The translations under genes were made by a program, and so were the position numbers. A stretch of DNA of 64,000 nucleotides, taken from assembly GCA_009103225.1 (NCBI GenBank), contig RHPI01000193.1, forward strand, positions 1 through 64,000. The letters are read 5' to 3'. The notes under the pieces are model-generated. The model was not told the origin of the DNA and ran no database searches. It worked only from the letters and a program-made list of their open reading frames with translations. Positions 1 through 64,000 of the stretch are shown here, piece after piece (the stretch's first letter is position 1; the number at the start of each line of letters is the position of its first letter). The stretch comes from Chlorokybus atmophyticus (Eukaryota; Plantae; Mesostigma and Chlorokybus algae).

Positions 1-79
1 ACCCTAACCCTAACCCTAACCCTAACCCTAACCCTAACCCTAACCCTAACCCTAACCCTAACCCTAACCCTAACCCTAA
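1..79 (-). repeat. Telomeric repeat (CCCTAA)n / TTAGGG, left chromosome end
   Basis: About 13 perfect CCCTAA units at the window start, in the orientation expected for a left end; joins directly to retroelement sequence at 80-81. Confidence 0.97.
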
Positions 80-80
80 T

Positions 81-792
81 CCTGGAGTTGGTTGAGTTTG
101 CGATCAACTGCCACCACAATGCAAGCACAGGTGTCACTCCCTTCCTTATGAACTACGGGCAACATCCATTGACACCGTTGACGGCATGGACACCGCGACG
201 ACATGACGTGCGTGTGGAGGCAGCTAATGACTTCCTTACAAAGTGCGCGGACATTAACAAGGCAGCTAGGGATGCGTTATTGGTGGCACAAAATCGGCAG
301 AAGCAGTACGCGGACGCGTATCGCCGACACCTCACGTTTCAGGAAGGCGACATTGTGTTACTCTCCGCGAAGCACGTCCAGGTGCGTACGGGAGTACGCA
401 AGCTGAATGAACGCTGGTTGGGACCATTTAAGGTCAGCAAAGTAATCTCGGACGTGGCGTACGAGTTGGAGCTACCCGACACCATGCGTGTGCACCCCGT
501 TTTTCACGTCTCCCTTCTGAAAGCATATCGAGGACAACCGCCAGAAAGGCCACCCCCCGAAGTTGGCACAGACGGTGAACCCGAGTGGGAGGTAGAAGAC
601 ATCCTTGGTGAGAAGTTTATGCATGGCGTACGCAAGTTCTTAGTGAAATGGAAGGGCTATCCGTTGCATGAAGCATCCTGGGAGCCAGAGGCACACTTGA
701 CTAATGCTCAAGACGTTGTGCGTGCCTATCTTGCTCGACGACACCCTCGCGAGCTTCGAGGACGAAGCTCACCTGGGGGGGGAGGAGTGTAA
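81..792 (+). mobile_element. 5'-truncated chromovirus (Ty3/Gypsy) integrase C-terminus with chromodomain (element C1)
   Basis: ORF 88-792: VEFAINCHHNASTGVTPFLMNYG, GPY/F-type WLGPFKV...VHPVFHVSLLK, chromodomain EWEVEDILGEK...FLVKWKGYPLHEASWEPEAHL. PPT GGGGGGGGAGGAG at 775-787 directly before the LTR. Confidence 0.93.
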
Positions 793-1459
793 CAGTCAAG
801 GCCAAATTCTGTGATTTTCATGGCCGTTTTAGGCTTTATTTGTAAGGTACATGTTTTTAATGACTTGTGGCGGATATCGGCGAGTTATGAGTCTGCCGCG
901 GATATCGACCGGGGCCCCAAGACCAGTCCGGAAGGTGCCAGAAAACGGAGGGCCAGTCGAGAAGGGCTCGACCAGATTTCTGGAAGGGCCTGGCGCCAAG
1001 TAGTATAACTTGACCATATGAGCAGCAAATTAGGAGATCTTTGGTGCGTTAGAAAGGTCTAGAAGTGTACTACAAGATTCTGCGAGAATATCTTAGCTTC
1101 TAGTTCCGTCTAGCGCTAGAATCGTCTAGACAGTAGCATGTGCAGACTGGTAGGTATAAAAGTGACATTCTACAACTTGCAATACAACCTTTAGCTCCCT
1201 AGTTTCTTGTGTGCAAGCTTGGTGGTGGTTAGCAGGGGTTGCTAGCGTGTGCCCACCGGTGTGTGCTTGCTTGTGTGACGATCCAAGGCGCTACACAAGT
1301 CGGTATGTAGCTTCGAGCGCATGCGCGTTCGTACGCGAGTGGCGGGGCGCGTGTGTGTGCTTGGCAGAGGGGGCAAGGTTCCGGTGTGAATACCGTGTCT
1401 TGGTGAGAGGGTTATGGATTGGACCAACTCACAGGTGACAAGGCACGAGCACCGTCACA
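788..1459 (+). repeat. Chromovirus 3' LTR (672 bp, TGTAACA...GTCACA)
   Basis: Starts TG right after the PPT and ends CA; TATAAAA near 1155; near-identical inverted copy at 6750-7421 and diverged copy at 22143-22805; followed by TSD CCCTC (1460-1464). Confidence 0.93.
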
Positions 1460-4400
1460 CCCTCGCTCCAGGTTGTTCTGGGAGCTGATGAGGATCATCC
1501 ACCTCCTTCAACACCACCAGATCTCCAGACCCCTGGGGTACGTCATTGAAAATGTGCATTCAGAGGACGACAAGCGTCCGCACGTGGCCTCCAGCTACCG
1601 ACAAGTTTGCTCCATTCTGGGGCACCCACTCAAGGTGAACGCGGCACGACATGGCTCGCGCGCACATCGTGTACGTGCCAAATGGACAAACTTGGCCACC
1701 GTGGAGGAGCTCATTACCGCCGAATACACGCGCAGCGCTCGGCCGCGCAACCTGCTGGTCGACGACATCCTTGACCCCGGCCGCACAGCACAACCTGTCC
1801 TGCATCATAACCACAAGCACTTCTACCAGTGCAATCAGCCTGGTCAGCCCCGTCGCGCACTCCCCACATTGGTGTCCTACCCGGGCTCCTACGCATTTCG
1901 GAACGGTGGTGACGGGATGGTATTTGATGCAACCACCAACACGTTGGAAGAACCCAACGCACGCGAACGTGAATGCGCCATGGGCTTCTTCCCCAACAGC
2001 ATCACAGGTTCATCGCTGACGGACAATCAGCAATGCCAGCTGCTTGGTCGCGCCATGGACCAGAACAGCATGATATGGCTGCTGGAGCTGAGCTTTGCGT
2101 TGCAGGACCGCCACGTGTCCTTCGAGGATCTCGAACACTTGGCTGGGGGGTGGGCTGATCGCGTCAACACCAAGGCAGCTCACACAGCTTTCGAGGTGGT
2201 CCACATGGAGGAGCAAGCGGCAGTGACAGTGGAGGACATTCCTGTGGTTGCCAATGCGACCTCCTGGGACCATGCCATTAGCCCGTTGGCCACGGAAGAC
2301 ACTCGAGAGAAGCTGGAGGCTCTCCTTAATAAATGGGGGAGCCAATTCAGCTTCAATGTGAAGGAATTGGGTACATGTGCGGTGTACCAGATGGACATTG
2401 AGCTAGTGGACACTGAGCCGGTGTTCCGGCGACAATACAGGCTCTCCAAGTTGGAAAAAGATTTGGTGGAACAGAGATGCAAGGCGCTGCTAGATGCAGG
2501 CCTTATCGAAGAGTCCACATCGGACTTCGCAGCAGCAACCGTCATGCCCCTGAAGAAGGATTCAGCAGGCAACTGGACAGAGCGACGCATGTGTGGCGAC
2601 TATCGTCTCCTCAATAACAAGACCAAGCAAGACCGGTACCCCATGCCCACAGCAGAGGGTATTTTTGATGATGTGGGAGACTGCACAGTCTTCAGCATCC
2701 TGGACATGCGTCAGGGGTACAACCAGATCGCCATCAAGGACGAGGACAAGCACAAGACCTCCTTCTGGGGCAACCGACAGTTGTACCAATGGAAGGTAAT
2801 GCCGTTCGGGCTGAAGAACGCCCGCGCCAAGTTTCAACGCGTCATGGACAAAGCCTTGAAGGGGTTGGACTGCGCGCGGTGCTACATCGATGACATCTTC
2901 ATCTTCAGCCGCAGAAGCGAGGAGCATCTTCAGCACATCGAAGCGGTGCTGGAACGACTCAAGGGAGTGGGGATGACCGTACACCCCGACAAGTGTACCT
3001 TCTTCACCCACAAGGTGCCGTACTTAGGGCACATGATTGTGCCCCATGGTGTGTATGCGCAGCAGGCCAAAGTAGAGGCTCTGGCAGCTATCCCTGCCCC
3101 GACAGACCTCACGCGCCTGCGCGCTTTCTTGGGACTTGCCAACTATTATCGTCGATTCGTGAAGGACTTCGCGAAGATCGCAAGGCCTCTCAACGAGCTA
3201 CTGAAAAAGGAGGTGGAGTTCGCGTGGAAGGAGTCGCAACAGCAGGCCTTCGAGGAGCTGAAGAGCAGACTCACCAGCGCTCCCATCCTTCAACGTCCGG
3301 ACTACGCCAAGCCTTTCATCCTTCACACCGACTGGAGCAAGCTGGGGATGGGAGCGGTGCTGGTGCAGCACGATGAGAACAAGAAGGAGCGGGTGGTGTC
3401 ATACGCCAGCCGAAGCAACAACAGCGCCGAGGCCAACTACAGCAGCTACGAAGGGGAGTGCCTCGCTGCAGTGTGGGCCATCTCCTTCTTTCGACCTTTC
3501 CTCTTTGGTCGACAGTTCCAACTGATCACCGATCATCAGCCCCTCAAGTGGCTGATGACCAACCAACATCTAACAGGGAAAACTTGCTCGATGGGCCCTG
3601 CTGTTACAGGAATACGACTTCGAGATTGACCACCGCGCTGGCCTCACCAACCAAGACGCCGATGGCCTCAGTCGCAACCCCCACCTCAGCACCAACGACG
3701 CAACTGGAGCGCGGCATGAGCTCATCCCTGCAGCAACAGCTCCCACCATGGCAGCCATGTTTGCTGCTGCCGCGTTGCGCTCAGGGCGCAAGACCAACAC
3801 CACAACCTCAGCAGTGGTAGAGGAGATTCCTGCCCTTGAGTCTACCGACCCTGCGGCAATCACACCCTTGGGAGACGCCCACGCAGCCGACATTGACGTC
3901 GATGACACAAAGCTGGCGTCCACTGACACCGGGCAGGACATATGGCACGACAAGCCATCACTCTCCTTTCTTCAACGTGGCCATCCCCCCTCTGGCATGA
4001 GCGCTCGAGAGAAGGACCGGGTCAACCAATGCACCCGTCACTATCGATGGACAGGTGACAAGCTGTATCGCCGCTTCCACGACGAAGACAAGGAAGTGCC
4101 GACACCAGTCACGCGCGAGGACATCATCACTTCCCTCCACACTGAGCTTGGACACTTTGGTGTCAAGCGCACAGTCAGTCTAGTGAAAGCACAATATTGG
4201 TGGCATGGATTAACAAAACAGGTGCAAATGTTCGTCAGCCACTGCCAGCAGTGTGACATGGTGCGCGCCAGCCTCAACACGCGTAGCGCCACCTTGCACC
4301 CACTCCCCATCTCCGGTCTCTTTTACCGATGGGGACTCGACATCTTGGGGGACTTGGCACCCTCAGCACGTGGCAACCGTTACATCCTGGTCATGATTGA

Positions 4401-5400
4401 GCACTTCTTCAAATGGGTGGAGCTGGTGCCATTACCCGACAAGAGCAGCAGGGGGGTGTCTCAAGCCTTCCTCTCTCATGTTCTCAGCCGCTTTGGCAGC
4501 TGCGCCGAGGTCATCACCGACCAAGGTACTGAGTTCAGAGGGGAATTCGACACCCTCTTGGACAAATGTTACATCGACCACCGCCGTACCTCGCGTGATC
4601 ACCCTCAAGCCGACGGCCTCACCGAGCGGACGGTACAGACCATCAAGAAGGCGCTCCGCAAATACGTGTTGGAGTACAAGAAGGACACTTGGGATGACCA
4701 CCTCCCATGGGTGGTCCTTGGATATCGGTTGTCAAAACAGGCGGCTCTGCGGGAGTACCGCCCGTACTACCTGCTGTTTGGGCGACCACCATTGATCCCC
4801 TTCCGTGCGCAACAGGAGGTGGATCGCGTCGTGAACAACCTCGACGACCCTGACTGGATGCACCACGATATCACCACGCGCGCCGCACTTTTCGAGCGCA
4901 TCGTCCCCATGGCCTTCAACAATCTGCGCATCGCGCAGCATCGCGACACGCTGCGCTACGAGCGCGTACGCAGCGGCTTTTACAAGGAGCGCCAACGGCG
5001 ATTCCAAGCGGGGGACTTTGCCTATCGCATGGCAGCCACCAAAGACACGCTTGACACCTCCGTAGGCCGCACCGTCTACAAGGTACTCAAAGTGTACCCC
5101 ACAGGGGTGCTGGACCTCCTTGGTCAAAACGGAGAAAGGTTAAAGGACAACATGGTGAACTGTGCGCCATGTCACCTCCCTTACGTAGCCGGCTTCGGGC
5201 GTATCCAGCACCCTCGTCCTGCGCGCAGCACACGCTGTGAACACTGCGGCAGCGCCGGCGACGACGCACTCATGATGCTCTGCGATGGCTGCAACAAAGG
5301 CCTGCATTGCTACTGCCTGGAGCCACCTTTGGACACGATACCTATGGAAGAATATTGGTGCGACGACTGCCGTACCAACGGCCCTCCTCACTTGCGCTAG
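1460..5400 (+). mobile_element. Pol 3' part of DNMT-Gypsy copy I: C5-methyltransferase C-half, RT, RNase H, integrase, PHD finger (+1 frameshift near 3580)
   Basis: MTase motifs V-X: (ENP)RSRLFWE, YVIENV, AHRVRAKWTN, EEPNARERECAMGF, QLLGRAMD. RT: RMCGDYRLLN, MPFGLKNA, YIDD. RNase H: LHTDWS...ITDH. Integrase: HTELGH...C..C, WGLD, TDQG, LTER. PHD: CEHC...CDGC..GLHCYC...WCDDC. GGGAAAACTT versus GGGAAACTT in copy T explains the ORF split. Confidence 0.93.
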
Positions 5401-5444
5401 CAGCTGAGCTCTGGAGCCGGAACCTTCCCCAGAGCCCAGGGGGG

Positions 5445-6522
5445 GTGGCTTGTTGACTTTGTATGCTACGGCACAGCATGTTCTTAGGGAAAACACCGAC
5501 TCCATCTGCCCGTACTACCCAGCAGCAGCACCCCAGCTGCACGAAGCACTTGTCACCATGAGGGTGGAGGTCATCTTTTTGTTCTTGCTACGCGTCACCC
5601 AGGTGGCGCAGCAGCATGTCCAGCACAGTCTGGCTGTCCATGCAGCTGTCCGAGACAGCGTGACCCTCGACTCCCCTCGACCCGACAGCTGTCATGCCTA
5701 TCGCCCAAGCATGCCCGTCGTCATCGGGCATGCCTACAGCAAAGACCCTCGCCCGGCTTACCAGCATGGCAACCCGCGCTCGCCTCTGACCAGTAGCTAG
5801 GTCATGTCCCTAGAGTAGCTCGTGACCATAGCCTGCATAGGCACCGCGCGTAGCTGTTCAATTGTGAGTTCAGTTATAAGTCCGGTTCCATATCGAGTGG
5901 GCATTTCCTGTGGAAATAGCCTCGATATGACCGTTAGCTTATGTTCTGGACAGTCATGAGTTGACTTGTATAAGTAGGCACAGTGTTCACCGGATCAGCT
6001 AGTGACACTGTAAGCGTGAAAGCTAAGAGCTTGTGAAGCGACTTGAACTACGAGCACACCGTCCTGGTTCTCAAGAATCCCCTCACCGTGTGAGAGCCTG
6101 TGCATGTTCTTGTGCACTGCGCTTGTTCTTGCTGTGAGCTTTGTGTATTTGGTCGCGGTGTGCTTGTTGGCATCAGACAGGGCATAGCATCCACGTGTTG
6201 CTTGCTCATTCACCTCACTTAACAGTGTAATTCCTCTCCCACTCACGCAAAGAACTGTGTAAACAGCACTACCTATAGTAGTGGCTTGTTGACTCTAGAT
6301 GCTACGGCACAGCATGTTCTTAGGGAAAACACCGACTCCATCTGCCCGTACTACCCAGCAGCAGCACCCAGCTGCACGAAGCACTTGTCACAATGAGGGT
6401 GGAGGTCATCTTTCTGTTCTTGCTACGCGTCACCCAGGTGGCGCAGCAGCATGTCCAGCACAGTCTGGCTGTCCATGCAGCTGTCCGAGACAGCGTGACC
6501 CTCGACTCCCCTCGACCCGACA
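5445..6522 (+). repeat. 3' split direct repeat B1-A2-B2 of DNMT-Gypsy copy I
   Basis: B1 5445-5687, GC spacer, A2 5690-6295, B2 6281-6522. A2 matches A1 (12851-13456, minus). G-run PPT at 5439-5445 precedes B1. The element ends CCCGACA, then ATCT (TSD). Confidence 0.9.
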
Positions 6523-6749
6523 ATCTGATACACCGAGCACGTTTCTAATTCCTTCACGTTTAAGCTGAATTAGCTCCTCCATTTGTTGAGGAGAGCCTCC
6601 AGCTTCTCTCGAGTGTCTTCTGTGGCCAACGGGCCAATGGCATGGTCCCAGGAGGTGGCATTGGCGACCACGGCAATGTCCTCCACTGTCACTGCTGCTT
6701 GCTCCTCCATGTGGACCACCTCGAGGGCTGTGTGAGCTGCCTTGGTGTC
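6523..6749 (-). pseudogene. Fragment of the MTase-RT linker of DNMT-Gypsy copy T (left flank of the copy I insertion)
   Basis: Reverse complement aligns to about 2166-2392 and ends ...TATCAGAT; the sequence resumes at 13457 with AGATGGACATC. Confidence 0.88.
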
Positions 6750-7421
6750 TGTGACGGTGCTCGTGCCTTGTCACCTGTGAGTTGGTCCAATCCACAACCC
6801 TCTCACCAAGACACGGTATTCACACCGGAACCTTGCCCCCTCTGCCAAGCACACACACGCGCCCCGCCACTCGCGTACGCACGCGCATGCGCTCGAAGCT
6901 ACACACCGACTTGTGTAGCGCCTTGGATCGTCACACAAGCAAGCACACACCGGTGGGCACACGCTAGCAACCCCTGCTAACCACCACCAAGCTTGCACAC
7001 AAGAAACTAGGGAGCTAAAGGTTGTATTGCAAGTTGTGGAATGTCACTTTTATACCTACCAGTCTGCACATGCTACTGTCTAGACGATTCTAGCGCTAGA
7101 CGGAACTAGAAGCTAAGATATTCTCGCAGATTCTTGTAGTACACTTCTAGACCTTTCCAACGCACCAAAGATCTCCTAATTTGCTGCTCATATGGTCAAG
7201 TTATACTACTTGGCGCCAGGCCCTTCCAGAAATCTGGTCGAGCCCTTCTCGACTGGCCCTCCGTTTTCTGGCACCTTCCGGACTGGTCTTGGGGCCCCGG
7301 TCGATATCCGCGGCAGACTCATAACTCGCCGATATCCGCCACAAGTCATTAAAAACATGTACCTTACAAATAAGGCCTAAAACGGCCATGAAAATCACAG
7401 AATTTGGCCTTGACTGTTACA
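6750..7421 (-). repeat. Chromovirus LTR (hybrid, non-matching flanks)
   Basis: About 99% identical by eye to 788-1459 in inverted orientation; flanked by CCCTC on one side and GACAC on the other. Confidence 0.92.
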
Positions 7422-10179
7422 GAGGGTTTTCGAGGCCTTGTCCCTTGCCTGCCCTGGAGTGCCCTTGGCATTCCCATCCAGCTATTAACAGGTCGACATT
7501 GCGGAGGGACAGTAGGTGATCTTCAGTGATCAGCCGGACGTCCTGTGGCAATGCTTTGAGGCTGCCTTGCAACGCCGAGAGGGGTAGTTGACGTGGATAC
7601 CTGGTGTGCAGTTGGCGTAAGTGGTGCTTGAGGCCCGTTTGTGCGTGTGGGTCTGGGTCACAGTAATAGTATTTGGTAACCTTCACGCCCGTGTTAAGGA
7701 CCGCAGCAAGACCACTGCCAATGCCTCCAAACAGCTCCAACACTGTGATGCCCTGTTGTCTGCGAAAGGTGTGGAATTCCACCACTCCGGTGGCCACCAT
7801 ATGGTGGTCCTGCACCTTGACGTGGCTTCGGTAGTTGGGGAAGCGCGTGGTGATCAGTGGGTGGCTGAGCAAGATGTGTGCGTCCACCTGTGCGCGCCAG
7901 CGCCGTTCAGCTGGGTCTTGTAATGCTACTTCCACGGTGGCATCCTCCTGCTCCTCGTTGTACGAAATGGGAGAGGGGTCGCCGGTTTGACACGGGGTTG
8001 TGGCACCAGCAGCGACTTGCGTCCGAGCACCGTTGTATATGGCCATTACAGCCTTACGGGTGCGGGCGTGTCTGAGTGTGGCCATGGCAGCCATTTTGCG
8101 TTGGGCGCGCGTGCGCGAGACCAACTCGAGAGGCAGGAAACCCTGTACCTCTCCTTCATCCTCATCCCAATGTGGCCGAAACCACGCTCGTTGTGTCCAG
8201 CAGTCGAGGCCCATGCCCACAGGGAAGTTGAAATCCTGCCCAAGCAGAAAGTCGAAGGAGCCGGCATTGGTGACCACGCATTGCTGGACGATCTCGGTCG
8301 TGTAGGTTGGGTCCAGCCCTGTCAACCGAATGCAAAAGGCCTCCCTGGTGACTCCCATCACCTTATCCCGGCTACCTGTGGCAGTGTCCAACACGTACGG
8401 GCAAGGCACCAAGTCGAAACTGGTTATGCCTAGGGACCGCGCGAGGAAGCGCCCGATGATGGCACGCTGTGCTCCGCTGTCCAACATTACCCGCTTGGGT
8501 GCCAGACCGTTGATGGTAACGTGCTTGCCTTGGTTGGCCACAATGGCAGCGTTGGCGTCGATACGCAACCTCTTCATACGAGGTGTCTGTTCCTCTGACT
8601 CAGTTGCCTCAGCTGGAGATGCTGAGCGCATGGCAGCCAGAGCTCCTCTGCCTGCTGGATCCGAAGAACCCCCTCCTTGCCCTCTCCCTCTGCCGAACCG
8701 ACCTTGTCGAGGTGGTTGGTAGACACGGGGGGGCCTCGGTGCTGGAGGTTCCGGCGCCGGTTGTGGTGGCGGCGCAGGTGGATGACGCCTCTGCGAAGCT
8801 GGAATCATGCCCGCGGGCGTACCCAGTGGCTGTGGAGGGAACCCCGGCGGACCCGGTGTTTGTGGGCCTGCCTCGCGTTCAGCTTGCTCCGCGGCGTACG
8901 TCCATCGGACAGCATGAGCTGCTTCTCTGAGTAACGTCCCTTCCCACGTGGCCGTGGGCTCGGTGTCCGTGTCGGTCCAATGATGATATTGAGGCATGGG
9001 CTGCAGGTATACGGCGCGTAGTAGCTGTCGCCGCATGTCGTGAGTAATGGTGGGGACTCGTAGGATCCCTGCCATGTAGGCATCCCACCTTCCTTGTACC
9101 ACTCCCACATCGAGCACAGTCATGGCGCGAGCACGTAGGGTGCGCTGGAGGTCAGTCTGCTGTGCATGTAGCTCATGAGCAATGGCGAAGCGCCGCCGTT
9201 GCCGTGCGGCTTCCACCCCTGGCAGCCGAAGCATTGCCTCTTGCACTCCCTCCAGCGTGTCCGGGGCTGTGGTGGCAGCCTCGTCGTATGCTTGTCGCAG
9301 CGAACGAACGAATGCCCCCAACCATGATGCTCGGTTGCCAAAGGCAAACAGGGGGACAGCAGGGTGATTGGCAACGAGCCTTGTCACGAGACGAGCTCGA
9401 GCGGCGCTGCCCTCTTGCATCCCCATCATCTGTCTTAATGTGTTGCCCTCAGGCCTATGCAACATGACTGCTTGCCGGATGAGTGCGGTACGGAGTTGTT
9501 GCTCCCCCACCATACCAGCTCCTCCTCGTTGTGTGGTGTCCCCTTGCGGGGTGAGGTACCCTCGCCCTGCATCGCGTTGATCCTCAGGCATGTCTTCGAC
9601 CAAAGGAGGCAGCAGCGGGGCGATTACTCCCCTCAATTGTTGCGCCAACGCCCTCGCTTGGTCTGCAACAGTTGCGTGTCCCGGCTGCTCGATGGCGATC
9701 GCCGTGGAGTGTGCTGTGGTCGGCGCCGTGGAGGCGCTGGCAACATGTGCTGGCGCTATGGTTGGTACGATAACGGCGTGTGCTGCTTCGTACGCTTGTC
9801 GGCGTGCGTCCACTTGGGCAGCTTGGTCCATGCAATACCGATGGGCCTGTTCGAGTGCAGAGAAACGCTCTTGACGACTGCCTGGAGTGAGCCCCCGGAG
9901 AGCGAGATCAATGCCCAGCGCGATGTCAGACATCGTGACCACGAGGTCTTGGAGTTTGTGTCGCTGGAGGCCGAGTGGGTCCAGTGGCGAAGGCTCGAAG
10001 TCGATCTGTTCAGCGGGCATGGGCTGTCGCGATTGACTGGGTGCGCCCTGCAACCGTGCGTGTAATGCCAGGAATAACTGAATGGCCAGTTCCAACACCG
10101 CAGGTCGGCGATAGGTGACCCCGAACAGACGATCCCTCATCTCTGGTGCAGTGCCGGCGAGGATTTCATCCTCCAGCTG
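7422..10179 (-). mobile_element. Pol 5' part of DNMT-Gypsy copy I: unknown helical/Pro-rich region, aspartic protease, C5-methyltransferase N-half
   Basis: Protease RVMLDSGA...DFLLGQDF. MTase motif I VLELFGGIGSG, II YYYCDPDP, III PQDVRLI, IV VDLLIAGWECQGHSRAG. Cut at GLENP by the chromovirus LTR (TSD CCCTC); continues in frame at 1460. Confidence 0.92.
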
Positions 10180-12639
10180 CTATTGTGTGGGCTCCGGCAG
10201 CGTGTGGTATTCTGGCGGTGGTAGGGGCAAGATGCGATCATCGCGTGCCACGCGCGTGGTGCGTTGCCCCCCTGGTCCGTACGCAATAGTGGTGGGCTCC
10301 ACGTTGCGTAGAATCGACGCCCAGGCGCGTTCTGCTTGCGGCCCGCGTGGCACTTGCTGTGTGACGTCCAATGCTGGTGGCGGTGCCGTCCGGCCCTCAG
10401 GAAGTGGTGCGGTGGTTATGGCCGCACTACTTGAGGCGATGGTGGTGGCACCTGCCGCAGTCGTTGTCACTGAGGTGGCGGCTGTGAGGGTGGCAGCAGT
10501 TGCGGTTGATGTGGTCGCTCCGATGGAGGCAGGAGTGGTGGATTCACCACTTACGAACCCAACGACCATGGTTGCTGCGGCGTGGGTGCTCTCCATCACC
10601 GGGAACAGCGTGGTGCCAAGAGTGCTGACACCTGCTGTCGTGGTCGGTGTGGACGCCGACGGTGTCGTCAACGGCGTCGTCCCAGCGGTGGTTGTGGCTG
10701 CCGAGGCAGCACCGCATGTGGCGTCCGACGATGCCGCTGTTGACGACGCGCCAGCTTCCCTGCGCGCCCGTCTGAATGGTTGTACGCGTGACAGCGTGGG
10801 AGTGTCCCTATCCCGTTTTGGTGCCATCAATGCCCACCTAGCAGCATAGCAGGCTTGATAGTCCTGCTCCTTGTTTTCCTCCAGCTGTGCCACGCGCGCC
10901 ATCAGGGCTGCCACTTGGTCGATAGCCGGTGGATTGGTTGGTGCCTTTACAGCAGCAGCTCCAGCGCGAGGACGCCCCTCCAGTCCTTTGTGCTGTGGAG
11001 GGCGGTTTTTCCCTCTATAGCCAGCTTCTTCCTTGCGGGCGCCAGCGTTGTTGTTGTTGTTGGGGTTGTGGCCACCAGAGTTGTTGCCGTTGTTGCGACC
11101 ACCAGCGTTGTTGCTGTTGTTGTGGCCGCCAGCGTGGTTGCTGTTGTTGTAGCCCCCGTTGTTGTTGTGGTGGTTGTGGCCGCGGTAGCCAACAGCGTTG
11201 TTGCTGCTGTTGTAGCCAATAGGGGGCCGCAGCTCAGGGAACTTGAGCCAGCATACTGTCTCCAAGTGCCCCGTCTTGTGGCAGTGGTCGCACACAAGGT
11301 TGCCGTAATCTTCGGTGCACTCCTTCTGGTAGTGGCCATGTCGACCACACCGGTGGCGCAGCACTAAAGCCACAAGGGCAGCATGAGCTGACCGTTTATC
11401 CTTGTAATGGATGCCTTGCGACTCCCGGCTGCGGTCCCGCCGAAGAGGCTCTGCACTTGTGCCTGCCATAGGCCGTGAGGCACTGCGGTTGGTGTTCAGC
11501 ACCGCTTTGTCATACACTGCGCGCTTATGGATGGCTTGTGCAGTCTCGAAAGCTTCCTTGAGGGTGTAGCCAAGGGGCCTGCTGTAGTTCAGAGTCAGGC
11601 GTGTCGACTCGCTCAGAGCCGCATCCAACTCATTGACGTATATCACTGCAGCAGCCTCCTCACTGACAATCCTGTAGTCAGTGTCCTTCAGCAGACCTTC
11701 CAGTCTGGAGTACAAGCGGAGGGGATCCTCATTGGGCTTGCGTCGGAAGCGTCTCAGCTCCTCAACCTTGCTGGTGGTCTGAGGAGGGAAGGTGCGGCGC
11801 AGGGCAGCGTACAGGTCCTTGAGTGGCGAATCAGAGATGGCAGCACCTACGGAGATGGCTGGTGCGCGCAGTGCTACTGACCCGAGGGTGAAGGTACCTC
11901 CTGCACGAGAGCCAGGTGTTGCCGGAGGTAGAGGAGTACCCCACTCTGCGGCTGCCGCTTGCTGTGCAGCTCTTTGTTCCTCAATGATGACGGCAGAACG
12001 GTCAAGGATGCGGACTCGACGTGTGGCCTCCTTGGACTCAACTTCTGCAGGGGTCAAGTTGACAAGTACCAACTCCGGTTCCTCCTCCTCTGCCTGCTTG
12101 AGAGCTGCAGCTATGGACAAGCCTGTTACTGCAACTGAAGTGGCAGGTGGAACGACACCTGTTGGACGGTGCAGCGATGCAGATGCTATGGTGCTGGTAA
12201 GCTCGCCATAGCCGTCCACTCGATGCAGTTCAGCAACGGACTTCCGGACATCGTGTGTTTCATAATCAAGATACTGAGCAGCAATGTGGAAAGGGATCTC
12301 ATCTGACAAGTCTTTGTTCTTCAGAGCTTGCTGCCGCATCTTGGAGTGGAACTTGATGATGAACTCATCCAGCGAGGTGGTGCCGGCACGTCCGGAGAAG
12401 CGTAGGGATGTGGTTGAACTGGAAGACTCCATCTCGTTGTCGTCGCTGTCCGAGGATAGTGGAGAAGCTTGATGACGAGGAGTAGAGTGGAGCGGGGTGA
12501 AGCTGGAGATGGAGCGCGAGCCTCTGCTGCTGCGGTCGATGCTCCCGTCACTGGTCCGCTCGTAGGTGAGGTTGGTGGTTGAGCTCCAACTGCTGAGGTC
12601 ACCCTCGTCTATTGGGGAGAACGGGGTGGGCCTGCTCAT
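10180..12639 (-). CDS. Gag-like ORF (819 aa) of DNMT-Gypsy copy I
   Basis: FSGRAGTTSLDEFI and LRRFRRKPNEDPLRLYSRLE capsid-like segments; two CCHC knuckles (HRCGRHGHYQKEC degenerate, CDHCHKTGHLETVC); Asn/Gly-rich and Thr/Ala-rich tails; ends at a TAG in frame with pol. Confidence 0.85.
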   Translation of the reverse strand: MSRPTPFSPIDEGDLSSWSSTTNLTYERTSDGSIDRSSRGSRSISSFTPLHSTPRHQASPLSSDSDDNEMESSSSTTSLRFSGRAGTTSLDEFIIKFHSKMRQQALKNKDLSDEIPFHIAAQYLDYETHDVRKSVAELHRVDGYGELTSTIASASLHRPTGVVPPATSVAVTGLSIAAALKQAEEEEPELVLVNLTPAEVESKEATRRVRILDRSAVIIEEQRAAQQAAAAEWGTPLPPATPGSRAGGTFTLGSVALRAPAISVGAAISDSPLKDLYAALRRTFPPQTTSKVEELRRFRRKPNEDPLRLYSRLEGLLKDTDYRIVSEEAAAVIYVNELDAALSESTRLTLNYSRPLGYTLKEAFETAQAIHKRAVYDKAVLNTNRSASRPMAGTSAEPLRRDRSRESQGIHYKDKRSAHAALVALVLRHRCGRHGHYQKECTEDYGNLVCDHCHKTGHLETVCWLKFPELRPPIGYNSSNNAVGYRGHNHHNNNGGYNNSNHAGGHNNSNNAGGRNNGNNSGGHNPNNNNNAGARKEEAGYRGKNRPPQHKGLEGRPRAGAAAVKAPTNPPAIDQVAALMARVAQLEENKEQDYQACYAARWALMAPKRDRDTPTLSRVQPFRRARREAGASSTAASSDATCGAASAATTTAGTTPLTTPSASTPTTTAGVSTLGTTLFPVMESTHAAATMVVGFVSGESTTPASIGATTSTATAATLTAATSVTTTAAGATTIASSSAAITTAPLPEGRTAPPPALDVTQQVPRGPQAERAWASILRNVEPTTIAYGPGGQRTTRVARDDRILPLPPPEYHTLPEPTQ

Positions 12640-12839
12640 ACAGCTGGTGCGATGGTGAAAGTGGAATGAAGGGTAGAGTGTTTGTGTTCTACAATGGGAT
12701 CTCCAGCGCTGCTATCACCCAACACACTAGCGCTTGTGCGCGCTATGCGATGACGGTGACAACACTGCACTGTGATGTGTACAACTACAGATTGCGATGC
12801 TGATGTACAGCTTGCAACTACACTCACTTTAGCAAAGAG

Positions 12840-12850
12840 GGTGACACTGT
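12840..12850 (-). promoter_or_regulatory. Putative self-priming primer-binding site ACAGTGTCACC
   Basis: Immediately 3' of A1 and exactly complementary to GGTGACACTGT at 13145-13135, which lies 32 nt downstream of the TATA box. Confidence 0.7.
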
Positions 12851-13456
12851 AAGTCAACAAGCCACTACTATATGTAGTGCTGTTTATACAGTTCTTTGCG
12901 TGAGTGGGAGAGGAATTACACTGTTAAGTGAGGTGAATGAGCAAGCAACATGTGGATGCTATGCCCTGACTGATGCCAACAAGCACACCGCGACCAAGTA
13001 CACAAAGCTCACAGCAAGAACAAGCGCAGTGCACAAAAACATGCACATGCTCTCACACGGTGAGGGGATTCTTGGGAACCAGGACGGTGTGTTCGTAGTT
13101 CAAGTCGCTTCACAAGCTCTTAGCTTTCTCACTTACAGTGTCACCAGCTGATCCGGTGAACACTGTGCCTACTTATACAAGTCAACTCATGACTGTCCAG
13201 AACATAAGCTAACGGTCATATCGAGGCTATTTCCACAGGAAATGCCCACTCGATATAGAACCGGACTTATAACTGAACTCACAATTGAACAGCTACGCGC
13301 GGTGCCTATGCAGGCTATGGTCACGAGCTAATCTAGGGACATGACCTAGCTACTGGTCAGAGGCGAGCGCGGGTTGCCATGCTGGTAAGCCGGGCGAGGG
13401 TCTTTGCTGTAGGCATGCCCGATGACGACGGGCATGCTTGGGCGATAGGCATGACA
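12851..13456 (-). repeat. 5' repeat A1 of DNMT-Gypsy copy I (606 bp) with promoter
   Basis: Begins TGTCATGCC next to TSD AGAT; matches A2; TATAAG at 13177-13172 (minus); no B repeat at this end. Confidence 0.9.
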
Positions 13457-16400
13457 AGATGGACATCGAGCTGGTAGACACTGAGCCGGTGTTCCGGCGA
13501 CAATACAGGCTCTCCAAGTTGAAAGAGGACCTGGTGGAACAAAGATGTAAGGCGCTGCTTGATGCAGGCCTTATCGAAGAGTCCACATCGGACTTCGGAG
13601 CAGCAACTGTCATGCCACTGAAGAAGGATTCAGCAGGCAACTGGACAGAACGACGCATGTGTGGCGACTATCGCCCCCTCAACAACAAGACCAAGCAAGA
13701 CAGGTACCCCATGCCCACAGCGGAGGGTATCTTTGATGATGTGGGAGACTGCACAGTCTTCAGCATCCTGGACCTGCGTCAAGGGTACAACCAAATCGCC
13801 ATCAAGGACGAGGACAAGCACAAGACCTCCTTCTGGGGCAACCGACAGTTGTACCAATGGAAGGTAATGCCGTTCGGGCTGAAGAACGCCCCCGCCAAGT
13901 TTCAACGCGTCATAGACAAGGCCTTGAAGGGGCTGGACTGCGCACGGTGCTACATCGATGACGTCCTCATCTTCAGCCCCAGCGACGAGGAGCATCTTCA
14001 GCACATCGAAGCGGTGCTGGAACGACTCAAGGGAGTGGGGATGACCGTACACCCCGACAAGTGTACCTTCTTCACCCACAAGGTGCCGTACTTAGGGCAC
14101 ATGATTGTGCCCCATGGTGTGTATGTGCAGCAAGCAAAAGTAGAGGCTCTGGCAGCTATCCCTGCCCCGACAGACCTCACACGCCTGCGCGCTTTCTTGG
14201 GACTTGCCAACTACTATCGCCGGTTCGTGAAGGACTTCGCGAAGATCGCCAGGCCCCTCAATGAGCTACTGAAGAAGGAGGTGGAGTTCGGATGGAAGGA
14301 GCCGCAACAGCAGGCCTTCGAGGAGCTGAAGAGCAGACTCACCAGCGCTCCCATCCTTCAACGTCCGGACTACGCCAAGCCTTTCATCCTTCACACCGAG
14401 TGGAGCAAGCTGGGGATGGGAGCGGTGCTGGTGCAGCACGATGAGAACAAGAAGGAGCGGGTGGTGTCATACGCCAGCCGAAGCAACAACAGCGCCGAGG
14501 CCAACTACAGCAGCTACGAAGGGGAATGCCTCGCTGCAGTGTGGGCCATCTCCTTCTTCCGACCTTTCCTCTTTGGTCGGCAGTTCCAACTGATCACCGA
14601 TCATCAGCCCCTCAAGTGGCTAATGACCAACCAACATCTGACAGGGAAACTTGCTCGATGGGCCCTGCTGTTGCAGGAATACAACTTCGAGATTGACCAC
14701 CGCGCTGGCCTCACCAACCAAGACGCCGATGGCCTCAGTCGCAACCCTCACCTCAGCACCAACGATGCAACTGGAGCCCGGCATGAGCTCGTCCCTGCAG
14801 CAACAGCCCCCACCATGGCAGCCATGTTCGCTGCTGCCGCGTTGCGCTCAGAGCGCAAGACCAACACCACGGCCTCAGCAATAGCAGAGGAAATTCCTGC
14901 CCTTGAGCCGACAGACCCTGCTACGACCCCACCCTTGGGAGACGTCCACGCAGCCGACATTGACGTCGATAACACAGAGCTGGCGTCCACTGACACCAGG
15001 CAGGACATATGGCAGGACAAGCCATCATTCTCCTTTCTTCAAAGTGGCCAGCTTCTCTCCGGCATGAGCGCTCGAGAGAAGGACCGAGTCAACCAACGCA
15101 CCCGTCACTATCGATGGGCAGGTGACAAGCTGTATCGCCGCTTCCACGACGAAGACAAGGAAGTGCCGACCCCGGTCACGCGCGAGGGCATCATCACTTC
15201 CCTCCACACTGAGCTTGGACACTTCGGTGTCAAGCGTACAGTCAGCCTAATGAGGGCACAATATTGGTGGTATGGGTTAACAAAACAGGTGCAGGGATTC
15301 GTCAGCCACTGCCAACAGTGTGACATGGTGCCCGCCAGCCTCAACACGCGTAGCGCCACCTTGCACCCACTCCCCATCTCCGGTCTCTTTTACCGATGGG
15401 GACTCGACATATTGGGGGACTTGGCACCCTCAGCGCGTGGCAACCGGTACATCCTGGTCATGATCGAGCACTTCTCCAAATGGGTGGAGCTGGTACCAAT
15501 ACCCGACAAGAGCAGCAGGGGGGTGTTCCAAGCCTTCCTCTCTCACGTTCTCAGCCGATTTGGCAGTTGCGCCGAGGTCATCACTGACCAAGGTACTGAG
15601 TTCAGAGGGGAATTCGACACCCTCTTGGACAAATGTTACATCGACCACCGCCGTACCTTGCGTGATCACCCTCAAGCCGACGGCTTCGCCGAGCGTACAG
15701 TACAGACCATAAAGAAGGCACTCCGCAAGTACGTGTTGGAGTACGAGAACACTTGGGATGATCACCTCCCGTGGGTGGCCCTCGGATATTGATTGTCAAA
15801 GCAGGCGGCTCTGCGGGAGTACAGCCCGTACTACCTGCTGTTCGGGCGATCACCATTGCTCCCCTTCCGTGCGCAGCAGTAGGTGGATCGCGTCGGGAAC
15901 AACCTCGACGACCCTGACTTGATGCACCACGACATCACGCGCGCCGCGCTGTTCGAGCGCACCGTTTCCATGGCCTTCAACAACCTGCGTATCGCGCAGC
16001 ATCGCGACATGCTGCGCTACGAGCGCGTACGCAGCGGCTTCTACAAGGAGCGCCACCGGCGGTTCCAAGCGGGGGACTTTGCCTATCGCATGGCAGCCAC
16101 CAAAGACACGCTTGACACCTCCGTAGGCCGCACCGTCTACAAGGTACTCAAAGTGTACCCCACAGGGGTGCTGGACCTCTTTGGTCAAAACGGAGAGAGG
16201 TTAAAGGACAACATGGTGAACTGTGCGCCATGTCACCTTCCTTATGTAGCCGGCTTCGGGCGTATCCAGCACCCTCGTTTCGCGCGCAGCACACGCTGTG
16301 AACGCTGCGGCAGCGCCGGCGACGACGCACTCATGATGCTCTGCGATGGCTGCAACAAGGGCCTGCATTGCTACTGCCTGGAGCCACCTCTGAACGCGAT

Positions 16401-16461
16401 ACCTATGGAGGAGTATTGGTGCGACGATTGCCGTACCAACGGCCCTCCTCACTTGCGCTAG
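13457..16461 (+). pseudogene. Pol 3' part (RT-RNase H-integrase-PHD) of DNMT-Gypsy copy T, with in-frame stops
   Basis: Highly similar to 2389-5400; stops near 15790 (CGG>TGA) and 15880 (GAG>TAG); PHD retained. Confidence 0.92.
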
Positions 16462-16505
16462 CAGCTGAGCTCTGAAGCTGGAACCTCCCCCAAAGCTCAG
16501 GGGGG

Positions 16506-17586
16506 GTGGCTTGTTGACTTTGTGTGCTACAGCACAGCATGTACACTAGGGAGGACACCGACTCCATCTGCCCGCACTACTCAGCAGCAGCAGACCAGCT
16601 GCACAGAGCACTTGTTACCATGAGGGTTGGGGTCATCTTTTGCTTTTTGCTGCACGTTGCACAGGTGGCGCAGCAGCATGTCCAGCACGGCATGGCTGTC
16701 CATGCAGCTGTCCGAGACAGCGTGACCCTCGACTCCCCTCGACCCGACAGCTGTCATGCCTATCGCCCAAGCATGCCAGTCGTCATCGGGCATGCCTACA
16801 GCAAGACCCTCGCCCGGCTTACCAGCATGGCGACCCGCGCGCGTCTCTGACCAGTAGCTAGGTCATGTCTCTGGAGTAGCTCATGACCATAGCCTACATG
16901 GGCACCGCGCGTAGCTGTTCAGTTGTGAGTTCAGTTGTAAGTTGGGTTCTATATCGAGTGAGTGTGGAAATAGCCTCAATATGACCGTTAGCTTATGTTC
17001 TGGACAGTCATGAGTTGACTTGTATAAGTAGGCACAGTGTTCACCGGATCAGCTGGTGACACTGTAAGTGAGAAAGCTAAGAGCTTGTGAAGCAACTTGA
17101 ACTACGAAACACGCCGTCCTGGTTCTCAAGAATCCCCTCACCGTGTGAGAGCCTGTGCATGTTCTTGTGCACTGTGCTTGTCTTTGCTGTGAGTTTTGTG
17201 TACTTGGTTGCGGTGTGCTCGTTGGCATCAATCAAGGCATAGCATCCACGTGTTGCTTGCTCATTCACCTCACTTAACAGTGTAATTTCTCTTCCACTCA
17301 TGCAAAGAACTGTGTAAACAGCACTACCTATAGTAGTGGCTTGTTGACTTTGTGTGCTACAGCACAGCATGTACACTAGGGAGGACACCGACTCCATCTG
17401 CCCGCACTACTCAGCAGCTCTGTGCAGCAGACCAGCTGCACAGAGCACTTGTCACCATGAGGGTTGGGGTCATCTTTTGCTTTTTGCTGCACGTTGCACA
17501 GGTGGCGCAGCAGCATGTCCAGCACGGCATGGCTGTCCATGCAGCTGTCCGAGACAGCGTGACCCTCGACTCCCCTCGACCCGACA
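16506..17586 (+). repeat. 3' split direct repeat B1-A2-B2 of DNMT-Gypsy copy T
   Basis: B1 16506-16749, GC, A2 16752-17350, B2 17336-17586; palindrome GACAGCTGTC at 16746-16755; ends CCCGACA. Confidence 0.9.
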
Positions 17587-18273
17587 TGACGCTCTCCTCC
17601 TTACTGTACTTACTGTGTTGTAGTACACACAGGCAACAAGGCACTACGATAGGTAGTGCTGTATATACAGTTCTTTGCATGAGTGGATGATGTGTTACAC
17701 TGTCAAGTGAGGTGAATGAACAAGCAACTCAGAGATGCTATGTTCTAACTGATACAGCAAACACACCACCGCCAAGTTTAAAGCAGTGACAAGCATAAGA
17801 GCATACACTGTATCTCACGCAGTAAGGCAAGTCTTGGCAAACGGGACGGTGTGCTTCCAGTTCAAGTCGCTTCACAAGCTCTTAAAGTTAGAGTCTCTAA
17901 TTTGAGTACTCACTCACAATGTCACCAGCAAGTCTAGTGACATGACTTCCTACTTATACATGTCAAATCATGACTGTGCAGTGCCACGCGGGCACTATGC
18001 CAACGGTCACATTGAGGTCGTATGCTACTACGAAAATCCCCTAAGACTCCATATAGCACATGAGCTGATAACAGATTCCCATTGATCAGCTATGCGCGGT
18101 TCCTACGGAGAGGTCTATAGAGTAGCCCTAGCTACCTGCTACATGAAGTACGAAATAGCTGGCTGTAAGTAGTAGGCTGGGGCGCGCGCGGTCTTCATGT
18201 TGGTAGCCCAGGCTTAGGACTGGATGTAGGCATGCTCGAGGAGGACTGGCATGCGAGGGTATTGGGCATGACA
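17587..18273 (-). repeat. Diverged solo A(+partial B) repeat of a related subfamily
   Basis: Minus strand starts TGTCATGCCC at 18273 and keeps TATAAG and GGTGACATTGTGAGT. A runs straight into B-like sequence, which is interrupted by the copy T end. It abuts chromovirus gag at 18274. Confidence 0.72.
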
Positions 18274-21200
18274 ATGCGCAAGTGTTACGTGTGCGGATTG
18301 ACAGAACATTTGGCGTTCAATTGCTCCAAGCGGCGCACGCAAACGTCTGCATCAGCTGGCAACACATATCGCGCACGACGCATCAACGCAATGGAGGAAG
18401 ATAGCGTGGAGGCTCAGGGAAACGACTCCCCCCAGTAGGTAAGGAGGCTATTGCTGGCAATGAGGGGGAGCCTCACGCACAAATGAAAATTGTGACATCG
18501 CAACCAAGGAGGAAAATGGAGGTGGCTATGAATACGCCCATGGTGGTAAGTTATGCAAGCGAATAGGCAACAAAGTACGTTGGGCTTCTAGCACGCATTT
18601 GCGATGACCGAGGACAATGGAGGGAGTGCAAGCTTATGGTTGATAGTGGTGCAAACAGCAACTTCATGAGTGAGGAGGTTGCACGGCGCTACGGTTGGCT
18701 TTCACGATTACGAGGAGGAGAAGTGAAACTCGCTGATGGGGAACCACCCTCTGGAGGTACCGGTGCTGCGTTTTTAACCAAGGAGTTGTGTGTTCACGTG
18801 GGAAAGTTGAAGGAGAATATGCGGTTTTGCTGCATCACCCTACGGAATGGGTTTGATGTAATTTGAGACTACCGTGGCTGTGGCAACATAACCCATTTAT
18901 CAATTGGAGGAAGCGTGTGCTCACCATCAAGGGGAACGATTAAGAGTCCATTCAAGGTCTACGCGCGTGCTCTATCGAAGTGGAAGACCACTCTTGCTAG
19001 GAAAGCAAGAAGGGCTTTGTCATAGTTGCATCGGACGTCGCTAAGGCAAGTATGCGCACGTGTGATGAGCACCTGCAAGGGGATACAAGCACTGGAAAGG
19101 CACGGCACGTGCAATCAGGTGGGATTAGCATTGCTCAAGTTTTCTATGTGCAATTGAGGAGGCTGCTATCCCCCCGAAAAGTGAAGGCTGCATGGTTGTG
19201 CGTAGTGCGTCAGAGCACGAAGTCAGCACCGAAGATGAGTGACTGCACTGAGATAGCCACGATGGACCCCGAGGTGTGCAAACTTGTTCAGGATTACCAA
19301 AATATCAAGGTGAACGGACTTCCAGCTGGTCTGCCACCCTCACGGAGCGTTGATCACCGTGTGGAGTTGATTGAGGGCGTGCACAAGCCACCCTCACAGG
19401 CCTGTATATAAGTTGTCACCTCTGAAGTTGGGAGAGGCCGAGAAGCAGATAGCGAATTTGTAAGGGTAGGTTACATCTAGCCAAGTAAGTCACCTTATGG
19501 TGCACCAATACTGTTCGTGCGAAAGAAGAACGGGAGCCGTATGTGCATTGATTACCGAGCGCTCTACACCATTACAAAGAACAACTGCTTTCCGCTACCG
19601 CATATTGACGACTTGCTAGAGCAGCTACAAGGTGCGCAGTACTTTACCATACTTGATCTTGCTGGAGGGTATCATTGGATCCGCATCGCACCTGAGGACA
19701 GCATTCCACACGCGCTATGTACAGTATAAGTGGTTAGTGATGTCGTTTGGGCTTACATACGCGCAAGCGACATTTCTGACGTTGACGAGCAGCGTTTTTG
19801 CTGACGTGCTGGGTAAGGGAGTCCTCGTGTACCTCAACGACATTCTAGTGTACTCGAAGACGAGCATGTGAGTTTTCTACGGCGCGGGTTGCAGCGTTTA
19901 CGCGAGCACAAGTTGTACGCTCAGCTACAGAAGTGCAAGTTTTTGCTACGCGAGGTGGAGTACCTGGGCCGCATTGTGTCACACGAAGGGATCAAGCCGG
20001 ACCCCAACAAAGTGCAAGTGGTGCACGAATGGTCTGCCCCGACCAACGTGAAGGAGGTAATGTCGTTCTGTGGCCTTGCGGGGTATTATCGCAAGTTTAT
20101 CATGGGATTTTCGCGCATTCCGGCCCCTTTGACCACCCTATTCAAGAAAGGGAAGTCTTGGAGTTGGTCTCCAAAGGAAGAGCATGCATTTGTTGCGTCG
20201 CAGAAGGCGTTGGTAAAGGCACCCGTCTTGGCTCACCCCGACATGGACAAACCCTTCATTTTGGCTTGTGACGCATCCGACACAGCCGGGACAGCTGTGT
20301 TACGGCAAGACCAAGGCATGGGTCTTCAACCTATAGCGTTCTTTAGTAAGGATCAGAGTGGAGTGGAGCAGAGTTGAACTACACTGTGCACGAGAAGGAG
20401 CTATTGGCGCAAGTGATGGCGCTGCGACAATGGCGATAATTTCTTGAGGGCAAAAGGTTTGTGCTGGAGACGGACCATTCCCCATTGAGGTACTTACAGA
20501 CACAACCACATCTGAGCCGGAGACAAGCGCGGTGGTTGGAGTTCTTTTTTAACTTTTTGATTTTGAGATCAAGTACAAGCCCGGTACGTGTTATATTGTG
20601 GCCGACGCGCTAAGCTGGTTGAATGCGATTGAAGCACTCGCCCAAGTGCAACCAGAGTGGGCCAACCAGATCCGACAAGTGCTTTGCAAAGACATAGAAG
20701 GTAGGAGAGTGTTGCGGAACATAGAGAGCACAGCAACGGACACAAGTGGACATTGGACAAAGCAAGACGACCTACTATAGCATCATGACCGCTTGTACAT
20801 CCCCAATGTTGCACATATGCGTTCATCTTTTGAAAGGAGCTCATGACGTACCCATTGCTGGCCACCAAGGAGTGGAGAGGATATTGGCAAGCTTGTAACA
20901 ACGCTTTTACGGGCGGGAGATGCATCGTGATGTACGCGACTATATGGCGTTGTGCGACGCATGTTGAAGGGTGAAAGCAAGCAACCAAAAGCCAGGTGGG
21001 TTATTACACCCTCTTCCCGTGCCATTGTCCAAGTGGGAGCAAGTTACTATGGACTTTATTACGGGGCTGCCTAAGGCAACAGAAGGGTACGACACAATAC
21101 TCGAGTTTGTAGACAAAACCAGCAAAATGGTACGCTTGGCACCGTGTTGTGAGTCTTGCACGGCACTAAAGGCAGCAAGCTTGCTTATGAAGCAAGTGTT

Positions 21201-22805
21201 TCGTTCCCACGGACTACCACGAAGCATTGTGAGCGATCGTGATCCCCGCTTCACAAATAAGGTTTAGGAGGCGCTGCATAGTGCACTGGGTACTACCTTA
21301 AAGTTTAGCACGGCTTTCCACCCGAAAATTGATGGCCAAACTGAGCGAGCCAACCGTGTGATTGAAGATATTGCGCAGCTGCGCTGCTACGTGAATGCAC
21401 GGCAAGACAATTGAGCGGGATTGCTGGAAGTGGTGGAATTTGCCATCAACAACCATACTAATGCAAGCACGGGTGTCACCCCCTTTCTCACGAACTACGG
21501 CCAACCACCCGCTGACACCGCTAACGGCGTGGACACGCGACGAAGTGACGTTGATGTGGAAGCAGCAAGCGATTTTCTTACAACGTGTGCGGACATCAGT
21601 AAGACAGCGAGAGAGGCGTTATTGGTGGCACAAAGTAGGCAAAAACAGTACGCAGACGCGCATCGCCAACATGTCACATTTCGAGAAGGCGACATGGTAT
21701 TGCTTTCTGTGAGGAACTTACAGGTGCGTGCTGAAGTTCACAAATCAAGTGCGTGCTGGCTTGGGCCATTTCAAGTCATCAAAGTGGTTTCAAACGTGGC
21801 GTACAAGTTGCAACTGCATGACTCCATGCACATCCACCCTGTCTTTCACATATCCCTTCGGAAGTCATATCGAGGAGAGCCACCATTGCGTCCACCGCCT
21901 GAGTTAGCTACAAGAGTAAATATGGAATATGGAATACGAAGTGGAGGACATATTGGGTGAGATAACGGTGCACGACGTGCGCAAACATTTGGTGAAATGG
22001 AACGGCTACCGGATGCATGAAGCCACTTGGGAACTGGAGGAGCACTTGGCAAATGCACAACATATGATGCAACAATATTTGCAACAACGACCAGAGAATT
22101 CTCAAGAGCTTTGAGGACGAAGCTCACGTAGGGGGGGAGGAGTGTAATAGTCGAGGCCAAGTTTTATGATTTCAGGACCTTATTTGGCCCATATATCGAT
22201 CACCACGTTTTCATGACTTGTGGCATCGGCGAGTTATGAGTCTGCCGTAAATATCGACCGGGGCCCCAGGACCAGTTTGGAAGGTGCCAGCAAACGGAGG
22301 GCCAGTCGAGAACGGCTCGACCAGATCTCTGGAAGGGCCTGGCGCCAAGTAGTATAACTTGACCATATGAGCACCTAATCAGGAGATCTTTGGTGCGTAA
22401 AGGTCTAGAAGTATACTACAAGGTTCCATAATAACATCTTAGCATCTGATTTTGTGTAGCACGGGAATCGTCTAGGCAGTAGCATGTGCATACTAGTAGG
22501 TATAAAAGCGACATTCTACAATGTGCAATACAATCTTTAGCTCCCTAGCTTCTTGTGTGCAAGCTTGGTGGTGGTTAGCTGGGGTTGCTAGCGTGTGTCC
22601 ACTGGTGTGTGCTTGCTTGTGTGACGATCCAAGGCGCTACACAAGTTGGTGTGTAGCTTCGAGGGCATGCGCGTGCGTACGCGAGTGGCGGAGCGCGCGT
22701 GTGTGCTTGGCAGAGGGGGCAAGGTTCCGGTGTGAATACCGTGTCTTAGTGAGAGGGTTGATGATTGGACCAACTCACAGGTGACAAGGCACGAGCACCG
22801 TCACA
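18274..22805 (+). mobile_element. Degenerate chromovirus (gag knuckle, protease, RT, RNase H, integrase, chromodomain, PPT, 3' LTR 22143-22805)
   Basis: CYVCGLTEHLAFNC; MVDSGANSNF; MCIDYRAL, YLNDILVYS; LACDASD; WEQVTMDFITGLP; EYEVEDILG...VKWNGY; PPT 22130-22142; many stops and frameshifts. Confidence 0.9.
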
Positions 22806-23519
22806 TGGGCGCTCGCTACATCGCTACATCGCGACAAGTGCGTCAACAAAAGCGCTATGAGCTTGATGTTTGTGCTTGTGCGGTTGTGTGTAGCTGAGTA
22901 CGGCTGACTCACACACACGCACCATCATACTCGCTCGCACATGCACACTTGCGCACAAAGCACGCACACGAACATACCCACATTCATGCACGTGGTTGCA
23001 GGCACAGGTCATGACGGTGGTAAAAGGTACTTCAATGCTTTCGATAAAGGCGTCATAGAAGCCTTACCCACACCTCGACAATAGCAAGCTCTGATGCGAC
23101 GGAATCTTCACAGTGGTCAGAGTGCACTAGACTTCTCGAACATGATAAGTGAGGTCAACCACCTCCACTTTGTCCGGGCACACAAGTTGTACCTTCAGGT
23201 GCATGGAGTTTGCATGCATGTGGCATTTGCAAGCGGTGGTTGAGATGCGTGCTCAACCATGTGCAGGCCTGTCAAGCCGCCAGAGGGTTGAAGGACAATG
23301 CCACCGTGTGCATTGCTGGCGCACAGTCCCGATTGTAGAATTTCTTTAGTCCGGCTGCTTCCCGAGCAAGCACCAATGTACAACCGGTACACGCAATCAG
23401 CAAAGGTCCATGTAACCAGCCTTTTGACTAAAGCTCTATCTATTGCCGGCATCGCCTCCCTAGTGTAAGAGCAAGTGTCACCATAACGCAGCTGCGCGCT
23501 CACAAGCGTGCGCACATGA

Positions 23520-24480
23520 TCACGGTGGATGCGCATGCGTGCGTGCGCGCGTGCATGCATGCGTACGTGTGTGCGTACATCTGGTTGCATGTTGGCTTGC
23601 ATATGTGTGCATACGCATCAGTCCAACTTGGTTCAAGCCTCTCTATCTAACGCCCCCTCCCCCCCTACTTCTCGTGCGCGCACATGCGTGCGTACGTGCG
23701 TGTGTGTGCGCACAGCTGCCTGCATGTGTGCATGTACGCATCAGTCCATATTCGTTCAAGCCTCTCTTTGTATGCCCCTCCNNNNNNNNNNNNNNNNNNN
23801 NNNNNNNNNNNNNNNNNNNNNNNNNNNNNNNNNNNNNNNNNNNNNNNNNNNNNNNNNNNNNNNNNNNNNNNNNNNNNNNNNNNNNNNNNNNNNNNNNNNN
23901 NNNNNNNNNNNNNNNNNNNNNNNNNNNNNNNNNNNNNNNNNNNNNNNNNNNNNNNNNNNNNNNNNNNNNNNNNNNNNNNNNNNNNNNNNNNNNNNNNNNN
24001 NNNNNNNNNNNNNNNNNNNNNNNNNNNNNNNNNNNNNNNNNNNNNNNNNNNNNNNNNNNNNNNNNNNNNNNNNNNNNNNNNNNNNNNNNNNNNNNNNNNN
24101 NNNNNNNNNNNNNNNNNNNNNNNNNNNNNNNNNNNNNNNNNNNNNNNNNNNNNNNNNNNNNNNNNNNNNNNNNNNNNNNNNNNNNNNNNNNNNNNNNNNN
24201 NNNNNNNNNNNNNNNNNNNNNNNNNNNNNNNNNNNNNNNNNNNNNNNNNNNNNNNNNNNNNNNNNNNNNNNNNNNNNNNNNNNNNNNNNNNNNNNNNNNN
24301 NNNNNNNNNNNNNNNNNNNNNNNNNNNNNNNNTCCCCCCCCTCCTCGTGCGTGCGCAGGTGTGAACAATGCTTAGCTGCATATGCACGTCCGATGCGTAT
24401 GCATACGTGTGCGTGCAGCTCTGTGCATGTGCGTGAGCATGTGCGTGCGCTGCCTTTGCAGCTGTGCTCTCTGTGCGCGC
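23520..24480. repeat. CA/GT-rich region with ~120-bp tandem units and assembly gap (N 23782-24332)
   Basis: TACGCATCAGTCCA...GTTCAAGCCTCTCT occurs at about 23612 and 23735; C-runs flank the gap. Confidence 0.6.
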
Positions 24481-24619
24481 GCACACTTTGTGTGCTAAAG
24501 ACTACCTTGCATCATGGTGCAGGACGGGAGGACGGTAGCAGAGTTTGGGGCCTTCGATCTGCACACAAGCTGATGGCTCAACACCCAGCTTGAGCTGGCT
24601 CGCGACATGTACAATGCTG

Positions 24620-25223
24620 AAGCTGCAACGTGAGCTCAGTGGCAAGAAAATCGCATGGCAAGCATCACCGGGCGCTTTCTGAAAGCGGATCACACATTCA
24701 GAGTGTGCAAGATGGTCAGCAAAGCCCGGGTAAGCACCACGCACGTATTGCACACAAACAGTTTGCAACGCCACTTGCATACTTGTTGATTCTCTGCCTG
24801 GCAGTTTATGTGCAAGTCATCCCTGCAATGGTTGCCTCGCAGGATGGCACCACAATATATACGGCGCTCTTCATTGTGATGAATGAGCATACAGAGGTTA
24901 CCGGCTATTGGTTTGTTACAAGCATCAGTGTGAAGGAGCACCACTTAATCGACATGCATGCCTGGTTCACGCGCTTGCAGGTGCGCAAGTGCCGCCAAGC
25001 TAGTCACGCATGGTGACTACACTTAGGCAGGCGTGTGAGACACCAGCAAGAAACATTGCACATGCTTGCAGGAGGAGCCAGTGGGTATCTACGTCGACAA
25101 CACGCAAGCGATGAACACGGCTGTTGCACAGAATTTTCCCTTCACTAGAATGGGTGAAGGAGGACGTGCGGCATGTCATGGACCGCATCGCACGTGTCAT
25201 TCCGCTGGGACACTCGGAACGCG

Positions 25224-25274
<51 letters not shown>

Positions 25275-26494
25275 NTTAGGGTTAGGGTTAGGGTTAGGGT
25301 TAGGGTTAGGGTTAGGGTTAGGGTTAGGGTTAGGGTTAGGGTTAGGGTTAGGGTTAGGGTTAGGGTTAGGGTTAGGGTTAGGGTTAGGGTTAGGGTTAGG
25401 GGCACCGGCGTGCAACACAGCATGTGCAGCGCCAAGCACACAGAGCATCGCTGAAGCTGCAGGTACGACTTCTTGTACAAACTCTACAGTAATGGTACTA
25501 GATATACTCATGCAATGCGCACGCTATCGCATGCGCGCCCGACGTGTGTGCATGCTGGCGCGCCTGCCCATGTCTATTTCTCCATGTATACGTGTGCACT
25601 CGCTCATCTGTTGCTGCTGTTTAATCCGCATTTTGTTATCAGTCAGTGTGCAGGCGTGCACCACCGCGCGTGCAGAGCTGAACACGCAGAGCATGGCCGC
25701 AGCTGCAGGTACAACGACTCTTACAAGTTCTGCCTATGTCCATTATCATCTGCTTGTCTCCCTTCCTTACATACCTGCACAGCAGTGCCTGCACTCGCAC
25801 CAGCGCCGGCCTCCGTGGCGAGGGTAGTACCAGCACCCTCAACGACTTCAATGCCAATGACGATACCAGCACGCGCAGCTACGCAAGACCATGTATCAAC
25901 AACGGATTAGCAACCCGTGCAGGTGTGTGGTTGCAGGCGAAGGGTTGCCAAAGCGCTTGCACATCACGCCACAACTTGCTGTTGTTGCGTGATGTACGAG
26001 TGAAGTGAATGGCTCGCAGCTCAGCGCTCACGGCCTTGCCACCACCGACTATGACGGACACCGAGCGAAAGCTCTTCCTGTTGGTGTACTCGGCACATAC
26101 CCATAACACCACCACGAGATGGCGCAGATTGACATGGCATTGGAATTGCTGTGCTAGTGATGCCATGCAGCTGCAGCAGCAAACTAGTGTACATGCGCAG
26201 ATACAACCCATGCTGCGCACGCAGTTGCGAAAATATGAGAAGAAACTGATTCGCCTGCAAGCGATGCAGGACTCCTCTGAGTTGTTAACTCGTGTCGATG
26301 CCGTTGCGCAGCAGCAATGCTCGGCGGGTGCAAGGACAGCAACTGCTAGCCATGCCTCACCACCAGGAGACAATGAGCATGAGCACTCTGCTAAGCACAA
26401 CCTGTGGCAGGCCGGGAGAAAAGCGTTTTTGCAAGAGATGTCGCGAGAAGTTTGGAATTGGAGTGTTGCCGGTGGATTGCCGTTGTCTCAATAA
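24620..26494 (+). pseudogene. Intron-containing MULE-like DDE transposase relic (DUF6729-associated type)
   Basis: Exonic motifs GRFLKADHTFRVCK, LFIVMNEHTEVTGYWF, GIYVDN...(frameshift)...VKEDVRHVMDRIA; C-terminal TDTERKLF...WNCC...IQPMLRTQLRKYEK. Confidence 0.55.
25229..25401 (+). repeat. (TC)23 microsatellite, single N, interstitial telomeric (TTAGGG)21
   Basis: Directly read: TC tract 25229-25274, N 25275, TTAGGG tract 25276-25401. Confidence 0.95.
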
Positions 26495-28870
26495 GACGAA
26501 GCGTGGGAATAGGCTTGAAGCGGTGGCTGATGTGAAGTAGTAGCGGGTGAAGGGTCGTATGGTAAAGCGAAGCTGTGCATGACTTTTGTGAATTGGACGC
26601 GCACTTGTCTTGTGTTGTAATCGTTCATCACCGTTATGGTAGTGCAGCAGTGAACGAGCGTCCATGCAGCATGTATGCTTAGTGTTAGTACTTGTTGTGA
26701 CATATGTGTCTCGCACGCATACATTCATGGAAGATGTGCAGCAGTTTTAGGAGGATGCAATAATTAGTATAAGCATATAACAATATTAGGTGCGGTTGGC
26801 AATGTGCAATATTGCACCATAATAGTACAACACCCGTATTGCCATGCAAAGCTATATGTTAAGTTGAGTTGTTGTAACTAATCGCATACATGGTAGACAT
26901 CATACATGGTAGACATCATACCGTATCGAGTCAATGGTAAGCCATAGTTCAAAGCAATATGCTATGATCGTTGACAATGCCATTACAATGTGTGTAACAA
27001 TATAGTTGTGCAAGTTAGCATGGAACAAACATACACTTGCTCAAGACTTGTTGTATTGCACAAACGACCATATGATTAATATAATCGCACATTTGCACAT
27101 GACATATTGCATTTGCAATACGAATGTACACCCTGTACATTCGTAATTGTGTTAATTTTCTCATTGCATTTGTACTGAGTCTGATTGCCGTTTACTGTGT
27201 ATGTACATTATGCACAAAGCCATGGGACATACCACCCACCCACCACCACCACCACACACATACGCGCGCGCGTATATACATGTATGTTTTATATAATTAA
27301 TGTATGTATATGTAAACGCACTTGGGTATGATTATGTGTGCCCATATCGCGGTCTAATTGTTGGCTCTATACACATACATGGCAAACACCGTAACTTTAA
27401 TACCTGCATAGTGCGCAATTATTATTATATCAAGCTACATTTTATACATCACTACATGTTGCATCACATTCATAACATTATTACATTCATGACATTACTA
27501 TCATTGTCGAACTATTATGATACAATACAAATAATGCATGCACTCACCTAACATGCTATGCAGAGAACTGAATATTCCTTGCCCCCATGCGCGCGAAGCG
27601 CTAAATTCTTCAGTTGAACTAGTCTGCGTTATAATTAGTATGAACTTAGATCATGTAAATATATCCATCTGTGAATCCTCGCTGCCTCATTGTCGGCTTC
27701 CCCATCTGTTCGGGTATTTCCTCAATTGTGGCCACCGCGGATTTTGGGGAATATCGCCAAAGCGTAACCCAAGTATTAATTAATACGTAAAGAGTATGCG
27801 TTAACGGCGAAGTTAACCGAGCAGGTGACGTCACTGGACCGAACCTACTGCAAAGGGCGGTGATACGATAGCCGCCCTAGGATCCAACATGTACAATGAT
27901 CAGCGTACAGCACCATGAAATGCTTGTGCACTTCCGGTTCTTCCCCCTTTTTCCCTCCCCTATATACGGGGTTTGCCATAATTTGCCGTACCCGTTTGAT
28001 TGGTACCGTCGTACGCCTACACCTCAGCACCTCACGTTTTCAACTGTCCAGGCGCCTTCAAGGCGCATCAGCATGCCGAGCTAGGTGGGTAGGCCTGGTA
28101 GGCGTACACTGGTGCATGTACACGGCGCGAAGAACACTGCTGCCTTTACTTCACGCTTGCGCTCGCAGGATAGGACACAGCATTACCGTGAAGGACAGAG
28201 GATCTAGCCGAGCTGCACGGCAATTTGCCGTAGTATGTACCTGCAACTGTACGATGACGGGTATCAGCACAGATGCCCAGGTAACTCACGAGCGACTTGG
28301 AGGTACGCTGTACAGTGTCGCGCCAAGGACAGCATGGCGGTAGTCCTCGGGTTTGGAGACCGGAGCAGGTTGCTCGTGCGCCACACAAAGGTGTCAGCTG
28401 ATAGCAACCTGGATACTTGTGTTTATCCAAACCTATATGCACTTTGCATGTACCCCTATGTGTAAGAGTTTCGCACCAGCAAGAAAGTGCGCTACTGTAT
28501 GTTGCTTGCAAGTTTTCATCCAAGTAACGAAACAAGTTCATCGAGCTATGCTGCAAGCCTTGCAGTGCAAGGCCTAGGCCTACTGCACCGAGAACATGCC
28601 ACTCACTGCATGTGCATGGAAACCGGAAGGACTGTGGATGTCGAGCGATTCCTCTAAGGCAGTACCGACAGTGGCATGTTTCAACTATGTTTTGTGGCAA
28701 CGAAGAGATTCGTCGTTTGCGCCGGAGGCGCCGCGAAGACGCGTTGCCGGACCTATCGCGCATATCAAGTGACATTCCCCATCGCCACACCCCATTCGCC
28801 AGCGGGTTGGTGAAGTGACACAAGTGTCGGCGTGCCGGCGCAGGCGGCGACGTCGCTGTGGCTGTTCACC

Positions 28871-31834
28871 ATGGCGCCGCCTCCATGGCTGTCGTCGGTG
28901 TCGGTGTCGTCCCCACGGGTCTCCATGCTTCTCTGCTTGCTGCTGCTCTTGGCGATCTGCGTCCCCTGCCCCGCCGCGGCGCAGCTCAACACCGCACCCT
29001 GGCCGGACGCCAGCGGCTACACGGACGTAAGAGCGGCTGCTGCTGCTGTGTCGTGTTGGCGTTGTTTGCCTTGCCTACACCAGCGATGCATGGCCTTGTA
29101 CGAATACACGAGATGTTGAGACTGACTGACGATGCAGCACAAGCTCACCTTCTTGCATGCTCGTGCGTGAGTATGCATGTGTTGTTGTCGGTTTGCCGAC
29201 ACCAATGGCAACAGCCGTCCATGGCCACGATGGGCATCCGTGATCATCGATGCTGCATACATGCGTAGCTTCGCTGCGTGGACCAACAGCCATCCATGGC
29301 CATGCTGAACCAGTGGTAGATGTTGCATGTATGCGCTGCATCCCTGCCTGCCTGCACGTGCTGGGTCATGCAGTGTTCCCGTGCATATGAGCTTGCACTG
29401 GCAGAAAAACCGCACGGGTGAGTCTTCTGAGACCTGTGTGACAAATACCACAGGTATCGGAGAAGCAAGCAGTCTGGATCAGGGAGAGCGACGGGTGCGA
29501 TGCTGTGATCGGTCGCTTCTCATTTACGCAACCGGGGCAGGTGTTTCAGAACCCGAACTTTGCGCCGTTCAACGCAACCGGTTCCCAGACCTACTACTGC
29601 ACCCAACCATGGCAGGGCGTCGGGCTTGAGGCCAGCTTCCAAACCAGGGACTTTATACCCTTCGATGGCGTCGTCGGCGTCTGGATTGGAGGTAACTCAC
29701 GAGTGTATGCGTGTGTGTGTCAATTCAATGCCCAACCAGTACGTGACCATGCTGTCATACGCACATGTATTTTGTATGTGTGTGCTGCGCGCACGTGTCC
29801 ATGCAGTCTCATGCGCGTGTGCGACACACAAATGAGCGCTTGGATGCCGCCATGGACAGCACTCTTCTCCACTCGCCGACAGGTGTGGAGATCATGCGGG
29901 GGTTTTTCCCAAAGGGCAATTACTCCACAGGAGACGGTTCTGAGACCAGAGCCGTGCGGTGGAGTATCGATAGAAGCGTCACGCAGGTCAGAAGCTCCCG
30001 CTCACTTTGCTTTTCTGCACAAACTTTGCGGCGCTCGTATGTACAACCTTTTCAACATGACATGACAACCAGCCCCAAAACAGCACCTTTCCCTTACACA
30101 CGTTATTCCGCGCAGTTCTACTCGCAAATGCTCTCGAAGCAGACAGTCAAGGTCTGCGTGGTGTACGACAACTCGAAGAACGTGTACGCTCCCGTCCTCA
30201 ATGCCACCTTCACCCTGCGCTACTACACAACTATAGAAGAGGGTGATGTGCCGGCAACCTATGCGCCCGTTGTCCGTCCCATAAGTAGAGGCAAGTGGGT
30301 TCGGTCAGTGACAGCACGTTGTTAGTGCTGCATGTGAACCACGCGCTTAGAGGCTTATGCGTGGTGAGCAGGTGCAGCAAGTGTGGCACCTTGGTTCACG
30401 CTGTCGCAGGGCAGCACAGGCAGCACCACCCTCACACTGCCCCGCAACATTGTGTCGGCAAGCATTGAGGTGAGGAGCCATGCGCTTTGCTAGACTGTGC
30501 AGTCGTTGTACATACCCACCTTGCACTTGTACATGTTTCGTCAACCATCATGCTCGTCCCCTGATCCAGGTGATTGGTTCCAAATCACCGTTAGCTCCGA
30601 CCGCCGATGCCACCTTAGGCAGGGACAAGCAGGTGCAGGTGCTCGTGGACGGCGTCACGGCGGGGTTCGCGTACGTCAACTTTATCGAGGAGGACCGCCT
30701 GCACGAGCCCCTGCCCCTTAGCTACAGCGTGGACATCACTCCGTTGGTTGGACACCTCGTGGACGGCCGCCCGCACACCTTTGCATTTAGAAACCCCCAG
30801 CAGAAGGTACGCGAGGACAAGTGACTGCGAGTGTGAAAGTGTAAGTATGAGGCGCGTGTGCCCGCAAGTGCACACGCACATACGCACATGCGCTTGTGTA
30901 CCTGTGCATCTAATGTGTGCCGCTCATTTCTTATATGCGCTGCTACTCTGGTATGGTAGGTTCTGCTGCTTGCTGGGAACTTGTTCATATATGTCGACCG
31001 CCACGCAACCACAACATCTGGCACGCTGCTGGAGTCGTCCGCGAGCGGCCCCTTTCAGCTCGTTACCACCCACCCCCCGGACTGTAACAACGGATACGGG
31101 AGCTGCAGCGATTCGACAGCCAACTCCAGCGTTACACTCCGGGGAACCGTCAGAGTACGCATTGATAGTAGCAAGCCTTGGTTGTCATACATTACACGTG
31201 TTGCTCGTTTGCCATTCCAACAACTCCTGCTCCCGTTTTCGCTTTCAGTCCTCGGCAGGACTGGAGTACTTCAACGTGACGCAGGTTGCCACCCTGGTTC
31301 AAAACCAATCATCCGACTTTGAGTATGACTGTGACTCGAGTGACATCAACCTGCGCATCGTCCAGGTATGACTGTTCAACCCTTTCGTTTCTTGGGAATG
31401 TTTACAAATAGACAACCATGAACCAGGTGGTGTCTCGCGGCAACACGCCGACGCGTAGCACGAGCGCCGTGCGTCAGGAGCATGTGTTTGCCACCAACTA
31501 CCGCAGCTGCAGTGACATGCCCTGCTCATACAACGGCGTGGCGGAGGATTACTACAGCTACAGGCGCACCCAGCAGGGGGCGCTGCTGCGATTGCAGTAC
31601 CGCGCCACGCATGCCTCGCACAGCGATGTTGGACGCGGCTATTCCCCACAGTACTACGGGACCCCGTGCGATTACTCCGAAGAGAACACCTCACAGTTTG
31701 TGTTTGCGGATTTCTCAGCCGCGCGCTGCTTCACGTACAACACCACGGATACTATCAGTACCCACGACGGCACCTCCACTTTAAGCGAGGACTCTGCCAA
31801 GTACACAACACGCCAGTGCCCGACGGCAGTTTGA
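28871..31834 (+). CDS. Multi-exon secreted peptide-N-glycosidase A (PNGase A)-like gene
   Basis: Signal peptide (LLCLLLLLAICVPCPAAA). Exons with VGVWIGGVEIMRG, RWSIDRSVTQ, VLNATFTLRYY, QVLVDGVTAG, SYSVDITPLVGHLVDGRPHTFAF and LAGNLFIYVD are colinear with plant/fungal PNGase A. GT/GC-AG introns; exon limits approximate. Confidence 0.62.
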
Positions 31835-32939
31835 ATGAACGCATTTGTCTAGTTTTCAGTTGTGCTACATGTAGGTATGTGGTTGTGTGGCCATCTGCCA
31901 AATGTGTTGGCAACAAAATATCAGTGCACAACGCTGGCTTGGTGTGCGCATTTATTCATGTCGCAGCAGTGATCACACCCAAGCTTGTTGGCCACCCTAA
32001 CCCAGCACTAGTTGCTTGTAGAGGCTCGAAGCACGCCTACCACGTCAAATCTGGTGATGATTTCCATTTCAAGCTACAGTTTCACGATCCGTACGCACCC
32101 ATAGAGAGTTTCAAGCATGGACATGCAGGTGCTGTGTGTTGCACTGTGGTAATTGTTGCCTCAGTATGACATGCTGGAAGTGCGCTGTGTTTCCAGAGGG
32201 GTAGTTGCCAGTAGTGCAAGATGTAGGAGCATATGCGATTAGGCTAGCGGTATGCAAGGTGCAAGGTGTGATTGTTGCATGAAGTGAAAAACAATACGCG
32301 CTGCAACAACATGCTACACGTATGCGCAGCGGTGCTTAGCACATGTGTAGCATAGAGCCACTACAACACACTCACATTATACCACTAAAGCACGCGTGTG
32401 TTCTAGTGTCCGTGACAAGAGGCGCATGCATTTCCGTATACACCGACATCAATCGTGCATTGCTGACTGTGTTACATATACATGTGTATTACCGTAACAG
32501 TGTACAGTCAGCAATGCACGCATGAACGTACACAGAGTGTAGTACACTACTGTACACGTTTACAATCCTGACCGTAAGCACCACAATAGGTATTGGTTGG
32601 TGCACACCTATTCAAAACTTACCTCCAAACCTAGCCATCACGTATATGGCCTACAGCTCAACTGAGGAGTCAAGTACCTGCAACATGGTGCTTGGGAAGG
32701 TGAGCAGTAGTTACGTGCACAAGCATATGCGCACACAGACACGGATATGCACACGCACGTCTCAAGTTGATCAACCACTTGCACCATGACTGTATGTAGC
32801 ATCGATTGCTATTCAAGTTCGCCATGGTTGTTGCAGTCAGTAGAGGTATCTAGTGTTAGCGACATGCACCCTTCATTAAAACAACAAAACAACTTCATGC
32901 TGCAAGTTCCCCCCTAATATGCCTTTCCCAAACATCAAT

Positions 32940-33320
32940 TACCAATAGGTAGTACTGTTTCATAGCAACCGGATTGTCTGCACGAGCATACAAGCAAGGG
33001 CCGCAACATGACGAGAAGATGGGAGTCATATTTCTCACCTCTTGTAGGTAGGGTGGGGTTGCCAGGCAGCGATCAACATGGTTTCAGCCCGAGTAGTCGG
33101 TTGTGGTCAACCCTGTTGTCCTTATTGTGTGTGATGTAGTCCATGACAACAGTGCATGTGCTTCCGCAGATGTGAGTGTGGCGGCAGCTCCTCCTTCATG
33201 ACGGACCTGCCCGTCTTCGGAGTGGTACCTATGCGGGGAGAAGAAGGGGGAAGGCAGTGTGTGTAGTCGTACGGGTATGAGGGTTCGTGTGTGCACGGGC
33301 ACCAACACTTGCGGCACTTA
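32940..33320 (-). pseudogene. Protein-like fragment of unknown (probably TE-derived) family
   Basis: GQVRHEGG...LTSAEAHALLSWTT and LPGNPTLPTRGEKYDSHLLVMLRPLL read as conserved coding sequence, but the family was not recognised. Confidence 0.3.
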
Positions 33321-34235
33321 CATCCCAACATATGGATGAATGCACATGCTCGTCTCACTCGCGCACGTGGTTAACAGGTGAGCGTAGGAAGGGGCTCATG
33401 GCGTGCATTGCGCGTGTGTGGAGACCATACTATGGACGCCATCGGTGACCGATTGAGGTTGCATGTTTCAGTATGCAGCAATGACATTGTTCGGCACATC
33501 TGTCAACACCACTACTCACACACAAAATAGCGTGACTGTAACTACGTGACGAGCAACGTACTCTCATGTACCTTGCAGCAATGCGCAAGCCGGTCCCAGC
33601 CCTCCGGCTTGGTCATTCAACGCCGTATGAGTGTGTGCACACGTGCGTGTTTGCCTGTGCGCAGGTGTGTGTGCGTGCATATATGTGCCTCCATGGCCAT
33701 TTGCCGCACATGCGCCATGCGTGTAGGTGTGCGCCGAAGCGCACACCTACACGCACACGCACCCCTCCCCTCCTCCCTCGAATCTATAGGTCTTTGCACT
33801 ATGAAGAGGTCGGCGGTGATGCTCTCAAGATAGGAGTAGATGTATATTGCACGCGCACTATTGCAAATCGGTTTGCACATGTAGTCTGCGCACTTCTCAG
33901 GCTTTCGTTGGCTACTCGCTCTGTCACACATACACAATTCCGCACTCGCATACAAGGCCACTACACCAACGCACATGCGCGAATGTAAGCACATACACTT
34001 AGGAGGAGAGTGCGCGCGCATTCACACTCGCAGAGTGTGTGTGGTAACACACTGTTGTTCGATAAGCGTCATGCATGCACAAATGCTGGAGAGAAGAGTG
34101 CACCCGCATAAACAAGCACTCGCTGCCTGCATTGGCTATTCAATATCATGTACGCTTACAAACTCTTCTTCGCTTACACAAACACGCATGTGGATCTGCA
34201 TTCACTTAATCACAGTGTGTTTTTGCAGGAGGGGG

Positions 34236-35500
34236 CACACGGAATGTTTTCCACGGACCTGGCCTGGTCCGCATGTATGGATCATGGTGAAAACGTTGGG
34301 GCGGCTTGAAGCCCGGACCGGGGTCGCCCGCCTTGGTCCGAGCGCGGGGACCAAGCTTGGTTCAAAAATGCGAGTTTGTCACGCTTGGTCTCGGGACCAG
34401 GACCTGACGTGGCGGCTTTGTCGTCACGTATGCATCAGGATCACTGTTGGTCTCGCATTTATTTTGCTGCATGGCCCAAGGGTGATCCTCTTCAAGCAAG
34501 CAAAGTTCTTCCAACAGTACAAATACAAGTCCCAAGTAGCCGGACCTGCCTTGGTTCGCACCCCTTGACCGTGCATGGTCCAGTTCCGTGGGACCAAGTG
34601 TGGTTTTGCTATTGGAACCATGCCTGGTCCACACCAAGCAATTGCAGCATACCAGCCATTTTGCGGCATTGGTCCATTCTTGCATCCAGGACTAGGAACA
34701 GGTGCACGACACCCGCAGGCATCTTGCACCGATACTGGTCCATGACACATGCACTTGCATCACAATTCACAAACCCAATTTGCTTATATGAATGGTACGT
34801 GTCTGGCAATAAGTCATATCGTTGTCGACAGGCTGCAGGATGTCAAGCAGCTATGCTATTTACAGCAGCCTTCTGATAACTATCTCCAGCGCTCATACCG
34901 CTTATGACCAATGCAAGCGCATGCTGTGCACACCATGTACACAGGGGTTTGTACGCGCGGACCAATCGGAGGCGGCGCGCAAACCATGTCTAGCACGGCT
35001 CAGCGTACCAGTGCCGCGACTGGTCCGGCGTGATCGGACTACCAGTGGTCCAGCCCCGGAGCCCGCCGGTATGGTCATAATGGACCAGGGCTGGTTGGGT
35101 GTCCTGCGGCTTGTAGATCGGTACAGAACTAATCAGCACGCGGCCTTAGCAGTAAGACCAGCGCTGGTCGCAAGCCCTACGGCCTAAGAGCCAGGGCCGC
35201 ACTGATACAGAACGCATGTAATGTACGGACCAATTATGGTTCGCATGAGTGGGACCATGCTGCACCGGTACGATTGTAAGCGGCCCTCGTAGACCATGCA
35301 TGGTCCCGGATCAGCACTTAACAGCTGTCAAGCACTGGCGCATGAAAATTACGGACCAGCATTGGAGCGGTATATTAGCAGCAACCTGGACCAGATTGTT
35401 TGGTAGCTTGCCTGGGCACGATGACACATCTCACCTAGTCCTTTGCACCCAAGGTCACGTGCACCAATGCTAAACGAGTAGCAGGCACTGGGTTGCATGG
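34236..35500 (+). repeat. Left TIR and subterminal GGACCA/TGGTCC repeat array of a CACTA/EnSpm-like transposon
   Basis: CACACGGAATGTTTTCCACGGACC matches the reverse complement of 55546-55569 at 18/24 positions; dense direct and inverted GGACC(A) motifs. Confidence 0.7.
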
Positions 35501-38500
35501 TCCCCTGTCCACTTGCTAGGGTTTGGGGATGCAATCGCGGCGGCGGCGGCGGCGGTGGCAATAACCTTTTGAGGCAGCTGTTTTCGTGGGTAGTACGCAT
35601 GCACCCAGCATGGCTGACCGGAAAGCAGCTGATATTGCCGAAAGACTTCACCAGTCTATCGGACTCAAGCTACCAGCAGTCAACCTTGCAGCTTTGCGCA
35701 AGCAGAAGCAGCGTTCCAAGTTGGTTGTCAACGCAACGCAAGGTCTCATACGTCAGAAGGACTTGTAGTTGAGTCAAAGAGAGCAAGCTCTTGCCCGCAG
35801 AGAAGCTTTGGTGTCCCAACTCTTGGCTGGTAGCGGCCTCTCTGGTGACCACGCGTCCCCAATGGAGGTGGATGGGCATGGAGACCCCTCACTCAGGTTA
35901 CATCCTTGCCCCCACTAGCTAGCTTTTAAGTTTGGTTGTTTGCGACACGGCTAGCACATATTTTTTTACAGCAGTTGTTAAGCGCCCAATATGACTCCCT
36001 GCAGGCCAGCTTCAGTAACTCAGCCTGCTGCTCACCCCCCTGCAATCGCTGGCCAGCCATCCACTTCACATTCCCCTCTATCACCGGCTGCTGAAGCTGG
36101 AGGTGGCTGATTTGCCGACAAGCCATCTGATCATGTAGAGAGCCAGCAGGAGCAGCGTCAGTTATCTGCAACTGCACTGCCGGTGGATGCCGCGGCATGG
36201 TAAGCAGTGCGGTTTGTAACCTATGCAATTCATTGCTGCGACCTGAGTCTCGTAGGCACCGCAATGGAAGGCGTAACTCGTAGGCACTATCCAATGCCTA
36301 CGACTTATGCCGTCCATTGCTGTGACCAAAAGACTAACATCACATGTCATCTCATAAGCACTGGTCAGTCCGGTCTTTTACGCAGCCATGCACGCGTGTG
36401 TGTTGCTTGTTTTTCTTGATTGCGTGGTGACATGAATTGGTGTTTATCACTTGCTGTCTAAGCTCTGTCATCATAGATGGTGGACGAAGCAGTTGCAAGG
36501 GCGCATCGTGCACTTGACTTGATGGTTGCCGCAAGCAAGTGGGCACCACCTATTCCCCGTAGTCAACCTCCCGAGCCCAGCCAACCACCATCAGAGTCTG
36601 CTACAAAAAACTTGCTTGATATCTACCTAAAGATCGTGACAGCCCTGGAAGATTCTGGTGTCCAGGTTGCTCTCGTCAATGAGATCATGAAGCTCATCTT
36701 TGGCCAGATAAATTTTGTTGTTAAGCTAGCCTTGAAGGTTCCTTTTTAACAGGATCAGTTGCGGGATGACATCGCCAGCCTCATATGCGACATAATGACG
36801 CACAGCCCTTTCGCGGATGAGCTGCTAACAGACATTGCCGCCGTGGATAAACTATTGGCCGCGCTTGGCATGCCTGTTTCTCATCGCCTGACCGTCTATA
36901 CCACATGCAAGTACTTGTTTAATGCACCTTATCCCACACTCAATGAAGATGACGGGGACGGGGACACGCGCGAGACCAAGCAAAAAGTGATTGGTCGCCT
37001 TCGCAACACACCGTGCGGAGGGGGATGCGGCAGGGCTTCCAAAGAATGTTGCGACTCATTGTACAATCGTATAAGTGCCTGGCGTATCAGCGCCAAGTTA
37101 CCTGTCCCTTCAATCGCTCACGACTACTGGAGGAGTGGCGCCTAAAAGATGAATGGAAGCACGTCCCTGTGGAACAAGTACCCGCTGCAAACACTGAGTA
37201 CTGACATGGTGCAAAGAAGCGGATGTCGACTTGGAGCACCACAACGCAGGCGATCCCGTGACATTTAAATGCTCAAGGTGCCACAAAAGCAATTGTCAGA
37301 TGGCACAGCAAGCTCTTGGCAACCCTCAACACAACACTGCTCCACGCCGAAGGCTTCAGCTGAACAACCACTGTGAAGCACAGCTGCACCGCTGTCAGTG
37401 CCTTTGTGCTCAATGGCGGGAAGCGCAATTCCTCACAAGAGTCTTCCGTCATGCCTTTACTTTTGATTCCCACTGATCCGCTGTCAAACGGTGTGGACAG
37501 TCTGGAGCCTTGTTGTAAACCACTGCTGCGTGACTTGGAGAACCTTCACTTGAACAGTTTCACTTTTCGTTATGGCCTCGACTCTAATCATGTCGACAGC
37601 CGCGTGCTTGATCGCCAACCAGGTAATGACTTGAGTATATCATAGCATATCACCTATATCACCCAAAGTCTCATAGGCACTGTCCAGAGTCTGTGACCTT
37701 GATCTCATAGGCACTGTTTGATGGCTACAACTTGGTTATAGCATATCTGCCTTCTAGCGGTCTATGAGATTGGCATAGGCTGCACTGCCCTATCAGACTG
37801 TTGCTATAAAATACTGATGTTGCCTTTATTGCAGGTTAGAGATAATGCTGCGGGTAGTGCTGTGGGCATGGACGGATAACCAGCCAGCGTAATGTGAGAT
37901 AGGCCAGTTTAAGAATGGAGGCCTCTTCCCCTGCCGGCGTTGTCTCCTCAAAGCCACTCAGCACCAAGTGCCCCGGCGTGCTGAGCAGGGTAAAGATAAT
38001 ACAAGAACACGTACTGACCATTTATATGGTGATAATCGCTACCACTGCCGCCATCCCCCAAGCAAAGAGAGCAGCAAAGGATGCTTATGACAACGCGTGC
38101 ATGGTGGACTCCCTCGATAGCCAAAACCGAAAAGAAAATCAATGGAGTGCGGCATCTCGAGAAATCTCCACTCTGGCGGTTGTGGCATCTGTATGAGTTT
38201 AACCCTTGCCGCGACTTGGTCCATGACACGATGCACCTGTTGCTGAAGGGGCTTTGCAAGAGTTTTGTGCACAGTACGCTTGATGCAGACGGTTCAAAGC
38301 ATGTCCAAGACATTGCCAAGGTGGAGCGCAGGCTGTTCCAGAAGCGCATATCACGCCCCATGAACTTGAAGAGCAAACGTTTCCCATTCAGCAAGCACCT
38401 GGCTTGGTTCAAGGCCCAACACTTGCAGATGTTCGTGCAGTATGTTGTGCCATACGCTGTGTCCGATCTGGTAGATGAAGCAACCAGAGTCGTCAGCTTC

Positions 38501-39431
38501 GGCTCACATGCTCATCCGCATCTTCTTTCACAACTTTTGCCTACGGGGATGAACTGCAGAGCTGTTGGAACTTGCTGACGCTCTCTTGAAATATTGGAGG
38601 GTCTACTTGGAGGACCTGTTTTGCACCAACAAAAGGCCCAACGAGCATGTGGGCGGTGCCGGCCACATTCTGACATCATCTGGCACGGGAGTCAAGATGT
38701 GTATTGTTGTTTTGTGCAAGAGCGCACTGTGTCCAACTATGTCAACACCTTCACCAACGGGAAGCGGTTTGAGATCAGCTACATGCGGCGTACACCATGG
38801 AGATGGTTTCTGAGGACGCTTATTGTCATGCGAGAAAATCAGCGGACTGACAAGCTATTGTGCCATCAAGCTAATAATACAATGGCGTACTCTCAGCAGG
38901 TTTACTAGCCTCTGAGTGGAGCATGTAGTGACTGTCATTACGGAGTGCGCACTCAGAAGCACGCCATGGAGCTTTAGACCCTCGCAGAGAACTTCCCAGA
39001 CTTTTAGCATGCGCGACTGATTAGAGATAAGGGTATCCTTATTGGCAGCACCAGGAAGCCTGTCCCTCTTTAGGGAACCTTGGCCTTGAAAATCCAATGC
39101 GTTGAGGATATTACCAGCAACTTGCCTGGAGGCATACGCAAGTTCCGCGCATATTTGTGTAACGGGGTCATGTATAGGTGTGGTTTAGTCTACGAGTTAT
39201 GCAGTCCATTGCTGCGATCTAAAGTCTCATAGGCATTGCCCAGTGTTTACGACTTACGCATTGCTGTGACCTAAAGACTCATAGGCACTGTCTAGTGTCT
39301 ACAACTTATGCACTCCATTGCTGACCTAAAGTCTGATAGACACTGCCCATCTCTTGATACAAATTGATTAAAGCCTAGAGTATTTGCTTTGGCAAACGCA
39401 GAGGCGTTGATAACATGAAGATGGCGGACCC

Positions 39432-42145
39432 TGTTGAGGATATTTTTGTATCCGGTCAGCTTGCCCTGTGGATAAGAATCGCCTCGAGAAGATTCAGGCG
39501 CGAGAAGGTTCCAGTTGAGAAAGGTCCAAGCAAGGACTTCAGTCGAGAAGGTTTCAGGCGCGGAGTCGAGTCCGGAGTCTGGAGACTTCCAGGCGCTGTA
39601 GAAGAAACGTTGTAGCTCGATGGTTACGTCATTGTATGGCGCGTGTCATAGCTTGTTGGAAAGCTCTTGAAAGTACCTACGTGGTACAACTTAGAGCGCA
39701 GGAATCGGTTGAGTGTAGCAGTCGTGGTGGCTTCTAGAGTAGACAGGTGCAGAACTGGCGGTATAAAAGTGTGTGTATGCTCTGGTAGAGTGTGTGTACT
39801 TGTGCTTGCACCAACTCCATGCATGGTCAATGGTGTCCGAATCTCAATAGGTTATGGGCCCACACTACGCTGGTCTAGCAAGTGTCTAGAGGCGTGATAA
39901 CGGCAGTAGGCTAGGCAAGGAGTTCTAGCTAAGTCTTGTGAGGTTGGGTGAGTCCTGGAAGATGGCAACCAACTACGACAAGGTGACCGTGGAGCCTTTG
40001 GACGTGGACAACTACAACACATGGAGCGTGCGCATGAAGATGTTGCTGGTACACAAAGACTTATGGGGATGGGTGGACCCGGAGGAGGCTGACCCTATGT
40101 CTACAAGGCAGAGTTCGGTGTTTAAGCAGCAAAGTGGGAGAGCGCTTGCCCTGATCAGTCTCAACGTGAAGGATCATCACTCGGTGTTGGTGGATGGCTG
40201 CAAAACTGCACGAGAAGCTTGGGAGAAGTTGGCATCGCACTTCAAGGCGAAGAATAGCGCGAGGAAGGTGCAGCTGAAGAGAGAGCTCGCTGGGTTGAAG
40301 AAGCAAGGAGCAGCGGAGCCTATTACCAAGTATGTGTCGCGTGCACGAGAGTTGCAGAAGGACCTTCAAGGCGTTGGCTATGAGGTGAAAGAGTCCGAGT
40401 TGGTGTGGCAAGTACTGTCTGGGTTGCCTGAAGACTATGACACGGTGATCACGGTCTTGGAGGGCTTGGAGGCAGAACCCACGGTGGACGAGGTGGTTCC
40501 AAGATTGCTGCAGGTGGAGTCGAGGCTGGTGAAGAAGCATGAGGAAGGCCCGGAGGCGTTGGCTTTCTCAGCGACTTCAGGAAGAGATACTGATCGTTTT
40601 CAGCATGGGTCTGGGCGTTTCAGTGGTAGTGGTGGTGGAGCGTCCAGGAGTGACAGGGTCTGCTACTATTGCGGGAAAAAGGGCCACATCAGGGTGCATT
40701 GCTCGATGAGGAAGCAGCACGAAGAGGAGCGTGGTGGAGAGAAGCATCATGCCATGACGGGACGTGTTCGAGAGACGCCTATTGCCTTTCATGCAACAAC
40801 GGATGGTGAGGCAGCTGGTTGGGTGCTGGACTCGGGTTGCACGAGGCATATGACGGGTGATCGTGAGAAGTTGGCAAAGTACAAGGTCTTGGAGAAGCCA
40901 ATTAAGGTGAAGTTTGGCAAGACGGAGGTGCTCGCGGTTGGTGTAGGAGAAGTGAAGATCCTATCTCAAGTTGGAGGAAGGACGAGGCAAGTATTGTTGA
41001 GAGAGGTGCTGTATGTCCCAGGGCTAGAGGTTAGCCTATTCTCTGTGCGCATCGCGGCGAGAGTTGGTGCTGTGACAGTGTTTAGTGGGGACATAGGAAG
41101 GGTAGTGCTGCATGGTGTCACAGAGTTGGTTGGCATCAACGTTGGAGGGCTCTACATCATTAAGGAGGTCAAGGGTGCGGAGATGCACAAGAAAACCAAG
41201 GTGGAGGTGTCCAAGTCAGCACCGATTGTGAAGAAAATGAAGAAGAAGGTTGTGCCTGTTGCTGAAAAGGGAGCGCGAGCTCAAGAGAAGGTGACCAAGA
41301 GCGTGTCACAGGCGAGTGGTAGAGTGATTCCACGTGTGGAGGTTGCTGAGGGTTTCAAAAAGGTTGAAGATGCAGTTCCTGAGCCCGTGGGAGTTATAGA
41401 AGGCGTTGGCATCATCAAGGACAAGAAGGAGAAGCATGGTGGTGGTGTTGTGCAGGACGTTGCCAAGAGTGAGCACGTGGGAGCACATGCAAATGACCAT
41501 GAGAGTTTTAACAAGGGTGTGCAAGTGAAGAGCTTCAAGGAGACGCTTATGAGAGGTGCGGGAAGTGTTTTCAAGATGGTTGGAAGAGCAAAGGATGGCG
41601 TGGGAGTTCGTCGCGCATAAGTACGCAAGGAGTTGGCATCGAAGGTGTTAAAGGCCAAGCTGCCCGCGTGGGAGTGTTGAGGATATTCTTGTATCCGGTC
41701 AGCTTGCCCTGTGGATAAAAATCGCCTCGAGAAGATTCAGGCGCGAGAAGGTTCCAGTCGAGCAAGGTCCAGGCGAGGACTTCAGTCGAGAAGGTTTCAG
41801 GCGCGGAGTCGAGTCCAGAGTCTGGAGACTTCAAGGCGCTGTAGAAGAACCGTTGTAGCTCGGTGGTTACGTCATTGTATGGCGCGTGTAATAGCTTGTG
41901 TTTGAAAGCTCTTGAAAGTACCTACGTGGTGCAACTTAGAGCGCAAGAATCAGTTGAGTGTGGAAGTCGTGGTGGCTTCTAGAGTAGACAGGTGCAGAAC
42001 TGGCGGGTATAAAAGCCCGCGGTATGACTTTGTTGTAATCCTTAGAAAGCCGTTTGGATCACCCTTGTGTGTATGCTCTGGTAGAGTGTGTGTACTTGTG
42101 CTTGCACCAACTCCATGCATGGTTAATGGTGTCCAAATCTCAACA
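39432..42145 (+). mobile_element. Non-autonomous Ty1/Copia element encoding only Gag-protease (TR-GAG-like)
   Basis: LTRs 39432-39849 and 41675-42145 (TGTTG...CAATA/CAACA); 5-bp TSD GACCC; PBS GGTTATGGGCCC; no integrase core, RT or RNase H. Confidence 0.92.
39962..41620 (+). CDS. Copia Gag (CCHC knuckle) + aspartic protease + K/V/E-rich tail
   Basis: LDVDNYNTWSVRMKMLL, TAREAWEKL, CYYCGKKGHIRVHC, WVLDSGCTRHMT, VLYVPGLEVSLFSV; uninterrupted ORF. Confidence 0.9.
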   Translation: MATNYDKVTVEPLDVDNYNTWSVRMKMLLVHKDLWGWVDPEEADPMSTRQSSVFKQQSGRALALISLNVKDHHSVLVDGCKTAREAWEKLASHFKAKNSARKVQLKRELAGLKKQGAAEPITKYVSRARELQKDLQGVGYEVKESELVWQVLSGLPEDYDTVITVLEGLEAEPTVDEVVPRLLQVESRLVKKHEEGPEALAFSATSGRDTDRFQHGSGRFSGSGGGASRSDRVCYYCGKKGHIRVHCSMRKQHEEERGGEKHHAMTGRVRETPIAFHATTDGEAAGWVLDSGCTRHMTGDREKLAKYKVLEKPIKVKFGKTEVLAVGVGEVKILSQVGGRTRQVLLREVLYVPGLEVSLFSVRIAARVGAVTVFSGDIGRVVLHGVTELVGINVGGLYIIKEVKGAEMHKKTKVEVSKSAPIVKKMKKKVVPVAEKGARAQEKVTKSVSQASGRVIPRVEVAEGFKKVEDAVPEPVGVIEGVGIIKDKKEKHGGGVVQDVAKSEHVGAHANDHESFNKGVQVKSFKETLMRGAGSVFKMVGRAKDGVGVRRA

Positions 42146-42815
42146 GACCCAACTGTCGCACCATGCCGGGTGGATGAGATCTACCTGTTTAATTGACGGA
42201 AGTCAATGCTCAATGTGCAAGTGCGGCCTTATACCAAGAAGCGTAATGCCATGGCCATGACCTGATTGACAGAGACACTGGTGCACAGTGCATTGGGCGT
42301 TTGGCAGATGAGTTTACGCTCATCGGTGGAGACCAATTGCAACGCAAACTCTGGGTGTTGCTGAACCGTGATCTAGCAAATCATTAATTAGCGTTCGACT
42401 ATGACAGCACAGAGTAAAGACTTACTACAGCCGACATCCGCTTGCCGGTGTGGCCGGAAAAGGGGGATGTCCTGGAGATGCGGCACAACAGCAAGTCCAT
42501 TTTTGACTTCAGACTATTACATGAGCCCCCGAATGAATCCTGTTGACCCACCCCCTTGGGTGGTTGTGGTCAAAGAGGTGCGACATTCGTATGGTAGTCG
42601 ACTACCTGACAAAGGCAAGGCGTATGGGTGGTTAACATAGCTGTGAGCGACCAGGTTGAGGACCCTTTCTCAGCCAAAACAAAGCTCAACTGGCCAATGC
42701 AAGGGAGCAGCAGGATTGCTGTTCCAAGAGTCTTGCGTCTCTTGATTGTTCCTCTGCGCCCAGGCATTGCGAGCTTGTATGCAAACCGCTATGGAGCAAT
42801 GAGCTGTTGCTAACC

Positions 42816-45604
42816 TCACAAGTACTGTTGTATGCGCTTAGTAGTCTGCGCTCCTCCTTCACTCAATGAACGTGCCCTCACGCCGGGACTTTTTGCCAGG
42901 AAGTCCTCCACCACAACCCGCATCCACTCATCAACAAGCATGCCTTCCATGTAAGTTTGCTGTTTTTCCACAAGCTCCAGGTCATTTTCCAAGTTCGTGA
43001 CCCGCTTACCAAGTTGATTGTTCTCCCTTTGCTGTTCAATGATTTTCTCTTGCACTTCAGCTTCTGGCGGTAGTGGGGACATGGAGGGAGCATCTAGTGC
43101 ATCCAAGCGCCGCTTTGTGTTTTCGAGCTCCTTCCGTGATTAAACGAGCTGTCTATGGACGACATCAGCAACGTCCGTATCTGCAGTAGGCGCAAGCAAT
43201 TTCCGTTTTGCTATGTCAAGCTCATTCTGGGTGTTACTGAAAAGTTCAAGGGTCATAGCACATGTCTTTTTACATCCATTGAGCACGTCATAAACCTTCT
43301 TTGACTGTGGGTCCGCCATGGTTGCAGGTTTCTTACTATCCACAATCAGCCGCCGCCTGGCGTCTGCTTTTTTTCTCAGCACCCTTTGCAAGTGGTTCCT
43401 CTCGTTACTCAAGGAGTTAACATCTCATTGCAACTTGCGTCTGGCCTCCAGTTGAGTGGCCTGCTTCTCGAATTGTCCTTTGAGGTCGTCTATTGCTAAA
43501 AGAAGGCCTTTTCTCAACTCCGCAAATTGGTAGTCATGCGATTCTTTAGGCGCAGTTTCTCCTCTCGCAGCTTCGCTGTCTGCTGCTAGCCGCTGCTCTC
43601 CTGCTGCTTTAATGTGGCCTCCTCGGCTCTGCGCAGGCGCTCAAGCAGGTTGGCATTCTGCTCTCATAGGGTTCGCATCCTCAAACGCCTTCTGCTGTAT
43701 GGAGGCCATTTGCTAAAGCTGTCCTCGGAGCTTTTGCGCGGCGTCGTGCTTCGTTTGAGCGGCCCTCCTCGGCTTTGCGCACGCGTTCACGCAGGCTTGG
43801 CATCTCCTCCAAGTGTGCCACGACTTCGGTGCCCCTCTCCGAATTGGTCCCAAACAACTGGTGGTGAAGCGCGTCCTCACTCATCTTTCAAGTGGAGTCT
43901 TGGTTTGCCTGCCGAAGTCGTGCATTAAAGCCGTCAATCTCTGCTTAGAGCTTTTGTGCTTGAACGAAGGGCTGCTGCTGAAGCTGGTCAAGAAGGTCCT
44001 GCTGCTTTTTCCTGGCCTCTTCTGCTGTTGTCAACAGCTGTTGTAGGCGGTCCCGCTCAGCAGTGGTGGCAACCAACTCTTGCGATGCATCCTCATGCTG
44101 CTTCTGAGTGGAAGCGGCCAGCTGTGCATTGGTGGCCTGTTGCGCCAGTGCATCCTCACGCCGCTTTGCAGCAGCCTGCTCCTTAGAGTCAAGCGCCAAG
44201 TCTTCATCCAACTCGCTGATCCGAGTAAAGGCGGCCTTGACGTCATCTTCTATCCGCTTGCAGCGGGTGAGGTGCTCTTTCAAGGTAGGGTGTTCACCGC
44301 GCAGACGTTCAGCTTCTTCCCTCGCTAGCTCTGCACGCCAAGCATTGACTTCTCCCAGCTCTTGCAAAGTTTGTTGCAGCCGTCGTACGCGCTGGCTGTC
44401 ATGCACAATAGCCCGATCCTGCTGTTGCAGCCGTTGTCGCTTAGCATTGGCTTCATTTAGAGCAGCCTGCAGCTGTAGTATGCGCCCCCCGGCCTCCTCT
44501 CTCGCTTCCTTTTGCTGTGCAAGAGCCGCCTCCAGCTCTTGTATGCGCCCGCCGGCCTCCTCTCAGGCCTTCTGCTCCTTTTTCAGCAACTCTGCATGCT
44601 CTTGGGTGGCCTTGGCAGCAGCTGCAAGAGTGGCTGATATTTTCGTTGTATGGGTGCGCTTGACATCAGCATTGGCGGATGCAACAGTCTGTGTGCTGGT
44701 AGACGCCTCTTTTAGATGTTGCTGCATCAAAAACACCAACTCAGAGCACAAACAGGACAGTGCAGCTTATGACACACAAATAGCCATAAATTGACTAATG
44801 CTGACTTTAGCCAAGGGTTACCTGAAGTCGGGGCACTTGCTGTTGGGCAGGTTCTAGACAATGCCTTCCACCAACTTGGCTATGCTGCTGGCAGTGGCGA
44901 CTTCTGAATGTGCAGCAGCGATACCGGCTTCCATTTTCTTACAGGCATCGTCGTCGCCGTTACCGTTGCTGTCATCATCGCTTCTTTGATGACTGCTGCC
45001 TTTATGACCGCTGCTTTCAACGCTAGGTTCATCACCACTGCCGCCTCCATAACGATCACCTCCAGCAGCTTCATCACCACCAGCAGGGTCATCACCACTG
45101 CCGCTTACATGACCCTCAGCAGCACCAGAGTCCCTCGAGCGGTTTGATAGCCACGATCCATGGCATCCTTCTCTGCGCTTCCTTGTGGTGGCCTGTCCGG
45201 AGAGAGTAAAGGAACTGGAGGTAGCCCAGAAGCACCTCCCAGTGCCACAAGTGCGGCAGCAACAGCAGCGGAGGCAAGAGCAGCATCAACAGCAGCTTGA
45301 GAAGGATTGCTAGAGGTAGCCGTAGCACCACAAGCAGCACCTACACGAGAAGTCAAACCAGGAGCAGTGTTGGAGTTTGAAACCAGGTTTAGCCGTCCTT
45401 AGATTCCAGTCAGCATAGTCTAGCTAGGTACTCATGACTTTCGTACTTAGTAGACTCCAATCCTAAGTACTCCAATAGTTTAGACCGTTTAAGACTGTTT
45501 TTGGGTCTTATGCTGACTAGACCCGCCTTTTGTACTACTTTTAGCTTGTATATCAAGTTTTTTTGTGTAGTGTTGACCGTTATTGGGTATAAGGGGACGC
45601 CCAC
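42816..45604 (-). CDS. Probable multi-exon coiled-coil protein, convergent with Tnp2 #1
   Basis: Successive minus-strand heptad-rich E/Q/K/A exons (43945-44406, 43140-43412, 42816-43106), a Gly/Asp/Ser-rich segment, and a short basic N-terminal helical segment; function unknown. Confidence 0.4.
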
Positions 45605-46569
45605 ACACGTTTAACATGGTTCACTTTGCTTGTGCTTGTGCTTAGGTCTGGTGGCGGCGGAAGCCTTGACCTGGGCATGGTCTGGTCTGGCGTGGTCTAG
45701 TCTCGTGCTTATCTGCTTGCACAGACGGTTTGAGGGTGTTGTGTTGTGTGTCTACGCTTAGGAAGCTTGCATCTCAACAGGTTATGGGTCCACATATGCT
45801 GGGTTAAAAGCTTGTCTAAACATCTTGGCGGAAGTGTGCACTTTAGTAGCAAGGGTTATTCTAAGTTTGCCGTTTGGGGCTAGACTGTGGAGGTCTGGGA
45901 GCTTAAAATTGCTCTTCTTTGGCTAAAACGGCCTATTCTCAGCAGGGGCTTCACAAAGACCACCAGCTACGACAAGGTGGTGATTGAGTCATTGGGAGAT
46001 GACAACTACAGCACATGGAGCAGCCGCATGAAGTGGTTGTTCGAGCACAAGAGCTTGTGGGACTTCGTGCACTCGGAGGAGGCTGACCTCCTACCCACAA
46101 GCCAGAGCGCTGTCTGGAAGCAAAACTCCAGGAAAGCACTTGCACTCATTGGTTTACACGTGAGAGAGTTCATTTAGTGACATTAAATGCTAGCTCCACT
46201 GCTAGAGAGGCATGGGAGAAGTTGTCTGGATCTTTCAAGGCTAAGAATGCCAGGCGTGTCCAGCTTAGGCGGGATCTGAATGCTTTGAAGAAAGACTCAA
46301 GTGAGCCTGTCACCAAGTACATTGGAAGGGCAAGAGAGCTTTGGAAAGATCTTTTTGGCGTGGGCTGCCAGCTGCAGCCCACTGAGCTTGTTTTAGCTGT
46401 ACCTTCTGAACTTCCAGACCTGCTAGAGTTTGACACCTCGATTACGGTGTTGCAAGGTCTTGACACTGATCCCAAGTTGGATGCGGTGATGCCAAGGCTA
46501 CTTCAAGTTGAGCAAAGGCTGAAGCAGAAGGAGGAGCTTCAGATGCAGTTTGTAACAATTGGGGCCTGA
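45605..46569 (+). mobile_element. Degenerate Copia 5' fragment (LTR end 45779, PBS, gag)
   Basis: ...TCTCAACA followed by GGTTATGGGTCC; SLGDDNYSTWSSRMKWLF and TAREAWEKL, homologous to the 39962 Gag, with a frameshift. Confidence 0.8.
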
Positions 46570-47450
46570 CCACTAGGCTACGGTAGTAAACGACACTACC
46601 ATGAGTGAGGTCTGTCAAAATTTATCCCAATTCGTGAGATTCCTCCCCAATTTAACCATGAGTTCCTCATAATCCAATGAGGCACTAGCCCACGTCGCCG
46701 TGTTCGCGGCCGTACCACGATCGGACTGCCCGCGGCCTGTTGGATCCGGCCCACGAACGGTCCTGACCGACCGAACGGCCATCCTCACCGCGCGACCTGC
46801 CATTGCAGCGCGACCGCTTACGCGGCCTTAGGTTGAATTAACTCGGCGCGCAGGTCGTGATCCCGCGCCCTGCCTAGGGCAAGCTGCCCCAAATGTTCTT
46901 GTTTTTGCCTTGGGGCAGTAACGCGCGACTTGCTGGACGGCAGTCGGTGATTCCGACGCGTCGCGCTTGATACCACGCGACTTTGCCTGGCGGCGACTGA
47001 CTGTCAATCTCATACGCGCAATGCGCGCCGCGATTGCTCAGTGATGATTGCAAAATCGCTTCCACTGCTTAGTGACGAGATAAATGAAAAACACGCACAC
47101 TAATGAGGACATTAGACACCTAAGTGGGGGGGGATGTCATTGACGACTAATAATACCACAATGGCCGCAAAACACACTTCGTGCTTTTGTGGCCTAGTGG
47201 TTTGTTACACAGTTGCTCTTGCTGTTTTCAAGCATGGTTACAGCTCCAGACCCAGTTTAGACGCTGGTGCTTTTGACCAAAGCGGTTGTTCAGGCCAGGG
47301 CGGTAAAAAGAAGAAGAAACGCGTTTCTCATCAAAGTCATCCATGAGAAGCATGGAGGCGTGAGAAAAAGGTGAAGGCTTGCGTGAGAGCAAGCGGTGTG
47401 CGTGAGTAATGCAGGAGCTGATGTTGAAGGACAAGCTGCCCGCGTGGGAG

Positions 47451-47911
47451 TGTTGAAGGTATTACATGGGTGATGCTTGTATCCGGTCAGCTTGCCCTTC
47501 ATACAGGAGTCGAGGGTCGAAGGTACCAGGAAGAAGCGCGTGGACTCCAGACTTAGCAAGACGGTCGAGTCATGATGGACTCCGGACCAGGCTGCTTGGT
47601 AGAGCCTTGGGAGAAATTGCGTAGCTTTGTGAATACGTAAGCTTAGCAGGCGTGGCTTAGCTTGTTGGAAAGCTCTTGTTGTGAGCTAGACGTAGCGTAG
47701 CTTACGGAACAGCAATTGGCTGAGTATAGCGCACGCGGTGCTTACCAATGTAGACGTGTGTAGAGACTGGCGGGGTATATATAGCCCAGACTTGTTGCAA
47801 TGAAGATAAGAGGTCACGATGTAGCATGTGTGCGGATGCTATGGCGGCAGTAGCAGTCATGCTCTTGTGTTGATGTTGTTGGCGTGTCATTTGCACATGT
47901 GTATGTCAACA
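47451..47911 (+). repeat. Copia 3' LTR (TGTTG...CAACA) of a related family
   Basis: Preceded by AAGCTGCCCGCGTGGGAG, the same sequence found before LTR 41675; shares TGTATCCGGTCAGCTTGCCC; abuts Tnp2 #2. Confidence 0.8.
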
Positions 47912-50900
47912 GGAACAGCCGTGCGGAGGCAAATGCGGGCGCACGCGCAAGGAGTGTATAGATTTTCTGTACACGCCCATTGGTCCAACACTCGGTCCGT
48001 GGCTGCAAGTTCCTTCAATCGCATATGACAACCTTGCTGCTTGGCGAGACAAAAACACCTGGTTCAACGTGCTAGCAAACCATCCCCCAGCTCCTCAATG
48101 GGAAGCTTGGCATGGCAGCAAGTGGAGAGAACTGACTGCTTTTTGGGACTGCACGAAGACCATCCCTCTGCCAAACAAATGCGACTGTGGACGCTACAAT
48201 TATGACATTAACATGTCGCAGCACAGGGATGGTTATCAGAAATGGCATTGCGAGTGCTCCTATGAGAATGAAGAGGCTGCGCAGCAGTGTACTGGAGACC
48301 CACGCAACATTGGGCTCATGCTGCACAGTGATGCTTTCAGCTGCGCATCTACTACAAAGCGGAGCACCCTTGTCATCAACGTCGTTGTGCTCAATGGAGG
48401 CAAGCGCGTCAGCTCACAGGCGTCTTCCATCATGCCAGTAGTATTTGTCCCAGTTGACGAGCTACTCGATGCGGACAAGGACTGTCTGAACCCGTTCATG
48501 AAGCCCATGGTGGATGAGTTGGAGGATTTGTACGCCATGGGCTTCCCCACGCACTACAGTTTGGACTCCAGCCAGGTGGACTTCAAACTCCCTCATCGAT
48601 CGGCTGGTACGCTCGCATGCATCTGTTTAGCAATGCCACGCACACGCAGCTGTTCTTGCGACCTTTCTTATGTATGGAATGCATTGCTGTGCTTGTTTAA
48701 GCTCAGGACTGTCTTTGCGCGGTCAACTGCGACTGTTAATCTTATGCACTCCACTGCTATTATTGTATGAGTTTGCTTGAGCAAGGCTCTCCATGCGACT
48801 GTCAAGTCAGTGTGTCAAGTCTATGTGTTGCTTCATTAGCTTACACATGCAGTTTGTGCGCCTGCCCATGTCCGACATTTCATTTCAGGTCCCATGTCCG
48901 ACAGTCCAAATCGACAGCCGCGGCTGTGTCCCGTGCATAGTCGCGTACGCGCGCTGCTGCGCACAAAGCAATGAGTCCTGATGCCTCCAATGGTTTGCAG
49001 GTGATAAGATTTTCCTGAGAGCCATGGTCATGAACATTGCCGGTGACAATCCAGCCCAAAGCGAGATGGGGCAATTCAAGAATGGCGGCTTATGCGGTTG
49101 CAGGGCTTGTTGCCTGCTGGCAACTCATATCCGGCACTCTACTGTCACCAAGAAAGTCACTCAAGATCCCAGCACTGACAACAATGCTGTTAAAGAAACT
49201 CGGAGCAATAGGACCGACTTCCACAATGCTAGCAGCCGCTACCACAGTCGCCATCCATTTGAAAAGAACTGCAAAGGCCACATACCAGCTGACCGATGAA
49301 GTTGAAAGCACAGAAGATCCCAATCGCAAGAAAGAAAAGGCCAAGAAGTATGGCGTCAACGGGCTGTCGCCTTTGTGGAGGCTTTGGCGGATGTACAAGT
49401 TTGACCCATGTTAGGACATGGCCTTTGATACTATGCACACGCTAGCCAAAGGACTGGCCAAGAGCTTGACAGCCTGCACTCTTATGGATGGTGGGGACGA
49501 GCAGGTCAGCAAGGCTGACCTCGACAATCGGCTGTCCGTGATGAGAAATGTAAGACCAAGAGAGGTGAAGAATGGTAATCGCTGGCCACATGGCCTCAGC
49601 AGTCGCCTTGGATGGTGGAAGGCGCAGGAGCACCAGTTCTTCGTGCAATTTGGTGTGCCCTATGTTTTTCACAAGCTGCTCAGCGAAGAAAGGAGAGATC
49701 TCGTCATGTGTCTCCACATGATCTTCCGCTTATTCTTTAACATCTCACGGCGCTTTGGTTTGGGATTCAGACCGCCTGGAGCTCGCTCGGATGCATTGCT
49801 CAGGTACTGGAAGGTCAACATCGAGATCTGCTTTAGCACCAACAAAAAGATTTTGGAGCACATTGCGGGGACTTGCCACCTGCTTGACAACATCCGTAGA
49901 CACGGCAGCCATGACGTAATCTGGTGCTACGCCGCTGAGCGCGCTGTGAAGCTGTATGTCAACACCCCATCCAACTGCAAGGATTACGAGATCAGCTTTA
50001 TGAAACATTCTGTCAGGAAATGGTTTGTGCGACTATTTAGCGTCATGCGTGACGATCAGCGTTCAGGCCTGCTGCTCTGCCATAGAGTTGGCAACATACT
50101 GTCTACAATCTGCAAAACAAAATTCGACGGGTCCACCTGGTATGAGGTCGCCACAATCAAGCACGCAGAGGATATTTGGGCGCTTGTGGAAGCATACCCC
50201 ACCCTGGCACACTCCAGGCGCGTAAAAGAACAAGGCATAGTGATTGGGCGAGGCAACATTCATTACGTCGCGAGCGACGGCTTGTTTGAGAGCATCTGTG
50301 CATAAGAGAACATTGCCATTGGCACCCCGACACGGCGGACAGTGCGCGACTACAAAGCCTATATAAGGGACGGCCTGGTATACAGGTGTGCTTTATATCT
50401 TGATTATGAATGCAGCACAGTTGTCATCGACAGTCCCACCAACGACTGTCACACAAACTGTCACTGGTGCGACTGTCTAATATAGGGTCTCTACTCTGAT
50501 ATCTACAGTCCCAGCATTGACAGCCGTGCAGACTGTCAATGCTGAGACTGTCAAACAACGACTGACAGATATTCTCTCTCTCTCACACACAGGCGCGACT
50601 GCAAGGATGCTGTGATGCTGGATGGAAATAGGCCAGCCATCGTCAACAAAATCTTCATGTTCTTTCACACCGAGTGCCATGTGTACATTGCTGTCAACCG
50701 CTACAGCCTGCAAAAAGATGCTGCTAGAAATCAATGGACGCAGACTCCGGTGCCTTGCATGTGGGGCGTTTGAAAAACACCAACATTCTTGTCCGAGGCC
50801 ACCAGCTGCTGCGCAAAGTGTGGATGCTGACGGAGAGACCAAGGCTGCTCCCCTACATGCTGGCTTACGATTTCAGCAACCGAGAGCTGCAATTGCGAGC

Positions 50901-51400
50901 AGCTGATATACCTCTGCCAGTATGGCCTGAAACCGGGGATGTGCTGCTTGTGAGACATGAGGATGAGAAGAAGTCGGTCTTTGACTTTCGCGTGCCAACT
51001 GACCCACCAGCACCTGTATCTAATGATCCTCCGCCATGGATTGTTATTGTTCGACAGCCTTAAGTTGATGATGAAGGCAACATATTGGTTGACTACCTGA
51101 AGCCTGCTCCTGGATCAGCGAGTGCTCGCCAAGGCCTACCGCGGTGGGTGGTCAATAAGGACTGTCGCAACCAGAAGGTGTCACCCATTGCGGTCAGGAG
51201 GAAGCTCAACTGGCAGCAAGTTGATCAAGGCAGATGGCAAGAGCAGCCGACAACTGAGGTTGTGCGTATGTTTTACAACAGGCACATCATGTACTACAAA
51301 GCAGGCAAGGCTGAGGCAGGTACGCATCACTTGTCTCATCAGTGTTGTTCCTTGACAGTCCCATGGACAGTCGGCTGTCCATAGGACTGTCGGGTAACAA
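47912..51400 (+). mobile_element. CACTA/EnSpm Tnp2-type transposase #2 (5'-truncated, multi-exon)
   Basis: EAWHGSKW, GLMLHSDAFS, KPMVDELEDL, GDNPAQSEMG...CGCRAC, DTMHTLAKGL, WKAQEHQFF, HLLDNIRRHGSHDVIWCYAAER. Confidence 0.85.
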
Positions 51401-51499
51401 CACTATCAGAGTACCGTTCCAGGGCTGTGCGATTTTCGTGGGCTTGGTCTCTCCCATGCCAGGTTGGCCGTTTGCATCACGGTGACCAGCGTGCACGTT

Positions 51500-53920
51500 G
51501 TTCATACAGTAAAGGCAGCCCCATATAAACTTCGGCGATGTGGACGACCTCCTTCGAGCCATGGTGTACTGCCTGAGACTGTCCACTGTGCCAAGAGACT
51601 GTCGACGCCTACCCAACAGCACCCTGAACCCAACCCTTCACCCCCAATCTTCGCTCAACAACAACAACAACGACGCCAAAGGTCTTGCAACGCTTATGTA
51701 CGCCGCCAACCCACAGACAGCCGTTGATCATGGTGCTAACAGCCGTCAATTCCTAGGCGAGTTCAACCCTAATTTATCGTCCGCTTCGCTCTCTTGGCGA
51801 GTTGCATTGTTGCGCTACTTGTGCGGCTTGTGTGGCTTGTGCGAACTCACAACGCTTGTGCGGCTTGTGCGGTTGTTTATGTAAGGCACTGGTCCGACAG
51901 TCTCTGTTGACAGTCGACAGCTTGGGTTGCTCACTTGCTGTGGTGCCAGGACACTTGCACTTCTGCTGTGCTGTTTGCCAGTTGATTTCAGCTGTTGAAA
52001 GGTGAGCAGGTTGCTTGCAAGCTTGAATGCTTGCTTGCTTGCTTGTATGACAGTCTCTGTTAACAGTTGACAGCTTGGGTTGCTCACTTGCTGTGGTGCC
52101 AGGACACTTGCACTTCTGCTGTGCTGTTTGCCAGTTGATTTCAGCTGTTGAAAGGTGAGCAGGTTGCTTGCAAGCTTGAATGCTTGCTTGCTTGCTTGTA
52201 TGACAGTCTCTGTTGACAGTCGACAGCTTGGGTTGCCCCTAGTGTGAAGTTAAACTGTCTTTGCTCTAAGTTTAGTTGTTTGTTCAGGCAGTTCAATTGA
52301 CACCATGACCACTGGGGAGGCAAGACAAATGCCCGCCGCAGCTGATTGTTTCAGAGCAAAGGGGAACCACTTGCTGGGCCAAGTGACGGGCTCGCAGTTG
52401 CTATTGAAACCAGAGTTCAAGCATATGCGCACAACGCATATGAACAACCTGGCGAAGCTGAAAAAAGAGATGCTGAGCAAGTGGCCACCTCAAGGCATGA
52501 AAGGCACAGATTTCAAGCAGAACGCCCAGCACCGGCAGGACCTGGACAATGTCTGCGAGACTGTATTGCAGGCGTCAGAGCCACTGGTCTGTGACACAGA
52601 CCACACCCTGAAATGGACCAAAGGCAAGCTGCTAGTAGAGTTGAGCTGTGTTGTAGCAAGCCTTCCAAGCAGCATGGCACTTACTCCTCGGTTTTATTGT
52701 GTCTCCTTCTCTGTCTTGCCATTGACAGTCCTTGCCCTGCATATCCTTGATGCTTTCAGATGTTGGTTGCTCAGTAACCAGTTGCGTTATGCTATGTTCC
52801 AAGTTGTGACCTCTTTGCTGATGGCTACCAAAGGACTGTCGCTGCCATGTCTCATCTGCTTGTGTTTCTGCAGCACAAATCAAGAGTCATGTTCTCCAGC
52901 TACAGTACTCTGTTGGCGCGAAGCGCGGTAGTGATTACGGGCAAAGCATGGAAGAACGCAATGCTACCAAGAAGCAAAGGCGATCCAGCGACAGGGAAGC
53001 TACCCAAGGCATCCGCACTACTGAAGCTGCTGCTGGCTGGGGCATGACTTTTACGATTGGCAGGGACTCGAGGGCCAACCAGCAGGTGGTCATGCTTGCG
53101 CCTTTGACTGCTGAGCCTCTAACAGATGCTCAGTACCAAGCCACTTGACTGAAAGAGAGGTAACTATTGTGCTGTCGGCTGTTGATCGAGTTCTACAGTC
53201 CTCACACTGGTTTGCTTAGCTGTGCCTCCATGGCTGCGTACTGGATTCACACATGCTGCCTGCTAACTAAGGATTTCCTAACAGGGGTGCGGACGGGTTC
53301 GTTGAAGATCAGGTGTTTGACATCGCCAACAACGCAGTAATTGTTGGCATCGCCACCATCAAGTCCGTATGCGAGCCAGAACAACCAATGTGGACGTACA
53401 ATGTTTGTGTTACCCACTGGATGCCAGTGAGAAGCGAGGATGGCAACCTTGGCATTTGCCTACCTGTGAAAGAAAGGCATTTTCTCTATGGCCAGCTGGC
53501 AAGCAGCTGCCATGGTGGGCGTACTCTGGAGTACATTGCTTGCTGTGGATATGCTCCTGCTGTGACTGTATGGTGCATGAGTGCAAGAACATTTCTGTGT
53601 TAAACAACATGCAAGGCAGGGAGATGGAGTGGCCCACGATGTTCTTGGCCGACGGAGGCATCTGTCCATGTGAGGCATGCGGCAACGACGATTGCATTGT
53701 GGTGCCGGGTTGCATCAAGGACATACTGCCTACGACCGCAGCTCGGCACAGCACAGACACAGAGGTCAGTAAGGGCTGTTGTCAGCGCATGGCATGACTC
53801 ATTGGCACGCGTTTGCTCGCACACTTACAGTAGCACACATATCATCTCTTGCAACATCACGCACAGTGTCCAACTATCTGTTGCTCACTGCCTCTCACAA
53901 ACACGGACACACACGGACAC

Positions 53921-53951
<31 letters not shown>

Positions 53952-54600
53952 ATGCTTGTATGGCGTTACGTTATGCCGCGCTCGTGGTCCTCACAGTCAC
54001 TTGACAGTCGCAGGCTGTCCCATATGGACAGTCGCCAATGCACTCTATTGACAGATGTATGACATGTGCAGGCTGCTGGAGCCATCTCCGACTGTCAAGA
54101 TCAAACAGTTGCAATGGACTTGATTTTGCAGCTGCAATTGTTTGCGACACCAAACCAAACGCCCCCACTAAAGAGCAGGCGATGGACGTGTACGAGTACT
54201 ACCAGCACATTGAGCACGCGGTATTCACCAGTCGTCACCAACTGCCATTCAAGGATTCTGAGCGAATGGAGTCTTATCCAGACGAGAGGATCTTGCGAGC
54301 AGTTGTCAGCTTTGCAGCAAAGAAAAAGTGGTTGGTGACCAACGATGAGGTTGAAGGAGGGTGCGAGTGGCGATATAAATCTCGCAAACTACCAGGTATG
54401 CATATTGAACTACAAGTCATTGACAGTCCTTGGGTAGTTGTCGAGGCGACTACACATTGCAGGGCTGTTGAGCGAGGGAAGGAAGAAAAAGCCATGGCAA
54501 CCCAAGAAGCAGTGGATGCGACAGCCCTCGTCATCCTAGGTGGGTGGTTTATTGTGCCACAATTGCATGTGTGTGTCAACACTGTATGTCTTGTGTAAGC
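51500..54600 (+). CDS. Putative second (TnpA/ORF2-like) multi-exon gene of the CACTA element
   Basis: Same-strand exon-like ORF pieces between Tnp2 and the right subterminal array, with a Cys-rich segment (CPCEACGNDDC); no recognisable domain. Confidence 0.35.
51896..52236 (+). repeat. 153-bp tandem repeat, about 2.2 copies
   Basis: Units start at 51896, 52049 and 52202 (GACAGTCTCTGTT...); near-identical. Confidence 0.9.
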
Positions 54601-54929
54601 ACAGGTAGACTCACAGTTGTTTTGCAGACATTTGATGCACGAGTTGGCTGCAGGGGCTGTCCACAGAGGCTATCAAACAAGGGTGTCCCTGGCTCCTGTG
54701 GCTGTCGTCGGCTCATGAGGCTGGGAGTCAGCACATAATGTGGAAAGATGGGAGTGGCTTCACATGGGGTCCAGCTGCCCAGGCGAAGGTGCAACACAAC
54801 AAAGCTGTTGTCAGCTGCGACTGTCAACAGCAGCGTGCAGTGCATGTAGGAGACTGTAGGTGTAGTACATGACGCTAGCTTAATACTGATGATCATGATC
54901 AGACTGTCCTTTGACAGTCCATTCCAGCA

Positions 54930-55569
54930 TTTTTGTGAATTGTATGCGTGGCGGATTGTATGCACCAGGCATGGTGCATGAAACAGCACGCACACCATGC
55001 ATGGCTTCCATGCATGTGACATCATGACAGACCATGATTGGTGCACCAAATCAAGGTAGACCGCACCATGTATGGTGCGGTGCCTGGCAGGACCATACGT
55101 GGTGCCGCTTGTGGACCATGTATGCGCAACACCTTGTCGGTAGCCATGGACCATTCATGGTGCGACTGTCGACCAGACTAGCACCATATGTGGTCCACTG
55201 TGCAAGGAGGGCAGCGTACCATGATTGGTCTAGGCAATCTCAGTAACAAACATGACTTGCGGTCCGCATCCATGGACCATGTATGGTGCGACTGTCAGTT
55301 ACCGGACATGAAGCAAGCAAGAAACCATGAATGGTCCACTGTTCCAGGGGGCATCGCACCATGCATGGTCCATAAATCTCATGCATACTGGCCACCATGC
55401 CTGGTGCGTCCCAAGGGACAATGGTACCATTCACATGAAATTCGAACCATGCATGGTCCGACTGTCCATGAAAGCCGGACCATACATGGTCCGTCAATTT
55501 CACTTAGCAGGGGAAAATCCCGGTCCTGCGTCACGGACCATTCATGGTCCTTGAACGTCAATCCGTGTG
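54930..55569 (-). repeat. Right subterminal array (ACCATGCATGGTCC/GGACCAT) and TIR of CACTA-like element
   Basis: Dense GGACCAT/ATGGTCC motifs ending ...ATCCGTGTG (reverse complement CACACGGAT). Confidence 0.72.
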
Positions 55570-55578
55570 GCTAAGATG

Positions 55579-56047
55579 TTAATTGGTTAGTTAACTGGTC
55601 GCATCTTTTACTGCAAAGCAATAGGTGCGACCGGTCGCACCTATTGCTGCACAGCAAGGTGCGTCCAATGGCTGGTCGCACCTTTGCCGCGTAAGGGTGT
55701 GACTACCATGTAGTTTAACTCGCTAACTAGTTAGCTTAACCAATTTATAACCGGTCGCACCTTGCTGCGCAGCAAGAGATGTGACCGGGCACCTTTTGCT
55801 GCGCAGCAAGACGCCACCTTGCTGCGCAAAGTACCGGTAATTGCTGTGCAAATGGCAGTAGCGTCTATATACGTATCAGCCGAGCATGTCACCATTTGTT
55901 TCGTTGGAGGCCTAGTTGGGACGGTGGCAAGGTTGCACCCTGTAGACCAAAGTTTAAAACCCCTTCGACATGTGTGCAAATTGGGCAGGTAGGAGGAGAA
56001 TAGTTTTATAACTGTGTAGTTAGATATTCAATAGCTAACTACACAGT
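55579..56047. repeat. Palindrome/hairpin cluster
   Basis: Perfect 30-bp palindrome 55618-55647, 16-bp 55761-55776, 14-bp 55796-55809, and a 13-bp stem with 11-nt loop at 56011-56047. Confidence 0.85.
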
Positions 56048-58853
56048 CAATTATTATCTTCGTTCACATTGCGACCAACGGTTCAGTTAGGTACTTAACT
56101 CAATACCTCGTACCTTGTACATTGTATTGCATGGACGCCGCATACTCAGGAGCAGAAATCGATGCACCAGTGGTGACGATCGAGGAAAATTGAACCATAG
56201 TTGGTTTTTGCGGTTATACGTCAGGTTTTGACCCTGGTTCTTGGCTTCCACCGCCCGCTATTGCCCCCTGGTGCGGATGTCCGCGGCATACATGGTTGTG
56301 TCGAGATTTTTCACGGTGTGCACACATACCAGTATACAAGGGAAGAAGCAGCTAGGCAGGTGTTGTCCACAACACCACCAACATGAGCAGCAGGAAGTAG
56401 GAGGCGCGTCGTCTTCAGCACAGGCGTCAAACATGGGACACACACCTTAAGCTCTAGCTGGGTAGAACACCTTCAAACGCACCCAATATAGGAGGGTAAA
56501 GAAGGCCCGTTTAACATCTAAGCCAAGCACCCTATACATACATAGCAAGTGAGCACCATGCCAACTTCAACTAAACCCCCAACACCATGCTGGCCTAGCC
56601 TGTTACACTCCTCCCTGTTGCCTTCCCACTTAGCCACAAGTGAGGTCAAAAGCCATCACCACCTTTTTGCCCACACTGTGCTGACACATTAACTTTTTTA
56701 AGCTGTAGCTACAGATACAGTAGGTACCAGCATATGCTACTGGCATATGACAACATGGTGTGACATATGTAAATCCAACCATGTTTGTAATTAATTGTAT
56801 CACACACAGTACAATGATGTGCCACACGGTGACACATGTCTCATCAATCCTCACATGTCTCATCAATAACTTATAAGTTGCACGCACACTGATCAACTCT
56901 TTGCAAGCTGCTTATCAATGCCTTGTACATTTCATCTTGCATAAGGCTCATGAGCTCAAGGACTGACTGTATGAGCGAATCACTTAGGTACTGCACACAC
57001 CAAGTAGTTAAACTCCCGAACAATCACATTGTCAACATAGCATCATGAGAGTGAGATTGCCTTGCATGTTAAATGTGACATCGGCTGATCGGTTAGCCTC
57101 TCAAGACGATGCGCATAATTATCTGCACAATGCAGCAACAACTGCATGTGCAAAGACACATGAGCCGGAATTGCTAGCAAGTGATGAGTCGTTCATGCGT
57201 GCTTCATCCTGCTGTGCTTGATTAATCTCAGTAGCGCAAGCTCATAATTTGTCGTGTGACAAAAAGGGCAATTGCACTAGCTGTTTGTAAATATAATCAA
57301 TAGCTCAACACAATCGCATGCAATACTTGATCTTTACAAGCCAAAACTGTGCAACTTGCAGAATGTTAAGAGGGTAGGGGTAGGGGCTTAAGCCAAGGTT
57401 GTAAGGTTTTACTCTTGCTACACTATTAAGCTGCGTAAGGTAAGAAGTAGACACCGTGCCTCCTCAAGCAAACACATTTATCAATCAATACACAAATGCA
57501 TCATAATATTATAACGCAATGTTAACATATACAGCCTATGTGCAGAATTGCAGAGTCATGTCGATTTGTAACTGAAAGACCAGAAACCAATCTATGCAAT
57601 TCATTATCATGTACTTTCACAATTCCGCCTTTGTTGAACTCTTTTATTGGTGTCAAAACAAACTGTGACATTGTTTCACACAAACCTAACACTAGCAATG
57701 TTGCATTGCAATTGGGAATTTTCAGATGTAGTAACAACCCCGCGATTTGTTTCATGTACATATGTTCCTAAGGGGATTATTGTGTTAAGCTGTTTGTAGT
57801 CGGTTATTATTGTGTTTAATTGATGCGTCTTGTTATGAAACCAATGACAAGCTACTTGTTGAATACAATGTGATCTATGCGGGTGTCGTGTATAGAATCA
57901 AGCACAATTGCTAGCATGGATTAGCGTGACGCATCATGCAAGTTGTACCACTGTAAACACGGTCGCTCAACATGGGACAGCCATGGTGACATTGTTTCAC
58001 ACCGTCCCATTTCGAGATTGTGCATAAACACGCTATGTTGCAATCGGGTAATAATCATGCGATAATGCTACGTAATTGCATTTGATCGATGACTTTGTTC
58101 TGGATATGCCTGCAATTATGGCCCTTTATGCGGCAAACGATAGACGTTCTTTTCGCTTAACATGGACGTTGTACAAGCCCAAAAGATAAATCCCAACAGA
58201 ATTGTCATGCCCCAACAGTTAGGTCGAGTGAGTGTGTTATCTGACTGTCTCAGCCATCAACAATGCATTGCCAGTGGCCAAGCGCTTGCAAATTGGTCAC
58301 TGCAAGTCGCAGCACCTTGTTTCCATGCCTATCGCCGTACATCCAGCCATCAAATGCTAATACTCAATCCGCACGACGGATTCCCGCGTCATCTCCTCGA
58401 GTTACGCCTCCTTTCTGTTACGCACGTCCCGTTAATCGCGCGGAAAAACAATATAATTCGCGCCAGGGCGGACATTCCCTCTCTCCGCTCACGTTGCCCC
58501 AAATAGACCTAAATTTAACTACCCCTGCCGCTCGCCACTGCTGTGGCGCTGTCCGAGCAGCAGCCAACACCCAACACCCCAACGCCACCCGCCCAACGCC
58601 AACAGCAACAACAACCCGCCACCACCGCGATGACGTGGCTCGCCGGCGGCGGAGGCGGCGGAGCCAGGGGGGATGGATGTGGGTGCCTCGCCCGGAATAA
58701 CAGCATGACCATGGCGACGATGCTCCGCATTGCTGGAGGCGACATGGAGGAGCACCGACTGGGGAGCGGGGGCCGTCAATGCGCCTAGGAGCAGGAGCAG
58801 GAGCTGCAGGAGGAGCAGGACGAGGAGATCGCCGCCCCTCCCCAGCTGTAGGG

Positions 58854-61800
58854 ATGGAGGGCGATTGCCGCACCAGGCGGAGGAAGGCACCGTCGCCCTC
58901 GATGGAGATGGAGATCGGAGGAAGGAGAAGCAGACGGAGCAGAAGCAGCACCTTAAGCCTGGTGCTGCTGCTGCTGCTGCTTGGGGTTTGTTTCAGCATA
59001 GCAGCAGCATTTGATGGTGGTGAGGTTGATCTTGGGGCGGGGGGAATTAGGGTGGATGGGGCTGGGCACGAGGGGGACGACGTTAGGCAAGGGGGCGGCA
59101 GCAGCAGCGGCATTGTGGCCGCCGCAGGGCCGTCCACAGTCCCAGCGTCGTTGAGGAACATGCTGCTCTACGCCGAGCACCTGTCCTCTGCGGCGCACGC
59201 GGAGGAGGAGGAGCAAGCGGCGATGGAGGCAGGCAGCAGGAGTAGGGGGGGAAGCGGCAGGAGGAGAGGTCTGCTCGGCCTGGATGATGACGAGCAGCTC
59301 ACCACTGGCGCAGGCTGCGGGTTCTACGACGTCTTCTACGAAGGCTGCCTGCCATGCTTCTACACGTAAGCCCTTATTTCTTGTTCTCAATACAGCTGCT
59401 TTTAACAATGTGCAACATCGTGATATCATTATACATCCAGATGACAGCTAAAATCCTGTCCCCCCTCACCCCCGTGTTGATATCAAGCAGAGATTTGTCA
59501 TATGCGTTTGAATGATCCCCACCTACAAGGAGGGCAGGGGGGGAGAGGGCAAAGGGATGCTGTAAAAATCCCCCCTCCCCTCTCCNNNNNNNNNNNNNNN
59601 NNNNNNNNNNNNNNNNNNNNNNNNNNNNNNNNNNNNNNNNNNNNNNNNNNNNNNNNNNNNNNNNNNNNNNNNNNNNNNNNNNNNNNNNNNNNNNNNNCCC
59701 CCCCCCCTCCCCCCCCCTCCTGTCGTGCTTGTGTCAAACTTGCCGTCAGTCAATCCAAGTTACAAGCTTCATCACATTGTATGACTCTGCTGCAGTCCGG
59801 ACTCGTGCGACAACGATGACATATTCTACGACTTCTACACCGGGCATTTCCTGGCGCACCCACCCAAAGAAGAGTACAGGGAAGGCTTTGATGATCCCAC
59901 CCTCGCCACTCTTGGTGACAGGAACGGCCCCCCTGCGGTCTGGCAAGGCAACTTCAGGTAGAAACAAATTTGCCAAGTAACCCACATGGTGCGTGTGCAC
60001 GCTGTTGTGTTGATGAGAAAGCCCGCGTGAGAGTTCCTTGCAAACTCTTGTACGCATCTCATACATAGGTCTAAAGAGACTCCGCGTGGCGAGCTGTATT
60101 TGGGAGGTCTGCTCAGCAACGACACACTATCTGTGGTGCTGAAAGACGTTCCAGCAGCAAACACGGAGTACAACATCACAGTTGACGTGCTGTCGGGCGA
60201 CCACGCATTGCCACCACCACGCGATCTGTTGCTTACAATCGCAGGTGAGGGTGAAGTGCCCTCCCAGCTGGTCTCTTCCACCCTCCACACCACGTCCCTT
60301 GCGTACTCCTTCAACTATACGCTCACGGACATGAAGCTGGTGTTCACGTCACCCTTTGCGCTTGGGGAGTGGGGCATAGACAACTTGCTCGTCACGTCGA
60401 CCGTCGGCAACTACCCGCCTGTGGCTGAAGACAGGCAGATCTTTGCCCTTCCCGATCAGTCCGCAACAGTGGAGCTGAGAGCCACCGACGATGAATGCCA
60501 GCACCTCACCATGTTTGTCACAAGCTTGCCCACGCAAGGCACACTGTTTCTTTGCTCGTGCGACTCCCTCTGGTCCACGCCCATCACAGTAAGCGTCCGA
60601 GAACAACACCTTTGTTAATGGCACAACAAGTGTGCCTGTTATGTGCTAATGTTATGTTGGTCCGCTCTGTGCTCCTTGCAGGCTTCAATGTTGCCTGCGG
60701 AGGTGAGGAGTAGATCACACTGCAGCCGTGTTGTGTACGCGCCGGAGGCAAACCGCCCGCTGCCGTTGGAGGGCGTATCTGGACCCTTCGACCAGTTCGA
60801 ATTTGTGGCCTCCGACGGGTACACTACATCCGCACCCGCAGTCGCCAAGATTTACGTGCAGGTCGATGATACCGAAACCGACACACCCCTCGCCGGCCTG
60901 CCCGGTCTGGCGCTGTCCTTTGATGGTGTTGATGACGTTATCAGCATCTCTCGCACCGAGGTCAGCATGCATGCTGCAGTGTTATGGTTTTGGGGATGTG
61001 TGAGTATGAATAGATGAAGGTCGTGATGCCATGTGATGTTTTTTGCAGACTACGCAGCATATGTACGAACAATTTACCCTTGAAGCGAGGTTCAAGACGC
61101 GGGGTGATGTTCGCAGCACAGCCACACTGCTCCACAAGTCCCAGGCATGGTCACTGGGTTGGTTGCCGAGTTCGGGGCTGACCTTCTCACTCAACACCAC
61201 CGAGGGCCAGATCGCAGCCACCAGCCAGTCCGCATACGACGACGGCCTTTGGCACCATGTCGCGGCCGTGTGGGATGGGCGCGTGGCCACGCTCTATGTT
61301 GACGGAAAGGTTGTTGCTGCCAGCATCATCACGAGCAATGTCCCAACCCTCATGGCGTCAACATCAGACATCCTCATCGGCTCGCAAGGGTCGGAGAACG
61401 ACGCACACTTTAAGGGTTACGTTGACGAGGTTCGCATGTGGAGCTATGCAGCAGAGATGGAACAAGTGCAGGCACTCAACGTGTTGGAGCAAGAACTGAG
61501 TGGCACAGAGAGTGGCCTTGTGGTGTACCTTGCCTGCAACGACGGGTTGTCTGTCGCACCTGTTGTGCATGACAAGACGCTCGCAAGGAATGACGCCTTC
61601 TTTGGCTTGCTCAACTCCGAGGGCTATTCCGATGGCATACCATCGCGCTTCCCAACATACGCCGCCTCAACAGCTTCATTCGGCAACCACCTCTCGGCTG
61701 TTGGTGGCAGCGCGGTCAATGTCACGCTGCACGGAGCCGACAACGACGGTGGTGTGACCTTCTATATTGCCACTCTACCAGTGTTTGGCCAGTTGTATGA

Positions 61801-64000
61801 GGTCAATGGTCGGAGAATCACGTCCTCGCCTTGGGCGCTCAACACCACCACCATTGTAACCTATGTGCCGGATGCCGGTGCCAGCGGCAATGACATCTTC
61901 AAGTACCAGGCATATGATGGCGTGGAGTTCTCTTATCGCCAGGGCGTTATCATATCCGTGTCGCCCCTCAACAGCGCCCCAATCGTGAGCAGCTCTGTCG
62001 TGAACACCAACCCCGGCGAGAAGGTTCTCATCAGGCTTCACGGCTCGGACGCTGAGAACGGCACAGAGCTGGACTTCATCTTGACTGCTCTGCCCCACAA
62101 GGGTCTTTTGTACGAAGCCAACAGCCGAGGCAGGACGCGTGGCGGCCCTCTCAACGCAATCAACACCAAGGTTGACAACTATGTCGTGTACGTCCCGGAT
62201 GCCAATGGCCGCGACAGTGGCGACGACGTGTACGACAAGTTTGCGTATGTAGCTTCAGATGGCCTCTTGTTGTCACAAGAGGCTTACATCAGCATCCACG
62301 TCAACCCTGTCGGCTTCGTCGCTAGCCCTGTTGCTGGTGATGCTGGCTATGCCCTGTCCTTTGATGGTGTTACTGACAAGGTAAGAGGGTGTGCTGGAAG
62401 CAGGGTAATAATGTAACACAAGTTCTGAGCAACCCACAAGCACTGACCGACTGGTGCGTGCAGGTGGTGTTGAAGTCGTTGCGATCATATGGTGCGAACG
62501 AGTCCATGACCATCGAAGCCTGGTTCAAGACCTTCGCCAACACGCTTGTTGATGACATGACGCTGGTTAGTGCGGGACCCTTGACCGTATACTGGTCGCG
62601 TGTGGCCGGCCTGACCATTAGCATCAACGGCGTGGAAGCCAGCACTTACGCCGCATACAACGATGGCTCCTGGCATCACCTTTCAATCTCAGTAGGTGAC
62701 AATGCGACCTCCATCATCGTCGATGGCGAGTTGAGGGCTTTCAGTCTGCTCGGCAATGTGGCAATGGCAGTTGACGAGCAAGTGGTCATTGGCATTGATG
62801 CCGATGGTCTGGGCGCATTTGGTGGCCAGCTCGACGAGTTGAGCATCTGGTCGCACGCACGTAGCGTGGATGAGGTTGCACACAGTGCTCAGGGCGCTCT
62901 GACGCGCGGCGCTAAGGGGCTGAAGGCATACTACAGGTTCAACGAAGCACAGGTGCGTCTTAGTGTGGTTATGCAATTTCAATAGATTACAAGGGCATGC
63001 AATGAATACATTTGTGTGGGGCTCGGGTTGTGCTTTGTAAGATGAGACTGAGTGTTTGTGTGCAACTGTGTCACAGGGTTCTGGCATCACTGATGAGGTT
63101 AGTGGCCATCTGCTGGAGGACGCTCTGGGTGGCAGCGGTGTAGCGGAGATGCAGCCTACGTGGGTTGTCTCAAGCGTTGGTGTTGGCAATGTTGCCAATG
63201 CAACGCAGGGCGTGGATATGCTGCTGAACCTGACTGGCTCGTCGGAGTCCATGGATACTTACGACCTGATCATCGTGGAGCTCCCGAGGCAAGGCGCTTT
63301 GTATGAGGTGGAGGCCAACGGCACTCGCGGAACCAACATCACGTACACGCCGTGGGCGGTGTCCACCAGGGCCGTCATCTACAACTCTGGCTCATACAGC
63401 GGCGCATTTGGGGACAACTTTGGCACATTTGTATATGTTGCAGGCGAGGCTGATGAGGTTCTGGACATCAACTTGGACACCTTCTACGATCATCAGGCGG
63501 ATCAGTGGTCACTTGGGCGTGTGTCGCCACACCAGGCATATGTTGTACATGTTGCGCATCGCCCGGTTGTTGTGATCACAATCAATGAAGACCTCGCACC
63601 TGAGCCGGTTGCTGATGAGCACGCGGTGATGCCGATTGCGGGAGAGGCGGGCGCGGCGTTGCAGTTTAACGGCGTGGCCACAGAGATGACGCTCGGGCGT
63701 GTGCACAACTACCTGAACGACAGCTTCACGTTGGGCTTGTGGTTCCGCACGACGGCGGCCCCGTCGCCAGCTGGCATGGCGCTGGTCAGCTCCGACTTCA
63801 TCTCCATCGGTTGGGACCTTGTGTGGGGTCTGCATGTGCGCGTTGGAGAGTACATCGCACCTACTCTGCAAAACTTCAATGACGCCAGCTGGCATTTCCT
63901 CGCCGCGGAGTGGAACACAACTTACCTGTCAATTTATGTGGACGCGCAACACTATGCATCCATCCCAACTTTACCGTACCTCCAAGTCAATGACTCACTG
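58854..64000 (+). CDS. 5' part of a giant secreted multi-exon protein with alternating LamG-like jellyroll (Laminin_G_3) and Big_9/cadherin-like Ig domains
   Basis: Signal peptide SLVLLLLLLGVCFSIAAA; repeated ALSFDG..D / FT.E.WFKT / WHH / G..DE..IWS LamG motifs (at least 3) and P.A....LRA.D....L....LP..G.L....F..SDG Ig repeats; runs off the window end. Confidence 0.8.

Follow-up and report, generated by a model that had tools for sequence, protein, structure and literature searches.

Split direct repeats in the order A1...B1-A2-B2 are typical of tyrosine-recombinase retroelements of the PAT/Ngaro/TOC type, and cleavage of LTR-LTR junctions is, in retroviruses, a disputed side path. Circle-junction DDE transposition of the IS3/IS30 kind proceeds through a circle whose abutted ends are cut by the transposase. 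The fission yeast elements Tf1 and Tf2 carry ordinary identical LTRs and a primer site that complements the start of their own transcript rather than a tRNA. For a Gypsy element of Klebsormidium nitens, KnitGypsy-Dnmt3, de Mendoza et al. 2018 (PMC5890265) describe the repeats in their Fig. 4c legend as having a DIRS arrangement; the available passages of that paper offer no mechanism and mention neither palindrome, target site duplication (TSD), primer site nor repeat joint. The integrases of HIV-1 (PMC1905944) and foamy virus (PMC1180852) are described, in the available parts of the two reports, as cutting the palindromic LTR-LTR junction of two-LTR circles, in which the abutted att ends form the palindrome and the internal cut yields processed ends.

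The family described here, from a 64,000-nucleotide window of Chlorokybus atmophyticus DNA (contig RHPI01000193.1, positions 1 to 64,000), resembles each of these systems in part. Like KnitGypsy-Dnmt3 it has a Gypsy polyprotein with a cytosine methyltransferase (DNMT) between protease and reverse transcriptase (RT), and it combines Gypsy domains with the DIRS-like repeats given in that legend. It resides, however, in another genome and is a distant family member, with integrase identity below 50%; K. nitens proteins are among its best integrase-PHD matches (45-48% identity), and a K. nitens locus reads B1-GACAGCTGTC-A2-B2. The layout itself is therefore not new, as it was remarked in one line in 2018, and the initial annotation's impression of an architecture undescribed for Gypsy elements has to be withdrawn in view of the legend. 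With the PAT/Ngaro/TOC1-type elements (DIRS order) the family shares A1...B1-A2-B2 and an internal B-A unit that equals the joined termini, but those elements encode a tyrosine recombinase, whereas a DDE integrase, TG...CA ends and 4-bp TSDs characterize the present one. The retroviral cut is a side reaction on a by-product, whereas the palindrome of this family is encoded in U3 and would be the obligatory substrate. As in Tf1/Tf2, a self-complementary primer site is predicted from the sequence, of 15 nt here and 10-17 nt in relatives.

A nest of Gypsy-DNMT elements at a chromosome end

Copies of a single Gypsy-DNMT family, termed D, are nested here at a chromosome end. A young copy of about 11.1 kb (N) is inserted in inverted orientation at an AGAT within the pol of an older copy (O), and LTRs of a chromovirus (C) entered N and O later, in the DNMT region. 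The features are as follows.

1-83, no strand: telomere repeat (CCCTAA)n at the window start
82-792, plus: 3' end of C pol, with SH3-like integrase domain and chromodomain (Pfam PF24626, PF00385), truncated by the telomere
788-1459, plus: C LTR (TG..CA) that follows C's own polypurine tract; right flank CCCTC is half of a 5-bp TSD
1460-5400, plus: 3' half of N with remaining DNMT, RT, RNase H, integrase (H2C2 + rve) and PHD finger (Pfam; tblastn)
2389-2392, plus: AGAT in N's own pol, the uninterrupted paralogue of N's entry site in O
5431-5444, plus: N polypurine tract, directly 5' of B1
5445-5687, plus: N B1, 97.5% to B2
5684-5693, no strand: palindrome GACA-GC-TGTC (GACAGCTGTC) at the N B1/A2 junction
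5690-6294, plus: N A2, 97.7% to A1 over 605 nt, in inverted orientation
6281-6522, plus: N B2, element right end GACA at 6522
6523-6748, minus: O pol fragment of 226 nt ending in AGAT (plus strand: ATCT), 90% to 2167-2392, inverted; N's left target flank, now flipped
6750-7421, minus: second C LTR, inverted with respect to 788-1459, with which it shares 99% identity; its N-side flank CCCTC is the other half of C's TSD
7422-10140, minus: N ORF with aspartyl protease and DNMT start (motifs I, IV; Pfam)
10180-12639, minus: N gag-like ORF with two CCHC zinc knuckles
12840-12854, minus: primer-binding-like word, a 15-nt complement to 13131-13145 within A1 (Tf1-type self-priming signal)
12852-13456, minus: N A1, element left end TGTC at 13456
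13457-16461, plus: O 3' half from AGAT with RT, RNase H, integrase and PHD (Pfam), 93% to 2386-6522; N's right target flank
16506-17586, plus: O B1-GC-A2-B2 (B1 16506-16749, palindrome 16746-16755, A2 16752-17350, B2 17336-17586)
17590-17981, minus: older diverged A-like remnant adjoining the O 3' end, 76-84% to A

N comprises A1, the self-priming site, gag, PR-DNMT-RT-RH-INT-PHD, the polypurine tract and B1-GC-A2-B2, in that order. The 5.3-kb segment 1460-6748, bounded by the two inverted C LTRs, is now flipped, which is why the halves of N face opposite ways and its TSD reads AGAT/ATCT. Unflipping the segment gives N as A1...B1-GC-A2-B2 with a direct 4-bp TSD, and the O flanks on either side of N rebuild a single pol site that matches N's uninterrupted one. 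This paralogous site in the window reads ...ACC-AGAT-GGAC... (AGAT at 2389-2392); N thus entered a pol of its own family and duplicated 4 bp. The two halves of C's TSD CCCTC lie at 7422-7426 (reverse strand) and 1460-1464. Repeat divergence ranks the elements as C (1.0%), N (2.3-2.5%) and O (3.2%), which agrees with the nesting order.

The flip arose either by recombination between the C LTRs or by the assembler's choice of a wrong orientation. Both routes require two C insertions; GACAC, the likely 5-bp target of the second, is present at 6745-6749. A non-homologous break exactly at the C LTR edge was considered and rejected, as the two inverted C LTRs account for both edges. Over 1431-7430 the public sequencing runs gave only fragmented short-read contigs, one run having no contig over 6431-6630, and the junctions 6522/6523 and 6749/6750 are those of the assembly; among the run contigs the uninterrupted DNMT site (loose end 1459) and A followed by the primer site (loose end 6294) were both seen.

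The initial annotation had treated N, as 'copy I', as one intact element. The copy is not contiguous because its halves lie in opposite orientations, with the gag/PR half on the minus strand, the B-A-B block and RT-RH-INT-PHD (1460-5400) on the plus strand, and A1 the reverse complement of A2; the chromovirus LTR at 6750-7421 and the 226-nt older-copy fragment at 6523-6748 had been overlooked. The 4-bp size that it assigned to the TSD holds, given the site at 2389-2392, but the direct duplication does not, as AGAT (13457-13460) and ATCT (6523-6526) are reverse complements.

Repeats, palindrome and coding capacity

The earlier placement of the repeats, palindromes, polypurine tract and 15-nt word (5445-6522, 16506-17586, 12851-13456) was confirmed, and the near-identity of B1 and B2 within copies, with divergence between copies, was borne out. 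The two B repeats of N (5445-5687 and 6281-6522) are 97.5% alike and those of O, the former 'copy T' (16506-16749 and 17336-17586), 96.8%, versus only ~87% between the two copies. The palindrome GACAGCTGTC occurs at 5684-5693 and 16746-16755, and a G-run polypurine tract lies immediately 5' of B1. The 15-nt word occurs three times on the plus strand (5445, 16506, 17336), once on the minus strand (12851) and, with one mismatch, at 6281, thereby marking the A1 end, the B1 start and the A2/B2 joint; it would comprise 11 nt of the U5 end and 4 nt of the primer site. A tRNA primer site was also considered for this word and dropped, as the word is unconserved in relatives and the 15-nt self-complement accounts for the site. 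The integrated unit extends from TGTC of A1 to GACA of B2, is flanked by a 4-bp TSD and has no B at its 5' end. Because the polypurine tract and the primer site bracket B-GC-A, the repeat defined by reverse transcription is permuted relative to the integrated ends. The reading of the B|A junction as both att ends placed head to head is supported.

The coding content is that of a Gypsy element, with a zinc-knuckle gag and the pol order PR-RT-RNase H-integrase (H2C2 + rve) seen with Pfam; N carries the CCHC knuckles and a DSG protease motif. The TGTC...GACA termini and the AGAT duplication, now inverted, fit the TG...CA ends and 4-5 bp TSD of such elements, but the two identical LTRs (U3-R-U5), one per end, are lacking in N, O and seven full-length relatives. 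The DNMT domain lies in pol between protease and RT. Its PF00145 match at the end of the protease ORF (E=3.4e-4, 20.6 bits) falls slightly short of the 22-bit cut-off; motifs I and IV can be recognized, and two relatives (L004, L011) have PF00145 at the same position. Profile searches detected no tyrosine recombinase (PF00589), whether at a threshold of E<=10 (gag ORF, upstream portion of the protease ORF, stretches to either side of the DNMT region) or at E<=0.1 (remaining pol), in keeping with the earlier description of a DDE-integrase Gypsy without this enzyme. The coding space of the 11.1-kb N is fully assigned; its gag ORF has no homologues in a large protein database.

Relatives and the A2-B2 joint

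K. nitens, Volvox and dozens of metagenome contigs share the layout of N and O, the relatives being drawn mostly from two metagenome lineages. In seven full-length relatives A1 lies ~9 kb upstream and there is no upstream B. The palindrome GACAGCTGTC follows B1 directly in K. nitens, Volvox africanus, four other loci and the youngest metagenome copies, whereas its versions in older metagenome copies have decayed by transitions; the B|A palindrome is invariant among relatives whose integrases share only 40-50% identity. Perfect 4-bp TSDs flank three relatives (AAGG, ACAA, TTTA). The polypurine tract always adjoins B1 and the primer site always adjoins A1. The primer-site-like words (10-17 nt), which are complementary to mid-A, differ in sequence across four lineages. 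The relatives thus bear out the annotated ends from TGTC (A1) to GACA (B2) with a 4-bp TSD, the head-to-head att junction and the polypurine tract before B1.

The 15-nt overlap is confined to the window's family, and the A2-B2 joints of full-length relatives are flush, microhomology-based or imprecise, so that the word does not serve as the general closing device that had been proposed. Indels among relatives cluster exactly at this joint and include 1-6 primer-site nucleotides; in L038, B2 is without 5 nt that are present in its own B1, and L079 has 17 extra nt at the joint. Because the joints are flush or imprecise and include primer-site nucleotides, they look like fresh end-to-end joints of cDNA, although the variation could partly reflect inherited subfamily differences.

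Eleven loci were informative for permutations, comprising the seven full-length A...B-A-B relatives and four further loci with 5' ends, all A...B. Of the alternative permutations that had been suggested, A...B was found, including A-body-B copies with TSDs CCAA and TACA, and A-B-A...B in none of the 11. The A-body-B copies could equally have arisen by deletion between B1 and B2. No B pair and no palindrome was seen in L006-L008, A1 was missing from the 10 kb upstream in L005 and L003, and two loci were set aside, L002 (Calypogeia) as excessively nested and L009 as too decayed. L011 is a genomic head-to-tail array whose two laps are ~1% diverged.

A putative route of integration and its alternatives

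Comparison of integrated copies, from which all steps of the mechanism are drawn, suggests that the integrase cuts the conserved palindrome inside the repeat and not the ends of the DNA copy. Reverse transcription would yield a linear DNA [B-GC-A]-body-[B-GC-A]; in such a molecule both integrase recognition ends would therefore abut as a palindrome within U3, away from the DNA termini. The transcript is predicted to begin near position 312 of A (13145 in the window) and to end within A2. Template switching or end joining would connect the right terminus, made up of U5 and a few nucleotides of the primer site, to a left terminus (the B start), so that the A2-B2 joint would be made anew in each cycle, guided by the 15-nt word in the window's family. 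Cutting after each CA of the palindrome would leave recessed CA-OH ends and a 2-nt overhang, as retroviral 3' processing does, and the inserted stretch would run from the first palindrome through to the palindrome beyond the joint. Cutting both palindromes of the unjoined linear DNA may generate the A-body-B copies as dead ends. A point against the model is that the middle palindrome would have to escape integrase cutting.

Taken whole, the nested and flipped locus, the A...B-A-B family, and cDNA-end joining with internal palindrome cleavage probably form the best explanation. The chances are evenly balanced that a green-lineage Gypsy clade (Klebsormidium, Volvox, liverwort, Chlorokybus) has transferred its integrase recognition ends away from the cDNA termini, so that they form an invariant GACAGCTGTC palindrome within U3, and integrates only after cDNA-end joining, via internal cleavage of an LTR-LTR-type junction. 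The comparative signals, namely the invariant palindrome, 4-bp TSDs at TGTC/GACA, self-priming sites, imprecise A-B joint, dead-end A...B and lack of A-B-A...B, turn the 2018 remark into a testable mechanism. If correct, it would provide a natural case of a retroviral-type integrase obliged to act on an internal joined-end junction, would bear on the old question of two-LTR junctions as integration substrates, and would make DDE-integrase and tyrosine-recombinase retroelements a case of convergence. A...B-A-B Gypsy elements will be mis-called by LTR finders built around equal LTRs.

The route proposed initially, in which the 15-nt terminal redundancy circularizes a linear cDNA with two repeats and the integrase opens either palindrome and inserts the permuted circle, is doubtful. 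The word is real and lies exactly at the A1 end, B1 start and A2/B2 joint, the palindrome is conserved, and the integrated length equals the body plus two repeats. Relatives of the same layout, however, do without the redundancy, their joints being flush, based on microhomology or enlarged by extra nucleotides. Because the circle is symmetric, random opening should give A-B-A...B and A...B-A-B in equal numbers, but full-length relatives number 0 versus 7 and the four further 5'-end loci are A...B. DIRS-style integration by a tyrosine recombinase acting in trans, or by host recombination, would make the DDE integrase irrelevant to the layout, and A1...B1-A2-B2 is the hallmark of PAT/Ngaro/TOC-type elements. 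Such a route is most improbable given the lack of a recombinase ORF and the intact integrase ORF, with H2C2 and DDE-core residues conserved across relatives; moreover, the TG...CA termini with perfect 4-bp TSDs in N and at least five relatives are the footprint of staggered DDE strand transfer.

In a repeat-rich, subtelomeric region where the window has gaps and at least one orientation (1460-6748) may be the assembler's choice, one could suspect an ordinary element, with A-B LTRs at either end, that was misassembled or secondarily rearranged. This reading is extremely unlikely and already close to refuted: the same B-A-B block occurs in two window copies that differ by 7-13%, the layout recurs in K. 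nitens, Volvox and the metagenome contigs with polypurine tract and primer site in constant positions, a public-run contig contains A followed by the primer site, and the layout is reported in the PMC5890265 legend. Alternatively, N might owe its split state to cDNA that integrated into itself with inversion (autointegration) and was subsequently captured in the genome. Each end of N abuts the same 4-bp D pol site and the duplication is inverted, as is characteristic of the product of an intramolecular inversion. An autointegration origin is nevertheless very unlikely, since both flanks come from a copy that differs from N by 7-10%, the two inverted chromovirus LTRs mark the exact limits of the flipped segment, and its unflipping gives a clean nested insertion with a direct TSD. 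An autointegration circle as the source of the inverted TSD was accordingly dropped in favor of nested insertion followed by a flip between the C LTRs, and at this locus the inverted 'TSD' is the sign of a flipped segment.

Organization of the nested locus

Self-comparison of the window combined with domain searches yielded the order of features below, where D denotes the Gypsy-DNMT retrotransposon family with split repeats (A...B-A-B), C a chromovirus family, N a young D element and O the older D copy into which N inserted.

Features of the window
1-83: telomere repeats, (CCCTAA)n
82-792, plus: C pol end, integrase SH3-like domain and chromodomain
788-1459, plus: C LTR (TG..CA)
1460-5400, plus: N, rest of DNMT, RT, RNase H, integrase, PHD finger
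5445-6522, plus: N, B1-GC-A2-B2, polypurine tract just ahead
6523-6748, minus: D pol fragment, 226 nt
6750-7421, minus: second C LTR, 99% identity to the 788-1459 copy
7422-13456, minus: N, DNMT start, protease ORF, gag ORF with two CCHC knuckles, leader, A1
13457-17586, plus: O, RT to PHD, then a second B1-GC-A2-B2
17590-17981: old A-like remnant, inverted, 76-84% to A, adjoining O's right end

The initial annotation was largely right, with two corrections, to the A1 strand and to how the target site duplication (TSD) is oriented. It placed all repeats, both palindromes, the G-run ahead of B1 and a 15-nt word correctly, and B1 and B2 are, as it had noted, more alike within copies (97.5% and 96.8%) than between them (~87%). 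A1, however, which had been taken as colinear with A2, is its reverse complement (97.7% identity to 5690-6294), which puts the B-A-B block (5445-6522) on the strand opposite to the gag/protease half. The proposed 4-bp duplication is present but not as a direct repeat, AGAT and ATCT being reverse complements.

When the sequence left of 6523 is read on the minus strand and combined with that to the right of 13456, a single D pol site results (...TATC-AGAT-GGAC...), matching the uninterrupted site at 2389-2392 in the plus-strand copy. A D element thus inserted at the AGAT of another D copy, duplicating 4 bp. N is assembled from 1460-6522 and 7422-13456, and O from 13457-17586 and 6523-6748, the O pieces having diverged 7-10% from N. 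CCCTC flanks the C LTR beside the DNMT start of N and also follows the C LTR beside the DNMT continuation; the pair is a single 5-bp C TSD divided between the two LTRs. The DNMT site is uninterrupted in one public-run contig (loose end at 1459). The two inverted C LTRs delimit segment 1460-6748. Once this segment is flipped, a complete N sits inverted at the AGAT of O between direct TSD copies, and N holds a solo C LTR flanked by a TSD of its own; a second C lies in O, 226 nt upstream of that AGAT, its likely target being GACAC. Because the flip restores clean nesting, the present order reflects either recombination between inverted LTRs or an assembler's wrong orientation. Repeat divergence (C 1.0%, N 2.3-2.5%, O 3.2%) agrees with the nesting order.

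The C LTR interrupts the methyltransferase domain of N, in which LELFGGIGSG is motif I and GWECQG is motif IV-like; the domain lies in two parts, 7422-7560 (minus) and 1460-2392, and the downstream part by itself has no Pfam match. Elements of the C family have 672-nt LTRs and a 5-bp TSD. Their contig depth in public runs is very high, and contigs of other copies there carry an initiator-tRNA-like primer site just past the LTR; a third copy, 80-88% diverged, lies at 19457-22805. The A-like remnant suggests that O may sit within a still older copy. At the window start, (CCCTAA)n runs straight into the integrase of the chromovirus, suggesting that a chromosome end was healed within a retrotransposon. 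A second, inward-pointing telomere-type block, (TTAGGG)n at 25275-25401, directly follows a single N base and could represent a join made in scaffolding or an interstitial telomere. Two features have no relation to the split repeats: 51889-52194 holds a 153-nt tandem duplication (97%), and at 39432-41899 a 225-nt sequence occurs twice in direct orientation (95%), its copies separated by 2.2 kb.

Classification and conservation of the split repeats

The genes and integration footprint of the D element are those of Gypsy; its repeats are not two equal LTRs. Domain searches confirmed that it encodes no tyrosine recombinase, and the layout of its repeats is all that it has in common with tyrosine-recombinase elements. 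It belongs with KnitGypsy-Dnmt3 of Klebsormidium nitens (de Mendoza et al. 2018). The layout had been thought undescribed, but the Fig. 4c legend of that paper (PMC5890265) gives the Klebsormidium Gypsy-Dnmt3 repeats as arranged as in DIRS, and the architecture was thus already in print.

Unflipped, N reads A1...B1-GC-A2-B2 with termini TGTC...GACA, and O has the same 3' block. A protein search with integrase-PHD found relatives at 40-50% identity in K. nitens, Calypogeia fissa, Volvox africanus, Closterium and many metagenomes. Downstream of the integrase, the loci of K. nitens and Volvox and of two further relatives, L004 and L005, carry an A enclosed by a short B pair; B1 is preceded by a G-run, and its boundary with A2 falls exactly at GACAGCTGTC. 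In L010 and L011 the palindrome alone was seen. The B-A-B block occurs in ~30 of 80 metagenome loci. Seven full-length relatives have A1 ~9 kb upstream and no upstream B, three of them with perfect 4-bp TSDs (AAGG, ACAA, TTTA). All undecayed copies examined, those of K. nitens and Volvox and the two in the window among them, have the same GC spacer between the abutted ends. Such conservation supports the proposal that att ends stand head to head and that the integrated form is permuted. Integrases of HIV-1 (PMC1905944) and foamy virus (PMC1180852) are described as cleaving a palindromic LTR-LTR junction internally, so the chemistry has a precedent.

The palindrome is intact in the youngest metagenome copies. 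In older ones its CAGCTG core has decayed through transitions alone, giving CAATTG, CAACTG or CAGTTG (L024, L029, L030, L036, L037, L044, L060, L069, L074, L079), a pattern that would be expected were CAG/CTG sites methylated. In the relative L011 (positions 1-15084), units of 7.9 kb, each with one palindrome, follow one another head to tail as body-[B-GC-A]-body-[B-GC-A]; the contig name bears a 'c' suffix, possibly a circular flag. The 66 substitutions and 9 gaps between the two laps rule out one circle read twice and mark a genomic tandem array.

Reverse transcription and a proposed route to the permuted form

A primer-site-like word of 15 nt, distinct from the one noted initially, lies directly after A1 of N and is complementary to A positions 312-326. 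Equivalent complements occur in L011 (16 nt), L067 (17), L038 (15), L060 (13), L084 and L058 (11) and L057 (10), with sequences that differ between lineages. These complements support Tf1-like self-priming and hence a transcript start in mid-A. As the polypurine tract adjoins B1, the repeat copied to both ends would then be B-GC-A, and the expected linear product [B-GC-A]-body-[B-GC-A]. With such termini the integrated ends, TGTC and GACA, would lie inside U3, abutted via the GC spacer.

The A2-to-B2 joint in the window is the 15-nt word of the initial annotation, used once; it comprises 11 nt from the end of U5 and the 4 nt with which the primer site begins, and it also follows the polypurine tract. 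No redundancy of this type was found at the joints of relatives, which consist of U5, 1-6 primer-site nt and B, or of a 2-nt microhomology; in L038, B2 lacks 5 nt present in its own B1 and has one extra G, and L079 has 17 extra nt. In a 17-copy alignment, indels are concentrated exactly at the joint and ~20 nt on each side are almost indel-free, which suggests that the joint behaves like an end-to-end junction remade each cycle rather than copied sequence. The 15-nt overlap is peculiar to the D family of the window, possibly as a device for a precise joint.

Neither closure by the 15-nt overlap nor the symmetric two-repeat circle, both parts of the route proposed initially, is supported as a general feature of this known layout. 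A symmetric circle opened at random predicts A-B-A...B as often as A...B-A-B, whereas 0 and 7, respectively, were observed; of 11 loci informative at the 5' end, none has A-B-A there. Biased cutting of a circle may account for these counts. They favour, within a small sample, an asymmetric route, in which the right terminus would be extended onto a left terminus via template switching or joining, and integrase would act on the outermost palindromes.

In about 14 distinct relatives the 3' end is one B, beyond which flanking DNA begins, and 4 or 5 of them also have the 5' A (A-body-B); the single-3'-B or A-body-B loci include L026, L048, L016, L081, L014, L015, L020, L022, L028, L033, L056, L059 and L080. 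The A-body-B copies may be direct, dead-end products of integrase cutting both palindromes in linear DNA, or may have arisen by later B1/B2 deletions. Two of them have perfect TSDs, CCAA and TACA.
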